Positions 1 to 64,000 of a stretch of DNA of 64,000 bases are shown here, in pieces. The notes beneath the pieces are model-generated. The model worked only from the letters and a program-made list of their open reading frames with translations, was not told the DNA's origin and did not search any database. The stretch is taken from IMG/VR virus record IMGVR_UViG_3300025536_000010, positions 62,001 through 126,000 of that record. One strand, written 5' to 3'. The position numbers and the translations under genes were made by a program. Numbering within the stretch: the stretch's first letter is position 1; every line of letters begins with the position of its first letter.

Positions 1-342
1 GCGACGTTGCGCCTGATGGTGTTTTGTGAATCTCCCGCCACGGGGACGCAATATCTGATCCCCGCCGACCGTTGGGGCGGCAAGACGCCGAAGTTCAACC
101 TCAACGTCGACAGTACCTGGTGGGACTGCAAACCGCAGCCAGGCACAACCTGGCAGCACTACAAAGGCGGGCGTTACCGCGTCGTGCAGAACGCCCACCA
201 CGTCCTGACAGGCCGGCACTTCGTCATCTACCGTTCCGAGACGGATGGGACGCGCTGGGCCAGGGACGCGGAGTCGTGGTTCAGCCTGGTCAATAACGGC
301 CAGGACAGGAAAACCTACCGCTTCAACCCGGCCAACAAGTAG
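1..342 (+). CDS. DUF1653-like protein (probably 5'-partial)
   Basis: WQHYKGGRYRVV...HVLTGRHFVIYRS...WAR...WF resembles the DUF1653 pattern; frame is open back to base 1. Confidence 0.55.
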   Translation, partial: ATLRLMVFCESPATGTQYLIPADRWGGKTPKFNLNVDSTWWDCKPQPGTTWQHYKGGRYRVVQNAHHVLTGRHFVIYRSETDGTRWARDAESWFSLVNNGQDRKTYRFNPANK

Positions 343-383
343 CTCGGGGAGCGGCGGCAAGGTATACTCTGTACGGAGGCACT

Positions 384-983
384 ATGGTTGCCGCGAAAAG
401 GCGAACGGCAAAGAGCGACGATCTGCGTAAGAAGAAATACGGCAAGCTGAGAGTTCTCTCGCTGCTCCGCACCGAGTCGAACGTAGGTCGAATCTGGCAG
501 TGTCGCTGCAAGTGTGGCAAATTGACAGAGGCGTCCACCGGCAAGCTCGTTTGCGGGCACAAAACCAGTTGCGGCTGTGGACGCAAAGCGAGGGCGGCGG
601 CGCTCGTTCGGAAGGGTACGCGGCACCCGAAGTGGAAAGGTTACGAGGGGATTACCGGATCGCTGTGGCACCGAATCCGAGCCAGTGCCGCAGCGAGAGG
701 TATCTCGTTCGAGATCACGATTGAGGAAGCCTGGGAACTGTACCAGGCGCAGGAAGGCCGCTGTAAGTTGTCCGGCGTGCCGCTTTATATGGTCAAGAAC
801 TCGTTCGCGCTGGCCAACGGCGCAAACACGGCATCGCTCGACCGTATCGACAACGAGAAAGGTTACGTTGTCGGGAACGTGCAGTGGGTGCATACGGTCA
901 TCAATTACATGAAAGGCACGTTACCGCAGCTTGAGTTTCTTAGTTGGTGCCGTATGGTCGCGGAACGCGACCTACCACAGTAG
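384..983 (+). CDS. HNH-family (homing-type) endonuclease
   Basis: N-terminal GKLRV...WQCRCKCG...TSCGC and C-terminal SLDRIDNEKGYVVGNVQWV...N..K, typical of free-standing phage HNH nucleases; GGAGG SD. Confidence 0.72.
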   Translation: MVAAKRRTAKSDDLRKKKYGKLRVLSLLRTESNVGRIWQCRCKCGKLTEASTGKLVCGHKTSCGCGRKARAAALVRKGTRHPKWKGYEGITGSLWHRIRASAAARGISFEITIEEAWELYQAQEGRCKLSGVPLYMVKNSFALANGANTASLDRIDNEKGYVVGNVQWVHTVINYMKGTLPQLEFLSWCRMVAERDLPQ

Positions 984-1000
984 CTCGTTAGGAGGCAAGG

Positions 1001-2221
1001 ATGCGCTGGGAAGAGATCCCGCTGGTCACGGATGACTGGGCCGTCAAAGTCGCTGCCCCGGCGTACGACATCCGTTGTGCCGTGGCCGGTGTCTACACGG
1101 CAGTTCCTATCGGTGTCTACTACCACCCGGGCCTGGAAAAAGCCGCGCTGTTCCCGCAAGGGACCGACGCTGCCGACCAGGCCCGGGTGCTCGCTGCGAC
1201 TGAGCGCGCGGTTGGACCCTCCGGGGTCCGACCGCTTTTTCTTACCTATCAGGAGGTGGGGGCTCCCGAAACCCAGTGGGTCAAGGTCGCCTACTCGCCC
1301 ACGCTGCGACGTCTCGGCGAGGCCACAAACTTCTTCCCCGGGCAGTACCCAGGCGGGCTGCCCAACCACCCGTCGCCGGTCGCGGCCATGCTGACGTCCG
1401 GCCTGGTCGGGGCGGGCCTCGGCTGGGGCGGCGGCAAGCTCCTCAACAAGTTGCTGCCCGAGCGCTTCGGGGACAACCTGGGGCGGACGGGCCTGATCCT
1501 CGGCGGCTTGCTGGGGGCTGCCCCCGGCGCCGCGTGGGGCGGTGTCAACACGCTGACCGGCAACCGCTTTAACGACTCCTCCCTCACGCAGGGCGACCCA
1601 CTCCAGGCAGACCTGCTGTTTCCGCGAGCGATGGACGGCTCCAACGCCGTACCGCCGGCGCAGGGGGCCGCGCCGCTTGAAGGGATCAAGGACTTCGTCA
1701 CCACGCAGCGCAGCGTGAACCCCAAGAAGCTGCTCAAATTCTCCGAGGATCTGGAGGCCGTACCGTTGGGCAAACGCTACCAGGCGGCCGTCGACCTGGT
1801 CAAAGAAGCCTTCGGGGACTCTTTCGGCGCGGAACCGGACGACCTGGGACCGACGCCGCTGGACGTCAACGTGAACAGCCTGGGGCAGACGCTTTGGCAG
1901 GCTGGAGCTACGCCGCGTCTGGCAGCCTCCACGATGGGCGCCATGTTCGCCGCTCAGCAGTTCCCCGACGCGCGGGCGCAGCCTGGTCTAGTGACGGCTC
2001 ACCAGATGGGGCAGCTGGCCCAGAGCATGGGGCAACCCTACCAGGAAGGCCCGAAGACAAACTACGGGCTCAACGCCGCCAAGGACTTCATCAAGGGCAC
2101 GGCGTTCGGGCTGGGCGCAAACGCCCTGGTCGGTACGCCGTACCGGGCCGGCACGTTTGGCCTGGCCAACGCTGGCCTTGGTGTCATAGGTGCTGTGGTG
2201 TCCAACTTCTTCGGAGGTTAG
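1001..2221 (+). CDS. Hypothetical virion/internal protein with glycine-zipper segments and K-x-A motifs
   Basis: 406-aa ORF; VKVA twice, VKEA; GLVGAGLGWGGG and GGLLGAAPG segments. Confidence 0.7.
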   Translation: MRWEEIPLVTDDWAVKVAAPAYDIRCAVAGVYTAVPIGVYYHPGLEKAALFPQGTDAADQARVLAATERAVGPSGVRPLFLTYQEVGAPETQWVKVAYSPTLRRLGEATNFFPGQYPGGLPNHPSPVAAMLTSGLVGAGLGWGGGKLLNKLLPERFGDNLGRTGLILGGLLGAAPGAAWGGVNTLTGNRFNDSSLTQGDPLQADLLFPRAMDGSNAVPPAQGAAPLEGIKDFVTTQRSVNPKKLLKFSEDLEAVPLGKRYQAAVDLVKEAFGDSFGAEPDDLGPTPLDVNVNSLGQTLWQAGATPRLAASTMGAMFAAQQFPDARAQPGLVTAHQMGQLAQSMGQPYQEGPKTNYGLNAAKDFIKGTAFGLGANALVGTPYRAGTFGLANAGLGVIGAVVSNFFGG

Positions 2222-2265
2222 AATACCGGAAGTTGAAGGGACTCTTTAACACGGAGGTTTTGCTC

Positions 2266-2709
2266 ATGGACGTAGCTACCGAGTTCAAGGCAGCCATCGA
2301 CGCCGTCATCGCCGACTACAAGGCGAAGGCCAAGGATGGGCTGACCATCCCCGAGATCTGGGAACTCTCCAGCAACGCACTCGCCACGTTCGTCAGCCTC
2401 GCCGGCAAGCTCAAGACCCTGAGCGGCGCCGACAAGAAGAAGCTGGTCATGGACGCGGCGGCCGACTTCTACGACAAGGTCATCGCGCCCATCGACATCC
2501 CCAGGGTGCCGAACTTCGTCGAGGTCACGGTGGTCGACCCCGCCGTGCGCCAGCTGTGGCTGATGCTCGCGGACGGGGCCGTCGAGGCCCTGGTCAACAT
2601 CTTCAACAAGTCCGATGGTTGGTTCAAGGAACCGGCCGACGACGGCACCTGGAAGCCGACCACGCCGACTGGCAATCCCGCGCTACCCCCAGGCTTCACA
2701 CCGTACTGA
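2266..2709 (+). CDS. Hypothetical protein
   Basis: ATG at 2266 preceded by CACGGAGG SD; typical codon usage. Confidence 0.75.
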   Translation: MDVATEFKAAIDAVIADYKAKAKDGLTIPEIWELSSNALATFVSLAGKLKTLSGADKKKLVMDAAADFYDKVIAPIDIPRVPNFVEVTVVDPAVRQLWLMLADGAVEALVNIFNKSDGWFKEPADDGTWKPTTPTGNPALPPGFTPY

Positions 2710-2810
2710 GAGGGACTCCGGGAGTCTGTGGCCTCCCGGGGAGCAACTGGCCCTGCCTGGATCGTTTCCGGGCAGGGCTTTCTCAAAACCGGCTTTTAGG
2801 AACGGACTCC

Positions 2811-3212
2811 ATGAACTACAACGGGATGACCTTCCTCGGCAACGGTTCCGTACTCAATCTGCAAGAAGATGTCGTCCGCTTCGGCCCGCTTCGCTTCTGG
2901 GCGGAACGTGGCCTGGTCCACGTTGAAGACGCGACCGACAACAGCTACGAAGTCATGTCAGTGCGGACCTTCCTCAGCCGCGCCCGCGGGCTGTCCGACA
3001 TGATCGGCAACTCGACCCAGCGCGAGATGCACAGCGAGGACCGCTATGACCAGATGGAGCGGACGCGCCACCTCACTTTCCTGGAAGGTGCGGCCAACCT
3101 CGCCCGCAAGGCCCAGATTCAGGGCATGCCCTCGGACCCCAGTGCCCGCCGCGAACTGGTGCGCCGGCGGCCCAAAAGCGTCGTCGTCCCCGCCTACGGC
3201 GGCGGCATGTAA
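2811..3212 (+). CDS. Hypothetical protein
   Basis: ATG 2811 (MNYNGMTF...), in frame with the listed 2556 ORF. Confidence 0.7.
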   Translation: MNYNGMTFLGNGSVLNLQEDVVRFGPLRFWAERGLVHVEDATDNSYEVMSVRTFLSRARGLSDMIGNSTQREMHSEDRYDQMERTRHLTFLEGAANLARKAQIQGMPSDPSARRELVRRRPKSVVVPAYGGGM

Positions 3213-3230
3213 CGAGACAAGGAGGCAGGG

Positions 3231-3644
3231 ATGCCACTTAACGCAAGGGAAGCATTCAAGGTTGGTTTCCTGGCCCGCTGCGTCGAGGACGGCTTGAGCC
3301 CCGACGAGATGCTGGACCGTGTCAAGTTCGCTGCTGAACTCCTGGAGAAGCGCGCCGGCATCATTAGCACGCTCGGCGGTAAACTGGCCGACGTCGGCCA
3401 GGGTATCGGCTCAGCGGCGCTCGGCTACGGCTTGCCGCTGGCCCTGGCGGCCCCACCCATTTTGGGCGGAGTCGCGGGCTACGGCTTAGCCAGAGCCACC
3501 GACATCGACGACACCGACATCGACGACGTCAAGGACCGCGAGGTCATGGACGAGTACGTCCGGCAGACAGCCAGGCTCAAACGGCAGCGGGCGGCGCGCG
3601 ACTACCAGAAGGCAAAGCAGCAGACAGGCCGGATCTTCATGTAA
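3231..3644 (+). CDS. Hypothetical K-x-A motif protein
   Basis: AAGGAGG SD; VKFA, EKRA followed by a Gly-rich hydrophobic segment. Confidence 0.75.
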   Translation: MPLNAREAFKVGFLARCVEDGLSPDEMLDRVKFAAELLEKRAGIISTLGGKLADVGQGIGSAALGYGLPLALAAPPILGGVAGYGLARATDIDDTDIDDVKDREVMDEYVRQTARLKRQRAARDYQKAKQQTGRIFM

Positions 3645-3659
3645 GCAGGGTGAACCCCT

Positions 3660-4094
3660 ATGCCTTCGAGCTTGGTGAAGTTCAGCAACCGGACACGGGC
3701 ATCGGGGGGTCGCCACCTCCACTGGAACCGGCTAGAGTTCGACGGCCTGCCGTTCCGCGGCGACATGGCCCCGATCATGCCGGAGGAGGAGTACGAGGCC
3801 CGAGCCGTTCGCATCTCCGATTTCCGCAACGGCTTTTTCGATGTCCAGGACGCTCAGGAGAACAAGTGGTACTGCGACGTGATGGAGTGCTGCTTCAACG
3901 GCTGGTTCAAACTGTGGTACGAAGAAAAGTTCTGGGTCGGGCCGGACGGCAAGCGCACCACGAAGCATTACCTGGAGTGGGTCGAATACTATATGGAGGA
4001 CGGCACGCGGACGCCGTTCGTCACCAGTGGCATGATGGAGATGGCGCATGGACAGCAAAACCTCCTCGGACATTATCAGCAGGGTCCGGGCTGA
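3660..4094 (+). CDS. Hypothetical protein
   Basis: 144-aa aromatic-rich globular ORF in the frame with typical codon bias. Confidence 0.7.
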   Translation: MPSSLVKFSNRTRASGGRHLHWNRLEFDGLPFRGDMAPIMPEEEYEARAVRISDFRNGFFDVQDAQENKWYCDVMECCFNGWFKLWYEEKFWVGPDGKRTTKHYLEWVEYYMEDGTRTPFVTSGMMEMAHGQQNLLGHYQQGPG

Positions 4095-4965
4095 GAAGCA
4101 GGCGTTTCTGGGTCTGGGCGAGGCACAGCCGGACACGGCTGGGTTCGCTGACGCGATCCAGGACATGGCCTCGGCGCAGCTCAAGGCCGACGCGGGCCGC
4201 GACGTGCGCAACCTGGCCCTAGCTGCCCTGGGTGTGGGCGTCGCCGGGCGCGGGGCCGTGGGCCTCGTCAACGCGCTCAAAGGCGACAAGCCGAAGAAGA
4301 CGCGCAGCGGCCCTACCATGCTGCCCTTGCCGTACCCGGTCGAGCCGGCGGTCATGCCCGGCAACATCAAGGCCGGCGGCTTCCTCAGCGGGGACGCCGC
4401 TTCCACGAAGTCCGGCATCCCCTGGTACACGCCGGCCATGTTCCTCGGCGGCCTGGGTGGGCTGGCGGCCGGCTGGAAAGGCATGGACGCACTGCTGGAC
4501 GCGCGTCGCAAGAAGGAGCGCGAGAACGAACTGATAACCGCCCGCCAGCAGTTCCACGACGCGCTGCTGTCGCAATACGACAAGCCCCTGGCACTCAAGA
4601 AGGCAGCCGAGGCGACGACGATGGAGAAGGTCGGCGCGCTTCTGGACAGCCTGTTCGACAAGTTCACCGGCACCCTGGAGAAAACCTCCATCGACTGGTC
4701 CAACCTGGGCGGGATGGCCACGGGCGGCTACGGGGCCTACGCCGGCCTCTCGGGCCTGCTTGCCGGCGCCCTGGTCTACGACAAGATCCAGAAGCGTTCG
4801 CAGCGTGCGGTCCTGGAGAAGGCCATGCAGCGCCGACAGCGGCGCGAGTTCATGCAGCGGCCGACCGAGATCTACGCGATCCCGGAGCCGGTGTCAGCCG
4901 TGCCCAAGGCCAACTTCAAGGACGAGATGAAGCTCCTGACGGAGTCTCCCGAAGCGGAGGTGTAA
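4048..4965 (+). CDS. Hypothetical K-x-A motif protein with glycine zippers
   Basis: EKQA, IKAG, KKAA, EKTS; three GxxxG hydrophobic segments. Confidence 0.75.
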   Translation: MDSKTSSDIISRVRAEKQAFLGLGEAQPDTAGFADAIQDMASAQLKADAGRDVRNLALAALGVGVAGRGAVGLVNALKGDKPKKTRSGPTMLPLPYPVEPAVMPGNIKAGGFLSGDAASTKSGIPWYTPAMFLGGLGGLAAGWKGMDALLDARRKKERENELITARQQFHDALLSQYDKPLALKKAAEATTMEKVGALLDSLFDKFTGTLEKTSIDWSNLGGMATGGYGAYAGLSGLLAGALVYDKIQKRSQRAVLEKAMQRRQRREFMQRPTEIYAIPEPVSAVPKANFKDEMKLLTESPEAEV

Positions 4966-4966
4966 G

Positions 4967-7900
4967 GTGGCTGGACTGCTGGCCGATTTCCCCAAGCCGA
5001 AAGCGCCAGCGCTGGACCTGCCCCAGACGAAGGCGCAGTCGATCTTGTCCAGCGGGCCGTTGACGGCCCCGCCTACCCCCGCGCCGCAAATGCGGGAGTT
5101 CGGCGATGCGCGCCTCACGCGCCAATACATCTACGAGGACGCCCTGAACGCCGCCCGCAACATCGAACCCATCGAAGACGAACGCTACCGCCTGCGGCTG
5201 GCCGACGTGGACTGGGCCGACCCGGAACGCTTCACGCGCAAGCAGCGCAAAGCGGCAATCCTGGCCGGCGACACGCTGGCTCGGCGCCTGCGCGGCAGCT
5301 GGGTATTGGAGGACGTTGCCACGGGTAAGGAGATCCAACGGCGCGCCCAGATCGTCGGCCGCATTCCTTACCTGTCCAGCATGGGCACGTTCGTCCACAA
5401 GGGGAACGAATACACCGTCAACCACCAGCAGCGATTGCGGCCCGGCGTCTTCGCCCGCGTCAAAGACAACGGCGAGATCGAGAGCCATGTCAACGTACTG
5501 CCGGGTAAGGGCGTCTCGCACCGCTACTTTCTGGACCCGGAGAAGGAACTGTTCAAGCTGCGGCTCGGACAGGCCGAGATGCCGCTGCTGCCGCTAGTCC
5601 AGGCCCTCGGCGCCACCGACAAGGAAGTCCGCGAGGCGTGGGGCGACCAGCTGTTCGCGGCCAACTACAAGCACCTGGACAGCGGCCAGACTATCAAGAA
5701 GCTGGCCGCGCGCCTGCTGCGCCGCGCCGACCAGGGTTTAGACGAAGGCACGACGCGGCAACGGCTGGCCGATACGATCAACCGTATGGAACTGGACCCG
5801 GAGGTCACCAAGCGCACGCTGGGCCAGCCGTACGCCAACCTAAACAAAGAAGTTATCCTCAACGCCACTAAAAAACTGATCCAGGTCAACCGCCGCGAAG
5901 TTGACCCCGACGACCGCGACAGCCTGGCCTACCAGCAATTCTTCGGCCCCGAAGACCTGTTCGCCGAGCGCCTGCGGCGGGACCACGGTAACCTGCGGAA
6001 ACAGCTGTTCAGGAAGATCGCCCTGGCCGGCAACCTGGACAAGATGCCCAGCGGCGCGCTGACGCCCCAGGTCGAGCAGGTGCTGCTCGGCAGCGGGCTC
6101 GCGCAGGCACTCGAAGAGATCAACCCGGCCGAAGTCTTCGATAAGCAGAGCCGTATCACGCGCATGGGCGAGGGCGGTATCCCAAGCCTAGACGCGATCC
6201 CCGACGAAGCCCGCGCCGTACAGCCGTCGCACATGGGTTTCATGGACCCGCTGCGGACACCGGAGAGCTTCCGCGTCGGCGTCGACCTGCACATGGCGCG
6301 CAGTTCGCGCAAAGGCCGCGACGGCCGCATCTACACGAGCCTCCGCGACCAGCAAGGGAACATGGTTTGGAAGTCCCCGCAGGACGTGGCTGAGGCAAGC
6401 ATCGCTACGCCGGACGTGCTCAAATGGGACACGAAGCGCGTGCCGGTGATGAAGGGAGGCAAGCTGGCCTATGTTCCGAAGAATGAAGTGGATTTTGTCC
6501 TACCTAACTTCGAGGACTCGTTTTCGCCGCTTGGTAACATGGTGCCGCTCAAGAGCATGGTCAAAGGCCAGCGCGTCGCAATGGCCAGTCGCATGCTCAC
6601 CCAGGCCCTCCCCCTCACCGCCGCCGAGGCTCCGCTTGTACAATCCGGCTTGCCTGGCAGTAAGGGCGCCCGGAGCTTCGAGGAAGAATACGGCAAGCAC
6701 ATGGGAGCAGTGGCGGCTGATTCGGACGGACGGGTCGTCGATGTCCGTGACGGAGTTATTAAGCTCAAGTACAACGACGGCCGCACCGACGAGGTCGAAC
6801 TCTACGAGAACCACCCGTTCAACCGGAAGACCTACATCAACCAGACCGCGGTAGTAAAACCAGGCGACGCGATTACGAAAGGACAGCTGCTGGCTCACAG
6901 CAACTACACCGACAAGACCGGGGCGACGGCGCTGGGCACAAACCTGAACGTCGCCTACTGGCCCTACCTGGGTTACAACTTCGAGGACGCGGTGGTGATC
7001 TCGGAGAGCGGGGCCAAGAAGATGTCCTCCGAGCACATGTACCAGCACGACTTGGAGGTCACGGACAAGCACAAGATCGGGAAGCGGCATTACGTCAACC
7101 TCTTCCCCGGTAAGTTCGACAAGAAGGCGTACGAGAACCTGGACGACGACGGCATTGTTCGGCCCGGCACCGTCGTCAACCACGGTGACCCGCTCATCCT
7201 GGCTGCGCGGCAGAAAGAGTTCGCGCAGAACAAGATCCACAAGAAAAAACAGGCAGGGTACGGCGATGAGTCTCTACTGTGGAAGCATCACGATCCTGGG
7301 GTTGTTACCGACGTCGTGTGGGGCAAAAACGGGCCTGTCGTCCTGGTTAAGTCCCAGTCTCAAATGCAAGTCGGCGACAAGCTCTCCGGCCGTTACGGCG
7401 ATAAAGGAGTGGTCGCGGCCATCGTCCCCGACAGCCAGATGCCGCACGGTCGGGACGGTAACCCCTTCGAGCTTCTCCTGAACCCGCTGGGCGTCATCAG
7501 CCGCACCAACCCGGCACAGAAAGTCGAGGCTCAGCTGGGCAAGATCGCGCGCTTGACCGGCAAGCCCGTCAAGGTGCCCGATTTCGAGGACGAGGAAGAC
7601 CTGACGGCCTGGGCACAAATGCAGCTGCGGATGCACGGCCTCAAGGACACCGAAGACATCGTCTGGCCCGAGAAAAACATGAAGGTGCCAGGCATCCACT
7701 CCGGTACGCGCTTCTTCATGAAGCTGCACCACACCGCCGAATCCAAAGGCCAGGGTCGCGGCGGTGGCTCCTATTCGATGGACGACACGCCGGCTAAAGG
7801 TGGCGCACAGGGTTGTTTCCTGGCCGGCACGCACCTGCATACGGCTGAGCACGGTTTTCAGGACATCGCCCGCATCGTCGGCCGGCGCATGCCTGTCAAA

Positions 7901-8113
7901 GTGCTGACTCGGCGGCCGGGCGGCGTACACCAGCAGTGGCTGCCGGTCACGGACTGGTTCCACTACCGGGTCGACGCAAACGCACTGGTGACGCTGCGGC
8001 TTGGTAACGGCCGGGAGATCCACGTCACCAGGAACCACGAGTTCGTCATGGCAGACGGCACGCGGAAACTGGCGGGCGACCTGGTCGCGGGCGACGACCT
8101 GATGGAGGTTTGA
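4967..8113 (+). CDS. rpoB: Phage RNA polymerase beta subunit (N-extein, 949 aa) fused to N-terminal split-intein half
   Basis: RpoB motifs GTFVHKGNEYTVNHQQRLRPGVF, HMGFMDPLRTPES, GYNFEDAVVIS, GDKLSGRYGDKGVV, LNPLGVISRTN, FMKLHH; ends in an intein-like CFLAGT...VTRNH. Confidence 0.93.
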   Translation: MAGLLADFPKPKAPALDLPQTKAQSILSSGPLTAPPTPAPQMREFGDARLTRQYIYEDALNAARNIEPIEDERYRLRLADVDWADPERFTRKQRKAAILAGDTLARRLRGSWVLEDVATGKEIQRRAQIVGRIPYLSSMGTFVHKGNEYTVNHQQRLRPGVFARVKDNGEIESHVNVLPGKGVSHRYFLDPEKELFKLRLGQAEMPLLPLVQALGATDKEVREAWGDQLFAANYKHLDSGQTIKKLAARLLRRADQGLDEGTTRQRLADTINRMELDPEVTKRTLGQPYANLNKEVILNATKKLIQVNRREVDPDDRDSLAYQQFFGPEDLFAERLRRDHGNLRKQLFRKIALAGNLDKMPSGALTPQVEQVLLGSGLAQALEEINPAEVFDKQSRITRMGEGGIPSLDAIPDEARAVQPSHMGFMDPLRTPESFRVGVDLHMARSSRKGRDGRIYTSLRDQQGNMVWKSPQDVAEASIATPDVLKWDTKRVPVMKGGKLAYVPKNEVDFVLPNFEDSFSPLGNMVPLKSMVKGQRVAMASRMLTQALPLTAAEAPLVQSGLPGSKGARSFEEEYGKHMGAVAADSDGRVVDVRDGVIKLKYNDGRTDEVELYENHPFNRKTYINQTAVVKPGDAITKGQLLAHSNYTDKTGATALGTNLNVAYWPYLGYNFEDAVVISESGAKKMSSEHMYQHDLEVTDKHKIGKRHYVNLFPGKFDKKAYENLDDDGIVRPGTVVNHGDPLILAARQKEFAQNKIHKKKQAGYGDESLLWKHHDPGVVTDVVWGKNGPVVLVKSQSQMQVGDKLSGRYGDKGVVAAIVPDSQMPHGRDGNPFELLLNPLGVISRTNPAQKVEAQLGKIARLTGKPVKVPDFEDEEDLTAWAQMQLRMHGLKDTEDIVWPEKNMKVPGIHSGTRFFMKLHHTAESKGQGRGGGSYSMDDTPAKGGAQGCFLAGTHLHTAEHGFQDIARIVGRRMPVKVLTRRPGGVHQQWLPVTDWFHYRVDANALVTLRLGNGREIHVTRNHEFVMADGTRKLAGDLVAGDDLMEV
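7814..8110 (+). other. Split intein N-half (IntN, 99 aa)
   Basis: Block A Cys1 (CFLAGT), block B TxxH (VTRNH), ends LAGDLVAGDDL then stop; no C-terminal Asn. Confidence 0.9.
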
Positions 8114-8116
8114 GTC

Positions 8117-10030
8117 ATGGAAGACCTTGGAGTCTTGGCGGCGAAAGCCGCTACGCTGCGCGTGAAACTGGCAAACGTGGCGGCCTTGGCGGCTTCGCCG
8201 GCCGGCGAGAGCGCACTCGCGCGCCTGGGCGGTTGGCTGTCCGGCAAAGCATTCAAGCCGGTATCGCAGATGGCTCGTCCGCAGTTCGGCACGCTTAACG
8301 CGCTTGGTGAAGAAGCGCAGGCGCTGGCGCGCCAGCAGCGCATGAGCCGGCTGACTCTAGGCTTATCCGACAAGCCGTACTTCCATGTTCAAGATCGTGT
8401 TGGTGGCGGCTTAGCCGGTGCCTGGCTCGGTGCGTACGCAGACAGTAAAGTGAACGGCGAGGTCAACGACCTCTCCAGTGCCGGGCGCCGTGCGGCAGCG
8501 GTGCTCGGCGGCGGTTATCTGGGCGGTAAAGGCGCGAACTCGGCTTTGAACGTCGGCCGCAAGTTTACAGCGAACACGTCGCCGCTCATGGGTTACGACA
8601 CGGCTTTGATTCCGAAAGTGTCGCTCAAGTCTATCTGGAACCACGGCGTCATGGACCGCCCAATGGGCGGCATCGCGCGCGGCGGTAGCGGCAGTGAGGC
8701 TAACCCGCGCTACGAACTGCTGCGGCGCTATCTCGGCATTCACAAGAACGACGCGGCCAAAGACATGTTCATCTCGAACGCGGACAAGTCGCTGTCGTTC
8801 AACCCGGCAGTCGTAAAGCCTGGCTCGAAAACATGGCAGCAGTACATTGACCCAGGGCGGCAAGACAGCAGCCTGGGTGTCCGATTCAGCGAGGGCCTCA
8901 AGAACCCACCCAAGCTCGAAGTACCCAATAGCGCCCCGCCCAAGCTCGAAGTATCCGGCAACGCCCCGGCCAAGAGTCTCATTCTTCCGGGCGCTAACCC
9001 GGAACCGCCGCGCAGCGTTTTGCTGGGCGGTGGCCAGCCGACAGGGCCGGCTAAAAAGCTGATCCTGCCGGGACAGGAACCAAACGCACCTGCACCGGCG
9101 CTGGTCATGCCCGGTCAAGGTCAAGCGCCCAGACCTGCGCCGAAGCCAGCGGCCCCGGAGAAAACGTACAGCCTCAACGAGGGCGACCTGGCTAACCCAC
9201 CTGGGTACAGCGTCGACCAGAAGAACAACCCGTTCAACAATCTGTTCGGCTCGCACGACATGCGCCACGTCCAGGGCTCTGTTGAGCGCTTGCCGGGCGG
9301 CAAGTTCCGCACCTCGCACGAGCTAGGTGACACCTGGAACTTCCGTCTCGACCCGCACGAGACGCCAGAAGCCGCTGCTTACCTCAAAGGCATGGCTGGC
9401 ACGTCGCCTAACCGCTGGGGCGAGTTCCTCAAGCAGAAGGCGGACATCGGACACGCCAGTGCCTACGGCGGCCCGGATAAAACAGTGAGCGACCGGCTCA
9501 AGAACTACGGCATGCGCAGTGTCATCGAAGCGGCAGCACAGAAAGAAGCTCCGGTCATTCGGCAACGTATGCGCTTCACTTACGAGGCACCTACCGAAGC
9601 CAACGCGGCTTTCGCCAAGGCGACTGGCGGAGTAGCGCCGAGCGAGATCGAGTTGTTGTCGTCCAACGTCGCCGGGCCTGCCGTGCTTAGCCCCGAACGT
9701 CAGCAAATGCTGCGGCGGCTGCTTGGCGGCAGTGCAGTCGCGGGCACCGGCGGCCTTTACGCGAGCGGCCAGCTACCGAGCAAAGACACGCCCCAGGCTG
9801 CAACGCCACAGCCGCAGCCGCTAACGCCAAAACAAGAGGCACCTGCGTCGAAGACGTGGCGACCACGGGGACGAGAAGCACTATCGGCTTTCTTCCGCAA
9901 GCCGAAGTCTGAGCTATCTACTCGGCAGAAAATGATCCGCGGTGTCACCGACCGCGCGGCCGGCGGCATCCGCAGCTTCTGGGACCGTATGCAGCAGCGT
10001 TATGGCGGCAGTGGAGGGCTCGGAGCGTGA
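8117..10030 (+). CDS. Hypothetical 637-aa protein between the split-intein halves
   Basis: GGAGG SD; stop overlaps the next start (GTGA); N-terminal AKAA/VKLA, Gly zippers, Pro-rich repeats; no LAGLIDADG, HNH or GIY-YIG motif seen. Confidence 0.8.
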   Translation: MEDLGVLAAKAATLRVKLANVAALAASPAGESALARLGGWLSGKAFKPVSQMARPQFGTLNALGEEAQALARQQRMSRLTLGLSDKPYFHVQDRVGGGLAGAWLGAYADSKVNGEVNDLSSAGRRAAAVLGGGYLGGKGANSALNVGRKFTANTSPLMGYDTALIPKVSLKSIWNHGVMDRPMGGIARGGSGSEANPRYELLRRYLGIHKNDAAKDMFISNADKSLSFNPAVVKPGSKTWQQYIDPGRQDSSLGVRFSEGLKNPPKLEVPNSAPPKLEVSGNAPAKSLILPGANPEPPRSVLLGGGQPTGPAKKLILPGQEPNAPAPALVMPGQGQAPRPAPKPAAPEKTYSLNEGDLANPPGYSVDQKNNPFNNLFGSHDMRHVQGSVERLPGGKFRTSHELGDTWNFRLDPHETPEAAAYLKGMAGTSPNRWGEFLKQKADIGHASAYGGPDKTVSDRLKNYGMRSVIEAAAQKEAPVIRQRMRFTYEAPTEANAAFAKATGGVAPSEIELLSSNVAGPAVLSPERQQMLRRLLGGSAVAGTGGLYASGQLPSKDTPQAATPQPQPLTPKQEAPASKTWRPRGREALSAFFRKPKSELSTRQKMIRGVTDRAAGGIRSFWDRMQQRYGGSGGLGA

Positions 10031-10149
10031 AAATAACTTCGGTAGAACCGTTCGCCGGCACTGCGGATCTGGAGGGGAAGGTGGACGTCTACGACATTAC
10101 CGTCGCGGACCTCCACCTTTACGGCGTCTACGGAGTGCTGGTGTCCAAC
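10027..10149 (+). other. Split intein C-half (IntC, 41 aa)
   Basis: MKITS...VYDITV..LH.Y...GVLVSN followed by +1 Ser (10150); same architecture as cyanobacterial DnaE IntC (MIKI...VYDIGV..DHNF....ASN). Confidence 0.9.
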
Positions 10150-11787
10150 AGCAAGCGCGTGGCCATGCTGGACACCAACGCCCTGCTGTCGCACGGGGCC
10201 ACGGAAACGCTGCGTGACGTCCGCCTGATTCGCGGCCAGGGCCGAGCCAGTGAGAACTACTGGCTCCAGTTCATGATGGGTTACACGCCGGTCGACCCCA
10301 AGGTGCCGCAGACGCACGAGAAGTTCGTCAACCAGCTGAAAGCCTCTGGCATCAACGTGGTCCGCGACGGCTACCAGATGAACGTCATGGCCCTGACCAA
10401 CCGGGACGTGGACACCCTGGCGTCCGACCGCATCATCAAGAGCGGGGACACCGTGCGCTTCGACAAGGAACTCAAACCGATCCCGGGTGGCCTGTTCGAT
10501 CCCACGCTCACCGGCGGACACAACGGTAAGCGCTGGGCGGCTATCGAACTGCCCGAACCGATGCCCAACCCGGTCATGGAGGAGCCGATCCGGCGCATGC
10601 TGAACCTGACCCAGAAACAGTTCAGCGCCGTCCTGGCGGGCGAGCACGAACTGCCTAGCTTCGGCAGCGGCCCCAAAGCGATCACCCAGGCCCTGGAGAA
10701 CATCAACCTGGAACGCGAGTTGGCCAAAGCCAAGGCCGAATACACCCACGGACGCGGTACAGCCCGCGACGCTGCGCACCGGCGCTGGCAGTATCTCGAC
10801 GGCGCCCAGAAGCGCGGTCTGCATCCCAAAGATTGGATACTGAACCGCGTGCCAGTGCTGCCGCCGGCCTTCCGCCCGGTCAGCGTCATGGGGGACTCCG
10901 GCGTACCCCTGGTGTCGGACCCCAACTACCTCTACAAGGAGTTGCTCGACGCCAACAAGAATTTCACGGACATGGTCAAGCAGGTGGGGGACAAGAACGT
11001 CGGCAACGAGCGGCTGGCGGTCTACAACTCGTTCAAGGCGGTTACCGGCCTGGGCGAGCCTGTTCACCCCAAGCTGATCGAGAAAAACGTGAAAGGCATT
11101 CTCAAATCCGTTTTTGGAACCTCGCCGAAGTTCGGCACGGTGCAGCGGAAACTGCTGTCCTCGACCGTCGACAACGTGGGCCGCTCGGTCATTACGCCGA
11201 ACCCTGACTACGATATGGACACCATCGGCGTGCCCGAGAACCAGGCGTTCGACGTCTACTCGAAGTTCATCGTCCGCCGCCTGCGCCGCCGGGGCCTACC
11301 GATCCGCGAGGCTCTCAAGCACGTCCGCGACAAATCGGGCCTGGCCCGGGACGTTCTCCAGGAAGAGATGGACAACCGGCCGGTCTATGTCAACCGGGCT
11401 CCGGTGCTGCACAAATTCGGTATCATGGCCTTCCGCCCGCGGTTGATTAAGGGGGACGTCCTCCAGGTCAGCCCGTTGATCGTCAAAGGCTTCAACGCTG
11501 ACTTTGACGGGGACGCCATGCAGTTTCACGTCCCGTCGTCCGATGAAGCGGTCAAGGAAGCCTACGAGCGGATGCTGCCCAGTCGCTCGCTGCTTAGCCC
11601 GGCCGATTTCAAAAGCCCGGTCCACGCTCCTGGCCAGGAGTACCTGGGCGGGCTCTACTACGCGACGCGCCAGCGTGAGGAAGACAAGCAGCGGCGGCCC
11701 CGCGTGTTCCGTTCCGTAGCCGACGCCAAGAAGGCGCACCAGCGCGGCGAGATCACAGCGGACACGCCGATTCAGATCATGGAGTAA
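10027..11787 (+). CDS. rpoC: C-terminal split-intein half + RNAP beta C-terminus + catalytic N-half of beta'
   Basis: After the IntC: SKRVAMLDTNALLSHGA...QLKASGINV (beta end), then GGLFDP, VPVLPPAFRP, NRAPVLH, FNADFDGDAM (11494-11514), GLYYAT. Confidence 0.93.
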   Translation: MKITSVEPFAGTADLEGKVDVYDITVADLHLYGVYGVLVSNSKRVAMLDTNALLSHGATETLRDVRLIRGQGRASENYWLQFMMGYTPVDPKVPQTHEKFVNQLKASGINVVRDGYQMNVMALTNRDVDTLASDRIIKSGDTVRFDKELKPIPGGLFDPTLTGGHNGKRWAAIELPEPMPNPVMEEPIRRMLNLTQKQFSAVLAGEHELPSFGSGPKAITQALENINLERELAKAKAEYTHGRGTARDAAHRRWQYLDGAQKRGLHPKDWILNRVPVLPPAFRPVSVMGDSGVPLVSDPNYLYKELLDANKNFTDMVKQVGDKNVGNERLAVYNSFKAVTGLGEPVHPKLIEKNVKGILKSVFGTSPKFGTVQRKLLSSTVDNVGRSVITPNPDYDMDTIGVPENQAFDVYSKFIVRRLRRRGLPIREALKHVRDKSGLARDVLQEEMDNRPVYVNRAPVLHKFGIMAFRPRLIKGDVLQVSPLIVKGFNADFDGDAMQFHVPSSDEAVKEAYERMLPSRSLLSPADFKSPVHAPGQEYLGGLYYATRQREEDKQRRPRVFRSVADAKKAHQRGEITADTPIQIME

Positions 11788-11795
11788 CACCTGCC

Positions 11796-11825
11796 TTGTC
11801 CGGCCACGCCGGAGTAGGCTACACT
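11796..11825 (+). promoter_or_regulatory. Possible sigma70-type promoter
   Basis: TTGTCC-N18-TACACT in the intergenic gap before 11867. Confidence 0.3.
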
Positions 11826-11866
11826 ATACCCGCAGTACGGATACCAACAAGGAAAGGGAGTTCCGC

Positions 11867-12604
11867 ATGAGCACCCCTTCGCACGGCGATCACCTGGTCA
11901 ATCTCGAAGTCATCAGGATGGCACGTCAACAGCTTGGCGGCTTCCAGAAACAAGCCTTCATCCCAGCTAGCGACCCCGGCATGGGAGCCGGCGGTGGCGG
12001 CGGTGGTGGCGGGGGCGGCGCTCCTCCAATGGACCCCGCGATGATGGGCGGCGGCGGGGGCGGCGCTCCTCCGCCCGATCCTGCCGCTGGCGGCGGTGGC
12101 GGTGGCGGCGGTGGTGGGCTCGATCCCATCATGCAAATGATGACGCAGATGCAGCAGCAGATCCAGCAGCTGACCCAGGGCGGCGGCGCGGGCGGCGGCG
12201 CGGGCGGCGCGCTGAAACCCAAAATCGACGTCAACGTCGAGATGATGCAGATCAAGAACATGCTCGCCAAGATCTGCGACCACCTCGGCATTCAGATCCC
12301 GGCCCAGGACATGGTCGCCACGCCTGAGAAGCTCATGGCGATGTCCCAGGGGCAGTCGGCGGCTTCGCCTCCTGGCACGGGGGCCGGCGGCGCAGGGGCT
12401 GGCGGTGCGGGTGCCGGGGCCATCCCGCCGATGGACCCGATGCAGGGCATGCAGCCCGCCGGCTCGCCTGGCGGCGAGAAGATGGGGGCGCACCGTCCCT
12501 ACAGAGCCAACGGGCAAGCCTACGACGGAACTGCTCTGGCGTCGGGCCTGGGCGAAACGCACAATCGGGCCGCGGCAATCATGCGGCTGCGTCAGGCGGC
12601 ATAA
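11867..12604 (+). CDS. Gly/Met/Pro-rich low-complexity protein (K-x-A motif)
   Basis: QKQAF near N-terminus; poly-Gly runs with MDP/APP motifs. Confidence 0.75.
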   Translation: MSTPSHGDHLVNLEVIRMARQQLGGFQKQAFIPASDPGMGAGGGGGGGGGGAPPMDPAMMGGGGGGAPPPDPAAGGGGGGGGGGLDPIMQMMTQMQQQIQQLTQGGGAGGGAGGALKPKIDVNVEMMQIKNMLAKICDHLGIQIPAQDMVATPEKLMAMSQGQSAASPPGTGAGGAGAGGAGAGAIPPMDPMQGMQPAGSPGGEKMGAHRPYRANGQAYDGTALASGLGETHNRAAAIMRLRQAA

Positions 12605-12607
12605 CTC

Positions 12608-12934
12608 ATGGCTATGATCGTCGAGATTATCCCGGAAGGCGGTATCGGTCGGCGGGATGCCTTGGTTGTCCCGGCGTCCCAGATCATCATCCGCCAAGAC
12701 GACGGCACTCCGCTCATGGTCGCCGCCGTTTACGGCCCCGAGGGCGCCATCGCCTGCGGGTCAGTCAGCCACGATGAAGAGGAGTTCAACCGCTTCCTGC
12801 GGATGCTCAACATTCACCAAACCGTCATGGTGCAACGGATCAAGATGCCACCACCGCCGCCCGGGGCCAGGCTCGTCGCCGGCCCTAAGAGCCCTAGCCT
12901 CACGCACAAAAAGGAGATCATCCTTGGCAAGTGA
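12608..12934 (+). CDS. Hypothetical protein
   Basis: 108-aa ORF abutting both neighbours. Confidence 0.65.
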   Translation: MAMIVEIIPEGGIGRRDALVVPASQIIIRQDDGTPLMVAAVYGPEGAIACGSVSHDEEEFNRFLRMLNIHQTVMVQRIKMPPPPPGARLVAGPKSPSLTHKKEIILGK

Positions 12935-14132
12935 ACTTCCTGGCGGCCAACGCCGCCGACGCCCGGCCGTCGACCGCACGCGCGTCCGTACAGCCGATGA
13001 GTATTACAAGAGCGGCGACGTGTCCGCCGTCCAGGGCGGCAACACCGCGGCCGACAGCACGCTCAAGCCGGGCCAGGCGCCGGTGCCTGCGGCCGCGCGG
13101 CGGAAACCGGCGTCCGACCGCAGCCGCGTCCGTTCGGCCGACGAGTATTACAAGGCACAGGACCAGGCCCCGACTGCCGAACAGATCAGGGCCGGGCAGG
13201 TCCGTGACCCTCGCCGTCTTGGCCCACCACCGCAGCTGGGCGCGCCGCAGGCGCTGCCGGCCAAGCAGCCACGGTTGCCCAAGCCGGGGCGCCAACGGCC
13301 CGAACTGCTCATCACCCAGGCGGACGAGATCAACGGCGTCATGCAGGAAGTCGTCAGCCGCCTAAGCATGGGCGAGCAGCGCGTGATCGTCTACGTCGCC
13401 AAGGGGCAGGTGCCCCTGCTGCGGCGCGCCAGAACCAATCTGGAACTGCTGGTGACCCGCGAGGTCATCACCGAGGACCAGGCGCGTGACGTGACCTTCT
13501 CCTACGAGCAAGGCGAGGAGGCCAAAAAGGCCATCGACGCCAAGCTAGGAGCCGCGCCGACTTTCGAGAGCCAGCCCACAGTCAGTGTCGACGCCAAAAA
13601 GGCGGCTGACACGGAGATCGACCCGCTGGCCTTCCTCAACGGTGAGGGCGACGACCCGGACGACCCGAAGATCGACGTCTCGCCAGTTGCCGAGCAGGAT
13701 CAGGTCGAGGTCGACACGTCGAACGATCCAGACGCCAAACCGGACGTCGATGACGACGACGGCGCGGACAATACTTTCCTCAACCCGGAGAACAAGGAAG
13801 CCGCGGCGTTCTCGATTCCGTTCAACAAGCTGCCCGAGAATCTGATAATCGACCCGAACAAGCCGGGCGTCATGGGCGTTGACCCGGCCGCGCCGGAAGG
13901 CGACCGCACCGTGGTCGAGGTTCAGCAGCCCGAAGAGACGGTCGTGCAGGTCACCTCGGGCAACCTGCAACCCATGCAGCAGATGGAAGGCGCCGGCGAC
14001 AAGGGCGAAGACGTGCCGAACCTGGGCAGCCACATCGAGGCCCCAACCGAGGCGATGGAGGGTGTCGGCGACGCCCCCAAGCCGCAGCAGCAATACCGTC
14101 GCGGCGGTCGACGCTCCGGTCGCGGCTCGTAA
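12924..14132 (+). CDS. Hypothetical acidic protein with duplicated DRxRVRxADEYYK motif
   Basis: TTG start 12924 after AAGGAG SD, in frame with the listed 12657 ORF. Confidence 0.7.
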   Translation: MASELPGGQRRRRPAVDRTRVRTADEYYKSGDVSAVQGGNTAADSTLKPGQAPVPAAARRKPASDRSRVRSADEYYKAQDQAPTAEQIRAGQVRDPRRLGPPPQLGAPQALPAKQPRLPKPGRQRPELLITQADEINGVMQEVVSRLSMGEQRVIVYVAKGQVPLLRRARTNLELLVTREVITEDQARDVTFSYEQGEEAKKAIDAKLGAAPTFESQPTVSVDAKKAADTEIDPLAFLNGEGDDPDDPKIDVSPVAEQDQVEVDTSNDPDAKPDVDDDDGADNTFLNPENKEAAAFSIPFNKLPENLIIDPNKPGVMGVDPAAPEGDRTVVEVQQPEETVVQVTSGNLQPMQQMEGAGDKGEDVPNLGSHIEAPTEAMEGVGDAPKPQQQYRRGGRRSGRGS

Positions 14133-14216
14133 GAGTCCTCCTTTCGGCGGGCGTGGGTTACAAAGGATTGTGGCCCACGTCCGTTTTCTAAAAGCCAGTT
14201 TTGAGGGAGGGAGCCC

Positions 14217-14627
14217 GTGTTCGATACCATCCGCTCTTGGTGGCGAGGCGTCCCCAAACACGAAGTCAAAGAGGTCGAGTGGGGGCGACGGATCGCCAAG
14301 GCGCTCACGACCTACGGCCTGGCCACCCGCGACGAGGTCCGCATCTTCGACGGCACGCGCATCGACCTGCTTACGCCACACCATGCCGTCGAGATCGACT
14401 GGGCGCCGAAGTGGGCTGAGGCCATCGGACAGTCGCTCTACTACGGCGTCCGGTCCAAAAAGCAGGCCGTTGTCCTCCTGCTGCTGTGCGACTCCCGCGA
14501 CGAGGCGTATATCGTCCGCTGCCGCGCGGTCTGCACTACGAATACGCCCAAGATTCCGATTTGGCTGCTCAACACCAAGAGCCGTGTTTTGTACCTCGCG
14601 GACGGACAGACGATCACGGTGGAGTAA
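14217..14627 (+). CDS. PD-(D/E)xK-like nuclease
   Basis: E...DGTRIDLLT...AVEID...KWAEAIGQSLYY, a restriction-endonuclease-fold pattern. Confidence 0.6.
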   Translation: MFDTIRSWWRGVPKHEVKEVEWGRRIAKALTTYGLATRDEVRIFDGTRIDLLTPHHAVEIDWAPKWAEAIGQSLYYGVRSKKQAVVLLLLCDSRDEAYIVRCRAVCTTNTPKIPIWLLNTKSRVLYLADGQTITVE

Positions 14628-17600
14628 TGCTCAAAACCACGATGGGGCAGCTGCTTGTCAATGACTCGCTGCCCGAAGACCTGCGCGATTACGGGCGCAT
14701 CCTCGACAAAAAGGGGATGGCGACCTTGCTGCGCACCGTGGCCGAGAAATACCCGGACCAGTACCGCGACGTCTCGAAGAAGCTGGCCGACATCGGCCGC
14801 AACGTCGCCAGCGAGTTTGGTGGCAACAGTTTCGGGCTGGCGCACATGGCCAAGTCCGGCCTGGGGCAGCAGTACCAGAAGAACTTGCAGGCGAAGCTCA
14901 AGCAGATCCTTGACGATGACAACCTGGACGACGCTAAGCGGCAGGAGTTGATCGTCAAAGCGGCGGGCATGGACCGCGAGAAGCAGATGAAGTCGATCCT
15001 GGAAGAGGCCATCAAAAACAAGAACCCGCTGGCCTCCCAGGTGATCTCCGGTTCGCGCGGCAACGAGATGAACCTGGCCTCGCTGCTGGACTCCGACCGG
15101 CTGTACTCCGACCACCGGGATCAGCCGCTGGCCATCCCTATCGTCCACAGCTACAGCCAGGGCCTGCGGCCCATCGAATACTGGGCTGGCACCTACGGCG
15201 CCCGCAAGGGCGTCATGGCGACCAAGTTTGCCACCCAGGACGCCGGCTTTTTGAGCAAGCAGTTAAACCAGGTCGCCCACCGTCTGATGGTGGTGGACGA
15301 GGACGACCCGCGCTACGAAGGCGACCCGACACCGCGCGGCTTGCCGGTAGACACAGACGACCCCGACAACGAAGGGGCGCTGCTGGGCATGGACGTTGGC
15401 CCGTACAAGCGGAACACCGCGCTGACTCCCAAAATTCTCAAGGACTTGAAAAGGAGGGGACATGCTCGCCTTCTTGTCCGAAGCCCGGTGGTGGGCGGCA
15501 GTCCTGATGGTGGTATTTACGCACGGGATGTTGGTGTGCGTGAACGTGGCACTCTTCCTGGTCGCGGTGAGCAGGTTGGACTCACCGCTGCCCAGGCGCT
15601 GTCGGAGCCGCTGTCGCAGGGGCAGCTGTCGGCTAAGCATTCGGGCGGCGTCGCGGGGCAGGAGAAAGCGGTCGGCGGCTTCCAGTACATCAACCAGCTG
15701 ATTCAGGTGCCCAAGGTGTTCAAAGGCGGGGCGGCGCACTCAAACGAGGACGGCAGCGTCGAACGGATCGAGGAAGGTCCGGCCGGTGGCCAGTTCGTCT
15801 GGATCAACGGCAAGCGGCACTACGTCGGCGAGGGTTTTGAGTTGAAGGTGAAACCTGGCGACCAGGTCGAGGCTGGTGACCTGATCTCGGAAGGTCTGCC
15901 CAACCTGAACGTCGTTGTGGACCATAAGGGACGTGGCGAGGGCGCACGCTATTTCGTCAACTCGTTCGTGGACGCGATGCGCGGGGCCGGGCTCAAGGTC
16001 AACCGGCGCAACGTGGAAGTGCTGGCTCGGGGGCTTATCAACCATGTCCGACTCACCGACGAGTTCCAGGGCAACCTGCCCGACGACGTTGTCCCCTACA
16101 GCACCCTTGAGCACCTCTACGAACCACGCGAGGGTCACCAGACTCTACGAACTGAGCGCGCTTTGGGACAATACCTTGAGCGCCCAGTTCTACACTACAG
16201 CATCGGCACGAAGGTCCGCCCTTCGGTCCTTAAAGAGCTTCAACAGTTTGGTATTAAGGAAGTTGCTGTTCACGCAGAGCCGCCTCCGTTCAAGTCCGAG
16301 ATGATCCGTGGTATGTACTCCCTCCAGCACGACCCGGATTGGATGACCCGCATGTACGGCTCCGGCCAGAAGTCGAGCCTGCTGGAGGCGGTTCACCGTG
16401 GCCGCAGTTCCAACGAACTCGGCACCAGTTTCGTGCCCGGTCTGGCTCGCGCCGAAGAGTTCGGGCGCGTGGGCCAGGTACGCCAGCCGCTACCCGGCAC
16501 GAAGCCGCCGCTCATCGAGCCCGTCACGGAGGACGAGGAGATGCCCAAGAAGAAGCCAACGACGCCGCCGACTTCGCCGATCGCGCTGAACCTCCAGCCG
16601 CCCAAGACCCCCGCACCCAAGAGCATGTTCGGCGGCATGGGGTCCATTTTCAAGCTCTCCTGTGACGCCCTAGAACAGCGGCGGGAGGCCGAGATCCTGC
16701 TGGAGAAAGCTGCTAAGCGGATCGAACAGGTTCGCCAGGCCACAGCCAAGACCAAGCAGACGCAGCAGGTGAAAGCCAGCGCACCTTTGCAGCCTGTTCG
16801 ACGCGCGCAGCAGATCAAGACGGCCGAAACGAACATCGGCAGCAGCACCGTCACGGCTGGTGGCACGACGATCAAGCCGAGCAGTCAGGGCAGCGCAGCA
16901 CCGAAACCGCCCACACCGGCAGCACCGCCAGGCGGGGACGCCTGGAGCGGTCCGCGCGGACCCGCCAACCCGACTTTCGGCGTCGGCCGCAATCCGCACG
17001 CGCTGGGCCAGGGTGGCTACAACCCGGGCATGCCGTCCGGCATCGTCAACGACCCGGAAGCGTTCTCCCGCTTCGTTGACAGCAGCCAACGATTCGGCGG
17101 GTTGACCGGCGGGGCTGTTGCTTTCGGCTCTGGCCTCGACCAGAACGCCGTGGCCACGCTGACCAACCAGAGTCCCTACGTCAAAGGGCACTACGGCTAC
17201 AGCGAGTTCGACCGGCCCACGCCGCCAGGTTACCACCCCGGCATCGGGCGCCCCGGCATGCGCGGCGGCCAACCTGGCAGGTACGGAGGCCACCCCGGTA
17301 TGCAGGACGCTGACGGCATGGACTTCGACGGTGGCTACCCCGGTTTTGACCCCTGGCAGGATCAAGGCGGGCAGCAGCAGACTCAACAGCAGGCGCCACC
17401 GCAGCCCGGTTTCGGCGCGGGCGACATGCTCCAGATGGCTCCCGGCATAACGTCTATGGGCTCCACTGGCGCGCAGCTGGGCGGGCTAGCCACACGCGGG
17501 CTGGGAGCCGCAGCGAACGCCACAGGGGCCACGCGCGTCGGCGGCGCGCTGGGACGCACTGGCGGGGCGTTGGGCCGGGCCGGCGGCTTGGTCGGCAAAG

Positions 17601-18658
17601 CCGCTACGCCGCTGGCTGTAGCCGTGGACACCGGCCAGATGATCGGACATTCGATCAACGACATCAGGAACGGACAGTTTTTCGGCGGCAACGGCGAAGT
17701 AGCCCAGGGTACGCGCCGCACGATGGACGAAATGAACAACGCCACGGACCTCTCGCGCTGGACGGACCCGAACGTCAGCAAGTTCGACCAGCTGATGGAC
17801 ACGACGCACCTCATCAACCCGGTGAGCTATGCACGGTCAGCGGGTGGCGTCATCGGCGACGTGGCCAACACAGCCATCTACGACATGCCGGCCATCCTGG
17901 GCGGCGATTTCAAAGACATGACCAGGCTAGAGTCGTCGTCGAACATCGGCAAGCACTTCGAGTCCCAGCAGAAGATCCAGCAGATGCTCTCCGACGACCA
18001 GCACAAAAAGACCCTGGCCGGCAAACAGGACGGTATCAACCCGTTCCAGTTCACGCCGCATTTCGACCCGAACAAGGACGCACTGACCAACACCTACAAC
18101 AGCCTGACGCGCTCGAAGAACCCGCTTGCCAACGTCATCGGCACCGCCCAGGATCTGCACACGTCCGTCTCGACCATGAAAGGCCAGACCGAGGGCCAGG
18201 CTCGCGGTTTCGAGCAGATCATGTCCGACCGCCGAGCCGCGAACGAGCAGCGGGCGACGCAGCTGCGCGACCTCAAGGGTAAAGGTTTCGCCCTGTCGCC
18301 GGAGGAACAGGCCATCGTCGCCAAGGCCGACGCCGACCGCAACAAGACGGAGGCCCAGCTGGTCCTGGAGGCATCCGGGTTCAAGCCAGGCGATACGAAT
18401 ACCGCGCTGTACATGACGATGGGGCACAAGTCGATCAACCCATTCGATGGCGAGCAGCGCGCCAGCGCCCTCAACCCTGTCTCCGGTCGCCGCTTGGCCG
18501 AGGAAGCGCAGACGGCCATCGACCACGGCGACACCGGCCAGCGTGTCGCCGGGCACGCCGTCAAGGACTTCACGAGCCCGGTGGCTAGCTGGGAACAGAT
18601 CCGCAGCGGTGACTTCCGCGTGCCCGGGTGGAACAGCGTTAAGTCGCTGTGGGACTAA
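14627..18658 (+). CDS. rpoC: RNAP beta' C-terminal half fused to a long low-complexity extension
   Basis: Starts MLKTTMGQLL; SGSRGN; bridge helix GARKGVMATKFATQDAGFLSKQL; trigger loop AAQALSEPLSQGQLSAKHSGG; RRNVEVLARG; RNAP homology ends near 16470. Confidence 0.9.
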   Translation: MLKTTMGQLLVNDSLPEDLRDYGRILDKKGMATLLRTVAEKYPDQYRDVSKKLADIGRNVASEFGGNSFGLAHMAKSGLGQQYQKNLQAKLKQILDDDNLDDAKRQELIVKAAGMDREKQMKSILEEAIKNKNPLASQVISGSRGNEMNLASLLDSDRLYSDHRDQPLAIPIVHSYSQGLRPIEYWAGTYGARKGVMATKFATQDAGFLSKQLNQVAHRLMVVDEDDPRYEGDPTPRGLPVDTDDPDNEGALLGMDVGPYKRNTALTPKILKDLKRRGHARLLVRSPVVGGSPDGGIYARDVGVRERGTLPGRGEQVGLTAAQALSEPLSQGQLSAKHSGGVAGQEKAVGGFQYINQLIQVPKVFKGGAAHSNEDGSVERIEEGPAGGQFVWINGKRHYVGEGFELKVKPGDQVEAGDLISEGLPNLNVVVDHKGRGEGARYFVNSFVDAMRGAGLKVNRRNVEVLARGLINHVRLTDEFQGNLPDDVVPYSTLEHLYEPREGHQTLRTERALGQYLERPVLHYSIGTKVRPSVLKELQQFGIKEVAVHAEPPPFKSEMIRGMYSLQHDPDWMTRMYGSGQKSSLLEAVHRGRSSNELGTSFVPGLARAEEFGRVGQVRQPLPGTKPPLIEPVTEDEEMPKKKPTTPPTSPIALNLQPPKTPAPKSMFGGMGSIFKLSCDALEQRREAEILLEKAAKRIEQVRQATAKTKQTQQVKASAPLQPVRRAQQIKTAETNIGSSTVTAGGTTIKPSSQGSAAPKPPTPAAPPGGDAWSGPRGPANPTFGVGRNPHALGQGGYNPGMPSGIVNDPEAFSRFVDSSQRFGGLTGGAVAFGSGLDQNAVATLTNQSPYVKGHYGYSEFDRPTPPGYHPGIGRPGMRGGQPGRYGGHPGMQDADGMDFDGGYPGFDPWQDQGGQQQTQQQAPPQPGFGAGDMLQMAPGITSMGSTGAQLGGLATRGLGAAANATGATRVGGALGRTGGALGRAGGLVGKAATPLAVAVDTGQMIGHSINDIRNGQFFGGNGEVAQGTRRTMDEMNNATDLSRWTDPNVSKFDQLMDTTHLINPVSYARSAGGVIGDVANTAIYDMPAILGGDFKDMTRLESSSNIGKHFESQQKIQQMLSDDQHKKTLAGKQDGINPFQFTPHFDPNKDALTNTYNSLTRSKNPLANVIGTAQDLHTSVSTMKGQTEGQARGFEQIMSDRRAANEQRATQLRDLKGKGFALSPEEQAIVAKADADRNKTEAQLVLEASGFKPGDTNTALYMTMGHKSINPFDGEQRASALNPVSGRRLAEEAQTAIDHGDTGQRVAGHAVKDFTSPVASWEQIRSGDFRVPGWNSVKSLWD

Positions 18659-18666
18659 GCCTAGCC

Positions 18667-18696
18667 TAGCCTCAGCCCGAACCTGGATTGTATAAT
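18667..18696 (+). promoter_or_regulatory. Possible promoter (perfect TATAAT inside an imperfect palindrome)
   Basis: TATAAT at 18691-18696 in intergenic DNA within GGATTGTATAATCC; weak -35. Confidence 0.35.
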
Positions 18697-18725
18697 CCGG
18701 TTATGTCTTGCAAGGAGTGCAAAGT

Positions 18726-19715
18726 ATGAACAAGGAAGTTATTGCCCAGATCGGGCTCGCGGCCGGGCTTCTCCACAAGAACGCCGGGTTCGATCTGCGT
18801 TCGATGGCAAACCTGTTCGGCCGTGGGGCCAAGGCGGTCGGCCACCAGGCCACCGGCCTGAGCCGCACGGTGACGCCGCAAATCTCGCAGGTCGGCAACC
18901 GCACGGTCGGCACGCTCAAGCCGGGCTGGGGCTTCAACGCCGCCAAGCCCATCCAGACGGCCGCAGGTGTGGGCGCTGCCGGCGTCGGCGGGGCGATGGC
19001 GCACCAGAACCTCTCCGAAAGGGCCTTCTACGAGGGCAAGAGCGGCTTCAACCCCTACACCTGGGGCCAGGACGCTCCCAGCCACGAAGAGTTGTTCCAG
19101 CGCAACCAGAACCGTTTCAACGAGATGGCCCAGCCGCTGGTCGACCAGCAGGAAGCCGCGCGCGGCAAGAACGACATGGGCGAGTACAATCGCCTCCAGG
19201 AGCAACTCGAACGCGGCAACTTCGGTGGCACCTTCCGTTTCGGCTTCGGCCAGAGCAACGCCAGCCGTTTCATGGGCAACGCCCAGGGCGCGCAGAAAGC
19301 TCGCCAGGGCGAGTACAACAAGGAGATGGCCGCAGTCGGCCCCCAGGCCGGCGACGACCAACTGCTCCAGTCGTTGCGGCAGCGACTGTCTTCCGGTAAC
19401 CTGCTGCCGGTGCAGGCCGCGAGCCTCCAGAAGCAAATGGAACACGTCCAGAAGCGGATGTCGCAGACGCCGGGCACCGAGACGGCCGCCGCCACGGCCA
19501 TCGCCCAGAAGATGCGCGGCGCGGGTATGCGGCACACGCCCTACGAAGTACCAGGTGGTAGTCCGTCGCCGTTCCCGATGCCGGCCGCTGGGCATTGGCA
19601 GCTGGGCGGGCGGCCGATGAACCCAGGCTTCGTGCAAGGTTGGAACCTGAACCCGAACGACCACCGGCAGTCCCCCGACATCAACAGCGTCTGGGAGAAT
19701 GTCCTGGCGCGCTAA
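18726..19715 (+). CDS. Hypothetical Gly/Gln-rich virion-type protein
   Basis: AAGGAG SD; LHKNAG near the N-terminus. Confidence 0.72.
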   Translation: MNKEVIAQIGLAAGLLHKNAGFDLRSMANLFGRGAKAVGHQATGLSRTVTPQISQVGNRTVGTLKPGWGFNAAKPIQTAAGVGAAGVGGAMAHQNLSERAFYEGKSGFNPYTWGQDAPSHEELFQRNQNRFNEMAQPLVDQQEAARGKNDMGEYNRLQEQLERGNFGGTFRFGFGQSNASRFMGNAQGAQKARQGEYNKEMAAVGPQAGDDQLLQSLRQRLSSGNLLPVQAASLQKQMEHVQKRMSQTPGTETAAATAIAQKMRGAGMRHTPYEVPGGSPSPFPMPAAGHWQLGGRPMNPGFVQGWNLNPNDHRQSPDINSVWENVLAR

Positions 19716-19743
19716 GTCAAGGACGACAAAAGGGAAGGAACCC

Positions 19744-22383
19744 ATGCAGGCCACCCAAAAGCCGTTTTTTGAAAAGCGGGCCACGGCGTTCGGCACCTAT
19801 TATGTGTCGTCTCTGCCAAAACTGGCCATCGCGCAGTACCTCCGCGAACGGTCGCTGTGTCGCATCAAGGAGGCGTCGCTCGGCGGCGACCAGGAGCAGG
19901 GCTTCGAGCAAGCCTTCTCGTCGCTGGCGTATGCCTACTTGAAAGACAAAAGCCCCCGCTTGCTGGACTTCATTGTGGGCTTTCAGCTGGTCGACCGCAA
20001 CGAAGACAACACGAAGGCGATGGGCGTCTTCGGTTTCAAGGTCGGCGATCAGTGGCTGTACGCGCCCGTTTTCTTCCTCAACGGCGACTTGAAGGGCCAC
20101 GAACTCCTGTACATCAAGAAACAGGATGCTTTCGTGCCCATGAAGGAGAACTGGGTCAACTACCTGATCTCCCGCAAGCCGCACACCCTGGGCGAAGGCA
20201 GCGAGCAGAACACGTTCGAGTTGGGCGGCCTCATGCCCAACATCTCGAAGCTGTCGCGGCTGCCCGGCGGCAGCAAGTACGGCTCGGACGGCGCAGCCAC
20301 CATGCCGGTCCACATCGACGACTGGGCCAAGCCGGCCCTGCCGCTCCTTATGGCCCTGGCCACGAAGAAAGCCCGCGCGCTTTACCCGGACATGGTCAAA
20401 GACGCCACCGACCTGAATTTCAAGTCGTTGGTGGGCAGCCCGGTGCGCGCGGCTCTGGCACCGTTCGCCGAGAACTTCGACCTGAACAAAGCGCTGACGC
20501 ACCCGACGCTGCTCAAGGTCGCCCGGCAGCTGTACGACGCCTACCCGCTCATCAAGGCGGGCTTCGACCGCTTCTACGGAGCAGACTTCTTCCCCAAGAT
20601 GGAGAAGCTGGCCCGCGACACGGCGGACAGCCTGGTCACCAAGGCGGCCGGGTCGTTCGTTGTGCCGCCCAAGCCGTACAAGAAAAAGCGGAAGGCGTCG
20701 CCGTTTCTGATCGAAGACCCCGAGCCCAAAAAGGCGTGGGACAAGAACGCCGAGATCACCGTTATCGCCCTGGACGTCGACAACGACGTGCCCATCACGG
20801 TCAACAAGAAAGAGTTGACCGAGGAGGAGCGGGCGCGGCTGCTGCGCGACACCGTCCTCATCAAGGACGAACGCGACCCGCACGGCGACAAAACCAGCAT
20901 CGCCTACAACACCCAGGTCCGCATGGAACTGGTCAACCCGAGCGAAACCGGCATCTACGAGGTGCTGGAAAAGCCGGGCTCTTTCGACAAGATGCTTATC
21001 ATCGCGGCCCCACACTCCGGGCGCGGGCAAGAGGACCATTGCGTTCTGATCCGCAAGGGTTCTCCCAGGAACTGGATCAACGCACACCGCACGACATTGT
21101 GGGCGAAGCAAACGGACGCCCCGACGCGCAAGGAGTGGGACGATTGGTACGAGTCGCTCAGTGGCACCAGCAGCCTGGAAAAGGGCGGCGTCTATGTTGC
21201 CGTCAACAAGAGCGGCTCGGGCACCTGTCCGTTCCGCGTCCGCGAGAACTACGGCGACGGCGTCTACCGGGTGGAGTGGAAAGACTACTGCTCCTACAAC
21301 CACGGCCGTCCGTCCTCGCTGCCGAAAATCGACCGGCCGCACGACTGGGAGATTGGCTACAGCGGCTGGGACGCCAAGCTGTACATCAACAAGCGCAAGG
21401 GCTCGAAGCTGCGCGTGGTCAACGGCGAGATGACTGTCCCCGAGGACTTCAAAATCATCACGGTGGCCAAGCCGCCGCCACCGCCGAAAAAGGACAAGAG
21501 CCTGGTCGACATGTGCTGTTCGTCGGAGTCGAGCAGCCGCGCCGAGGGCAGCGACGAGCGGCCGATCCAGCCAGGCAACCTGGCTGACGTCCAGATCATG
21601 CTCCAGAAGAACGCCCACGTCGTCAAGCTACACGACACCGGGGCCAGCGAGGTCTGGCTCAAGAGCCGGCGCGGCGACGAGCGTATGTCGAAGAAGGCAG
21701 CGCTCATCAGCCTGGTCCGCGATCACGGTACGAGCGAACACCAGGCCCGCGAGATGCTCAAGCAAGCCACCGTGGCGGCTGTCCACGGGCGGCCGGCGAC
21801 TTTCTACGTCAAGTACGCCCAGGGCTTCGGGCTCCAACCGGGGCCGAACGCCCCGCCGTTCCCTGAGCCCGAAATGGGCATGGAGCAGCACGGCTACAAC
21901 TCCACGCAGGCCATCTACCCGCAGGAGGAGTACCAGCCGGTCGACGAGATGTCGAGTCAGCTGACGGACCAGTCGATCTACGACCCCTTCTACACGCCGG
22001 ACCAGCAGGCGATGCAGGTCGCCCAGCAGGCATCGTCCAGCGGCCAGAAGGAGGTCTTCGACACGGCGATGATCTCGGGCATGCTCAAAGCCGTGCGCCA
22101 GGATAGCCTGGTGGATCGCTACTTGGGCGACCTGATGAAGGCCCTCGATAAGCTGGGCCGCATCCTGTTCATGTTCTACTGGCACTCGGAAGAGTTCGAG
22201 GATCGCTACGGCAAGCAAGACTTGCCCGAACTGGAAGACTCGCTGCGGAACGCCTTCGAGGTGTTGGGCGATGTCTGCCTCTTCCTCCAGGAGAAAACCG
22301 TTAAGGGCGCGACCGGCATGATGTCCGGCGTCGGCAACCCTGGCAAGGGCGAGCCCAGCGTGGAAGAGGCCGCCCGCAACTAA
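19744..22383 (+). CDS. Large hypothetical head-module protein (879 aa)
   Basis: ATG 19744 after GGAAGG; multiple K-x-A motifs (EKRA, IKEA, TKAA, QKNA, VKYA). Confidence 0.8.
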   Translation: MQATQKPFFEKRATAFGTYYVSSLPKLAIAQYLRERSLCRIKEASLGGDQEQGFEQAFSSLAYAYLKDKSPRLLDFIVGFQLVDRNEDNTKAMGVFGFKVGDQWLYAPVFFLNGDLKGHELLYIKKQDAFVPMKENWVNYLISRKPHTLGEGSEQNTFELGGLMPNISKLSRLPGGSKYGSDGAATMPVHIDDWAKPALPLLMALATKKARALYPDMVKDATDLNFKSLVGSPVRAALAPFAENFDLNKALTHPTLLKVARQLYDAYPLIKAGFDRFYGADFFPKMEKLARDTADSLVTKAAGSFVVPPKPYKKKRKASPFLIEDPEPKKAWDKNAEITVIALDVDNDVPITVNKKELTEEERARLLRDTVLIKDERDPHGDKTSIAYNTQVRMELVNPSETGIYEVLEKPGSFDKMLIIAAPHSGRGQEDHCVLIRKGSPRNWINAHRTTLWAKQTDAPTRKEWDDWYESLSGTSSLEKGGVYVAVNKSGSGTCPFRVRENYGDGVYRVEWKDYCSYNHGRPSSLPKIDRPHDWEIGYSGWDAKLYINKRKGSKLRVVNGEMTVPEDFKIITVAKPPPPPKKDKSLVDMCCSSESSSRAEGSDERPIQPGNLADVQIMLQKNAHVVKLHDTGASEVWLKSRRGDERMSKKAALISLVRDHGTSEHQAREMLKQATVAAVHGRPATFYVKYAQGFGLQPGPNAPPFPEPEMGMEQHGYNSTQAIYPQEEYQPVDEMSSQLTDQSIYDPFYTPDQQAMQVAQQASSSGQKEVFDTAMISGMLKAVRQDSLVDRYLGDLMKALDKLGRILFMFYWHSEEFEDRYGKQDLPELEDSLRNAFEVLGDVCLFLQEKTVKGATGMMSGVGNPGKGEPSVEEAARN

Positions 22384-22392
22384 GGAGAAGTC

Positions 22393-22845
22393 ATGCTTCC
22401 GTACACGATGCAGCCGCAGGTGATCGAGGCCACGGGCGGCCAGTCGCAGTGCTTCGAGTTCGACTTCCCGAGCCGGGTGTTTATCCGCACGATCATCATC
22501 CAGCAGATCTCGGGGGTCTTCGAGAATTTCACGGCTGCCCTTTTCAATCACGAGGGCACCTGCGAAGGACTGTCGGAATCGGACAGCGAAGGTCCGGTAA
22601 CCGGCGGCATACCGCCCGACAACTACCGGGTGACCCCGGACCTGGTCGGCACGACCGGCAGCTATCAGTTCTTCTCCGAGAGCCTCAACGGCGGCAACGG
22701 CTACGACTTTTTCAACCTGGACGGCGCCAATCAGCGCGGCAGCCGCCTGGGCAACGCTCGCAAACTCTATCTGCGGCTGACGCCTTCCGGCAGTGGCCCC
22801 AAGCGCTACGCCGTAACCATCGGCGGTTGCACGGCGATGATCTGA
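22393..22845 (+). CDS. Hypothetical beta-rich protein
   Basis: TAAGGAG SD, 150 aa. Confidence 0.75.
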   Translation: MLPYTMQPQVIEATGGQSQCFEFDFPSRVFIRTIIIQQISGVFENFTAALFNHEGTCEGLSESDSEGPVTGGIPPDNYRVTPDLVGTTGSYQFFSESLNGGNGYDFFNLDGANQRGSRLGNARKLYLRLTPSGSGPKRYAVTIGGCTAMI

Positions 22846-22868
22846 CCCTAAAAAGTGGATTTTGAAAC

Positions 22869-23924
22869 ATGACCATGAAGCTGAACAGCGTCTTCCAGCG
22901 TTATAACTTTTACCGCAAGCCGGAGTGGCGCTGGGACCGCGTGCTGACGATGGTGGACCGCAACGACTCGCCGGGCCGCTGCACCAAGCACGACGACGAG
23001 TTCGTCCGTGAGGCGCGCAAGTTCACCCTGCTGCACCGGGGGGCCGAGGACAATGAGGCCCGTGAGAAGCTGTTCTGGGACAACCCCGGCCTCTACTACG
23101 CCTACGATTTCTACATGAAGCGGGAGAACCCCGCCGAGTGCGAAGGCGCGATGTTCATTGAGGCCCGGCTGCTGGCGCGGCAGAACTACGAGCAGATTGC
23201 CGCGGCCATGACGACGCACCCCGAAGCGGTGCGCTGGTACGAGGCCCTGTTCTTCAACGTGATGCCTTACCTGAACGCACGGGACTGGATCACCAAGCAC
23301 GTTCTGATGCCGGCGTTCGACAAGCATCACAACAACGTCATGGCGCCCGACGACGGTGTGGCCCTGCCGTTCCGCGACAGTACGGTCGCCTACCCGTTCA
23401 AGGACGGCTCGCTCAAGCTGTTCGCGTACTTCGGCGGCCCGTTCATCGTTGACTTCATGATCCAGGGCCTCCAGGCCGGCAAGCCGCTGACCAGCGGCGA
23501 AGATCTGGCATCCTGGCTCGACAAAACCTGGTCCAACACGGTGCGGCGGCGCTCGGCACAGGCGGCCATGCAGTTCGAGATCAACAAGTACAACGTGACC
23601 GAACTCATGGCCATCCACAGCCGTATCATCGAACTGGATAACTCGGAAGAGGCCCAGGACAAACAGAAGACGGCCACAGACCGGCACATCCAGGCGCTTA
23701 TCGACGAGATCCCCTGGGCGGTCGGCGACGAGGGCAAGAAGACGTACGGGAAGACCATCGTCGGCCGGTTCGACGAAATGGCGGCTGAACTCCGCGACGA
23801 CGAGTTGCTCCAGCTGGCCGCGGGCCAGGCGGTGCCCCGGCTCGCCAAGGACTTCCCCGAGCGGCTGCCGCCGCCGCGGAAAAAGATCCAGGAGGTCGGG
23901 GACAGCAAAGAGTTGTTGCAGTAA
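22869..23924 (+). CDS. Hypothetical protein
   Basis: 351-aa ORF with strong codon bias. Confidence 0.8.
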   Translation: MTMKLNSVFQRYNFYRKPEWRWDRVLTMVDRNDSPGRCTKHDDEFVREARKFTLLHRGAEDNEAREKLFWDNPGLYYAYDFYMKRENPAECEGAMFIEARLLARQNYEQIAAAMTTHPEAVRWYEALFFNVMPYLNARDWITKHVLMPAFDKHHNNVMAPDDGVALPFRDSTVAYPFKDGSLKLFAYFGGPFIVDFMIQGLQAGKPLTSGEDLASWLDKTWSNTVRRRSAQAAMQFEINKYNVTELMAIHSRIIELDNSEEAQDKQKTATDRHIQALIDEIPWAVGDEGKKTYGKTIVGRFDEMAAELRDDELLQLAAGQAVPRLAKDFPERLPPPRKKIQEVGDSKELLQ

Positions 23925-23966
23925 GCGCGGCTGCGGTAGACTAAGGGAGAGGTTAAGGAGGACCAA

Positions 23967-25346
23967 ATGATGGCCAACACCATCGACAGCACGGAGGAGC
24001 GTCAACTCCTGGAAGCTGTCAAGAAAGCGGTCGACTACGTCGACGGCGCGGGCCTCAGTCCCGATGCGGCCATCGAGAAGGTGGCGCGGGCGGAGCAGTT
24101 CGGCCCCGGCAAGATCAAGCTGATCGCCTACGCCTACAACACCGGCCGGCAAACCGGCCAGTGGGACACCGGCGGCAACGTCCTCGACAAGCTCGCCAGC
24201 TACCCGCTGGCGGACCCGGACAAGATCGTACAAAGCCTCTACAACAGCGCGTCGCCAGCTGAGAAGCAGGCGGCAGCGCGGTTGCCGGAGGAGTACGCCT
24301 TCCCGCCTGGCTGGCTGGAGATGCAGCAGCGCGAGAAGGTCGCCCGCGCGCCACTGCCGATGGAGATGCCGAAGCCGACTGAGTTGCAGCGCGATCCGGT
24401 CGAGGCGTTCCACCGCGCAACCGGCAACATCAAACGGGCGAAGCACGCCGTCGATCAGCTGAACCGCGAAGCTAGCAGCGCCGAGGACGCGGTGCGGCGC
24501 AACGTTTTCCAGCTGGTCAGCTATTTCCGCAAGGCAGCCCACGACCGCATGCCGTTCGAGCATGTTGAGTGCGTGGCGCGAACGTACTTCGGCCCAGCTG
24601 CGCAGCCGCTCATGGACGTGGTCTACGGTCAGGCCAGGCTACGCGAGAAGCGGGCCGGAGCGCTGCCGCCGATTCTCACCAACGCCATCAACCAGCGGGC
24701 CGAACCGTTCTCGATCATCCGCGACTGCGTCAAAGCAGCCGAGAACTGCAACCTGGCCAAGCAGCAGGCCAAACTGGGTACGGAGAAGCTGGCCTCTTTC
24801 GAGAAGGAGCAGTTGCTCCCTTTCTCGGCGGCCGGGGGGTCGAAGCCGCAAGGTCTGGCGTCGTCTGCTCGCATCCAAATCGCAGGTCTGGATTGTGAGA
24901 AGGCCGCCAGCATCCTGGGCTCCCCGGCACTTGGCGCGGCAGTGGGCACCATGCTCGGTCGGACCATCGGCACGGTCGGTAAGAGCAAAGACGATCTGGT
25001 CGAAGACGCCTGGATGAACCTGGAAGATCCGAACCACGCCAACGAGATCCGCAAGATCCGCGCCCACACGATGCTCAACGAGCTAATGACGGACCCGGAC
25101 GACCCGATCTCGGGCTACGAGCCCGACCGGGTGCTCAAGGCGTACAACGAGATCTCCCAGGTCACCCCGCGCGTCGCCGAGAACGCCGCTACGCTCCGTC
25201 CGGCACTGCGGCGGTCGCTGGAAGGCCACACGCAACCGTTCGAGTCCAAGGAACTGACGGACATCGAGAAGGGACTGGCGGCGACGCGCATGAGCACGCC
25301 GAACACCAGTATCCTCAATAACTCCCCGGACTCGCTCTTGGGGTAG
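23967..25346 (+). CDS. Hypothetical K-x-A motif head-module protein
   Basis: TAAGGAGG SD; EKQA, EKVA, RKAA, EKRA, EKAA. Confidence 0.8.
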   Translation: MMANTIDSTEERQLLEAVKKAVDYVDGAGLSPDAAIEKVARAEQFGPGKIKLIAYAYNTGRQTGQWDTGGNVLDKLASYPLADPDKIVQSLYNSASPAEKQAAARLPEEYAFPPGWLEMQQREKVARAPLPMEMPKPTELQRDPVEAFHRATGNIKRAKHAVDQLNREASSAEDAVRRNVFQLVSYFRKAAHDRMPFEHVECVARTYFGPAAQPLMDVVYGQARLREKRAGALPPILTNAINQRAEPFSIIRDCVKAAENCNLAKQQAKLGTEKLASFEKEQLLPFSAAGGSKPQGLASSARIQIAGLDCEKAASILGSPALGAAVGTMLGRTIGTVGKSKDDLVEDAWMNLEDPNHANEIRKIRAHTMLNELMTDPDDPISGYEPDRVLKAYNEISQVTPRVAENAATLRPALRRSLEGHTQPFESKELTDIEKGLAATRMSTPNTSILNNSPDSLLG

Positions 25347-25355
25347 GAGGCACGG

Positions 25356-26744
25356 ATGCTGCTCGACGGAACGCTGCAAGACGCGGTGGAGGCCCTGGCC
25401 AAGCGGGCTGCGGACCTGCGTACGCGCCCTGTCACGGTAGCGGAGCGAGAAAAGGTCGCTGCGGCAGACTTCCTGGCGGGTCTGGGCGACTGGGTCAAAA
25501 GCAACCCACTCCAGGCTGGTTCGCTGCTCGGTGGCGTGGCCGGCGCCGGCCTGGGCGGTGCCAGCACGGCCTTCGGCAACCGCGGCAAGCCGGAGGAACA
25601 AAAACGAAGCGTCCTCAGTTCGATGCTGACTGGCGGCCTGGCGGGCACGGCCCTGGGTGGCGGTGGTGCCCTGGCGTACAAAGGCTACCAGGGTATGCAG
25701 ACCGGGCAGCAAGGCTTCCAGCCGGGTGACGACCTGCGCCCGGGAGAGTTTGCCAGGGACGGGCAGAAGTTCAAGATCGACCCCAAGGTGCTGCGACAAA
25801 ACCCCGGTTTGCACTCCGAGGTTCGCAAGCTGACGGCGCAAGCAAACCCGCTCGATACGGGGTTGAAAAGCGTCCTCGGCGCCGGCAAGGCGCTGCTGGA
25901 CCGCCAGATCGCACCAGACCAGGGCTTCGGCAACCCCGATGGTAACTTCCTGGATAAGTACCTACCCGCCACCAGTACCTGGCTGCCGCGCCTGGGTTTG
26001 GCCGATGCTGCGCTGCACAGCCAGAAGCTGCGCCTGGGTGAGCGTATGGGTATGGGTTTCGTACGCCCGGAACGATCCACGGACATCAACCACCTGCTGG
26101 AGGGTATCAAGGGCAAGGACAGTGGCATCCCGGAGGCGATCCAAAAGGCGATGCACCAGCAGAACCAACCAGGCGGACCCGGTGGCACACTCATGGGCAT
26201 GCCGGCGAGCCCGACTCCGGGCGACGTGCATGTGCCGTTCTCCGGGCCGAACGACAAGCGTACCGTGGCCAACATCCTTACCGAAGGTAACCGCGGCGCG
26301 GGCTCCTGGAAGGACTGGTTCAAAGACCGCCTCAAGAAGCCAGGTTGGGCCAAAGGGCAAGGGCATGAGAGCGTCCTCGACGTCAAACATCAGCCGATGA
26401 AAGACGTCGTCGAGGAAACGAAAGGCCCCACCGGGTCGTACAAGCAGACGCTCAAGCAGCCAGACGGACCACCTGTGGTGGAGTCCCTTTCGCGGCAGCA
26501 ACTAGAACAGGCTAAGCTGCGAGGCTTCCGCGAACTGAACAAGGACTCGCCGCGCAGCGGGCTCTACAAAGGCATCCTCGGGCAGCGCAACCTCGGTTCG
26601 CCGATGGCGCGCATCGGCGGGCGCATAGCCGGTTACGGTCTGGCGCCGCTCGCTGAGTATGCCGTCCGCTCGCACCTGGAAGACATGAACAAGCAAGACC
26701 GGCTGCGGCAGCTGATGGCTGCCCACGCCCAGCGCACCGAGTAA
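25356..26744 (+). CDS. Hypothetical K-x-A / glycine-zipper protein
   Basis: AKRA, EKVA then LLGGVAGAGLGG and GGLAGTALGGGG. Confidence 0.78.
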   Translation: MLLDGTLQDAVEALAKRAADLRTRPVTVAEREKVAAADFLAGLGDWVKSNPLQAGSLLGGVAGAGLGGASTAFGNRGKPEEQKRSVLSSMLTGGLAGTALGGGGALAYKGYQGMQTGQQGFQPGDDLRPGEFARDGQKFKIDPKVLRQNPGLHSEVRKLTAQANPLDTGLKSVLGAGKALLDRQIAPDQGFGNPDGNFLDKYLPATSTWLPRLGLADAALHSQKLRLGERMGMGFVRPERSTDINHLLEGIKGKDSGIPEAIQKAMHQQNQPGGPGGTLMGMPASPTPGDVHVPFSGPNDKRTVANILTEGNRGAGSWKDWFKDRLKKPGWAKGQGHESVLDVKHQPMKDVVEETKGPTGSYKQTLKQPDGPPVVESLSRQQLEQAKLRGFRELNKDSPRSGLYKGILGQRNLGSPMARIGGRIAGYGLAPLAEYAVRSHLEDMNKQDRLRQLMAAHAQRTE

Positions 26745-26758
26745 GGAGACTCGCAATC

Positions 26759-28282
26759 ATGGCAATGGTGAAAATCGTGAGCCCGTGCGGCTGGGACTTC
26801 GACGGCCCAGTCGTGTCGCTCGTGAAAGTGGCGTCGCGTGGCCTCCGCGGCCACGACCGCGACCTGTTCATCAAGCGCGCCTACGGGTCTGCCAACGTCT
26901 TCCTGCCCTACCTGGACTCGGTGAAATTCGCAGCCGACGAGGAGCCGGTTCACCTGATCGCCCTGGGTGCCAGCGAAGCCTACGGGGCCAACCGCAACGG
27001 CGACGGCTTCAAAGAAGCGACCTGCAAGGCGTGCCACGATACGTTCGTGAAGTTTGCCAGGTTCTACCGCAACCACAAGAACAAAGACACGGCCATCTCC
27101 TACGGCCACGTCAAACTGTCGGCGTACAACCCAGTGATGCGCCGCGTCGAACTGCTGGTAGCCCTCAACAAGGAAAAGTCGGCGGTCGACCGCAACGGCG
27201 GTTTCGTGGCGGACAAGGAACTGGAGAAGCTCGCCAAGGGCCAGGACATTCCCGTCAGCATGGCCTGTCGCGTGCCCTACGACATCTGCTCGGAGTGTGG
27301 CAACAAGGCGCGCACCCGCGACGAATACTGCAAAGCGGCTTCCTGCCCAGGCGGTGGCTGCTCCGAAAACCTGACGAAGCTCGTCAAGAAGGGCAGCGAC
27401 GTACGCCACGTCCACGTCGACAATCCGACACCGCATTGGTTCGACATCAGCGCCGTGTTCCGTCCGGCCGACCGCATCGCCTACGGCAGCAGGGCCGACT
27501 GGCTCCAGAAGGCTGCGGCGGACGCCTGGGACGGCAGCTACGGTACGGACGGTGCGAAAATGGCGACCGACCTCCAGGTCATGGCCCCGCTGGCTGTCGT
27601 GCTGGCGATGGACACCATGCTCCCGGGCGAGTGGACGCCGTACCTGGGCGATCAGGTGAAGATCGCGCACGGCCTGGACCTGATGGAACAGCGGGAGCAC
27701 CTGCACGTCCACGACGAGGTCAAGCGGGCCTTTGCCGCTGACATGCAGCCGGACGTCGACCTGGTCGCCCTCGACCTTATCTCCGACAACCAGCAGAAGG
27801 TGGCCGCTGCCCTGGGGGCGCTGGCCGACCAGAAGATCGTCCTCTCGCTCCGCGATTTCGCCCGCATGACCAAGCGTGCGGATTTCACCGACGACGCCGG
27901 CAGCTGCCTCAAGGGCGTCTACGGACGTATGATTGCGGACGGCAGCCTGGAGAAACGTCTCGCCCAGAACAAGTACGCCCCTGCGGAGAAGCTGGCCAGC
28001 GTGAAACAGCGGCAGCTGGCCGCGACGATGCGGCAGACCTACGCCCTGGAAAAGCACGCCGTCGATCACCGCTGTCAGGTGTCAGCACTGCGGCAGCATC
28101 GGCTGCCGGAGTCCAAATCCACTTTTTGGAACGAGAAGAAAGCCCACGACAACACCACGGCTGAGGAACTCGCCAGGGACTACGCAATCTACAAGGTCGC
28201 TGCCCTGCGGCGTATCTCCCAGTTTGACGACGAGTTCCTCTTGACCGCACGCCTCAGCGCGTGCCAGAATCAGGTGGTCTAG
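26759..28282 (+). CDS. Putative prohead (capsid maturation) protease
   Basis: YRNH...VELL...VSMACRVPYDICSECGN (candidate His/Ser plus CxxC); lies directly upstream of the scaffold-like and capsid genes. Confidence 0.6.
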   Translation: MAMVKIVSPCGWDFDGPVVSLVKVASRGLRGHDRDLFIKRAYGSANVFLPYLDSVKFAADEEPVHLIALGASEAYGANRNGDGFKEATCKACHDTFVKFARFYRNHKNKDTAISYGHVKLSAYNPVMRRVELLVALNKEKSAVDRNGGFVADKELEKLAKGQDIPVSMACRVPYDICSECGNKARTRDEYCKAASCPGGGCSENLTKLVKKGSDVRHVHVDNPTPHWFDISAVFRPADRIAYGSRADWLQKAAADAWDGSYGTDGAKMATDLQVMAPLAVVLAMDTMLPGEWTPYLGDQVKIAHGLDLMEQREHLHVHDEVKRAFAADMQPDVDLVALDLISDNQQKVAAALGALADQKIVLSLRDFARMTKRADFTDDAGSCLKGVYGRMIADGSLEKRLAQNKYAPAEKLASVKQRQLAATMRQTYALEKHAVDHRCQVSALRQHRLPESKSTFWNEKKAHDNTTAEELARDYAIYKVAALRRISQFDDEFLLTARLSACQNQVV

Positions 28283-28338
28283 CGGTTTGACCGCCACGCA
28301 GGGAGCAACAGACCAAGAAAGCAAAGGAGTGCTGTTAG

Positions 28339-29691
28339 ATGGCAGCCAACCCCATTTCGACTATCGCGGACTTCCTGAACGCTGTCGGCGGCGGGCAGAC
28401 CAAGCAAGCGGATGCCCCCCTGAGCGAAGCCGGAAGTATCGGCGGTGCAACCTCTCACCCGGTCAAGAGCGTCGACGACCGCCTCCAGAAAGCCAAGGAA
28501 GGCGAGCGTTCGAGCGAGAACAGCAAAGACGTCAAGGAAGACCAGGGCGCGCCAAGCGTCGAGAACGCTCCCGAGGCCAAGGCCGGGTCCGACCTGATGT
28601 CGTTGGCTCGCGCGTTCGCTCGCACCAGCGGCACGCAGAAGAAGGCCGAGGGCGGCGCGGTCATGCAGGGCGGCTCGGCCGCCGACGACCAACTCCAGAT
28701 CGGCACCAACAAGCAGCCGACCGGCGACGACCCGAAGTCCGAAACCAACTCGGCCAAGTCCGGCAAGGAAGATCCCGGTTCGAGCCACCCGGCGCGCACC
28801 GACAACGATCAGCTGGACGGCCACAAGTACAGCCTCGACGCCAACGCGCCGCTCGAACAGCTGGCCAAGCTGACCAAGGAAGCCGGCGACAACCTCTGCG
28901 CCGCGATCTTCCACGTCAGCAAGAACGGCGGGGCGCAGAAGACCGCCGAACACGCGCAGCAAGTCGGCGGCAGCGTCGTGCAGCAGCAACCGCAGACCAA
29001 GCAGGCCGAGATCGACCCCTACCTGGCCCACCAGGCTGGCTGGGAGATGGCCTCGCTGATCGCCGGCAAGTTCGACAAGCGCGCGGCCGACAGCATGGTC
29101 ACCAACACCATGTACAGCATCGTCAAGCAGGCCAGCGACGACGCCGACCTCTACATCTGGTACGCCAAGAACTTCCTCCAGGGTCAGCAGAAGCAGGCCG
29201 AAGGCGAGATGCCGATGGACCCTGCGGCTGGCGGCGGCGCCCCTCCGGGCGGCGACCCGATGGCCGGCGGCGGCGGTGGTGGCGGGGAAGACGCCATGAT
29301 GGCTGCCCTGGGCGGCGGTGCCCCTCCGGGCGGTGACCCGATGGGCGGCGGCGCTCCTCCGGGTGGCGACCCGATGGGCGGCGGCGGGGGCGGCGGCATG
29401 GACCCCGAAACGATGGCGTTGGCGCAGCTGCTCCAGCAGGCCAACATCAGCCCCGAAGAACTCGAAGCGGCTCTGGCCGAACAGGGCGGCGGCGGTGGCG
29501 GTGACCCGATGGGCGGCATGGGCGGCGACCCGATGGCCGGCGGCGGCGGTGAACCTCCGATGCCGGGCGGCGAGAAGCCGGCCAACGACCGCGGCGGCCG
29601 CGCTGCACAGCAGAGCACCAAGCATGCCGGCGAAATGCACAAGTACATCACCGAACTCGTCGGCCGTTCCCGGGCACGGAGGGCGGCCTAA
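28339..29691 (+). CDS. Putative scaffold / internal head protein
   Basis: Disordered, about ten K-x-A motifs, GGDPM repeats; sits between protease and capsid genes. Confidence 0.55.
   Translation: MAANPISTIADFLNAVGGGQTKQADAPLSEAGSIGGATSHPVKSVDDRLQKAKEGERSSENSKDVKEDQGAPSVENAPEAKAGSDLMSLARAFARTSGTQKKAEGGAVMQGGSAADDQLQIGTNKQPTGDDPKSETNSAKSGKEDPGSSHPARTDNDQLDGHKYSLDANAPLEQLAKLTKEAGDNLCAAIFHVSKNGGAQKTAEHAQQVGGSVVQQQPQTKQAEIDPYLAHQAGWEMASLIAGKFDKRAADSMVTNTMYSIVKQASDDADLYIWYAKNFLQGQQKQAEGEMPMDPAAGGGAPPGGDPMAGGGGGGGEDAMMAALGGGAPPGGDPMGGGAPPGGDPMGGGGGGGMDPETMALAQLLQQANISPEELEAALAEQGGGGGGDPMGGMGGDPMAGGGGEPPMPGGEKPANDRGGRAAQQSTKHAGEMHKYITELVGRSRARRAA
29212..29570 (+). repeat. Coding tandem repeats GGAPPGGDPM(G/A)GG
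   Basis: Repeated ggcgacccgatgggcggc-like units. Confidence 0.8.
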
Positions 29692-29782
29692 GCGGACTGT
29701 CCCGGAGGCTGACCGCCCAGCAGCCTCCGGGTCGCTCGCTTGCTGACCAAGCCGACACTACAAGCTCACGGAGGAGTTTACC

Positions 29783-30301
29783 TTGAACCCCACGCAGCAA
29801 ATCTCTGTCCCCTCGGCGCTGCTGGACAACATGATCCAGTACGTCGAGGTTTCGAGTCTGATGGGCAAGCGCGCCCTGGACGAAATCGACGTCCATCGCG
29901 CTGGCCAGCAGAAGGCCGCGGCGCTGCGCAACCCGCTCCTGGACTACATGGTCCAGCAGGGCGTGGTGGCGGAACACCAGAAGGAAGCCGCTCAGGCCAT
30001 GCTGGGCAGTCACGCCGAAACGATGCAGCTGCTCAAGGCAGCCATCGACAAAATCGTCGACCTGCGCAAGAACGGGACGACGAAGACGGCCGGCGCCGAA
30101 CCAGGCGAGGCTGTGGACCCGAACACCCTGGGCGCAACGTCGCCGGTGGGCGGGGCCAACGGGTACACGGCCGGCGACGGTTTCGTGGCCCCGCTGACGA
30201 AGCAGGGCGAGTATGACTCGCTCAACGACGTCATGGTCGGCCGCAAGACCAACCTGGTCAAAGCGTCCGACAAGCCGCTGCTGGCCCTGATCGGCCGGTA
30301 A
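29783..30301 (+). CDS. Hypothetical head-module protein
   Basis: TTG start after CACGGAGGAG; QKAA, TKTA. Confidence 0.72.
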   Translation: MNPTQQISVPSALLDNMIQYVEVSSLMGKRALDEIDVHRAGQQKAAALRNPLLDYMVQQGVVAEHQKEAAQAMLGSHAETMQLLKAAIDKIVDLRKNGTTKTAGAEPGEAVDPNTLGATSPVGGANGYTAGDGFVAPLTKQGEYDSLNDVMVGRKTNLVKASDKPLLALIGR

Positions 30302-30369
30302 CGGTTCCCAAGGAAACGGATTCCGCACAGTCCCGCAGGGACTACTGACCTTCAAGGAGGAAATCCTCA

Positions 30370-30903
30370 ATGGCTGCTCCCCGCCAAATGACGGCGAACA
30401 CCCTGAACGCTCTCAAGGGGTGGCCTCAGCCGGCCGCCGTCGACTACCACACCGAGTTCGACCCGTCGATCACCGACGTCGTCCTGCCCGGCTCCGTGGT
30501 TCACCTGAACAGTGACGGTTTCTACGAACTCGGCGTCGGCGCGGAGCCGGTGATGCCGCTGTTCATGTTCAACGGCAGCGACGACCCGGACGTGCGCAAC
30601 GAGGGCGGCGACCCCGCCACCGAGAAGGGCGTCTGGATTCCGATCAACCCGACCGGCCAGGCGATGGCCTTGGTGGCCGTGGGCGCGTACGAACTCGTTT
30701 CGACCGCCTTCGACAAGACCGGCACCTACAACCCGAACGACCCGCTGACCAGCCCGCTGTCGGGCGGCAACGCCGGCAAGCTCATCGTCGGCACGCTGTA
30801 CACCCACATGATCGTGGGCTTCGTCAGCCGCGGCGTGGTCGACAACGGCTACGGCCACGACGGCCTGGCTTTCTGGCCGTTCCCGGTCTTCCCGACGCCG
30901 TAA
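30370..30903 (+). CDS. Putative capsid decoration / cement protein
   Basis: 177-aa beta-rich ORF immediately upstream of the MCP; AAGGAGG SD. Confidence 0.5.
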   Translation: MAAPRQMTANTLNALKGWPQPAAVDYHTEFDPSITDVVLPGSVVHLNSDGFYELGVGAEPVMPLFMFNGSDDPDVRNEGGDPATEKGVWIPINPTGQAMALVAVGAYELVSTAFDKTGTYNPNDPLTSPLSGGNAGKLIVGTLYTHMIVGFVSRGVVDNGYGHDGLAFWPFPVFPTP

Positions 30904-30988
30904 CGTCAACCCGTTGTAACCAGCAACCGTCGCCAAGCACGCTCGTTTGACCCAAGGAAGAACATAACCCACACGGAGGTTCCATCAC

Positions 30989-31930
30989 ATGCCCCAGATC
31001 CTCACCCAGGAAGAGTCGAAGGCGCTGTCCTATGCGATCTTCGAGAAACTCTCTTCCCGTGATCCGATCCTGGAAAAGCAGGCGGTGGATGCCGTCAACG
31101 AGTTCACGCGCACGAAGATGCGTGAAGACGGCTTCTACCGGCGGATCATGCCGCCACTCCCCATCGGCAACGACGAACTGGATCGGCAGGTCGATACCGA
31201 CAAGCCGGTCAAAGTGGTGGACAAGGAGCCGGATTCGCCGGCTGCCATCTCCATCCCGTTCGCCACGCTGCCGACCAATCTGTACATCCGCGGTCCGCGC
31301 TACCGCGTCATGTTCGACCGCATCGCCACGCCACGGTTCACCAAGGACGTGGACGAGCTGCGCACCTGGATCATGGACATCCGCCAGGTGCTCTCGGACA
31401 ACGCGATCAAGGACATGCTGGCGGAAGAAGATGGGAAGTTCATTCGGGCCGTGAACACCGCTCTGGTGGGCGCGGGCCTGACGGTCCCGACTTCCGGCAC
31501 GGTCCAGCACGAAGTCATCGCTGGCGGCATCACCCGCGACACCCTCTGCGACTCGCTCAAGGTGATGCCCAACACCCCGAGCAACCTGGAGGTCCACCTC
31601 GTTCTGGTGAACAACATCACGATCAAGGAAGTGATGAAGTTCACGCACAACGAAATGGGTGGCACGCTCTCCGAAGACATCATGAAGAACGGCTGGAGCC
31701 TCCAGAAGTTCCTCGGTGTCAACTGGATCGTGACCATCAAGAAGGGCCTGGTTCCGACGAACACGATGTACCAGTTCGCGGACCCCAAGTTCATCGGCAA
31801 GAGTTACGTCCTCGAAGACACGACCATGTACATTCGTCGTGAGGCGTACATGCTGGAATTCTTCGCGTACGAGACAATGGGTGGGACCATCGGTCACACC
31901 TCGGGTCTTGCCCGCATCGACTACCAGTAA
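30989..31930 (+). CDS. Major capsid protein (HK97-like fold, predicted)
   Basis: 313 aa, strong SD, followed by a double hairpin/terminator; typical position after protease-scaffold-decoration; EKQA at about residue 30. Confidence 0.7.
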   Translation: MPQILTQEESKALSYAIFEKLSSRDPILEKQAVDAVNEFTRTKMREDGFYRRIMPPLPIGNDELDRQVDTDKPVKVVDKEPDSPAAISIPFATLPTNLYIRGPRYRVMFDRIATPRFTKDVDELRTWIMDIRQVLSDNAIKDMLAEEDGKFIRAVNTALVGAGLTVPTSGTVQHEVIAGGITRDTLCDSLKVMPNTPSNLEVHLVLVNNITIKEVMKFTHNEMGGTLSEDIMKNGWSLQKFLGVNWIVTIKKGLVPTNTMYQFADPKFIGKSYVLEDTTMYIRREAYMLEFFAYETMGGTIGHTSGLARIDYQ

Positions 31931-31938
31931 GGACTGAT

Positions 31939-31975
31939 CGACAACGACGGGACGACCGACGTCCCGTCGTTGTCG
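31939..31975. repeat. Perfect 16-bp inverted repeat (5-nt loop)
   Basis: CGACAACGACGGGACG-ACCGA-CGTCCCGTCGTTGTCG. Confidence 0.9.
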
Positions 31976-31980
31976 GCAGC

Positions 31981-32021
31981 AGGGGTGCCCGGGGGTTGGG
32001 AGAGGCTCTCGGGCACCTTTT
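31981..32021 (+). terminator. Intrinsic terminator after the MCP
   Basis: GGTGCCCG...CGGGCACC stem followed by TTTT. Confidence 0.65.
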
Positions 32022-32057
32022 CTAAAAGCCAGTTTTTGACGCGCAGGGAGGCGTATC

Positions 32058-32429
32058 ATGCCACTGAACGAACACGACCCTCGGCCCCAAGGTGCGGCGA
32101 TCCGCAACCGCGCCACCGCTAACGGAACGGCCCCGGTCGGCACCTACACGGATACGAGCCTGACCAAGGCCAACGTCGACCAGGCCATGCCCAGCGTGCT
32201 GCCGAACCGCTCCGGGGCGCGCACCCTGGGCAACATCCGGCCGGTCTACGCCAGCGACCGCGTGCAGGAGATCGACCAGACGGCGACCAACGAAAGTCCG
32301 CCGCCCACGCCGCACTCGAAGCCGAAATGGGAGATCGAGACGACGGCTGACGACATCAGCCGCGCCAAAGATCCCTATCGGAACGACGGCATGATCTCGC
32401 AGAACGACATGTTCAAAAACCAGGGCTAA
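32058..32429 (+). CDS. Hypothetical protein
   Basis: GGGAGG SD, 123 aa. Confidence 0.7.
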
Positions 32430-32491
32430 ATGCCCTGGGTCCGCAACAAGCTCCGACCGTTCAGACCTTGTCGCCCGCAGAAAGGATCGTC

Positions 32492-32950
32492 ATGAAGAAG
32501 CTCAACACCGCCCTTTGTCTAGCGCTCGTGCTGGTGGCCCTGCTGTTCGTGGTGGCGGCCCCGGTGCAGGCGCAGTATTACGGCGGCGGGTACTACCGCT
32601 CGTACAGCAGCTACAGCTACCCAAGCTACTACAGCACGCCGTACTACTACAGCTACCCGAGCTACTACACCTACAGCTACCCGAGCAGCTATACCTACAG
32701 CGCACCTGCGGCGTACACGGCACCGTGTCCGAAGGAAAACGTCAGCGATCAGGTACTCAAGGAACTGCTGATCCGCAAGCTGCTGACCGACCAACCGGCG
32801 CAGCAGAACGGGCAGGCACAGTACCAGACGCAGCCGCAAGGATACACCCAAGGCAGTCAACCGCTGACGACCCAGGAAGTGCAAGTGCTGCGACAGCTGC
32901 TGCAACAGGTGCTGCAACAGCAGCAAGCACAGCAAGCCCCGTCCAAGTGA
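32492..32950 (+). CDS. Secreted Tyr/Ser-rich repeat protein
   Basis: Signal peptide MKKLNTALCLALVLVALLFVVAAPVQA, then YSYPSYY repeats and a Gln-rich tail. Confidence 0.75.
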   Translation: MKKLNTALCLALVLVALLFVVAAPVQAQYYGGGYYRSYSSYSYPSYYSTPYYYSYPSYYTYSYPSSYTYSAPAAYTAPCPKENVSDQVLKELLIRKLLTDQPAQQNGQAQYQTQPQGYTQGSQPLTTQEVQVLRQLLQQVLQQQQAQQAPSK

Positions 32951-33011
32951 CGGGGACAACCGCAGCGTTCTCTAAACCACTTTTTGAAACCAGCAGGATG
33001 GAGGAGATACC

Positions 33012-33464
33012 GTGAGCCAGCAAGCGACTCTGCCCGACCCGCAGACCGCCTATGACAACTTGTTCCAGGCGGTTCACGCGCGGGTGTTCTTCCAGAAGTG
33101 CGCGTCCGCGGGCATCATGCCGCGCAGCCGCCAGGAGGCCCAGTGGATGCTGGAGACGGCCGGCAAGCTCCGCACCGTCGACCAGGCTGGTGGCCTACAG
33201 AAGGACGCCCAGGACGACAACGACAACCCCTACTACCAGATGAACCGGCATCTGGATCAGGTGTTGGCCCAGCACGGGCTCGACGGCGGCATCAAAGCTG
33301 CCGCGGCACAGGAAGAAGAGTCGGCCATCCGGCAGCTGACTGTCGACCTGAGCAACGATCCGCTCCTGTACAACTCGGTGCTGTCCCTCAAGACGGCCGA
33401 GGCCCAGGACATCCAGCAGCAGTACGAGGCGTGGAAGCGGCAGAACCAAGGGGCCGCCGCCTGA
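33012..33464 (+). CDS. Hypothetical K-x-A motif protein
   Basis: GGAGGAG SD; QKDA, IKAA, LKTA. Confidence 0.75.
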   Translation: MSQQATLPDPQTAYDNLFQAVHARVFFQKCASAGIMPRSRQEAQWMLETAGKLRTVDQAGGLQKDAQDDNDNPYYQMNRHLDQVLAQHGLDGGIKAAAAQEEESAIRQLTVDLSNDPLLYNSVLSLKTAEAQDIQQQYEAWKRQNQGAAA

Positions 33465-33526
33465 CCCGCGCCTGACCACGGACGGACATCGCGCAAGCGA
33501 AGCCCATACACAAGGAGGTAGCCAGC

Positions 33527-33889
33527 ATGGCTGGACTCGACACCAGTTGCCTCTACTCGACGGTCAAGAACACGTCGGGCGGTCGCAAGAAGTTCGGTTT
33601 CCTGCCGCCGCACGGCAAAGAACTCGCCGCCAACGAGGAAATGACCGTGTTCGGCGACATCAAGCAGGCCATCATCCGCTTCGAGCGGACGGAGGCCCGC
33701 CGCAACATTATCGCGTTCGAGAAGGCGCTCCAGCGGGGTGATTTGGAGATCATCAACACTCCCAACATCATCCTGGAAGACGACTCCAACCCCGGCTCGA
33801 CGAAAATGCTCAACCTGCGTAACGGCACGTTAGGCACGCTCGACCCCTGCTGGAACACGTCGACCTCGCTGACGCCTCCGCTGGGCTAA
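33527..33889 (+). CDS. Hypothetical (structural?) protein
   Basis: AAGGAGGT SD, 120 aa. Confidence 0.75.
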   Translation: MAGLDTSCLYSTVKNTSGGRKKFGFLPPHGKELAANEEMTVFGDIKQAIIRFERTEARRNIIAFEKALQRGDLEIINTPNIILEDDSNPGSTKMLNLRNGTLGTLDPCWNTSTSLTPPLG

Positions 33890-33917
33890 CAACCCGCCGG
33901 TTCATGCTTCCCGCGCG

Positions 33918-33956
33918 ACGGCGGGCGCACCCTCCCCCGGGTCGCCCGCCGTTTTT
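33918..33956 (+). terminator. Intrinsic terminator
   Basis: ACGGCGGGCG...CGCCCGCCGT followed by TTTT. Confidence 0.65.
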
Positions 33957-33976
33957 ATTGGACACGGAGGTCTACC

Positions 33977-36900
33977 ATGTCGGACTTGATTCCCGGCCCG
34001 CGCGGCGAACGCGGCCACCAAGGTTACCAAGGTCACCGTGGCCTGCGCGGACACCAGGGCAGTCTTGGCCTGACCGGCGACCAAGGCAACCAAGGCGTAC
34101 AAGGTAACCAAGGCTTCCAGGGACCGGCAGACGGTTTTCAGGGCAGCCAAGGCGACCAAGGGTTGCAAGGCTTCCAAGGACGGCAAGGCTTCCAGGGCCT
34201 AACCGGCAGCGGCTCCCAGGGGGCGGCAGGCGGCACCGGCCTGCAAGGCAACCAAGGTTTCCAGGGAGCAGCGGGCAGCACCGGCAGCCAAGGCGCGCAG
34301 GGAGCGGCCGGCGCTGGCAGCCAGGGCGCGCAGGGAGCGGCCGGCAGTGGCAGCCAGGGCCTGCAAGGTTTCCAAGGTGCTGTCGGCGTAACCGGCAATC
34401 AGGGTAACCAGGGCCAGGCTGGTGGCGCCGGAAACCAAGGGAATCAAGGAGCGCAAGGACGCCAAGGTATCACTGGCGCACAAGGTGACCAGGGTTTCGG
34501 CCTGCAAGGTTTCCAAGGCCGGCAAGGCTCGACCGGCGTGCAGGGTTTCCAGGGTCCGGCCGGCAGCGGCGCGCAGGGAGCCCAGGGTTCGACTGGCGTC
34601 CAGGGCGCGCAGGGAAATCTCGGCGAGCAGGGCGAGCAAGGTGAACAAGGCGACCAAGGTGACCAGGGGGACACTGGCGTACAGGGTTTGCAAGGTTTTC
34701 AAGGTGCCACGGGTGGCGTCGGTGCGCAGGGTATCCAGGGTGACCAAGGCGACACCGGCGAGCAAGGTGACCAGGGTGACCAAGGCGAACAAGGCGCCCA
34801 AGGCGCAACCGGCCCGCAGGGTTTCCAGGGAAGCATCGGCTTGCAGGGCCAGACGGGCGAGCAAGGCGAGCAAGGTTTCCAGGGCTCCGGCGCGCAGGGC
34901 GCCCAAGGTCTGCAAGGAGCGCAGGGTTTGCAGGGCCGCGAAGGCACCGGGCTCCACTACGTCTACGACGACCAGACAGCCGCCGCCGACCCCGGCACGG
35001 GCGAGTTCCGCCTCAACAACTCGGACGTGACCCAGGTTACCGAGATCTACTTGCACGAGACGGACCAGGACAACAACGACAACCAAAATCTTCTGGCCAT
35101 CTGGGACGACGCAACCAGTGTGAACAGGGGCTTGATTTTCCTGCGCAACCGTACGGCCGGCGGCTACATCGCCTACAAGCTGGTCAGCGACTGGACGGAC
35201 AACACGAACTGGCGGACGGCAACCGTCGAGTTCGTCAACTCGGACGGCACGCATTCCAACGGCGACAGTTTCGACATCACTTTTGCCAAGATTGGCGACC
35301 GCGGCGCCCAGGGTGACGCAGGCGGCAACGCTTTCCCCTACGTCTACTCGACCACTACGACCGACGCAGACCCCGGTTCTGGCTTCATCCGTTTCAACAG
35401 CGGCACGATGGCATCGGTGACCGAGGTCTACATCGACCTGGAGTCGTCGGCAGCGGCCGACCTCACGACCTGGATCGAAAGTTTTGACAACTACGCCACG
35501 TCCACACACCGCGGCGTACTGCAAGTTTTCAAAGCATCGGACCCAACCGTTTTCGTCAACCTGGCTGTCACCGGCTCGGTAACCACCGCCACCGGCTACC
35601 GCAAGCTGACGGTTACCTACATTGCCAGCGACGGCACTTTCACCAACCTCGACGAGGTGGTGGTCGGTTTCGCCTACACCGGGCAGCAAGGCTCCCAGGG
35701 CGCGCAAGGCAATCAAGGTAGCCAAGGTAATCAAGGCGACCCGGCCGGCAACGTGGTCCAGTACCAGTATTCGACCACCACGGCAGACGCCGATCCGGGT
35801 GCTGGTTTCTTCCGTCTCAACAACGCAGCGATGGCCTCCGTCACGGAGATGTACATCGACCTGGTCGACAGCCTGGCGGTCACGCAGACAGCATGGATCG
35901 AGTCGCTTGACGACGTCGGCAGCACGGCCGACCGCGGCGTGCTGCGCATCGCCAACGCCACAGACGGCACCGTGTTTGCCATCTACCGCGTAACAGGCTC
36001 GGTGACGTCCGCGAGTGGCTACCGCAAGCTGACGCTCAGTTACGTCACACACAACGGCACGCTGGCCAACAACGACGACACGATCATCAGTTTTGCCGAC
36101 GCAGGCCAGACAGGAGCCCAGGGCCTGCAAGGAGCCCAGGGCCTGCAAGGAGCCCAGGGCCTGCAAGGAGCCCAGGGCCTGCAAGGTTTGCAAGGTAGTC
36201 AAGGTAATCAAGGTGTACCCGGCTCTGGCGCTCAAGGCGACCAGGGCGACCAAGGCGACACGGGCGATCAGGGCGCACAAGGCGCACAGGGTCTGCAAGG
36301 CTTGCAAGGTTTACAGGGCCTGCAAGGCGCCCAGGGCCTGCAAGGCGCCCAGGGTAACCAGGGGAGCCAGGGTGAGGTCGGTGAACCTGGCGGCTATAGC
36401 GCCGAGTACCAGTGGTCGAACTCTACCACGGACGCCGATCCAGGCGGCGGCTTCCTGCGCTTCAACAACGGCACAGTGTCTTCGGTCACGCAGCTGTACA
36501 TCGACTTGGCCGACCGGCACACCAACGACCAGACACCGTGGATCGAGTCGTTTGACGATTTCGGCGCGACGGCTAACCGCGGGGCGCTCAAAATCTTCAA
36601 GCTGGGCGACCCGACCGTGTTCGCCATCTTCCGCGTCACGGACACGATTGATACGCCTGCGGGCTATCGCAAGATCACCGTGGTCTACGTTGACCACAAC
36701 GGCTCGTTGACCAACAACGACAACATCGTTGTGTCGTTTGCGCATGCCGGCCAGCAAGGCTCCCAGGGCTTGCAAGGCGCATCGGACGGGGATGCCGGAC
36801 ACGAAGGCGGCAGCGTCTACTACAACTGGAACACGGACACAGCCAGCAGCGACCCCGGCAACGGCTACGTTAAGGTCGACAACGCCACGATGTCCTCCGT

Positions 36901-37897
36901 GACAAAGCTGTACATCAGCGACCAGGACTTGAACGCGGTCAACATCGACACCTGGCTCGGCTCTTGGACGGGTTCATCGTCCGTGGTCAAGGGTGCGTTG
37001 AAACTTGCGCAGTACGTCCCGGGCGGCGGCGGGCCGCTCAACTGGGCGATCTTCCTCATTACGACGTACACCGATAACGGCAGCTGGTACGATTTCGATG
37101 TCACCTATCAGGCGCACTCGGGTAGCTTCTCTGCGGACGACGACATCGACATCGCTTTCGACCGCACTGGCGACAAGGGCAGCCAGGGCGACCAGGGCTT
37201 CCAGGGCATTCGTGGCAGCCAGTGGACGTCGAACGGCATGGACCCGAGCGGCGGCAGCCCGCAAACGAACGATCAGTGGTTGAACACCACCAGCGGCAAC
37301 GTCTTCTACTGGGACGGCGACAGCTGGGAACTGACAGGCAACATCAAGGGCGAGCAGGGCCTGCAAGGGTTCCAAGGTAATCAAGGAGAGCAAGGTTTCC
37401 AAGGAAATCAGGGTTTCCAAGGAAATCAAGGCGAGCAAGGTTTCCAAGGAAATCAAGGCGAGCAAGGCTTCCAAGGCTTCCAAGGTGACCAAGGCGCCCC
37501 AGGGGCCAAGGAAGCCATTATGCCGACCCGCGTCGAAGACGCGGAGGAGTATGTCGCGCTCGTCTGCACCGAGGCCCCGCAAGCCACTTTCCAGGACCAC
37601 ATGATTGTGGTCGTGCGACAGGCCCGGGAAGAGTTCGAGATCGACCCGTACTTCGTTCAGGTCTGCGAGCCGGGGTCGATCATGGTGACGGCAAGCCAGC
37701 CCAACCGAGCCGTGCCGGTGGGAGCCTACGTCACGAACGCCGGCAAAGTGGTCGTCGAGGCGGAACATCCCGAGCAGTTCCGCGTCATCCTGACACTGAC
37801 CGGCACGCGCCGCGGCGCCCCGGCGCGGTTCAGCCGCCGTAGCCGCGAAGACATGGAGAAGAACATCCGCTTCTGGGACAGCTGGAAGCAGCTGTAA
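33977..37897 (+). CDS. Collagen-like fibre protein with five repeated globular domains
   Basis: Extensive (G-x-Q)n triplets interleaved with five Y.[YW]...T...DPG.G..[RK]..N domains. Confidence 0.85.
36112..36183 (+). repeat. Perfect 18-bp tandem repeat x4 (GAQGLQ)
   Basis: aggagcccagggcctgca repeated four times. Confidence 0.9.
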
Positions 37898-37911
37898 AAC
37901 AAGGAGAGAGC

Positions 37912-38835
37912 ATGGCAGACTTGATCGTCCGGGCCGGCATCCCGGAGATGGACGACTGCAAAGTGCTGACGCGGCTCAAAGCGTTCATCGTCGACCAAGG
38001 CGTGGCCGCGACGCTGGAACATACGTTCCGCGACCGCAAAGGCAGCCCGGTCGACCTGGAAGACTGGTTAAGCACGCCCACCAGTCAGTCGGCTTCGGAG
38101 TCGCTGTCGGCAGAGTCGCCAGCCGGCCTGGTGAAACTGCGCGTCAAGGAGTTCCTCGGCGTCGGCCTCAGCGACCAAAGCAACCCGGTCTGGGAGGTGG
38201 ACGGCGAGGGTTTTGACCCGGCCAAGGGTAAAGTCCGGGCCACGCTTGAAGACAGCATGGTCGAGCGGCCCGGCATCTACGAGATGTCCTGGGCCATCGT
38301 CCGCAATGACAGCGACAAACGGCCGGTGGTCGTCGACCGCGGCCTGCTGTCCGTGGAAAAGAGTCTCTTCCCCAAAGACATCGTCAACGCCTACAAGAAC
38401 CTGGGGCCGCCTACGCTCCAGGAGATCCGCATGCGGATCATGGACAGCAGCGCAGCCGAGAATCAGTACCTGCTGGACGACGTCGAGTTCAGCGACGACC
38501 AGATCATGCTGGCGATCACTGAGCCGGTACGCGAATGGAACGAGACGCCGCCGCCGATTCGCCCGCACTACACCACGCGCACCTTCCCTTTCCGCGGGGC
38601 GTGGATCAAAGGTGTCATGGGCCAGCTGCACCTGATTGCCGCGGCGCATTACCGCCGTAATCGCTACGCCCACCAGGCTGGCGGGACGGGTAACGACGAC
38701 AAGAACCGCGAGAAGGAGTACCTGGTCGAGGGTCAGCGGCTCTGGGGCGAGTACCTGGCGTGGCTAACCAACAAGAAAATTGAGATCAACCTGCGGGGTT
38801 TTGCCGGTTCGTTTGGCTCCGACTATGGTCGATAG
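37912..38835 (+). CDS. Putative head-tail adaptor / neck protein
   Basis: C-half IRMRIMD...LLDDVEFSDDQI..AI...WNETPP resembles connector proteins; position between head and tail modules. Confidence 0.5.
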   Translation: MADLIVRAGIPEMDDCKVLTRLKAFIVDQGVAATLEHTFRDRKGSPVDLEDWLSTPTSQSASESLSAESPAGLVKLRVKEFLGVGLSDQSNPVWEVDGEGFDPAKGKVRATLEDSMVERPGIYEMSWAIVRNDSDKRPVVVDRGLLSVEKSLFPKDIVNAYKNLGPPTLQEIRMRIMDSSAAENQYLLDDVEFSDDQIMLAITEPVREWNETPPPIRPHYTTRTFPFRGAWIKGVMGQLHLIAAAHYRRNRYAHQAGGTGNDDKNREKEYLVEGQRLWGEYLAWLTNKKIEINLRGFAGSFGSDYGR

Positions 38836-38842
38836 CCGGTGG

Positions 38843-38875
38843 CTAAATAACGACCGTTTGTGCGTCAAGATAGGT
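38843..38875 (+). promoter_or_regulatory. Repeated bipartite motif copy 1 (candidate phage promoter)
   Basis: CTAAATAA-N10-TGCGTCAAGATAGGT; second copy at 39594. Confidence 0.6.
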
Positions 38876-38947
38876 AGGGTCGAGCGATCCTTCTTAGCTG
38901 CGGCTAGGATTACACAAGTAGGCTCATGCCTATCAAGGAGCACAGCG

Positions 38948-39271
38948 ATGGCAGCGATTATCTTCACGCACGGGTTCGAGACAGACAAAAAGAAGTTGAA
39001 GAAGCGGTATCCTGCGGTAGACACCGGCGTCCAACAAATCGTTGGACAGTTCGTTCGGAACGAAAAGGTGGACGGTGTCCGCGTGCCCGACGCACCAGGC
39101 TGTTTGAAAGTGCGCGTAAAGAACGACGACAACTCGCGCGGTAAAAGCGCCGGCTACCGCGTGCTGTACAGCACGTTGTCCGGCGGTACAGTGTTGCTGT
39201 TCGCCATTTACGAGAAGACGAAAGAAGACAAGAAAGCGGCGGAAGTCCGGGCGTTGCGTAACCGTCCCTAA
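38948..39271 (+). CDS. RelE/HigB-like toxin-family protein
   Basis: F..DKKKLKKRYP...LKVRVKNDDNSRGKSAGYRVLY...LLFAIYEK, the RelE-family GKSGGYRVIY pattern; AAGGAG SD. Confidence 0.72.
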   Translation: MAAIIFTHGFETDKKKLKKRYPAVDTGVQQIVGQFVRNEKVDGVRVPDAPGCLKVRVKNDDNSRGKSAGYRVLYSTLSGGTVLLFAIYEKTKEDKKAAEVRALRNRP

Positions 39272-39285
39272 CCAGGAGAGACAAC

Positions 39286-39597
39286 ATGGGTTTGCCGAGC
39301 GAGTTAGAGAAGTTCTTGCAGGACAAGTTCCCCGGTTGCGTTGTCAAGCACATCAACAACGTGGAGCCGGGTGATCTCGATCCCGCCGCGCTGGCAGAGT
39401 TGGACCAGCGGCGTCAGGAGATACTGGATCGGGACCGGCAGTCCCTGCGCAATGGCGTGTGCGGGAACTGCGGCGCAAAGTACCCGGGAGAATGGCCGCC
39501 GCCGGACGAAGTCGGCCTAGCCGAGGGTTGGGGCCTCTACACGGACGAGGAGGACGAGCCGGTACTGCTCGTCTGCCCCTGCGACGACGCTGACTAA
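39286..39597 (+). CDS. Hypothetical acidic protein with CxxC / CxC
   Basis: AGGAG SD; CGNCG...CPC. Confidence 0.7.
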   Translation: MGLPSELEKFLQDKFPGCVVKHINNVEPGDLDPAALAELDQRRQEILDRDRQSLRNGVCGNCGAKYPGEWPPPDEVGLAEGWGLYTDEEDEPVLLVCPCDDAD

Positions 39598-39626
39598 ATA
39601 ATGCCCCCTTTTGCGTCAGGATAAGT
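39594..39626 (+). promoter_or_regulatory. Repeated bipartite motif copy 2
   Basis: CTAAATAA-N10-TGCGTCAGGATAAGT. Confidence 0.6.
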
Positions 39627-39667
39627 GAGAGGACTCTCACCTATCCATCTACCGAAAGGGTGCAATC

Positions 39668-39850
39668 ATGGCTCAGCAGACGCAGTTCGTGACGGTCAAG
39701 GAAGAAGTGGCGGCCTTTGAGGCTAACCTGTACGCTCCGGCGTATCAGAGGGGCGGGTTATGGGGTCGGTTGCCGGCCCAGACGTTCCGGCCGATTAACA
39801 GGACGGCGGCCAAGTCCCAGGGACAGGGCAAGTTGCGGAAGGCAAGCTAG
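39668..39850 (+). CDS. Small hypothetical protein
   Basis: ACCGAAAGGG upstream; followed by a terminator. Confidence 0.55.
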   Translation: MAQQTQFVTVKEEVAAFEANLYAPAYQRGGLWGRLPAQTFRPINRTAAKSQGQGKLRKAS

Positions 39851-39856
39851 GTCTAG

Positions 39857-39900
39857 GCAGAAGCGGCCCGGACGGCGGACGTCCGGGCCATTCTGTTTTT
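39857..39900 (+). terminator. Intrinsic terminator
   Basis: GGCCCGGACG-GCGGA-CGTCCGGGCC followed by TTCTGTTTTT. Confidence 0.7.
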
Positions 39901-39917
39901 ACCCGGGAGGGCCGAAC

Positions 39918-40085
39918 GTGGACGACTTGAAAATTGTCAAAGAAGAGGACAAACTCGTCGAGGAGGCGCTGGCGACAACCGACTTCGCGGCGGTGGTCCG
40001 CGAGAAAGACCAGGGCGAAGAGGATACGAAGGAGTACCACAAAGCCCGCGGTCGCAAACGGGACCGGCTCGTCCAGGCCGGCTAA
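39918..40085 (+). CDS. Small charged hypothetical protein
   Basis: GTG start after GGGAGG. Confidence 0.55.
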   Translation: MDDLKIVKEEDKLVEEALATTDFAAVVREKDQGEEDTKEYHKARGRKRDRLVQAG

Positions 40086-40143
40086 TCTAAAAAATGGTTT
40101 TGAACGGAGGCTAGCCTCGCACATGCGAAAGGAGAACGAAGGA

Positions 40144-40296
40144 ATGTCGAAGGATACCGTGCAGGACATCCTGATCGTCACACGAGGCGACAACATCGCC
40201 GTCGACGTCGACCACGGGCCGGGGGTCAACACAGGCACCAGGAGGGTGACCGACCCCTACGCCCACATGTGGATCGACGAAGGGGGTGAGGGGTAG
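40144..40296 (+). CDS. Small hypothetical protein
   Basis: ATG after GAAAGGAG...GAAGG; ends WIDEGGEG. Confidence 0.5.
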   Translation: MSKDTVQDILIVTRGDNIAVDVDHGPGVNTGTRRVTDPYAHMWIDEGGEG

Positions 40297-40315
40297 CGAA
40301 CCGAGGCAACACAAC

Positions 40316-40344
40316 AGGGGCACGCCGCATGGCGTGCCCTTTTT
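40316..40344 (+). terminator. Intrinsic terminator
   Basis: GGGCACGCC-GCAT-GGCGTGCCC followed by TTTTT. Confidence 0.75.
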
Positions 40345-40371
40345 CGTTTACCACACCGAAAGGAATGCACC

Positions 40372-40755
40372 ATGTTCAATTTCTACTGCACGCCGCGTGC
40401 GTTCGACAACGGCACGCTCTACATCACCACCGACTTCCGGCCGCACCGTGTCTACGCCGTGTGGCTCAAAATGGGCCATGTCGAAGACCGCGTCGGCACC
40501 CACGGGTCCATGTGGGGCCGGTTGGAAGACGGCAGCCAGGCTACCCTGATCTTCCGGGCCGTCGAGTGCTGCACGGACGCCGAGTTGGCCGTCAGTGAAT
40601 GCGTCGTCACTGGTAGGAGTGTTTGCCAGCTGGTGCGCCGGTTCGAGCGCTACGCCCAGAAGCACAAGGGCATTCGCGTGCGTCTCTACGCGGAGGGCAA
40701 CAACCTGGCGATCAAGAGCGGCCGGTACAACCTGCCCAAGCGCGCCGCCGTCTAG
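40372..40755 (+). CDS. Hypothetical protein
   Basis: ACCGAAAGGA SD; 127 aa. Confidence 0.7.
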   Translation: MFNFYCTPRAFDNGTLYITTDFRPHRVYAVWLKMGHVEDRVGTHGSMWGRLEDGSQATLIFRAVECCTDAELAVSECVVTGRSVCQLVRRFERYAQKHKGIRVRLYAEGNNLAIKSGRYNLPKRAAV

Positions 40756-40771
40756 TAACAAAGTGTGTTCC

Positions 40772-40798
40772 GAGCGGGCTTTGCCAGCCCGCTCTTTT
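40772..40798 (+). terminator. Intrinsic terminator
   Basis: GAGCGGGCT-TTGCC-AGCCCGCTC followed by TTTT. Confidence 0.75.
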
Positions 40799-40825
40799 CG
40801 TTTTAACCGTGAAAGGAGTTTTATC

Positions 40826-41959
40826 ATGGTGACGGCTCAGACCACTGGGAACGGTATCATCGACGGCAACAACCTGCAACAGGCTCTCACGACTGCCGGG
40901 TTGCGCGCAATCATCGGATTCACGGCGGCGCTGACAGCGCTGCTGCCAAAGATGCGGGCGAACCACTACTGGGTCGCGGACGTGTTCGCGGAGAGCATTC
41001 TCCAGTTCAAGTACGGCGTGGCCTTCACGCTGCAAAAGGCGATCAAGCTGAGCCAGATCGACCTGGCGGCGAGTATGTTCAACGGCGCGCGTCTGGACAT
41101 GCGCCTGGACGGGCTCAGGTCGCTGCGCATTGCAGAGTCGTTCGCGGCGTACAAGCACGGCATGAAGCCGATCATCCTGTGGAAGCGTCCCGACGGTCGC
41201 TACATTGTTCTGGAAGGCAATCACATTCTGTGCGCTTGCCGGGCGATGGGGATCGAGACACTGTGGGCCTACGTCATCGAGTGCGACGAAGCGACCGCAG
41301 GGCTTATCACGCGCAGCTGGAACACCGTGCAAGGGTTCGGCCAAAAAGAAGAGGACAGCTACACCCTGGCGGTGGATGAACTGACCTCGCGCGGCGAAGC
41401 CGCCGTCGTGCTCCAGACGATCAAGGACGTCGCTAAGATTTGGGGCCTGCGGTGGAAGCGGCTCCAGGAGCGCTACCGTCAGCGCCTGTTCCTCAATCAC
41501 ATGTTCAAGGCCAAAATCGACGGGGGGTTGGGCTTGAAGCCGCACGGGCACACGGACTGTTTCAGCGAGCGGACGATTGAGGCCATCATGGGCCTCAACG
41601 ACGCCGAGAAACAGCGTGAACTGTCCGAAGCTATCATGAACCACGGATTCTCGTGGGGTGTGGTCAGCAACATCGTCGCTACCAGCACGGAAGGCATGGC
41701 AGCGTTTAAGGCAGCCATCGTCACATGGACAAACGCGACGTCGGGTACGTCGCTTGATGGTACGGTGGTGCGTGTTCGGCTCACCGAACAACAGCGGATC
41801 AAGAAAGCGATTGATTCGTTTGCAAAGAGCCTCGACAGCATGCCCGACGATCTGGCCAAGGCATGCACCGCCAGCGTTGTCATGTCTCTGCGCCCGAAAC
41901 TCGACAAAATCTTGCAGCGCTGCCCGGTCATTCGGGAGGCTACCTATGGCAAGTATTGA
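40826..41959 (+). CDS. ParB/Sulfiredoxin-like N-terminal domain protein
   Basis: PIILWKRPDGRYIVLEGNHILCACRAMGIETLWAYVI resembles ParB box II; ATG 40826 after GAAAGGAG. Confidence 0.62.
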   Translation: MVTAQTTGNGIIDGNNLQQALTTAGLRAIIGFTAALTALLPKMRANHYWVADVFAESILQFKYGVAFTLQKAIKLSQIDLAASMFNGARLDMRLDGLRSLRIAESFAAYKHGMKPIILWKRPDGRYIVLEGNHILCACRAMGIETLWAYVIECDEATAGLITRSWNTVQGFGQKEEDSYTLAVDELTSRGEAAVVLQTIKDVAKIWGLRWKRLQERYRQRLFLNHMFKAKIDGGLGLKPHGHTDCFSERTIEAIMGLNDAEKQRELSEAIMNHGFSWGVVSNIVATSTEGMAAFKAAIVTWTNATSGTSLDGTVVRVRLTEQQRIKKAIDSFAKSLDSMPDDLAKACTASVVMSLRPKLDKILQRCPVIREATYGKY

Positions 41960-42284
41960 CACCGACTACGTCCGCCGGAAATTCGGCGACGGGCACTGGC
42001 GAACGTTCGACGAGATGGCAGCGGCGGCGGCAACGGACGTGCCCGCTGCCGAGGCCATTCGCGTCTGCCTATCGAAGGGGCGGGGGTACGCAAAGAAGAC
42101 GCGCGAAGATCAGTACCGCCTCGGCGTCCGTGCAATGGTCTGCCGCGTTTTCGGACAACTCCAGCGAGACGGCTGGACCGACAGCCGAGCGCGCGACGCG
42201 ACAGACGAACAAGAGTACCGCATCCTGACTGAAACTGAACGGAAACCGACGACGCGCGATCGTTGGACAAAGGCCGGCGACTGA
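41946..42284 (+). CDS. Hypothetical protein
   Basis: ATG 41946 after GGGAGG, overlapping the ParB-like stop. Confidence 0.6.
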   Translation: MASIDTDYVRRKFGDGHWRTFDEMAAAAATDVPAAEAIRVCLSKGRGYAKKTREDQYRLGVRAMVCRVFGQLQRDGWTDSRARDATDEQEYRILTETERKPTTRDRWTKAGD

Positions 42285-42335
42285 GCCAGCCTTGACGTCG
42301 AGAACCGAAAGACCCATGCTACCCTTATAGGGAGT

Positions 42336-43244
42336 ATGGGCCTTTTTCTTACCTATCAGCCAGGGACGGCGATGGAAACCAACTGCCAGGTCTGCCCTCC
42401 CCAATGCGCGTCGGTCTTCGACCGCGTTGTGGTTAGCCACCTGATCCGCGGCCAGACCCGCGTCATGTGGGAACTGCTCGACACTTTCACAGACCCAGGC
42501 CCGCTCACCTTCCAGCTGCAAGTTGGCACCACGAACAACTCGGACGCAGACGACTGGGAAGACGTCGGCCTGCCTGTGGTCGATCAGTATTTCGCGTTCG
42601 ACCCGGACCAGCGCGTTTGGGGCAAAACGAACTGGACGCACTACCGCGTCGCGCTGACGACGAGTCTGGGCACCTACACCAGCGCACCAACTGGCGGCAT
42701 GGGCATCTTGCCGCGCCGCTGGTGGCGGCTAGCCCGCAACGTCGTCCGACAGCGACTGGTGGAGTTCAACAAAGGCCCTGGCGGCCAGGAAGGCTACCTG
42801 CTCAAACGGCGCTGGACCGGCGAGAACTGCCCCACTTGCCTCGACTACCAGACCAGAGAAAGTCGCAACCCGGACTGCCCCGACTGCTACGGCACCGGCA
42901 AGAAGTGCGGCTACTTCTACCCGATGGCCTGCGTCTGGGCTGAGTTGTCTCCCAAGGCCCACCACACCGACCTGGACGCCGGCCAGGGCCGCGCCACGGT
43001 CAACGACATCATCGTCAGCGCCAAAATGGCGGCTACCTACCTGATGTCCGAAGGAGACGTTTGGGTCGCCAAGGAATCGGACGACCGTTACTACGTTCAC
43101 GAGGTCCAGCACACCAGCGAGATGAAAGGCGTGCCGTTGGTGGCCGAGGTGAAAATGCGGCCGGTGCCGTTCACGTCAGCTGTCTACAGCATTGCGATCC
43201 CTCAGCAAGACGAGGCCAAAGACACGCCCGAGGAGGACGACTGA
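42336..43244 (+). CDS. Putative neck / head-closure protein with Cys cluster
   Basis: LLKRRWTGENCPTC...DCPDCYGTG; first gene of the tail module; start may instead be 42372. Confidence 0.55.
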   Translation: MGLFLTYQPGTAMETNCQVCPPQCASVFDRVVVSHLIRGQTRVMWELLDTFTDPGPLTFQLQVGTTNNSDADDWEDVGLPVVDQYFAFDPDQRVWGKTNWTHYRVALTTSLGTYTSAPTGGMGILPRRWWRLARNVVRQRLVEFNKGPGGQEGYLLKRRWTGENCPTCLDYQTRESRNPDCPDCYGTGKKCGYFYPMACVWAELSPKAHHTDLDAGQGRATVNDIIVSAKMAATYLMSEGDVWVAKESDDRYYVHEVQHTSEMKGVPLVAEVKMRPVPFTSAVYSIAIPQQDEAKDTPEEDD

Positions 43245-43573
43245 TGCCGCACACGCCACGACGGTTCGCCTCGACCACGGGTATCTCGCCCGAACTGCTC
43301 CAGCGCCCGGTAGATCACCACCCGCCCATTCCGATCCGCCGCGGCGAGAAGCGCAGCGAGGAACCACAAACACCACAAGGAAAGCGTCGCCGACTCGGAC
43401 TGGGCAAGCTCAACATGCACACCTACGAGCCGGACCCGGTGCAACTTTTGAAAACCTTGTTCGGAAAGGAGCCGACGACCAATGGTTACACCGGCCAACT
43501 GGTGCTTGCCAACAACGCCAGTTTCACAGCCAGACCCGGGACGCAAAACCCTGGTGCCGATAAGCCCAAGTAG
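43244..43573 (+). CDS. Possible small hypothetical protein
   Basis: ATG overlaps the upstream TGA; overlaps the next ORF by about 90 nt. Confidence 0.35.
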   Translation: MPHTPRRFASTTGISPELLQRPVDHHPPIPIRRGEKRSEEPQTPQGKRRRLGLGKLNMHTYEPDPVQLLKTLFGKEPTTNGYTGQLVLANNASFTARPGTQNPGADKPK

Positions 43574-44180
43574 CCTGTGCATGATGGGCTGGCGCCCCAT
43601 CATGATTACCGGCCTCCTCCGCGACCTGATGACGCGGAAGTTCAACGGCGAACCGAATAACATCGAGGAGCCAGACCTCAAACACCTGGTCTGGCGTGAG
43701 GATGAACGGACTGGTATCCTAATAGAGAGCATTCACCGTTGGCGCGGGGATCTGGTCGAGAAGCGACCCGCGATTATCGTGAAGCTCAACGCCCGACAAA
43801 ACGTCCGCATGGGTATCGCGGACCTCGTCGGGCCAACCGAACAAGGCAACATGCGCTACTGCACATTCTGGGTGGGTAGCCACACCTTGTTCTGCATCCA
43901 CGGATCGGGTGCGAGTGTGGAAATCCTGGCGACGGAGGTGCAACGCCACCTCACGGGTTTCGGCCCGGTCGTTCGCCAGTACCTGCGCCTGCCCCAGTGG
44001 CAGGTGACAGAAGTCGGCGCCGTCTCTGAGATCGAGGAGGCTCGGGAGTCCTTTGTCATCCCCATCACCGTAGGCTGGGCCTACGATGAACAGTGGGAAC
44101 TGGGGCTGGAGTCGCTCAAGCTCAGAAAGGTGCCTTTGAGTGTCCTGTTGGACGGGGCGCTCGTTCAGGAAACGAAGTGA
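43482..44180 (+). CDS. Putative tail completion / terminator protein
   Basis: Immediately upstream of the sheath; RPAIIV...IPITV.W pattern. Confidence 0.5.
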   Translation: MVTPANWCLPTTPVSQPDPGRKTLVPISPSSLCMMGWRPIMITGLLRDLMTRKFNGEPNNIEEPDLKHLVWREDERTGILIESIHRWRGDLVEKRPAIIVKLNARQNVRMGIADLVGPTEQGNMRYCTFWVGSHTLFCIHGSGASVEILATEVQRHLTGFGPVVRQYLRLPQWQVTEVGAVSEIEEARESFVIPITVGWAYDEQWELGLESLKLRKVPLSVLLDGALVQETK

Positions 44181-44211
44181 CCACACTCTTTACGCACGGA
44201 GGCATGCCAGG

Positions 44212-47067
44212 ATGGCTACTTACGTTCTGCCGCAAGTTCTGGTGTTCCAGGACTTCCGCATTGTCCCTTCCGCTGTTGCCAACCCCCTGCGGGCGCACAT
44301 CTCCGGCGGCCACGCGAAGCTGATTCGCTATGCCGATGAAGACGAGCGCGAAGACGGGCGGCTTGGCGTCTACGACCGCTTGCTGGCAACCAGCTACCTC
44401 TGGCCCGAACGGCCGGCGGGCGGCAAAGCCAACTTCGAGTACGTCAAGCTCTGGATGAAGGACGCGCTGCTCCTGTACTTCCAGGACACCATCGGTGCCG
44501 GTTCCACCATCACCAAGCTGACCGGCTACAACAACCGCGTGAAGTCGGCCTCCGTGAGCTTCGCCGAGAACGCGGACGATCCCGATACCTACCCGCGCAA
44601 CGCCGCCTTGCTGGACCGCGACGTCAAGGCCGGCGATGTAGTCAAGGTCCGCGGCATCACCGACGACGACGAGTCGGTAACCCTCTGGACCTACGTCAAG
44701 AGCGTCATCGGCGAGGAAGTCGCCTCGACCATCGCGTCGGCGACCAGCGACGCCAGCAACGCCGACACGCAGTCGGCGGACAGCAGCGTCACGCAGATCG
44801 CCGGTGTCGAAAACTGCGTCACGTTGACCCCGGATCATTCGGCCTACGACGGCCTGGAGTCCGGCGACATCAACGAAACCTATGACATCATCGTCATCCA
44901 GGGCTCGGTGAACGGCGACTTCACCACGGCCAAGCTGCGCATCCTGTCCGGCTCTGGCGACGACGACGTCGCCGAAGTCACCCCGGAGGCAGCCGGCGAC
45001 CCCACCGACATCGGCACCCGCGGCCTCACCGTGACCTTCGACAAGGACGCCGGCCCGGCTTGCTCCGACTCTGCGGAAGCCGAAGAAGTCACGGCGGACG
45101 ACCTGCACGTCGGGCAGCGTTGGCAGGTGAGCGTTTCGCAGTCGTTCACGGCCCCCACGCCGACCAGCGGCGGCGATTACGAGGGTGACAACGACACGAC
45201 CTACATCGTCACGGTGTCGCGCGGCGGACTGTACGCGGCCGACGTGCCGCCGCAGATCAAGGTGACCACGACCAACGGCGTCGACATGAGCGGCCCGACC
45301 AGCATCACGGCTGCGTCGACCGAGTTCGAGATCGGCACCAACGCCGTGACCATCGAGTTCACCGGCACCGGCCTGCGCACGGGCGACCGTTACTACGTCG
45401 ACGTGACCGGCATCAAGGAAGGGCCGATGCGGATCATCGAGTTGGGGCACAACCTCAACACCGACATTCCGGCCGGCAGCGAAGTCGACCTGACGCTGTT
45501 CATCCGCAAGCCGCTCCTCCAGATCGAGCAGAACCGCCAGGGTTTTGCCCCGCTGACCAACTGGGACGTCAGCGAGACGGAGATCACCGTCAACGAAGGC
45601 ATCATCGCTTACGACGAGACGTGGACCGACTCGGGCGTGCAGCAGGCGCTGGACGTCTACTCGGAGTCGTCCAAGAGCTACGGCGTCCTCTTCGTCGAGG
45701 TGCGCTACTGGCTCCAGGATCTCTGTCACGAGGTCGGCACGCTCCAGGACGTGGGCCTCATCAACGACCAGATCTCCGGTGCCCTGCACCCGGACAACCC
45801 TTTGAAGTGGGGTGTGTTCAAGGCGCTGGAGAACAGCAACGGCGCGGAGGTGAAGTACACCTCTGTCTGCGACCCCGACGATGACGAGTCGTGGGCGGAC
45901 GTGCTGGAACTGCTGCTCGGGCGTGACGACGTCTACGGCCTCGTGCCGCTGACCCGCCGCCGCGTGCCGCTCGACCTGTACGCCGCGCACGTCAAGGCGA
46001 TGTCCAGCCCCGAGCAGGGCCTGTGGCGCGTCCTGTGGGTCAACCAGGAAGGCATCCCGGAGATCCCGGTGGTGTCGGCCGGTTCGACCGTCCAGGGACA
46101 CGTCGAGGCCACCACCTCGGACGGCGAACACGCCCTGGGTGTCGTCAGCGATGATGCGTTGACCTCGGGCAGCCAGTACACCATTCTGCGCTGCACCAGC
46201 GGCAACGCGGACTTCATCGCCAACGGCGTGCAGGCCGGCGACGTCGTGCGGATGCTCTACACCGGCGACGGCTTCGGCAACGAAGAGTACAGCGAATACC
46301 TGGTGGACGAGGTGCAGGCCGAAGACCAGCTGCGGTTGCTAACCGGCCCCGACGCGCCGATCAGCGTGGCTGCCAAGTTCGAGGTTTGGCGGAACTTGAC
46401 GGCGACCGAAGAGGCCGACGAGATCGCACGCAACTCCGGGGCCTGGGGCGACCGGCGCATCCGGTCCACCTGGCCCGACCGGATCGAGTCGGCCGGCACG
46501 GTGATGGAAGGCTACTTCCTCAACGCCGCGCTCGCCGGGCTGCGTTCCGGCGTGCTGCCACACCAAGGTATGACGCACCTGGAGATCGTCGGCTTCACGG
46601 ACGTTCCGCGGTCGACCAGCAAGTTCAACCGGGCGCAGCTGGACACCCTGGCCCTGGGCGGCACCTGGGTCGTCACGCAGGATCTGCGCGGGCTGGAAAC
46701 GGACCTCGGCCAGATCTTCTCCCGGCACGCGCTGACGACGGGCGGCTACAGCGACATCAACCAGCGGGAAGAAATGCTGACGGCAAACGTCGACAGCATC
46801 AGCTACCGCTTCAAAGACCACTTCAAGCCCTTCATCGGCGTGACGAACGTCACGCCGGTCATCCAGAAGCGGTTGCAAGTGGAAGTGGAAAACCTGGTCG
46901 AGGTGCTCAAGACGGAAGCGGAAACGCAAAACTTGGGCGGCCAGCTGATCTCGGGCACCATCGTCGAGCTTCGTCCGCACCTGACGCTGCTCGACCGCTA
47001 CGTTCTCAAAATGAACATCGTGGTGCCCTATCCGTTCAACAACTTCGAGATCCACCTGATGATCTAA
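44212..47067 (+). CDS. Contractile tail sheath protein
   Basis: Starts MATYVLPQVLVFQDF; sheath-type C-terminus NVDSISY...FIG..N...VPYPFNNFEIHL; followed by the tube gene. Confidence 0.8.
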   Translation: MATYVLPQVLVFQDFRIVPSAVANPLRAHISGGHAKLIRYADEDEREDGRLGVYDRLLATSYLWPERPAGGKANFEYVKLWMKDALLLYFQDTIGAGSTITKLTGYNNRVKSASVSFAENADDPDTYPRNAALLDRDVKAGDVVKVRGITDDDESVTLWTYVKSVIGEEVASTIASATSDASNADTQSADSSVTQIAGVENCVTLTPDHSAYDGLESGDINETYDIIVIQGSVNGDFTTAKLRILSGSGDDDVAEVTPEAAGDPTDIGTRGLTVTFDKDAGPACSDSAEAEEVTADDLHVGQRWQVSVSQSFTAPTPTSGGDYEGDNDTTYIVTVSRGGLYAADVPPQIKVTTTNGVDMSGPTSITAASTEFEIGTNAVTIEFTGTGLRTGDRYYVDVTGIKEGPMRIIELGHNLNTDIPAGSEVDLTLFIRKPLLQIEQNRQGFAPLTNWDVSETEITVNEGIIAYDETWTDSGVQQALDVYSESSKSYGVLFVEVRYWLQDLCHEVGTLQDVGLINDQISGALHPDNPLKWGVFKALENSNGAEVKYTSVCDPDDDESWADVLELLLGRDDVYGLVPLTRRRVPLDLYAAHVKAMSSPEQGLWRVLWVNQEGIPEIPVVSAGSTVQGHVEATTSDGEHALGVVSDDALTSGSQYTILRCTSGNADFIANGVQAGDVVRMLYTGDGFGNEEYSEYLVDEVQAEDQLRLLTGPDAPISVAAKFEVWRNLTATEEADEIARNSGAWGDRRIRSTWPDRIESAGTVMEGYFLNAALAGLRSGVLPHQGMTHLEIVGFTDVPRSTSKFNRAQLDTLALGGTWVVTQDLRGLETDLGQIFSRHALTTGGYSDINQREEMLTANVDSISYRFKDHFKPFIGVTNVTPVIQKRLQVEVENLVEVLKTEAETQNLGGQLISGTIVELRPHLTLLDRYVLKMNIVVPYPFNNFEIHLMI

Positions 47068-47186
47068 GCATCAGGTAGCGAAGCACCAGCCCCGGGGCCT
47101 GGACGGCCCCGGGGTGTCTCAATCCTAACAAGGAAGCCGCTGCGGGCCTGGTAAACCGCGGCTAAACCGCACGGAGGTTTCTCGAA

Positions 47187-47645
47187 ATGGCAGACGTGTA
47201 TACGAAAGCCGAAGTCGATTTCGGCGGGGCCATGACGGCCGAAAAGGGCATCGTCGTGCAGTTCGGTGTGCTGCTCCAGAACATCCAGCTGCAATACAGT
47301 CAGAACGTGACCCGGCTCTACGAGTTGGGCAAGGCCGGCGGGAAGACGAAGGTCTACTACGTCTCCGGCCGGTCGCAGGGACAGGCCACGCTCGCGCACG
47401 TCATCGGGCCGGGCGATCAGGTCAAGCAGTTCTACGAAAAGTACGGTGACGTTTGTCAAGCCGACGTCAACTCGCTCGATCTGGACGTCGAGCCGAACAC
47501 CTGCGCCGCGAAGGGCGGCCCTTCCATCAAGTCGTGGAAGTGCAAGTATTGCGTCCTCATCAACGTCGGCATGTCCGTGGCCGCGCAGGACTTCGTCATC
47601 AACACGCAGGGTACGGTCATGTTCTCCGGCCTGGAAGTCAACTAA
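47187..47645 (+). CDS. Tail tube protein
   Basis: 152 aa after the sheath; QNIQLQYSQNVTRLYELG...YYVSGR. Confidence 0.75.
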   Translation: MADVYTKAEVDFGGAMTAEKGIVVQFGVLLQNIQLQYSQNVTRLYELGKAGGKTKVYYVSGRSQGQATLAHVIGPGDQVKQFYEKYGDVCQADVNSLDLDVEPNTCAAKGGPSIKSWKCKYCVLINVGMSVAAQDFVINTQGTVMFSGLEVN

Positions 47646-47690
47646 CCAGGCACGCCGCGCAGTCATAGGCTAAAAGCCAGATTTTGGATC

Positions 47691-47717
47691 GGGGCCGGGG
47701 GTGACCCCGGCCCCTTT
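47691..47717 (+). terminator. Intrinsic terminator after the tube gene
   Basis: GGGGCCGGGG-GTGA-CCCCGGCCCC followed by TTT. Confidence 0.7.
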
Positions 47718-47759
47718 CCCAGGGCCAGCGAGCCCATAACCGTACCGAAAGGTGCTAAC

Positions 47760-50513
47760 ATGTCGTACGAGCACGAACACGAGGGGGCGAGGCCCCCTGG
47801 TGTCTCCGGGCAACCAGCCGACCGCCGCGTCCTCGAACTCGACGAGGCCCTCCGCGGCGTCGAAGCCGGGCTGGCGGGTATCGGCGGCGCTGCGGCGATG
47901 GCTGATCCCACCCGCGCCGTCCACTCCCGCATGCAAAGCCTCGGCTACCCGGGCCACTGGACCCGCGGCATGGTCGTGCAGTCGATCCCCTACCTCAACT
48001 GGTACAAGGTGCAGTGCGGCGACGGCTACGGCTGGGTGTCCTGCTGCAAAGCCGACACCAGTTCGCAGAGCCCGCTGGGCGTCCGCACCACCAGCCCGTT
48101 GCCACCGGGCAGCCTGGTCCTGGTGTTCATCCCCAAGGGCCTGGGCGTCGGTTTCATCGCTGGCTCCATCCCGCCGGTCATCTACAAGGGCCAGATCCTC
48201 TGCCCCGACTGGATCGTCCAGGGCGGCATGTCGGGGATGAAACACGAAGAGATCCATAAGTTCCCCGTCAAGAGTCTCTACAAGATGGGCGGCGTGCTGG
48301 ACTTCTCCCAGCACAAGCCGATGGACGCCACGGCGTTCGAGCACGGCTGGATCACGCCAACCGGCGTGGCCGTTACCGTCGACGATTTCTATGCGCAGTT
48401 CCGCGTCCACGAGATGTGCGGCCTGTTTCTGTCGTGGTTCGACTCCTGGTGTCGCCTGGCCGGCATTAACCTACGGATCGAGTCGTCCGTTCACGAGGAG
48501 GAAGGCTACGACGACGAGATGGAGGCCCGCCATTTCAAGGGGGTGGCCCTCTACCCCTGGGAGGCCCTGGGCCTCTACAAGGAAGGTACGGACTTCACCA
48601 AGGAGAACGACGACAAAGAGGTCCAGTACGACAAGCCGGTGGGCAAGGTCGACCTGCCGCCTGGTGAAGAAGACCTCCAGCCCTGTTACCGCTGGCAGGA
48701 GTTCGGCGGCTACCTGGGCCAGGGGCACACCCGCATCCTCATGAAGCCTGGCCGCGACAGCGGCAAGCGGAAGTACCAGGACAGCGGCAACCCGCCCGAC
48801 GAGGGCCTGTTCCGCGAACACGTCGCCGCAGATGGCAGCTATTCGGCGATCTCAGCCAAGCGCTTCATCATCGGCAAGCGCGGCAAGCAAGTCGTGCCCT
48901 TCCAGGTCAAGCTACCCGAAGACCAGAACGGCGACGACGCCGAGAAGGGCAACTACAAGTTCTCTGGCAAAGAGGGCGGCGGCGAGGAACACAAGATCAA
49001 GGACATCCAGGTCACTGGCGAGTGGAAGCACATGCGGAAGGCCGCGGCGGTCTACGACGTCATGGCCTACGTCGTCAACTGGCAAGCGCTGCACCCGTTC
49101 CATTATCACAAGCTCGACTATGTCACCAAGCAGGAACGCGACCTGACCAGGACGTCACGCATCCAGGAAAACATCAGCTTCGGCGAACTGGCCAGCCAGC
49201 CGTTCATCCGCGACGCGCAGCCGAAGAAGATCAAGATCGACGACCGCTACGGCGACGTCGACTATTTCGAGCGCGAGAGCTTCCTGTGCTTTCACGACGA
49301 CGGCACGGTCCAGCTAGCAGCCGGCTGCGGTGAGCAAATCCTCCTGGGCGGCGGCGATGTCGAGATCAGCGCGCCGGGTAAAGTCAAACTGCTGCCCGGC
49401 ACAGAACTGATCGCCTTTGCCAGCCAGATGTGTTTTCGCTCGAAAGGCTCCATCGACTTCTCCAGCAGCAACGGCGACTTCCGGGCCAAGGCCGACAAAA
49501 ACATGCAGTTCCTGTCAGGCAACGGCGGGCGCGGCGGCATGCTGTTCCACTCCAAAGGCGCGGGGGACCAGCAACAGTACCAACAGCGCTACGGCGAAGA
49601 CGTGCAGTCCGCCGGCATCGTACTCAAGTCCGAGCAAGGCGTGTGTGCCATTGAAGGTAAGAACATCTACCTGCGGACGGGTGGAGCCGACCTGGGCACG
49701 GGCGACATTATCATCGACGCCAACAAAGGCCGCAACAAATGCTACATCTACGCCAGCCCGTTCAACGTGTTCACCAACCAGGCGGTGGAGTTCTTCTTCG
49801 GGCCGCAAGACGAGACGAGTAACGTCCGCAAGCTGTATCATTTCGGCGAACAGAACTGCATCATGGACGAAGTCAAACTGCTGGTCGGCGGCAAAATCAT
49901 CAGCTACAAGGATGGCGGCGTCATCATTGAAGGTGGCTGCTACGGCACCAAGGCGTTCGCTACGGCGGGCGTCATGGCAGACAAGAAGGGCATGTTCCTC
50001 GGCAAAGTGCCTGGTGGTTTCGGGGCGTCGATCTCGACTATCTGCGCGGCTATTGCCGGCATTGTGCCACTGCTGCGCTTCTCTGGCACCATTAAGCACC
50101 AGACGACCTTCCCTCAGAAGTGGTATTTGCCGATGATGCCAGGGAACACGCAAACCATCGAACAGATGGAGTTCTCGTTCCGCGACCCGCCCGGTCAGAA
50201 CGGTAAGCAGTACGGCACGCAGCAGTTGAAGTGGCCCGAGACGCGCTGGCAGACGATGGCGCGCCTGGGCATGGGCTCTGGCGGTTCGCCCTGGAGCGAA
50301 ACACCCGTAGTGACCCAGGGCACCCCGACCTATCCGTACCCGGGCAAGAATAAATGGCTGGAGGACTCACAGGTCTTCCTGCAACTCAGCAGCCTCAGAA
50401 TGTTTGACGCGGGCCAAGGCATCGACCAGGATCGGCCAGGCCCGTACGAAGACCCAAGGATCGGCGACTGGACGAACGTCCCGATGGCGTCCGGTTACAA
50501 ACTCATCCGCTAG
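47760..50513 (+). CDS. Putative baseplate central spike (gp5/gpV/VgrG-like)
   Basis: N-terminal OB-fold-like G.VV...YKV...PPGSLVLV and C-terminal short beta-strand repeats (DVEISAPGKVKL...SKGSIDFSS). Confidence 0.55.
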   Translation: MSYEHEHEGARPPGVSGQPADRRVLELDEALRGVEAGLAGIGGAAAMADPTRAVHSRMQSLGYPGHWTRGMVVQSIPYLNWYKVQCGDGYGWVSCCKADTSSQSPLGVRTTSPLPPGSLVLVFIPKGLGVGFIAGSIPPVIYKGQILCPDWIVQGGMSGMKHEEIHKFPVKSLYKMGGVLDFSQHKPMDATAFEHGWITPTGVAVTVDDFYAQFRVHEMCGLFLSWFDSWCRLAGINLRIESSVHEEEGYDDEMEARHFKGVALYPWEALGLYKEGTDFTKENDDKEVQYDKPVGKVDLPPGEEDLQPCYRWQEFGGYLGQGHTRILMKPGRDSGKRKYQDSGNPPDEGLFREHVAADGSYSAISAKRFIIGKRGKQVVPFQVKLPEDQNGDDAEKGNYKFSGKEGGGEEHKIKDIQVTGEWKHMRKAAAVYDVMAYVVNWQALHPFHYHKLDYVTKQERDLTRTSRIQENISFGELASQPFIRDAQPKKIKIDDRYGDVDYFERESFLCFHDDGTVQLAAGCGEQILLGGGDVEISAPGKVKLLPGTELIAFASQMCFRSKGSIDFSSSNGDFRAKADKNMQFLSGNGGRGGMLFHSKGAGDQQQYQQRYGEDVQSAGIVLKSEQGVCAIEGKNIYLRTGGADLGTGDIIIDANKGRNKCYIYASPFNVFTNQAVEFFFGPQDETSNVRKLYHFGEQNCIMDEVKLLVGGKIISYKDGGVIIEGGCYGTKAFATAGVMADKKGMFLGKVPGGFGASISTICAAIAGIVPLLRFSGTIKHQTTFPQKWYLPMMPGNTQTIEQMEFSFRDPPGQNGKQYGTQQLKWPETRWQTMARLGMGSGGSPWSETPVVTQGTPTYPYPGKNKWLEDSQVFLQLSSLRMFDAGQGIDQDRPGPYEDPRIGDWTNVPMASGYKLIR

Positions 50514-50525
50514 AAGGAGCTAGAC

Positions 50526-51899
50526 GTGGCAAAGGACATCGACCTGGCCTCTTTGAGAAAGCAGCAGGCCAAAGAGAAGCAAGAAACCCTTCTGGCTCGC
50601 GCGACGGGCAAGAAGCTCATTCAGCCGCCGCCGCCGGCAAAACCGATGGCCGCAGGTACGACTGGCAGGCCGCCGTTGCCGGAAGGCAAAGTCGTCGGCG
50701 CGATTGCCCCGTCGAGTCTGACGGCAAACGAGCGGCAAGCCCTGGAGAACGTAGGCTGGACCGAGGACATCCCGATCCCGGAAAACATGGCGGAACTATT
50801 CGAGGGGTTGAAGGCGCAGAAAGCGAGCGAGGCCGACCAGGTTACGCTGCCCATCGACCCGCGCACGCCGCCGCTCAAGATACCCGAGCCCGTGCCGCTC
50901 GCCAAACTGTCGCGCAAAGAAGCCGAGGACGCCGGCATTTTCGATGCCATGAAGTCGGCCGTGCAGACGTTCCAGGAGCGCAAGGAAGCCGAAAACGAAG
51001 AGAAGCTAAATGCGATGCGCTTCATGAAGGTAGCCGGGCTCCGCGAGGGCCAAGCCGCTGTCAAACAGGCTCAGGCTTACCGCGAACAGAAAGCAGCCGA
51101 GCAACTGCAAGACCCAGAGATCGTTGACGACCGCCCAGCCCCCAGCGCCAGGCCGCGGCCGGCGATTCAACCCAAGCGGCCGGGGCCAACCGCCCCACTG
51201 CCACCGGCGCGCGAGGCCCCGATTATCCGGGAGGAGGAGCCCGAACCAGAGACGGCGCCCGAACCGCAGGCGGCCCCGGCTGCGGCGCCCTCGGACACCG
51301 GCGCGGACTTGCATCTGTCGCACTGCCCACATTGCGACTGGCCGCTGCACATGCCGGGGATCGAGGAACCACCCTACGCCGACAAGATGTCCTTCCTGCA
51401 CACGCTGCTCGGCCGGCAGTGCTGGGTCAAAGAAGTGCCGCTGCTCGGCGGCAACATTACGGTCACGTTCCGCACGATCACCGTGCGCGAACTCGACGTC
51501 ATCTACGCTCAGGCGTATCGGGACCGTCAGAAGAACCCGGACCTGGAAGAAGTCGACTTCTGGGAGAAAGTCAACCGTTACCGACTGTTCCTCCAGATCG
51601 TGCAGTTCCGCAGCGACGGCCCCAACGGCTTCCTCCAGGACATGCCGGACGGGCTATCCAAAGCCAGCAACGAGGAGGCGTCAGCCTGGTGGTGGAAAGA
51701 TGAAGACGATGCCTTACTGACGGACGGCGAGACGCCGCTGCCCGACGTCGAGCGCTGGATCATCGGCAACATCCTCAAGACCGAAGCAATCTTCCGTATC
51801 GTCAACAACGCCTGCAACAACTTCAACCGCATGGTTGCTAAACTGGAGGCAATGGCGGATAACTCGGATTTTTGGAAACCGACCGAGGGGCAGTCCTAA
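50526..51899 (+). CDS. Putative tail assembly chaperone (gpG-like)
   Basis: Upstream of the tape measure; VTFRTITVRE motif; overlaps a -1 frame ORF. Confidence 0.55.
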   Translation: MAKDIDLASLRKQQAKEKQETLLARATGKKLIQPPPPAKPMAAGTTGRPPLPEGKVVGAIAPSSLTANERQALENVGWTEDIPIPENMAELFEGLKAQKASEADQVTLPIDPRTPPLKIPEPVPLAKLSRKEAEDAGIFDAMKSAVQTFQERKEAENEEKLNAMRFMKVAGLREGQAAVKQAQAYREQKAAEQLQDPEIVDDRPAPSARPRPAIQPKRPGPTAPLPPAREAPIIREEEPEPETAPEPQAAPAAAPSDTGADLHLSHCPHCDWPLHMPGIEEPPYADKMSFLHTLLGRQCWVKEVPLLGGNITVTFRTITVRELDVIYAQAYRDRQKNPDLEEVDFWEKVNRYRLFLQIVQFRSDGPNGFLQDMPDGLSKASNEEASAWWWKDEDDALLTDGETPLPDVERWIIGNILKTEAIFRIVNNACNNFNRMVAKLEAMADNSDFWKPTEGQS

Positions 51900-52405
51900 C
51901 GGTACGGGCTTGCGCACGCGGCGTTGTCGATTTCGCGCGGGCGCGGGTCCGAGACGTTAGCTGGTGGCGGCGGTCGAACGCCTTGATCCGGGCGATGGCT
52001 CGGGACGACGAGCTTCGAGGACTGCGGGCGGCGTTCGACTTCCAATGCGCCTTGGTCGGCAACGGGAACCTCAAGGAAGAAAGTTTCACAGACGCGCAAC
52101 GGCGAGCCAAGGAAGTCTTCAACGACATCCTCAACACGCTGAACCCCTGGGCGGCGAAATCGCTCGAACAGGTGCGCGAGGACGAACTCAACGCGCTCAT
52201 TCGCCTGTATCACGACACCATTGGCGACCCGGACGACCCCGAGCTACGAGCGAAGTGGGAAGCCAATCGTCTCGCTTGTGAAGCCGAACGACGCGAGGCG
52301 CGCAAGCAGAAGGAGACGGAAGAAGAGAGAATCGACCGCCTGCTGCGTCAGCGGGAAGCGGAGCGGGTGCGGGTCAACGAACTGATCCGCGACAACAGCC
52401 GGTAG
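51863..52405 (+). CDS. Putative gpT-like chaperone extension reached by -1 frameshift
   Basis: The -1 frame opens at 51863, just before G GAT TTT (51866-51872); no ATG with SD near its start. Confidence 0.55.
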   Translation, partial: LGFLETDRGAVLTVRACARGVVDFARARVRDVSWWRRSNALIRAMARDDELRGLRAAFDFQCALVGNGNLKEESFTDAQRRAKEVFNDILNTLNPWAAKSLEQVREDELNALIRLYHDTIGDPDDPELRAKWEANRLACEAERREARKQKETEEERIDRLLRQREAERVRVNELIRDNSR

Positions 52406-52414
52406 GAGGCAGGG

Positions 52415-55400
52415 ATGCCGCAATCGACCGCAATGCTGGCCAACATGGGGGCAGGCTACGTCCCGCTCGCCCAGGGCTCCGAGCACAGCCGCCGCATGCC
52501 GTTCGAGGGGCTCCCCCTTATCGGCGGCCAGGGCGGCCTGTTCGGTCAGGTAGCGAGCATGGCTGCGGCCCCGCCGCTCATGCACATGATGGGCGGCGTC
52601 GGTATGGTGCCAATGGGTGTCGGGCACGACCAAAACGTCTACGACCGCCTGATGAACCAGCGCTACACGGCCATGCAGATGCAGGCCATGCAGAAGGCTG
52701 CCGAGTCTGACCGCGAGGGCTTCTACAAGAGCTTCCGCGGCCTGGCTGCGGTCACCGGCACGCCCTTCGGCGCCCAGCAGCGCGCGGCGGCGAACCAGCT
52801 GGCCCACCTGGGCACGATGGCCGCGCCCATGATGGCCGAGATGATGCCAGACTTCCTCGATCAGATGGGCGGCCTGCGCGGCTCGGCCACGGTCATGTCC
52901 AAGCGCATGATGGACGCCGGGCGTTACCGGCTCGACCCGGTCACAGGCCGCATGGGGATGTCCGGCGAGTCAGTCGGCAGGCAGGCGCAGCAACTCTTTG
53001 GCGATCTCTACTCGCCCGACCAGGCGCACCGCATGCAAGGCGTCTCGGCAGGTCAAGCCGGGGCCTTGTTCCACGAACTCCAGATGCGCGGCATGGTCGG
53101 CACAGCGGCCTCCGAGAGCCGTTTTGCCGGTGTGCGCGGCGACGACCCACGGGCACAGACGCTCCGCGCCCTGGAACAGATGCGCGGCTTCGCTCCCAAC
53201 GATCTCAAGAAAGCGGCCTCTGACGCTAAGGTCGACATCAGCAAGGGCCTGGGGAACCTGAGCCCCGAAGACATCGACAAGCTGAACCTCAACCCGACCG
53301 TGGCAGACAAACTTCGCAGCTTCGACGGCGACCGCATCAAGCGCTCGCTGCGCAGTTACGTCGGCGCCGTCTCGGCCATGCGGGACATCTTCGGGGACAT
53401 GGGCAGGCCCAACGCGCCCATGCAGGAACTGCTTGCCGGACTTGAGGCCCTCACGGGCGGTGCGATGGCGCAGATAGACCCGGCGCGCCTGGGGACGATG
53501 GCCAGGCAGACCTACAACCTGGCCAAGCAAACCGGCGTCTCCCTGGACAACGCCCTGATGGTGCAGCAGCACGCCCAATCCAAGGCACAGTCGATGGGCC
53601 TGGAACCGATCTTTGGCGTCCAGGCTGCTCAGGGTGCCCTGGGTTTTGGTGGGGCCTACCGCGCCCAAGGACACGCGGCGCACACGGCCTGGGGGGCGTT
53701 CAACGCGGACCAGGCCCAGCAGATGGATGCGAACTTGCGCGTCCAGGCGTCCGGCTCGCACCTGGCAAACCGCATGGGGGCGGCGATCCGCATGTCGGAA
53801 ATGGCTGGCGGGTTCGCCGTCGACTCAGATGCGGCCAAATACGTCCAGGCCGTCAAGGGCGGCCTCAATCAGTGGAAAGATGCCAGCGGGCAGATGCGCA
53901 GCGTGGCCATCTCGGATGCCGAGTTCACCAGGATCTTCTCCTCGTCCAAAGGCCAGGACGGCCGTGCTACGGGCCTGTCGCAGGGCGATGCTTTCGCGGC
54001 CCTGGGCCAGCGGCACGAGAACCGCGAGCAGATCGAGCGGCACCGCCTGGGCGACATTGCCCGGCGCGCCCAGGGCGACGAACTGAACAATTTCGTTGGT
54101 CACCGCATGCAGGAGACGATGTTCACCAGGCTGCGCGAGCACCTCGTCAACCAGGGCATGTCGGCCCAGGAAGCGTCGGTCGCCGCGCGCTCGGCGGCTT
54201 CGGCGGTCGGGCAGAGCGTGACACGGCGGGCAATGGGCATGTCCACGTCCGAGTTCGCCGACGCGGCCACACGCAACCGTAACATCGCCGAGATCATGGA
54301 GGAGGAACTGACCGGCCAGGGCATGGGGGACGTGCTGCAAAGTATGGACCCAGCACAGCGGCAGCGCTTCCTGGCGCAGACTGCCGAGCGCTTCTACGGC
54401 TCGGCCAACCGAGCGATCCAGACAAGCTCTTTCCGAGCCTTCGGCAACCTCCAAAACGTCCACCGCCTCAACAACACCGCGACGCTCGACGAGGCTGATC
54501 GGCAACAGATGCAGGCGCGCCACCGGGCCGAGATGCAGGAGGCGCTGGCGCCTCTGGGCCAGGGCACGATCCTGTCGCGGGCCGTTGATGCCCTCCAGCA
54601 TGCACGCCCTGACGACCCGCAGGCCCTCCAGAAGGTGCTGGCGCAAGCAATGGGCGGTGTCCGCAACGAAGACATCAACCGCGCCCTGATCCCGCAGATG
54701 CGCAAAGTGCAAGAACAAAAAGAGCGGGTCGAGAAGCTCCAGGAGGACGTCGCCAAAGAGTCGGACAGCGAGCAGAAACAGAAGCTGATGGAGCAGCTGA
54801 ACACAGCCCGCCGCGAGCTATCGGCGCAGGCAAAGGGCCTGGCGCAGCTGGGCGAGCAGCACGGCATGTACGCCACGGACAGCCTGGGGTCCGAAGATAT
54901 GCGGCGGGTCGACCGCACCACCCGCGACGTCATGACAGCCCAGAACGACATCGTCGGGCTACGCGGCAACTTCGGCGGCCAGGTAGACGAGAAGGACATC
55001 GCGGCAGCCAGGGCCAAGTACGGCGGCAAGGCGGTCAGCGCCACCGAAGCAGCGGCGGTCATCCTGGCCCGCCGGCAGCAAGACGTCGACAAGGCCAAGA
55101 ACTACGCGCTGTCGGAGGAGCGGCTTGCCGGGCTTGAAGCGCAGGGCGCCGCGGCCGACCCGGCAAGCCTGGCCGAAGCCAAGAAGCAGCGCGACGAACT
55201 CAAGAAGGCCCTGGGTGGCGAACTGGCCGGGCTGCTCACTGGCTTAATGGGCCAGGTAAAGGCGCAGGCCACCGGCATGAACGACATGCAGGCTCGCGCG
55301 GCAGCAGTGGGCCTGATGCAGGCTAACGTCGGCAACATCGGCGAGGCCGCTGTCAAAAAGGAGATGGGCGGACTAACACTGCGCGACGACGGCGAGGTCC

Positions 55401-58400
55401 GCGCCCTGATTCGCACGCAGCGGCGCATGACCCCCTACCGAGCGAGCCAGGAGGAAGTTCAGAAGTACCTCGGCGAACACAAAGACATGACCGAGCGCGA
55501 GGCCCGAGACATTCTCAACATGCGGCTGCGCGCCAAGCGGCTCGGCATCCGCGAAGACGAGGTCGATTTCGAGAAGATCAAGAACCCGGAGGAACTGGAG
55601 CGGAAGCTGTCGGACGCTTTCGCGGCTCGTGCCCGCAAGAACTTCGAGGTCACGGACAAAGACCGTGAAGAGTTCCGCAAAGCCAACCCGGCGCTCAAAG
55701 ACCCCACGGGCGAGCAGATTACGCAGTTCATGGAGAACAACCCTGAGTACGCCGGCAAGCCCGATGAGGCCAAGAAGGCCATGCTCGACCGCGTCATCCG
55801 CATGGGTCGGCAGTCCGAACATCGGCAACGGATGGCGGCTTTCTGGGGCTCGGCCGAGGGCGGGGCTTTCCGCGAGACGGTCGACATGGCAGGCCAGGAC
55901 GTCGACAACGTTGCCAGCCGCCTGATTCAGACGCCGCACATGGTCCAGCGCCTAGGCACCCGGGCTATCGAGTACCAGGAGAAACTGTCCGGCGGCCAGC
56001 AGCGGCTGCGGGAACTGGCGCTCTACCACACGTCTGGCGACATGGGCCGGCTCATGGCCGGCGACTACAACATTGACCGCTCCAATAAAGGCGGCCAGGA
56101 GTCCGCCGAGCGCGTGGCAGCAGAGGTCACCCAGATCCAGCGCGACCAGCGGCGGATCATCGAAGAACTCCGCGAGCAGGAGGGACGTTCCGGCCGGCAG
56201 TTCCGCCTGGGCAGCGAGGACGAAGCGCGCAAGGCCCTGGGCCTGCCGGCGTACAACCTGTCTCCAGAGATGCGCAGCCGCGTCCGCGAACGTGCTGGCG
56301 AGTTGGGCACCGAGGAGAACGCCCGCACGCTGCTGGGGATCGACAAGAACGCTACCAACCTCAGTGAGTTCCAGAAAGCCAAGATCGCAGGCGCACGTTT
56401 CGGGGCCGGCAACGAAGAGGAGGTCATTGGCACCTACGGCCGCGAACGCTGGGAGCAGCTGAGCCCAGGTGAGCGGCAGGCGATGATGCAGAAGATGCGC
56501 ACGGGCGTCGCTAGCAAAGAAGAGGCGATGAAGCTGCTGGGCATCACTGACGACCAACTCAAGAACGACCCCACCGGCGAATACGCCCAGCGGCTCCAGG
56601 CAGTCATGGTCGGCCTCCAGACCGACGCGCACGGCCGGCAGCTGGCCGGCATCGACCAGAACGCGCAACTCACGGACAAAGGCAAGGACGCCGTGCGGGC
56701 CATGCGCCAGGGTATCGCCAGCGAAGACTGGGCGCGCAGCCGCATGGGTCTGGCTGCCGACAACCTCTCGCCTGAGCAGCGCGCGAAGGTGTTGGAGTTC
56801 CGGGAGAAAGCGGGCAACGAGGAAGAAGCTCGGCGTCTGCTCAAACTCGGCGACAAGAAAGCGATGACAGACGAGCAGGGCAAGAACGTCACCCGCATCA
56901 TCGAAGGGGCCAAGACCCAGGGCGAGGCCATGCGTGTCCTCGGCCTGAGCGGCAGCTACGCCAACCTCAAAGACGCGGACAAACTTCGCGTAGACGCCGC
57001 GCAGCGCGGCCTGGGTAGCAAGGAGCACGCTGCCAAGATGCTCGGCCTGGCCGACAAACTGTCGGCCGGTACGCTCTCCAAGGACGACGAGGAGCGGATC
57101 GCTGCGGCCCAGAAGCGCCTGGGCACGTCGGCTAACGCCATGATCGTCATGGGCCTCGACCCGGCCCAAACCATGACCAAGGAGGAGAGCGACCGGCTGC
57201 GCCAGGCGACCTACGACGTCAGCGTCGCGCGCCGCCTCAAACCGGAAGACGATACGGCCATCGGCAAGCTGGAGCAAAGCGAGAACCGGCTCAAGCGGAT
57301 CGCCGAATCGCGCGGGTTGAAAGTGGAAGACCTGGAGAAGGCGGCGACTGGCGACAAGAAGTTCGAGCTGTCCAAGGAAGAGGGCGAGCGGCTGGAGAAG
57401 GCCAAGCGCGAACACGGTACGGCCAGTCGGGCACATTCACAGCTGACCGCCCGCGCGGCCAACCTGCGGCGCAGCATTGCCACCCTGGGCGACGACGTTT
57501 CCGACGACGCGAAGAACAAGCGCCGGCAGGCCCTGCGAGACAGTTTGGCCTCGACCGAAAAAGAGATTCAAGACGCCGAGGGGCGCAAGAAAGCTGCCGA
57601 GACGTCCGTGGAAGCCGACGCGAAAGCCCGCGGCGTCTCGGTGCAGGACTACCTGCGCAACAAGGGCTTCGTCAGCGAGTCGGCCCGCGAAGAGGCCAAG
57701 CGCGCTGTCAAGGAGCGCGACGAGAACAAGAAGGCCGTCGACGAACTGGCCAAGTCGCTCGGCGTAAAGCCCGAAGACCTGGCCGGCGCTACCGGGGTCA
57801 CGAAACGGCTCGAAGAGGCCCAGAAGGAAGCGGCCCGCCGCGAGAACATGAACCCGCAGGACGTGGCTAAAGGCGTGCTCGAAGCCTACGGGTTCACCCC
57901 TGGCGCCGAACCAAGCGCAACGCAGAAGGAACTCGGTGCGCTCATGGGCAGCACCCGGGGCAAGGCCCTGGGGCAGCGCATGCTGGACACCAGCAAGACG
58001 CTCAGCGACCGTGCTGGCAAGGTCCACCCCGGCGCCAAAGGCACCGAGGGCGTGGACACAATGGCGCAGCAGTATTTCGACGTCATGGGCACGAAGGACG
58101 AGAAAGCGAAGGCCGAGAAGCTCAAGAAGTTTCAGGAGACGTACGGCTTCGACTCGTCGCACGGTCGGCTTACGGGTCAGGGCGCCGAGGACTGGCGGAA
58201 GTTCGAGCAGGCGATGCAGTTTCAGCAGCAAACGGGCCTGCTCAAGTTCGGCCGCGACCGCAGCAGTCACCGCAGCCTCAACCGCGAGGAAGACCTGCTC
58301 AACATCTACCGCCAAGCGATGCAGGGTGGGCAGGCCGAACAGCGGCAGCTGGACCCGAACTCCGGTCAGCCGCAGCAAATGCAGATCTCCTTCAACAACC

Positions 58401-58489
58401 CGGTACGGATCGACCTGCAAGGTCGGACGATGGACATGCCCGGAGCCACCGGCGGCGGGCGGAACTACGTCCCGCCAGGAGGAACGTAA
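52415..58489 (+). CDS. Tape measure protein
   Basis: 2024 aa, helical Ala/Gln/Arg-rich, internal repeats; canonical position between chaperone and baseplate genes. Confidence 0.8.
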   Translation: MPQSTAMLANMGAGYVPLAQGSEHSRRMPFEGLPLIGGQGGLFGQVASMAAAPPLMHMMGGVGMVPMGVGHDQNVYDRLMNQRYTAMQMQAMQKAAESDREGFYKSFRGLAAVTGTPFGAQQRAAANQLAHLGTMAAPMMAEMMPDFLDQMGGLRGSATVMSKRMMDAGRYRLDPVTGRMGMSGESVGRQAQQLFGDLYSPDQAHRMQGVSAGQAGALFHELQMRGMVGTAASESRFAGVRGDDPRAQTLRALEQMRGFAPNDLKKAASDAKVDISKGLGNLSPEDIDKLNLNPTVADKLRSFDGDRIKRSLRSYVGAVSAMRDIFGDMGRPNAPMQELLAGLEALTGGAMAQIDPARLGTMARQTYNLAKQTGVSLDNALMVQQHAQSKAQSMGLEPIFGVQAAQGALGFGGAYRAQGHAAHTAWGAFNADQAQQMDANLRVQASGSHLANRMGAAIRMSEMAGGFAVDSDAAKYVQAVKGGLNQWKDASGQMRSVAISDAEFTRIFSSSKGQDGRATGLSQGDAFAALGQRHENREQIERHRLGDIARRAQGDELNNFVGHRMQETMFTRLREHLVNQGMSAQEASVAARSAASAVGQSVTRRAMGMSTSEFADAATRNRNIAEIMEEELTGQGMGDVLQSMDPAQRQRFLAQTAERFYGSANRAIQTSSFRAFGNLQNVHRLNNTATLDEADRQQMQARHRAEMQEALAPLGQGTILSRAVDALQHARPDDPQALQKVLAQAMGGVRNEDINRALIPQMRKVQEQKERVEKLQEDVAKESDSEQKQKLMEQLNTARRELSAQAKGLAQLGEQHGMYATDSLGSEDMRRVDRTTRDVMTAQNDIVGLRGNFGGQVDEKDIAAARAKYGGKAVSATEAAAVILARRQQDVDKAKNYALSEERLAGLEAQGAAADPASLAEAKKQRDELKKALGGELAGLLTGLMGQVKAQATGMNDMQARAAAVGLMQANVGNIGEAAVKKEMGGLTLRDDGEVRALIRTQRRMTPYRASQEEVQKYLGEHKDMTEREARDILNMRLRAKRLGIREDEVDFEKIKNPEELERKLSDAFAARARKNFEVTDKDREEFRKANPALKDPTGEQITQFMENNPEYAGKPDEAKKAMLDRVIRMGRQSEHRQRMAAFWGSAEGGAFRETVDMAGQDVDNVASRLIQTPHMVQRLGTRAIEYQEKLSGGQQRLRELALYHTSGDMGRLMAGDYNIDRSNKGGQESAERVAAEVTQIQRDQRRIIEELREQEGRSGRQFRLGSEDEARKALGLPAYNLSPEMRSRVRERAGELGTEENARTLLGIDKNATNLSEFQKAKIAGARFGAGNEEEVIGTYGRERWEQLSPGERQAMMQKMRTGVASKEEAMKLLGITDDQLKNDPTGEYAQRLQAVMVGLQTDAHGRQLAGIDQNAQLTDKGKDAVRAMRQGIASEDWARSRMGLAADNLSPEQRAKVLEFREKAGNEEEARRLLKLGDKKAMTDEQGKNVTRIIEGAKTQGEAMRVLGLSGSYANLKDADKLRVDAAQRGLGSKEHAAKMLGLADKLSAGTLSKDDEERIAAAQKRLGTSANAMIVMGLDPAQTMTKEESDRLRQATYDVSVARRLKPEDDTAIGKLEQSENRLKRIAESRGLKVEDLEKAATGDKKFELSKEEGERLEKAKREHGTASRAHSQLTARAANLRRSIATLGDDVSDDAKNKRRQALRDSLASTEKEIQDAEGRKKAAETSVEADAKARGVSVQDYLRNKGFVSESAREEAKRAVKERDENKKAVDELAKSLGVKPEDLAGATGVTKRLEEAQKEAARRENMNPQDVAKGVLEAYGFTPGAEPSATQKELGALMGSTRGKALGQRMLDTSKTLSDRAGKVHPGAKGTEGVDTMAQQYFDVMGTKDEKAKAEKLKKFQETYGFDSSHGRLTGQGAEDWRKFEQAMQFQQQTGLLKFGRDRSSHRSLNREEDLLNIYRQAMQGGQAEQRQLDPNSGQPQQMQISFNNPVRIDLQGRTMDMPGATGGGRNYVPPGGT

Positions 58490-58944
58490 TGCCGATTGTC
58501 TTCAAGGCCGCACCGGGCTCGGTAGTAGCGCTGGACGACCCGGCGACGCAGTGCCAGGCCAGGTTCGAGACGAACCCCCCGATCACCTTCGATTCGGAGA
58601 TGAGCATCGTCACGCGCTTGACGGTCAATCAGCAGGTCAACGTGCAGTTCCTGCACACCCTTGGCGCGCTCATCTACATCTACGTCTTCGGCGACCGCAT
58701 GGGGCAGATTGGGCTATCGGGCCTGGCTTTCTCCTGCGACTGTACCGGCTCTGACGTCGGGGCCGACAAGATTCTCCAGTGGTACTCCCGGAACCGGGTG
58801 TCCAAGAAGAAAGACCCGGTGCAGATCACGATTGGCTCCACCACGCTCGAAGGTTTTGTGGTCAACTGTACCGAGGACGTAGTGGACCCGTCGCTGCGCC
58901 TGGTGCAGTGGGGCGTCAACATGGCTGCCTTGCCGGAGGACTGA
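58489..58944 (+). CDS. Tail-tube-like baseplate protein (tube initiator)
   Basis: 151 aa; VNVQFLHTLG..IYIYVFGDRMGQI aligns by eye with the tube's QNVTRLYELG..VYYVSGRSQGQA. Confidence 0.55.
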   Translation: MPIVFKAAPGSVVALDDPATQCQARFETNPPITFDSEMSIVTRLTVNQQVNVQFLHTLGALIYIYVFGDRMGQIGLSGLAFSCDCTGSDVGADKILQWYSRNRVSKKKDPVQITIGSTTLEGFVVNCTEDVVDPSLRLVQWGVNMAALPED

Positions 58945-58945
58945 G

Positions 58946-59743
58946 ATGCTGAACCACGCCAGGACGCTTTTGATGAACGTCGACGGCGACGCGACCCCGC
59001 TCGACGATTACCCGGGCGAGGAGGCCATCGACCCCGGCTTTCGTGCGGTCAACCTGCCGACCGCGCTGGACACGGTACGGTCGGTCATCTTCGGCACCGA
59101 TCCCGACCGGCTCATGCTCAACTACCGCTGCCGGCAGCTGCTGACCCTGCTGCACAGTACGCCGCTGGTCGAGTACGTCTACGCCCTGGACCCGCGAGTG
59201 ACCTACGATTTTGCCGACGACGCCTTCATCGCCGAAGACGCTTTCAAGCCGCGTGTCGTCAAAGTGAGCGGGCCGGAAACCGCCGTGCTGACGTTCACTG
59301 GCAAGCCCGCCAACCCAGACATCACTGGCCGCTGCCGCTATATTTTCAACGTCGACGTACCGACGTCCGAGTCTGTCGCCGTCGATAGGCTCACGCCCAA
59401 GATCCCAAAAGTGGTTTATAACTTGGAGGTGCCCAACGGCCTGTCGAACGCGATACCGCTCATGGGCAGCGGTTACTCCTGCCGGATCAACACGGATGTC
59501 GTCGGGCAGCTGTACCGCGTCGAAGTTGCCAACCGCCCGCAGCGCGACTTGGGGCAGATTGCGGCCAACCTGGGCGTCGTCGGCGAGCCGGTCACGCTGA
59601 CGCTGTTCGGACTGGAACGCACGGAACCCTGGAGAACCTTTCGGAACCTTTGGGAACAGAAGCTCGAACTGCCGCTCAAACTGGGTGGCCTGCTCTGTGC
59701 GCTGATCTATCGCACAGAAGACCGGAGGCTCGGACGTGGGTAA
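58946..59743 (+). CDS. Hypothetical baseplate-region protein
   Basis: 265-aa ORF tightly coupled to its neighbours. Confidence 0.7.
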   Translation: MLNHARTLLMNVDGDATPLDDYPGEEAIDPGFRAVNLPTALDTVRSVIFGTDPDRLMLNYRCRQLLTLLHSTPLVEYVYALDPRVTYDFADDAFIAEDAFKPRVVKVSGPETAVLTFTGKPANPDITGRCRYIFNVDVPTSESVAVDRLTPKIPKVVYNLEVPNGLSNAIPLMGSGYSCRINTDVVGQLYRVEVANRPQRDLGQIAANLGVVGEPVTLTLFGLERTEPWRTFRNLWEQKLELPLKLGGLLCALIYRTEDRRLGRG

Positions 59744-61367
59744 GAACTACATCTATTCGGACCTGTCGGTCAAAAACGCGCTGGTGCTGGACATCGAAGG
59801 GACGCAGTACGAGGTGTCCCAGATGTCCATGTCCTGGGCGGCGAACGAGGTGCCGACTGCCGTGTGCATGCTGGCCGTGGGCCGCGACGTCCGCACACAA
59901 CAGCCCGCCAAGATCCACAGTGCTGCCAGCCACCAGCACATGAAAAAGGCCAAGATCACTTTCAACCCGCAGAAGGAGTACAGCCTCAGCGCCCAGTGGC
60001 CTGGCCAGGCCACGATCTTTGACGGCTTTTTCGTCGGCTTCGCCTACCGCAAGATCTCCGGCAAGGTCTGCGTCGTCGCCAACCTGATCCACTGGCTGGC
60101 GGCCCTGACCTTTTCCAGCTGCCTCAACAAGGCCAGCCACGTCAGCAACCCGACCTCGCTGGCCGCAGCGGCCGTGACCTCGGCGCTCGGAGCCGGCGGC
60201 GGCGAGGGCTGTTTCGTCAGCGACCTGGTCGGCGCGCAGATAGCGGGCGACGCTGTCGCCGCGGACCTGTGGAAGGCGATCTCGAAGATCTTCTGCGAGT
60301 TCGCCAAGATCGAGACGATGCCGCCGGCCCAGGAAGGTGAGTGCGCCGGTGACGGCGACCTGGCCACCAACCAGGGCGCCTTGGAAGCCCTCCAGAAGAT
60401 CGAGGGCTCTGACTGCGGCGGCGCAGGCAAGTATTACAAACCGCTGGCAATCCAGGACAGCTTCGGCGAACTGACGGACGGTATCGCCAAAGCCCTCGGC
60501 ACCGAGATGGTCGAGTCCTACGCCACCTTCTCTTTCTGGGACAAGCTGATCGGGCAGTTCTGCCCCAGCTACGGCATGGCGGTCGTACCGCGCGTGGACT
60601 CGGCCGTAGTCGTCGCCGATACGCCGGCCTACAACGGCGGTGTGTGGAAAGAACTGGAGCCCGACGAGTACGACTCCTTCGACATGACGGCGGAGTTGAG
60701 CCGGCCCCTCCAGGCGGTGGTCGTCATCGCCGGCTGGGAGAGTCAAACGCTGGAAGGGCAGCAAGAGCCTACGGCCTCGCCGCTGATTGGCGGCTGCTAT
60801 GCCTCCGACGCGGTCAAGCCCGGCGACGGCCTGCGCATGTACATCGCCCCGCCGCCCTGGCTGCGCAACCTGCACATGCTATCCGCGTACGCGGGGCATT
60901 CCTCCGGTGTCAGCCAGAACGCCCCGAGCAAAACCGGCACGACGCCCAACGCGACGCCGCCGGACCCGGATAAGCGCACCCCTGGAGCCTTCGGGCAGCA
61001 AGCCAACGGTTTCTACGACAAGTACGCGCACACGTTCTTCGTCAACCAGATGCTCCGTGGCCGCAGTGGGTCGGTTTCTGGTAAACTACGGTTCGACATT
61101 TGCCCGCTGTCCATTATTGAAGTGCTGCCTAGTTTCGAGCAGCACATCGGCGGCGAGGACCAGTTGGCCGTGACCGTCTACGGCTGCGTGCAGCGCGTGA
61201 GCATCGCCATCAACGCAGAGGCTGCGATGGCCGGGACGACTCTGGTGCTGAGCCACCTGCGGACGAGCGAAGAGAACAGTTCGGCGCGGACCAGCGCAGC
61301 CCAGCACCCACTGTTCGGCGCAGCCGTGTTCGAGGGGGCGCCGCTGGTCGACAAGTACGATCTCTAA
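59736..61367 (+). CDS. Putative baseplate hub (gp27/gpD-like)
   Basis: Position, size and IFDGFFVG...GSVSGKLRFDICP pattern. Confidence 0.5.
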   Translation: MGKNYIYSDLSVKNALVLDIEGTQYEVSQMSMSWAANEVPTAVCMLAVGRDVRTQQPAKIHSAASHQHMKKAKITFNPQKEYSLSAQWPGQATIFDGFFVGFAYRKISGKVCVVANLIHWLAALTFSSCLNKASHVSNPTSLAAAAVTSALGAGGGEGCFVSDLVGAQIAGDAVAADLWKAISKIFCEFAKIETMPPAQEGECAGDGDLATNQGALEALQKIEGSDCGGAGKYYKPLAIQDSFGELTDGIAKALGTEMVESYATFSFWDKLIGQFCPSYGMAVVPRVDSAVVVADTPAYNGGVWKELEPDEYDSFDMTAELSRPLQAVVVIAGWESQTLEGQQEPTASPLIGGCYASDAVKPGDGLRMYIAPPPWLRNLHMLSAYAGHSSGVSQNAPSKTGTTPNATPPDPDKRTPGAFGQQANGFYDKYAHTFFVNQMLRGRSGSVSGKLRFDICPLSIIEVLPSFEQHIGGEDQLAVTVYGCVQRVSIAINAEAAMAGTTLVLSHLRTSEENSSARTSAAQHPLFGAAVFEGAPLVDKYDL

Positions 61368-61376
61368 GGAGACAAC

Positions 61377-62105
61377 ATGGACGACTTCTTGGAGCCAGAT
61401 TTCGCGGAACCCTACAAGGCGTGGAAGGCAACGCCAGGCCCCGACACGAACGCTGGCATGCTCAAGGCACTGACGCCCACGATTGAGGGGGCCATCCGCA
61501 CGCACGTCGGCGAGCCCAACCCGCTGCTGACCAGCCGAGCCCGTTTGATGGCTCTGGAGGGCCTCCAGGGCTACGACCCGACGCGGGGCCGCCTCCAGAC
61601 GCACATGTACAACCACTTGCTGGGGCTCAAGCGGGCCAACCGACAGCAGACGACCATCCTCAAGGTGCCGGAGCGGATCTCGTTGGACCGCTACCACCTG
61701 GAGAACGCCACGAATGAACTGTCCAACGAACTCGGCCGCGAGCCCACGGACATGGAGATCGCCGACCGGGTCGGTTTCTCGCCGCGGCGGATCGCCCGCG
61801 TGCGCAGCTACAGCCCAGCCGTCGCCGAGGGCACCATCGACGAGTCCACGGAAGGCGGCGGCGTGATCGGTGGCGTCGAAGACCCGCTGCGAAGACAGCA
61901 GACCGCAGTGTACGATGTCGTCTACGACGAACTCGACACCTACCACCGGCAGATCATGGAGTTGGCCTTGGGCCTCAACGGCCGCCGACCACTCTCGAAC
62001 CAACAGATCGCCCAGAAGATGAACCGCAGCCCCGGGGCCATCAGCCAGGCTAAGCTGCGCATCCAAAAGATGCTCGACGAGGTCAACGAACTCGGACTGA
62101 GGTAA
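61377..62105 (+). CDS. Sigma-70 family RNA polymerase sigma factor (FliA/SigF-like size)
   Basis: Region 2 (ALEGLQGYDPTRG), region 3 (LKVP...LSNELGREPTDMEIADRVG), region 4 HTH (LSNQQIAQKMNRSPGAISQ). Confidence 0.85.
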   Translation: MDDFLEPDFAEPYKAWKATPGPDTNAGMLKALTPTIEGAIRTHVGEPNPLLTSRARLMALEGLQGYDPTRGRLQTHMYNHLLGLKRANRQQTTILKVPERISLDRYHLENATNELSNELGREPTDMEIADRVGFSPRRIARVRSYSPAVAEGTIDESTEGGGVIGGVEDPLRRQQTAVYDVVYDELDTYHRQIMELALGLNGRRPLSNQQIAQKMNRSPGAISQAKLRIQKMLDEVNELGLR

Positions 62106-62108
62106 GCA

Positions 62109-62564
62109 ATGCCAGCACCCAACCCGTCGCCCAAAGCCAGTATGGACCCGAACTTCGAGAAGCGCGTCGAGGAACTCAAGGAGGCCGCTAAGCAGGAGGC
62201 CGTGGAGCGCAAGCTGGGCAAGCAAGTGAAGTGGTTCAGGCCCAAAGGCTGGACCGGCGGCGAGTTCGAGTACGAGCCCATGAGCCTGCCGTTCGACAGC
62301 AACAAGGCCAACCAGGACTACAAGAGCGCCGTTCAGAGTCCAGACTCGCCAGGCACCAGCGGTGACATCATCGCCACGCAGACAATGGCTGAGTGCCTGG
62401 CGGTCATGGAGCGCGGCTTCCGGCAGCGGCACACAATGCGGCGCTGTCGCGCGATGGCCCACCACCTGGGGCGGCGCAAGGGCCAGGGCGAGACACAGGG
62501 CGTCTTCGGCAACAACTACCTGGACTACCTGCGCAGCGTGATGAAACAGTCCAGCAAGAAGTGA
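62109..62564 (+). CDS. Hypothetical protein
   Basis: 151-aa ORF with SD-like GAGG. Confidence 0.65.
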   Translation: MPAPNPSPKASMDPNFEKRVEELKEAAKQEAVERKLGKQVKWFRPKGWTGGEFEYEPMSLPFDSNKANQDYKSAVQSPDSPGTSGDIIATQTMAECLAVMERGFRQRHTMRRCRAMAHHLGRRKGQGETQGVFGNNYLDYLRSVMKQSSKK

Positions 62565-62571
62565 GGACCGC

Positions 62572-63054
62572 ATGGCCACCGTCGTCGACTACGAGAACCG
62601 GACTGCCGACCTGTCCGCCTTCCAGGGCGTGTTCCCGCATCTGCGTGGGCGTGAGCAGCTGCTGGCCCACGAACTGGTGCGGACCACGGACGGCGGCAGC
62701 CTGGTCACCGGCGTCCTCAAGGGTGTCCAGCGCTTCCTCGTCATCCTGCTGACGCCGCGCGGCTCGAAGCTCTACCGACCCTCCGAGGGCACCTTTTTCA
62801 TGACCGAGGCGCGGTTGGGGGCCTGGCGTACCCCGGCAGACGTCTCGACGGCGTTCTACGCCGCCCGCCTGCTAGCGGCCCGCCAGATGCGTGAAGTCGA
62901 ACTGACCACGGACCCGCCCGACGAACGCTATGGTGTGGCGACCCTGAACGGGGTTACCCTGGTGGCCGATAAGGTGTCGATTCGCGTGGACTACGAAAGT
63001 CTGGCCGGCACCAAGGTCACCGTGATAACCCCGATTCAGGTGCCGATCAAATGA
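62572..63054 (+). CDS. Baseplate wedge protein (gp25/gpW-like)
   Basis: VTGVLKGVQRFLVILLTPRGS..YRP.EGT.F motif. Confidence 0.65.
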   Translation: MATVVDYENRTADLSAFQGVFPHLRGREQLLAHELVRTTDGGSLVTGVLKGVQRFLVILLTPRGSKLYRPSEGTFFMTEARLGAWRTPADVSTAFYAARLLAARQMREVELTTDPPDERYGVATLNGVTLVADKVSIRVDYESLAGTKVTVITPIQVPIK

Positions 63055-63524
63055 TTGCGGACCTCCTGACGGACCTGTACCAGCCGGAGGCGAAGATCAT
63101 TAAACAACTGTACCAGCGCCACACGGATACCAGCGACCCAACGAAAGGTGACTGCTTTGCAACCTGCGTGGCGATGATCCTGGGTCTGCAACAAGACGAA
63201 GTACCTAACTTCTGCGGCATTGCGACGGACTGGTGGCCTGGGTTCCAGAAATGGTTAGAGGAGCGACACCTAGTCGCTATCGAGGTCAACCTGCCGCCTC
63301 CTCCCTGGAAAAACCTTGGGGCGCTGACACCAGGCGTGCCCGTCATCCTCACAGGTAAAAGCCCAAGGGGTGATTGGTTGCACTCGATTGTTGGCATGAC
63401 GCGGTGGGATGAAGGGTTTGAGATACTCTACGACCCACACCCGGCTGGTGGCGGGTTTGATGGGCCACTCAAACATGTGCTGTTCTTTGCAGCGCTCAGA
63501 CCAGACAAGGCAGGGAAGCCATGA
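63051..63524 (+). CDS. Putative papain/C39-like cysteine peptidase-fold protein
   Basis: Q...GDCFATCVAMILG...HSIVG...LYDP; more AT-rich codons than its neighbours. Confidence 0.5.
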   Translation: MIADLLTDLYQPEAKIIKQLYQRHTDTSDPTKGDCFATCVAMILGLQQDEVPNFCGIATDWWPGFQKWLEERHLVAIEVNLPPPPWKNLGALTPGVPVILTGKSPRGDWLHSIVGMTRWDEGFEILYDPHPAGGGFDGPLKHVLFFAALRPDKAGKP

Positions 63525-64000
63525 TCGAACTCCGGCCGTTCTCGCAGCTGAATCCCGACGACGTGGCCCAGCAGCACGCTGAGGCCCTCCAGCGCGTCCA
63601 GGAGGACAACCCCAAGCTGGACCTGCGTCGAGGCGTATTCGCCGACCTCCTGATATACTACCATTCGATCCTGGCAGGCCAGGGTCAGATGAACATCAAA
63701 GACTACTGGCGGGCGCGCAGCCTCCAGGCGATGGAGGCCGACCCGGACCTGGCCACGGCCGACCCAGACCTGGTCGGCGACGTGATTTCTAACTTCAACG
63801 TCGCCCGGCAACCAGGGGCCAAAGCAACAGGCGAGGTCACCATCGTCGTTACCGACAGCATCACGGTGACCATCGGCATCGGGGCTGTTTTCGAGGCCCA
63901 GGGCCTGCGTTTCATTACCACGCGCGTCTTCACTGGCAAAACCTCCGGCCGGATCGACGACCCCGGCGACCGTTTGCTCACTCAGACGGCAGACGGTAAC
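63521..64000 (+). CDS. Baseplate J/gp6-like protein (3'-truncated by the window)
   Basis: MIELRPF...DLRRGVFADLL...VISNFNVARQPGAKATGEVTI; open to the window end. Confidence 0.7.
   Translation, partial: MIELRPFSQLNPDDVAQQHAEALQRVQEDNPKLDLRRGVFADLLIYYHSILAGQGQMNIKDYWRARSLQAMEADPDLATADPDLVGDVISNFNVARQPGAKATGEVTIVVTDSITVTIGIGAVFEAQGLRFITTRVFTGKTSGRIDDPGDRLLTQTADGN

What the first reader, a model, noticed from the sequence alone, without database searches (positions are those of the whole stretch)
38843..39645. Duplicated bipartite motif CTAAATAA-N10-TGCGTCARGATARGT: candidate phage-sigma promoter
Seen: two copies (38843-38875, 39594-39626) share both boxes and identical spacing but have different spacers. 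Each heads a gene group in the accessory island and is followed by a hairpin; copy 2 runs into GGATAAGTGAGAG-GA-CTCTCACCTATCC. Known: sigma28-type promoters are TAAA...GCCGATAA, and the window encodes a FliA/SigF-sized sigma. Inference: early or middle promoters for the phage RNAP holoenzyme. Caveat: the TAA in copy 2 is also a stop codon, and the spacing is longer than canonical sigma28.
Basis: partly seen in the sequence, partly recalled or inferred. Interest (0 to 1): 0.66.

Follow-up and report, generated by a model that had tools for sequence, protein, structure and literature searches.

The report
Conserved promoter of a huge-phage family
The two repeats are real copies of a two-box promoter signal (CTAAAT, 17 bases, G-T-CAnnAT) that recurs at matching places in dozens of related ~200-kb phages carrying their own RNA polymerase and sigma factor. 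It sits in front of small, swappable accessory genes.

Summary
The window is part of a 234,886-bp phage genome that encodes RNA polymerase beta, a split beta' and one sigma factor. The motif occurs five times in that genome, always on the coding strand and outside genes. The C of CTAAA is always exactly 21 nt from the G of GTCA.

In 32 related IMG/VR phages (GC 43-70%) the same pattern gives 79 hits against 23 for a reversed control, and 73 of the 79 lie on the coding strand. Four of the five sites are positional orthologues in the nearest relative. At one shared locus only the boxes stay invariant across six genomes. A model built without this genome finds only four hits in it, all of them motif sites and including both window copies.

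The anatomy is that of a sigma70-family promoter:
- a -35 box CTAAAT, identical to the classic sigma28 -35;
- a 17-bp spacer;
- a -10 box (G-14, T-13, CATAAT) that resembles an extended -10;
- a conserved TG at the predicted start;
- a 5' stem-loop, then a Shine-Dalgarno sequence and a small ORF.

Copy 1 heads a RelE/ParE-like pair and copy 2 heads a 60-aa gene, both inside an inserted island. The best reading is a promoter read by the phage's own sigma, but that assignment is inferred. No RNA data exist.

The parts
38843..38875 (+). Copy 1 of the promoter. The -35 box CTAAAT is at 38843-38848, the spacer is 17 bp, G-14/T-13 are at 38864-38865 and the -10 box CAAGAT is at 38866-38871. The predicted start is about 38876-38878.
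   Evidence: E 6.5e-3 with a model built without this genome. The positional orthologue lies 9-22 nt after the same upstream gene in G002 and G003.
38876..38947 (+). Predicted 5' leader of the copy-1 transcript. It holds three consecutive stem-loops, then AAGGAG 8 nt before the ATG at 38948.
   Evidence: RNAfold gives -23.8 kcal/mol. Leaders across the family are more structured than shuffles.
38948..39271 (+). RelE/ParE-like toxin gene (107 aa), the first gene behind copy 1.
   Evidence: phrog_5869, E 9.5e-10. ESM Atlas: feature score 0.95 and structure TM 0.87 to RelE/ParE clusters. There is no Pfam, PDB or PADLOC hit.
39286..39597 (+). Acidic, Cys-containing 103-aa ORF, a possible partner of the toxin-like gene. 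Its stop codon TAA lies inside the CTAAAT box of copy 2.
   Evidence: No family hit.
39594..39626 (+). Copy 2 of the promoter. The -35 box CTAAAT is at 39594-39599, G-14/T-13 are at 39615-39616 and the -10 box CAGGAT is at 39617-39622. The predicted start is about 39627-39629.
   Evidence: best hit in the genome, E 1.4e-4, with the model built without this genome. No orthologue was found in relatives; the p60 homologue in G003 has no such box.
39619..39646 (+). Inverted repeat GGATAAGTGAGAG-GA-CTCTCACCTATCC spanning the -10 box to about +18. The part that lies in the RNA gives a short 5' stem-loop.
   Evidence: Sequence; fold.
39668..39850 (+). 60-aa ORF headed by copy 2. A homologue lies just before the p302 orthologue in G003.
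   Evidence: 57% identity.
39865..39899 (+). Intrinsic-terminator-like hairpin plus T-run, the probable end of both transcription units.
38836..42335 (+). Accessory island inserted between the conserved genes 37912-38835 (p307) and 42336-43244 (p302).
   Evidence: The orthologues are about 370 bp apart in G001 and less than 300 bp apart in 27 of 46 relatives.
61377..62105 (+). Phage sigma factor (242 aa; regions 2.x-4), the candidate reader of the motif.
   Evidence: Pfam Sigma70_r3 and NCBIfam. A single-copy orthologue is present in 33/33 relatives. Profile search against PDB.
4967..8113 (+). RNA polymerase beta subunit gene.
   Evidence: Pfam RNA_pol_Rpb2_6, E 4e-53.
10027..11787 (+). RNA polymerase beta' gene, N-terminal part.
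   Evidence: Pfam RNA_pol_Rpb1_2, E 2e-26.
14486..18658 (+). RNA polymerase beta' gene, C-terminal part.
   Evidence: Pfam RNA_pol_Rpb1_5, E 1.4e-16.

Best explanation
The two repeats are members of a small, family-wide class of sigma70-type promoters.

Anatomy (shown): a -35 box CTAAAT (variants CTTAAT, GTAAAT), a 17-bp spacer with an A/T patch and a conserved G at -16, a -10 region G(-14) T/G(-13) C-A-T-A-A-T, and a conserved TG 3-4 nt further on, where transcription is predicted to start.

Mechanism (inferred): the phage's own 242-aa sigma binds CTAAAT with region 4 and the G-T-CAnnAT box with regions 2.4/3.0, most likely on the phage-encoded beta/beta' core. It then starts an RNA whose first 15-40 nt fold into a stem-loop, which probably protects the 5' end. 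A 30-95 nt leader with a Shine-Dalgarno sequence and one or a few small accessory genes follow.

In this window, copy 1 drives a RelE/ParE-like gene plus a 103-aa partner. Copy 2 drives a 60-aa gene. Both units probably end at the terminator at 39865-39899.

The promoters travel with their cargo. They mark insertion-prone slots in an otherwise conserved backbone, in the manner of morons or T4 PeSL cassettes.

If this sigma and polymerase are packed in the virion, as in the distant relative Arash, these would be the first promoters used after injection. That step is speculative.
For: The motif is not a chance repeat.
- The genome holds five sites, all on the + strand and none inside a gene. The three that lie right behind an upstream + strand gene (both window copies and 229801) abut or overlap its end or a divergent gene's start, and spacing is identical.
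- A calibrated model over all 235 kb, both strands, finds only these five up to E=10.
- A model built from relatives alone finds four hits up to E=10, all of them these sites, including both window copies.

It is conserved across the family.
- There are 79 hits in 32 relatives against 23 for the reversed control, and 73 of 79 lie on the strand that carries the capsid gene.
- Positions not used for selection are also conserved: G at -16 in 82%, A/T at offsets 15-16 in more than 93%, G/T at offset 33 in 99%.
- TG is at least 90% conserved after one gap is allowed.

The sites are positional orthologues.
- The four G002 sites flank orthologues of the genes beside G000 sites 40977, 100843, 150536 and 229801.
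- At the 150536 locus in six genomes, only CTAAA, GTCA-A-T and TG are invariant.
- Five genomes with no pattern hit carry variants at that same locus.

The context is that of a promoter.
- A start codon with a Shine-Dalgarno sequence lies 60-130 nt from the motif start at most of the 68 sites.
- Terminators often lie upstream.
- The 45 nt after the predicted start are more structured than shuffles (mean z -2.0) and than sequence further downstream (p 2.6e-6).

- The sigma is single-copy in 33/33 relatives.
- The motif is kept in phages of 43-70% GC, while its -35 box is unlike TTGACA.
- The simple sigma70 consensus scan finds nothing in the island.

The promoters go with cargo.
- 12 of 19 relatives with an insert of at least 300 bp between p307 and p302 have a model hit in the insert, against 0 of 27 without an insert.
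- The cargo differs between G000, G002 and G003.
Against: - There is no transcript evidence. The only public run holding this DNA is the source metagenome.
- The sigma-to-motif assignment is circumstantial. The -10 box, with its -11 A, -7 T and -14 G, could also be opened by a host primary sigma.
- Five sites cannot account for expression of some 270 genes. Other signals must exist; two further intergenic motif classes were seen, and one of them might be the sigma's main target instead.
- The two window copies have weak -10 hexamers (CAAGAT, CAGGAT).
- The motif is absent from Arash and Vibrio phage D69, which carry a distantly related sigma.
- One site, 150536, is missed by the leave-out model.
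Confidence: 0.6

Rival explanations
1. These are promoters read by the host's primary sigma through the near-consensus extended -10 box. In this reading the conserved CTAAAT is the site of a second, phage-encoded factor, as the MotA box is in T4 middle promoters, or an upstream enhancer element.
For: The family -10 region T/C-G-T-CATAAT differs from TGnTATAAT only at -12 and keeps -11 A, -7 T and -14 G. The sigma profile itself is closest to primary sigmas. The genome also holds -10-only boxes G[GT]TAnAnT in intergenic regions, so recognition through the -10 alone seems to be used there.
Against: CTAAAT sits at exactly the canonical 17-bp distance, the geometry expected for region 4 of one sigma. 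No MotA/AsiA-like factor was found, though none was searched for specifically. A host-read promoter would be expected to keep a TTGACA-like -35 in at least some hosts. Only one variant (G027, TTGAAA) does.
Confidence: 0.2
2. These are host FliA (sigma28)-dependent promoters, which would tie the accessory genes to the motile state of the host.
For: CTAAA is the classic sigma28 -35 box, and the ATAA of GCCGATAA falls at the same offset (own knowledge of the consensus; offsets).
Against: The 'CGA' core of the sigma28 -10 box is replaced by TCA at essentially all sites. The motif is kept across phages of very different GC content, whose hosts need not be flagellated. A phage sigma is universally present.
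Confidence: 0.04
3. The motif is not primarily a promoter. It would be a protein-binding or recombination site that bounds mobile gene cassettes, so that the repeat flanking the RelE/ParE pair is a footprint of cassette insertion.
For: The two window copies flank a two-gene module. Model hits occur only where cargo is inserted. Tandem arrays of cassettes with the motif exist in G007, G031 and G012.
Against: The motif is strictly oriented with the genes. Its bipartite geometry matches -35/-10 with the key -11 A and -7 T. It is followed at a fixed distance by TG, a leader, a Shine-Dalgarno sequence and an ORF. Homology between the two window copies stops at the functional boxes. The recombination role is compatible with, and probably secondary to, promoter function, as in PeSLs.
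Confidence: 0.06
4. The motif is a chance similarity of two A/T-rich patches in a GC-rich genome.
For: None beyond the short length of the boxes.
Confidence: 0.01

Closest known systems
Sigma28 / FliA-SigD class promoters (TAAA-N15-GCCGATAA; in B. subtilis CTAAA-N16-CCGATAT; consensus from own knowledge)
   Same: The -35 box is identical (CTAAA). The distance from the -35 box to the ATAA of the -10 region is the same. Both have a composite -10 with a conserved G two bases upstream of the hexamer.
   Different: The core 'CGA' is replaced by 'TCA'. The last base of the box is a conserved T, as at -7 of sigma70 promoters. The cognate sigma is not a FliA/WhiG member.
Extended -10 promoters of primary sigma factors (TGnTATAAT)
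   Same: G at -14, A at -11 and T at -7. The family consensus CATAAT matches 5 of 6 positions, with 17 bp to the upstream box.
   Different: T at -15 is not conserved. -12 is C, not T. The -35 box is CTAAAT, not TTGACA. The two window copies have CAAGAT and CAGGAT.
PeSL (promoter-early stem-loop) cassettes of T4-type phages (PMC2839356, PMC4122927) and 'morons' of lambdoid phages (own knowledge)
   Same: A short conserved promoter plus stem-loop is repeated in hyperplastic regions. It flanks small, variable ORFs between conserved core genes, and cargo differs between close relatives at the same slot.
   Different: PeSL promoters are host sigma70 early promoters and the stem-loop is an upstream terminator. 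Here the -35 box is non-canonical, the conserved stem-loop is at the 5' end of the transcript, and recombination at the motif has not been shown.
Promoters of phage-encoded specificity factors (SPO1 gp28 and gp33/34; T4 gp55 TATAAATA; phiKZ and AR9 non-virion RNAP promoters: PMC7598289, PMC5449584)
   Same: A phage-specific consensus, distinct from the host's, is used to programme transcription.
   Different: The T4 late and AR9 or phiKZ promoters are single short boxes near -10. The reviewed jumbo phages have either an RNAP without a sigma or a sigma without an RNAP (PMC7824862, PMC13282480). This family has both, and its motif is a classical two-box promoter.
Salmonella phage Arash (PMC10585845) and Vibrio phages D69/D148/D181
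   Same: These are the nearest isolates by RNAP beta (about 30% identity) and sigma (28-30% over the N-terminal half). Arash virions contain beta, beta' and sigma.
   Different: The motif is not found in Arash or D69 beyond chance, and no promoters have been described for them.

Membership tests
Sigma70-family two-box promoter (generic) | Two conserved boxes separated by a fixed spacer of about 17 bp | tested here: met
   CTAAAT and CAnnAT are exactly 17 bp apart at all 67 distinct sites aligned without gaps.
Sigma70-family two-box promoter (generic) | A at -11 and T at -7 of the downstream hexamer | tested here: met
   A24 is present in 67/67 and T28 in 63/67. These positions were part of the search pattern, so the count is partly circular. 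The variants found by orthology keep A24 in all five and T28 in four of five.
Sigma70-family two-box promoter (generic) | Lies upstream of genes, oriented with them, outside coding sequence | tested here: met
   (73/79 on the coding strand).
Sigma70-family two-box promoter (generic) | Transcription start 5-9 nt downstream of the -10 box | not testable with these tools
   No RNA run holds this DNA. The only indirect sign is the conserved TG.
Sigma28 / FliA-class promoter | -35 element TAAA | tested here: met
   CTAAA(T) is present.
Sigma28 / FliA-class promoter | -10 element GCCGATAA with the CGA core | tested here: not met
   The consensus is G-T-C-A-T-A-A-T, and no site has CGA at the corresponding offset.
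Sigma28 / FliA-class promoter | Cognate sigma belongs to the FliA/WhiG family | tested here: not met
   TIGR02479 scores 20.8 bits against a cut-off of 189.6. The profile matches SigA at 4e-14 against FliA 1rp3 at 8e-7.
Extended -10 promoter of a primary sigma | TG at -15/-14 upstream of TATAAT | tested here: inconclusive
   G-14 is invariant but was part of the search pattern. -15 is C in 51% and T in 30% of sites. The hexamer is CATAAT, with C at -12.
Extended -10 promoter of a primary sigma | -35 TTGACA, or no conserved -35 at all | tested here: not met
   The conserved box is CTAAAT. Only G027 has TTGAAA. The consensus scan finds no sigma70-type site in 38500-42500.
PeSL / moron-type mobile regulatory cassette | Repeated promoter-plus-stem-loop motif flanking variable ORFs in hyperplastic regions | tested here: met
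PeSL / moron-type mobile regulatory cassette | Indel or replacement junctions fall within the motif (recombination at the motif) | tested here: inconclusive
   Cargo begins right after the promoter in G000, G002 and G003. No pair of genomes was close enough to map a junction.
T4-type late promoter (TATAAATA, gp55) | A single 8-bp box at -10 with no -35 requirement | tested here: not met
   CTAAATAA resembles the box, but it sits at -35 of a second, equally conserved box at fixed spacing.

The most novel reading that the evidence does not exclude
These could be the cognate promoters of a complete, phage-encoded bacterial-type transcription system (beta, split beta', sigma) in a large, uncultured family of about 200-kb phages. 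They could be the first promoters fired by a virion-delivered holoenzyme. Because each is bundled with a 5' stem-loop and its cargo, they could also act as portable expression modules that let accessory genes move between slots and between phages whatever the host. That would give the first defined promoter-sigma pair for a phage lineage that has both an RNAP and a sigma.
Probability: 0.3. Interest if true: 0.75.

Novelty: new variant of a known kind. Interest (0 to 1): 0.6.

Why it matters
Two reviews describe known jumbo phages as having either their own multisubunit RNA polymerase without a sigma or a sigma without a polymerase (PMC7824862, PMC13282480). This family has both: at least 109 IMG/VR contigs share its capsid protein, and the nearest isolate is Arash. 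No promoter has been described for it.

A short, sharply conserved two-box consensus makes the system directly testable. One can express the sigma, with phage or host core, and assay 40-bp fragments. The consensus also allows annotation of transcription units in uncultured huge phages. It identifies the small set of genes (toxin-like, zinc-ribbon, membrane and unknown proteins) that the phage places under this special control. It offers a compact orthogonal promoter-sigma pair as well.

The finding also shows that accessory cargo in these genomes arrives with its own family-specific promoter.

Tried and rejected
- RNA evidence. The look-up of sequencing runs returned only the source DNA run from a subsurface metagenome.
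- Close DNA relatives among isolated phages. None were found.
- First relative searches. Single-protein searches with p307 and RNAP beta gave only 1 relative each. The capsid alignment then gave at least 109.
- Arash and Vibrio phage D69. The motif is not there beyond chance.
- Rfam. No family matched in the window or at the other three sites.
- Protein families for the island and the other cargo genes. Pfam, NCBIfam, PADLOC and PDB were mostly blank. Only the ESM Atlas placed the 107-aa ORF with RelE/ParE.
- A second 'sigma region 4' hit in the genome. It is an 83-aa GerE/LuxR regulator, not a sigma.
- CTAAATAA as a T4-type late promoter, and as the same signal as the commoner CTAAAAGCCAnTTTTGAG. 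The latter is a separate quasi-palindrome without the downstream box and is restricted to 3 of 19 genomes.
- Covariation between sigma residues and box variants. This was considered but not attempted. Any trait would follow the genome tree, and genomes with CTTAAT also use CTAAAT.
- Virion packaging of this phage's sigma. It could not be supported beyond analogy with Arash. The neighbouring 543-aa protein has no match in isolated phages.
- Structure prediction and complex prediction were not run, because they would not decide the reader of the motif.

Full report
**What is there**

The two 33-nt copies are exactly as described, at 38843-38875 and 39594-39626. With three mismatches allowed they are still the only hits in the window, and shuffles give none. 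Copy 1 begins 8 nt after the stop of a 307-aa gene (p307, 37912-38835). The TAA inside copy 2 is the stop codon of ORF 39286-39597.

The window is bases 62001-126000 of a single 234,886-bp IMG/VR virus record. The record is rated 100% complete and comes from a subsurface metagenome. It has 63% GC, and nearly all its genes are on the + strand. It encodes RNA polymerase beta, a beta' split into two ORFs, and one 242-aa sigma factor.

**More copies in the same genome**

CTAAATAA occurs only three times in the genome, and each time a GTCA box follows it. Allowing CTAAA(A/T) gives five sites: genome 40977, 100843, 101594, 150536 and 229801. All are on the + strand. All lie outside genes, at a gene end or next to a divergent gene's start. 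All have exactly 21 nt from the C of CTAAA to the G of GTCA. Site 40977 follows a hairpin and T-run.

A sequence model of the motif, searched over the whole genome on both strands, returns these five and nothing else up to E=10. A second model, built only from other genomes, returns four hits up to E=10. All four are these sites, and both window copies are among them at E 1.4e-4 and 6.5e-3.

**Relatives**

No isolated phage is close. The nearest by polymerase and sigma are Salmonella phage Arash and three Vibrio phages, at about 30% identity, and they lack the motif.

An alignment of the major capsid protein (window 30989-31930) with its orthologue in one IMG/VR relative retrieved at least 109 related contigs. 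Many are 180-226 kb. In 32 of these records the pattern CTAAAT-N15-GTCA-NN-AT, with at most one mismatch, gives 79 hits against 23 for the reversed control. Of the 79, 73 lie on the strand that carries the capsid gene (sums are mine). The GC content of these phages runs from 43% to 70%.

I aligned 67 distinct sites from 24 genomes without gaps. Positions that were not part of the search pattern are also conserved:
- G at offset 19 in 82% of sites;
- A or T at offsets 15 and 16 in more than 93%;
- T-A at offsets 25-26;
- G or T at offset 33 in 99%.

With one gap allowed, a TG 3-4 nt after the downstream box is at least 90% conserved.

**Orthology**

The four exact sites of the nearest relative (G002) are flanked by orthologues of the genes beside G000 sites 40977, 100843, 150536 and 229801.

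At the 150536 locus, aligned across six genomes, only CTAAA, GTCA-A-T and TG are invariant. Everything around them has diverged.

Five genomes that gave no pattern hit carry variants at that same locus:
- CTAAAT-N15-GGCATATT (G020);
- CTAAAT-N15-GGCATATA (G025);
- GTAAAT-N15-GGCATATT (G016);
- GTTAAT-N15-TGTCATAAT (G030);
- TTGAAA-N17-CATTAT (G027).

Copy 2 of the window is the one site without an orthologue. The homologue of its 60-aa gene in G003 has no such box.

**Anatomy**

Read as a sigma70-family promoter, the parts are:
- a -35 box CTAAAT;
- a 17-bp spacer;
- a -10 hexamer CATAAT in the family consensus (CAAGAT and CAGGAT in the window copies, CACAAT in the other three G000 sites), with -11 A and -7 T kept;
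- G at -14, T or G at -13, and G at -16.

The predicted start is at or just after the conserved TG, at about 38876-38878 for copy 1 and 39627-39629 for copy 2.

At most of the 68 sites a start codon with a Shine-Dalgarno sequence follows 60-130 nt from the motif start. The ORFs are mostly 46-220 aa.

The 45 nt after the predicted start are more structured than dinucleotide shuffles (mean z -2.0). They are also more structured than sequence 60 nt further on (mean z -0.63; Wilcoxon p 2.6e-6).

**Comparison with sigma28**

The -35 box equals the classic sigma28 box (consensus recalled from my own knowledge). Against the family consensus the spacing is canonical, not long. The ATAA of GCCGATAA and the ATAA of GTCATAAT fall at the same offset.

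The sigma28 core CGA is absent, and the box is at least as close to an extended -10.

The sigma is not a FliA or SigF member. All NCBIfam hits are far below their cut-offs. A profile of 27 orthologues matches primary SigA proteins best, at E 4e-14, against FliA at 8e-7 and SigF at 1.6e-4.

**Who reads it**

The sigma is present once in all 33 relatives tested. The motif is kept across phages whose hosts must differ widely, judging by their GC content. Its -35 box is unlike the near-universal TTGACA, and it sits at the geometry expected for region 4 of a single sigma. This makes the phage sigma the most economical reader, but that is inference.

A host primary sigma using the extended -10 box, with CTAAAT bound by another factor, is not excluded.

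**Cargo and mobility**

In G001 the orthologues of p307 and p302 (42336-43244) lie about 370 bp apart. In 27 of 46 relatives they are less than 300 bp apart, and none of those 27 has a motif hit there. In 12 of the 19 relatives with a larger insert, a hit lies in the insert, often 9-53 nt after p307.

The cargo behind the orthologous promoter differs between genomes:
- G000 carries a RelE/ParE-like gene plus a 103-aa ORF, then copy 2, the 60-aa gene and a terminator, and further on a ParB-like gene;
- G002 carries a small lipoprotein-like ORF and a 106-aa ORF;
- G003 carries two membrane proteins and the 60-aa homologue.

At the 40977 slot G000 carries about 6 kb of cargo, which includes a double zinc-ribbon protein and a MYG1-family protein. 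G002 has about 0.5 kb there.

Arrays of such cassettes occur in G007, G031 and G012. This matches the moron and PeSL idea (PMC2839356, PMC4122927). No recombination junction could be mapped.

**Limits**

- There is no transcript evidence.
- Five sites cannot drive the whole genome. Two other intergenic motif classes exist, and their readers are unknown.
- Early timing rests only on Arash packing beta, beta' and sigma in its virions (PMC10585845) and on the sigma gene lying among structural genes in Arash.

**Verdict**

It is a real, family-conserved promoter class with a new consensus, most likely read by the phage's own sigma. It is a new variant of a known kind.

Noticed in passing
window 14188-14205, 22848-22866, 32022-32039, 47670-47687, 2782-2799 (-), variant at 40087; 17 copies in the genome: A second, commoner intergenic motif, CTAAAAGCCAnTTTTGAG. 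It also occurs with its centre inverted (CTAAAAAGTGGATTTTGAA). Most copies lie 7-36 nt before start codons, some of which have no Shine-Dalgarno sequence. It is a quasi-palindrome (perfect AAAACCGGTTTT in G005) and is present in only 3 of 19 family genomes tested. It could be a late promoter, an operator or an RNA element.
   Followed up: partly
window 361-368, 2217-2224, 23935-23942; 13 intergenic copies in the genome: A third class of -10-like boxes, G[GT]TA[GTA]A[CA]T (for example GGTAGACT, GGTATACT). On the + strand, 13 of 20 hits are intergenic, and most of those lie 14-70 nt before start codons. No conserved -35 box accompanies them.
   Followed up: partly
L168:1274-1525 (genome 51274-51525): An 83-aa GerE/LuxR-type helix-turn-helix protein (Pfam GerE, E 5.7e-16). 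It is a candidate dimeric binder of the palindromic motif above. This was not tested.
   Followed up: no
window 10027-11787 and 14486-18658: RNA polymerase beta' is split into two ORFs about 2.7 kb apart, with two other ORFs (245 and 491 aa) between them. The same split is seen in relative G001. A 637-aa ORF also lies between beta and beta'-N.
   Followed up: partly
L167:1834-1915 (genome 229834-229915): The leader behind site 229801 has a strong 5' hairpin. A second hairpin with a U-run (terminator-like) follows, before the Shine-Dalgarno sequence of a 692-aa gene. Terminator-like leader hairpins also occur in the orthologous leaders of G002 and G005. This may be an attenuator or a small RNA.
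   Followed up: partly
window 38948-39597: A RelE/ParE-like toxin gene is followed by an acidic 103-aa ORF with CxxC and CPC motifs, rather than by a recognisable antitoxin. This may be an unusual toxin-antitoxin pair carried by a lytic-looking huge phage.
   Followed up: partly
relatives: L110, L122, L124, L125, L127; genome 40030-40046 (L165:30-46): Terminator T-runs are often followed by a conserved TAGCTAT(T/C)AG just before the next promoter box. In G000 this lies before a GGTAGACT box. The sequence holds stop codons in several frames on both strands.
   Followed up: no
L109 (G007), L110-L111 (G031), L114 (G012): Tandem arrays of 3-7 small-gene cassettes, each with its own copy of the promoter and a near-identical 5' stem-loop. 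These look like local expansions of paralogous early-type genes.
   Followed up: partly
window 33977-37897: A 1306-aa collagen-repeat protein (Pfam Collagen, E 1.5e-61) lies upstream of p307. At the equivalent place, relative G001 has an orthologue of a gene that sits elsewhere in G000 (genome 145814-147151).
   Followed up: no
L010:14384-14530 (G001, - strand): Directly upstream of one G001 promoter copy lie several repeats of GTTCCACGCGTTCCAC and GGAACAAC. They look like iterons and may mark a replication origin or a regulator array.
   Followed up: no
window 40595-41959: A 454-aa ORF in the same island has a weak ParB-like match (phrog_723, E 8e-5).
   Followed up: no
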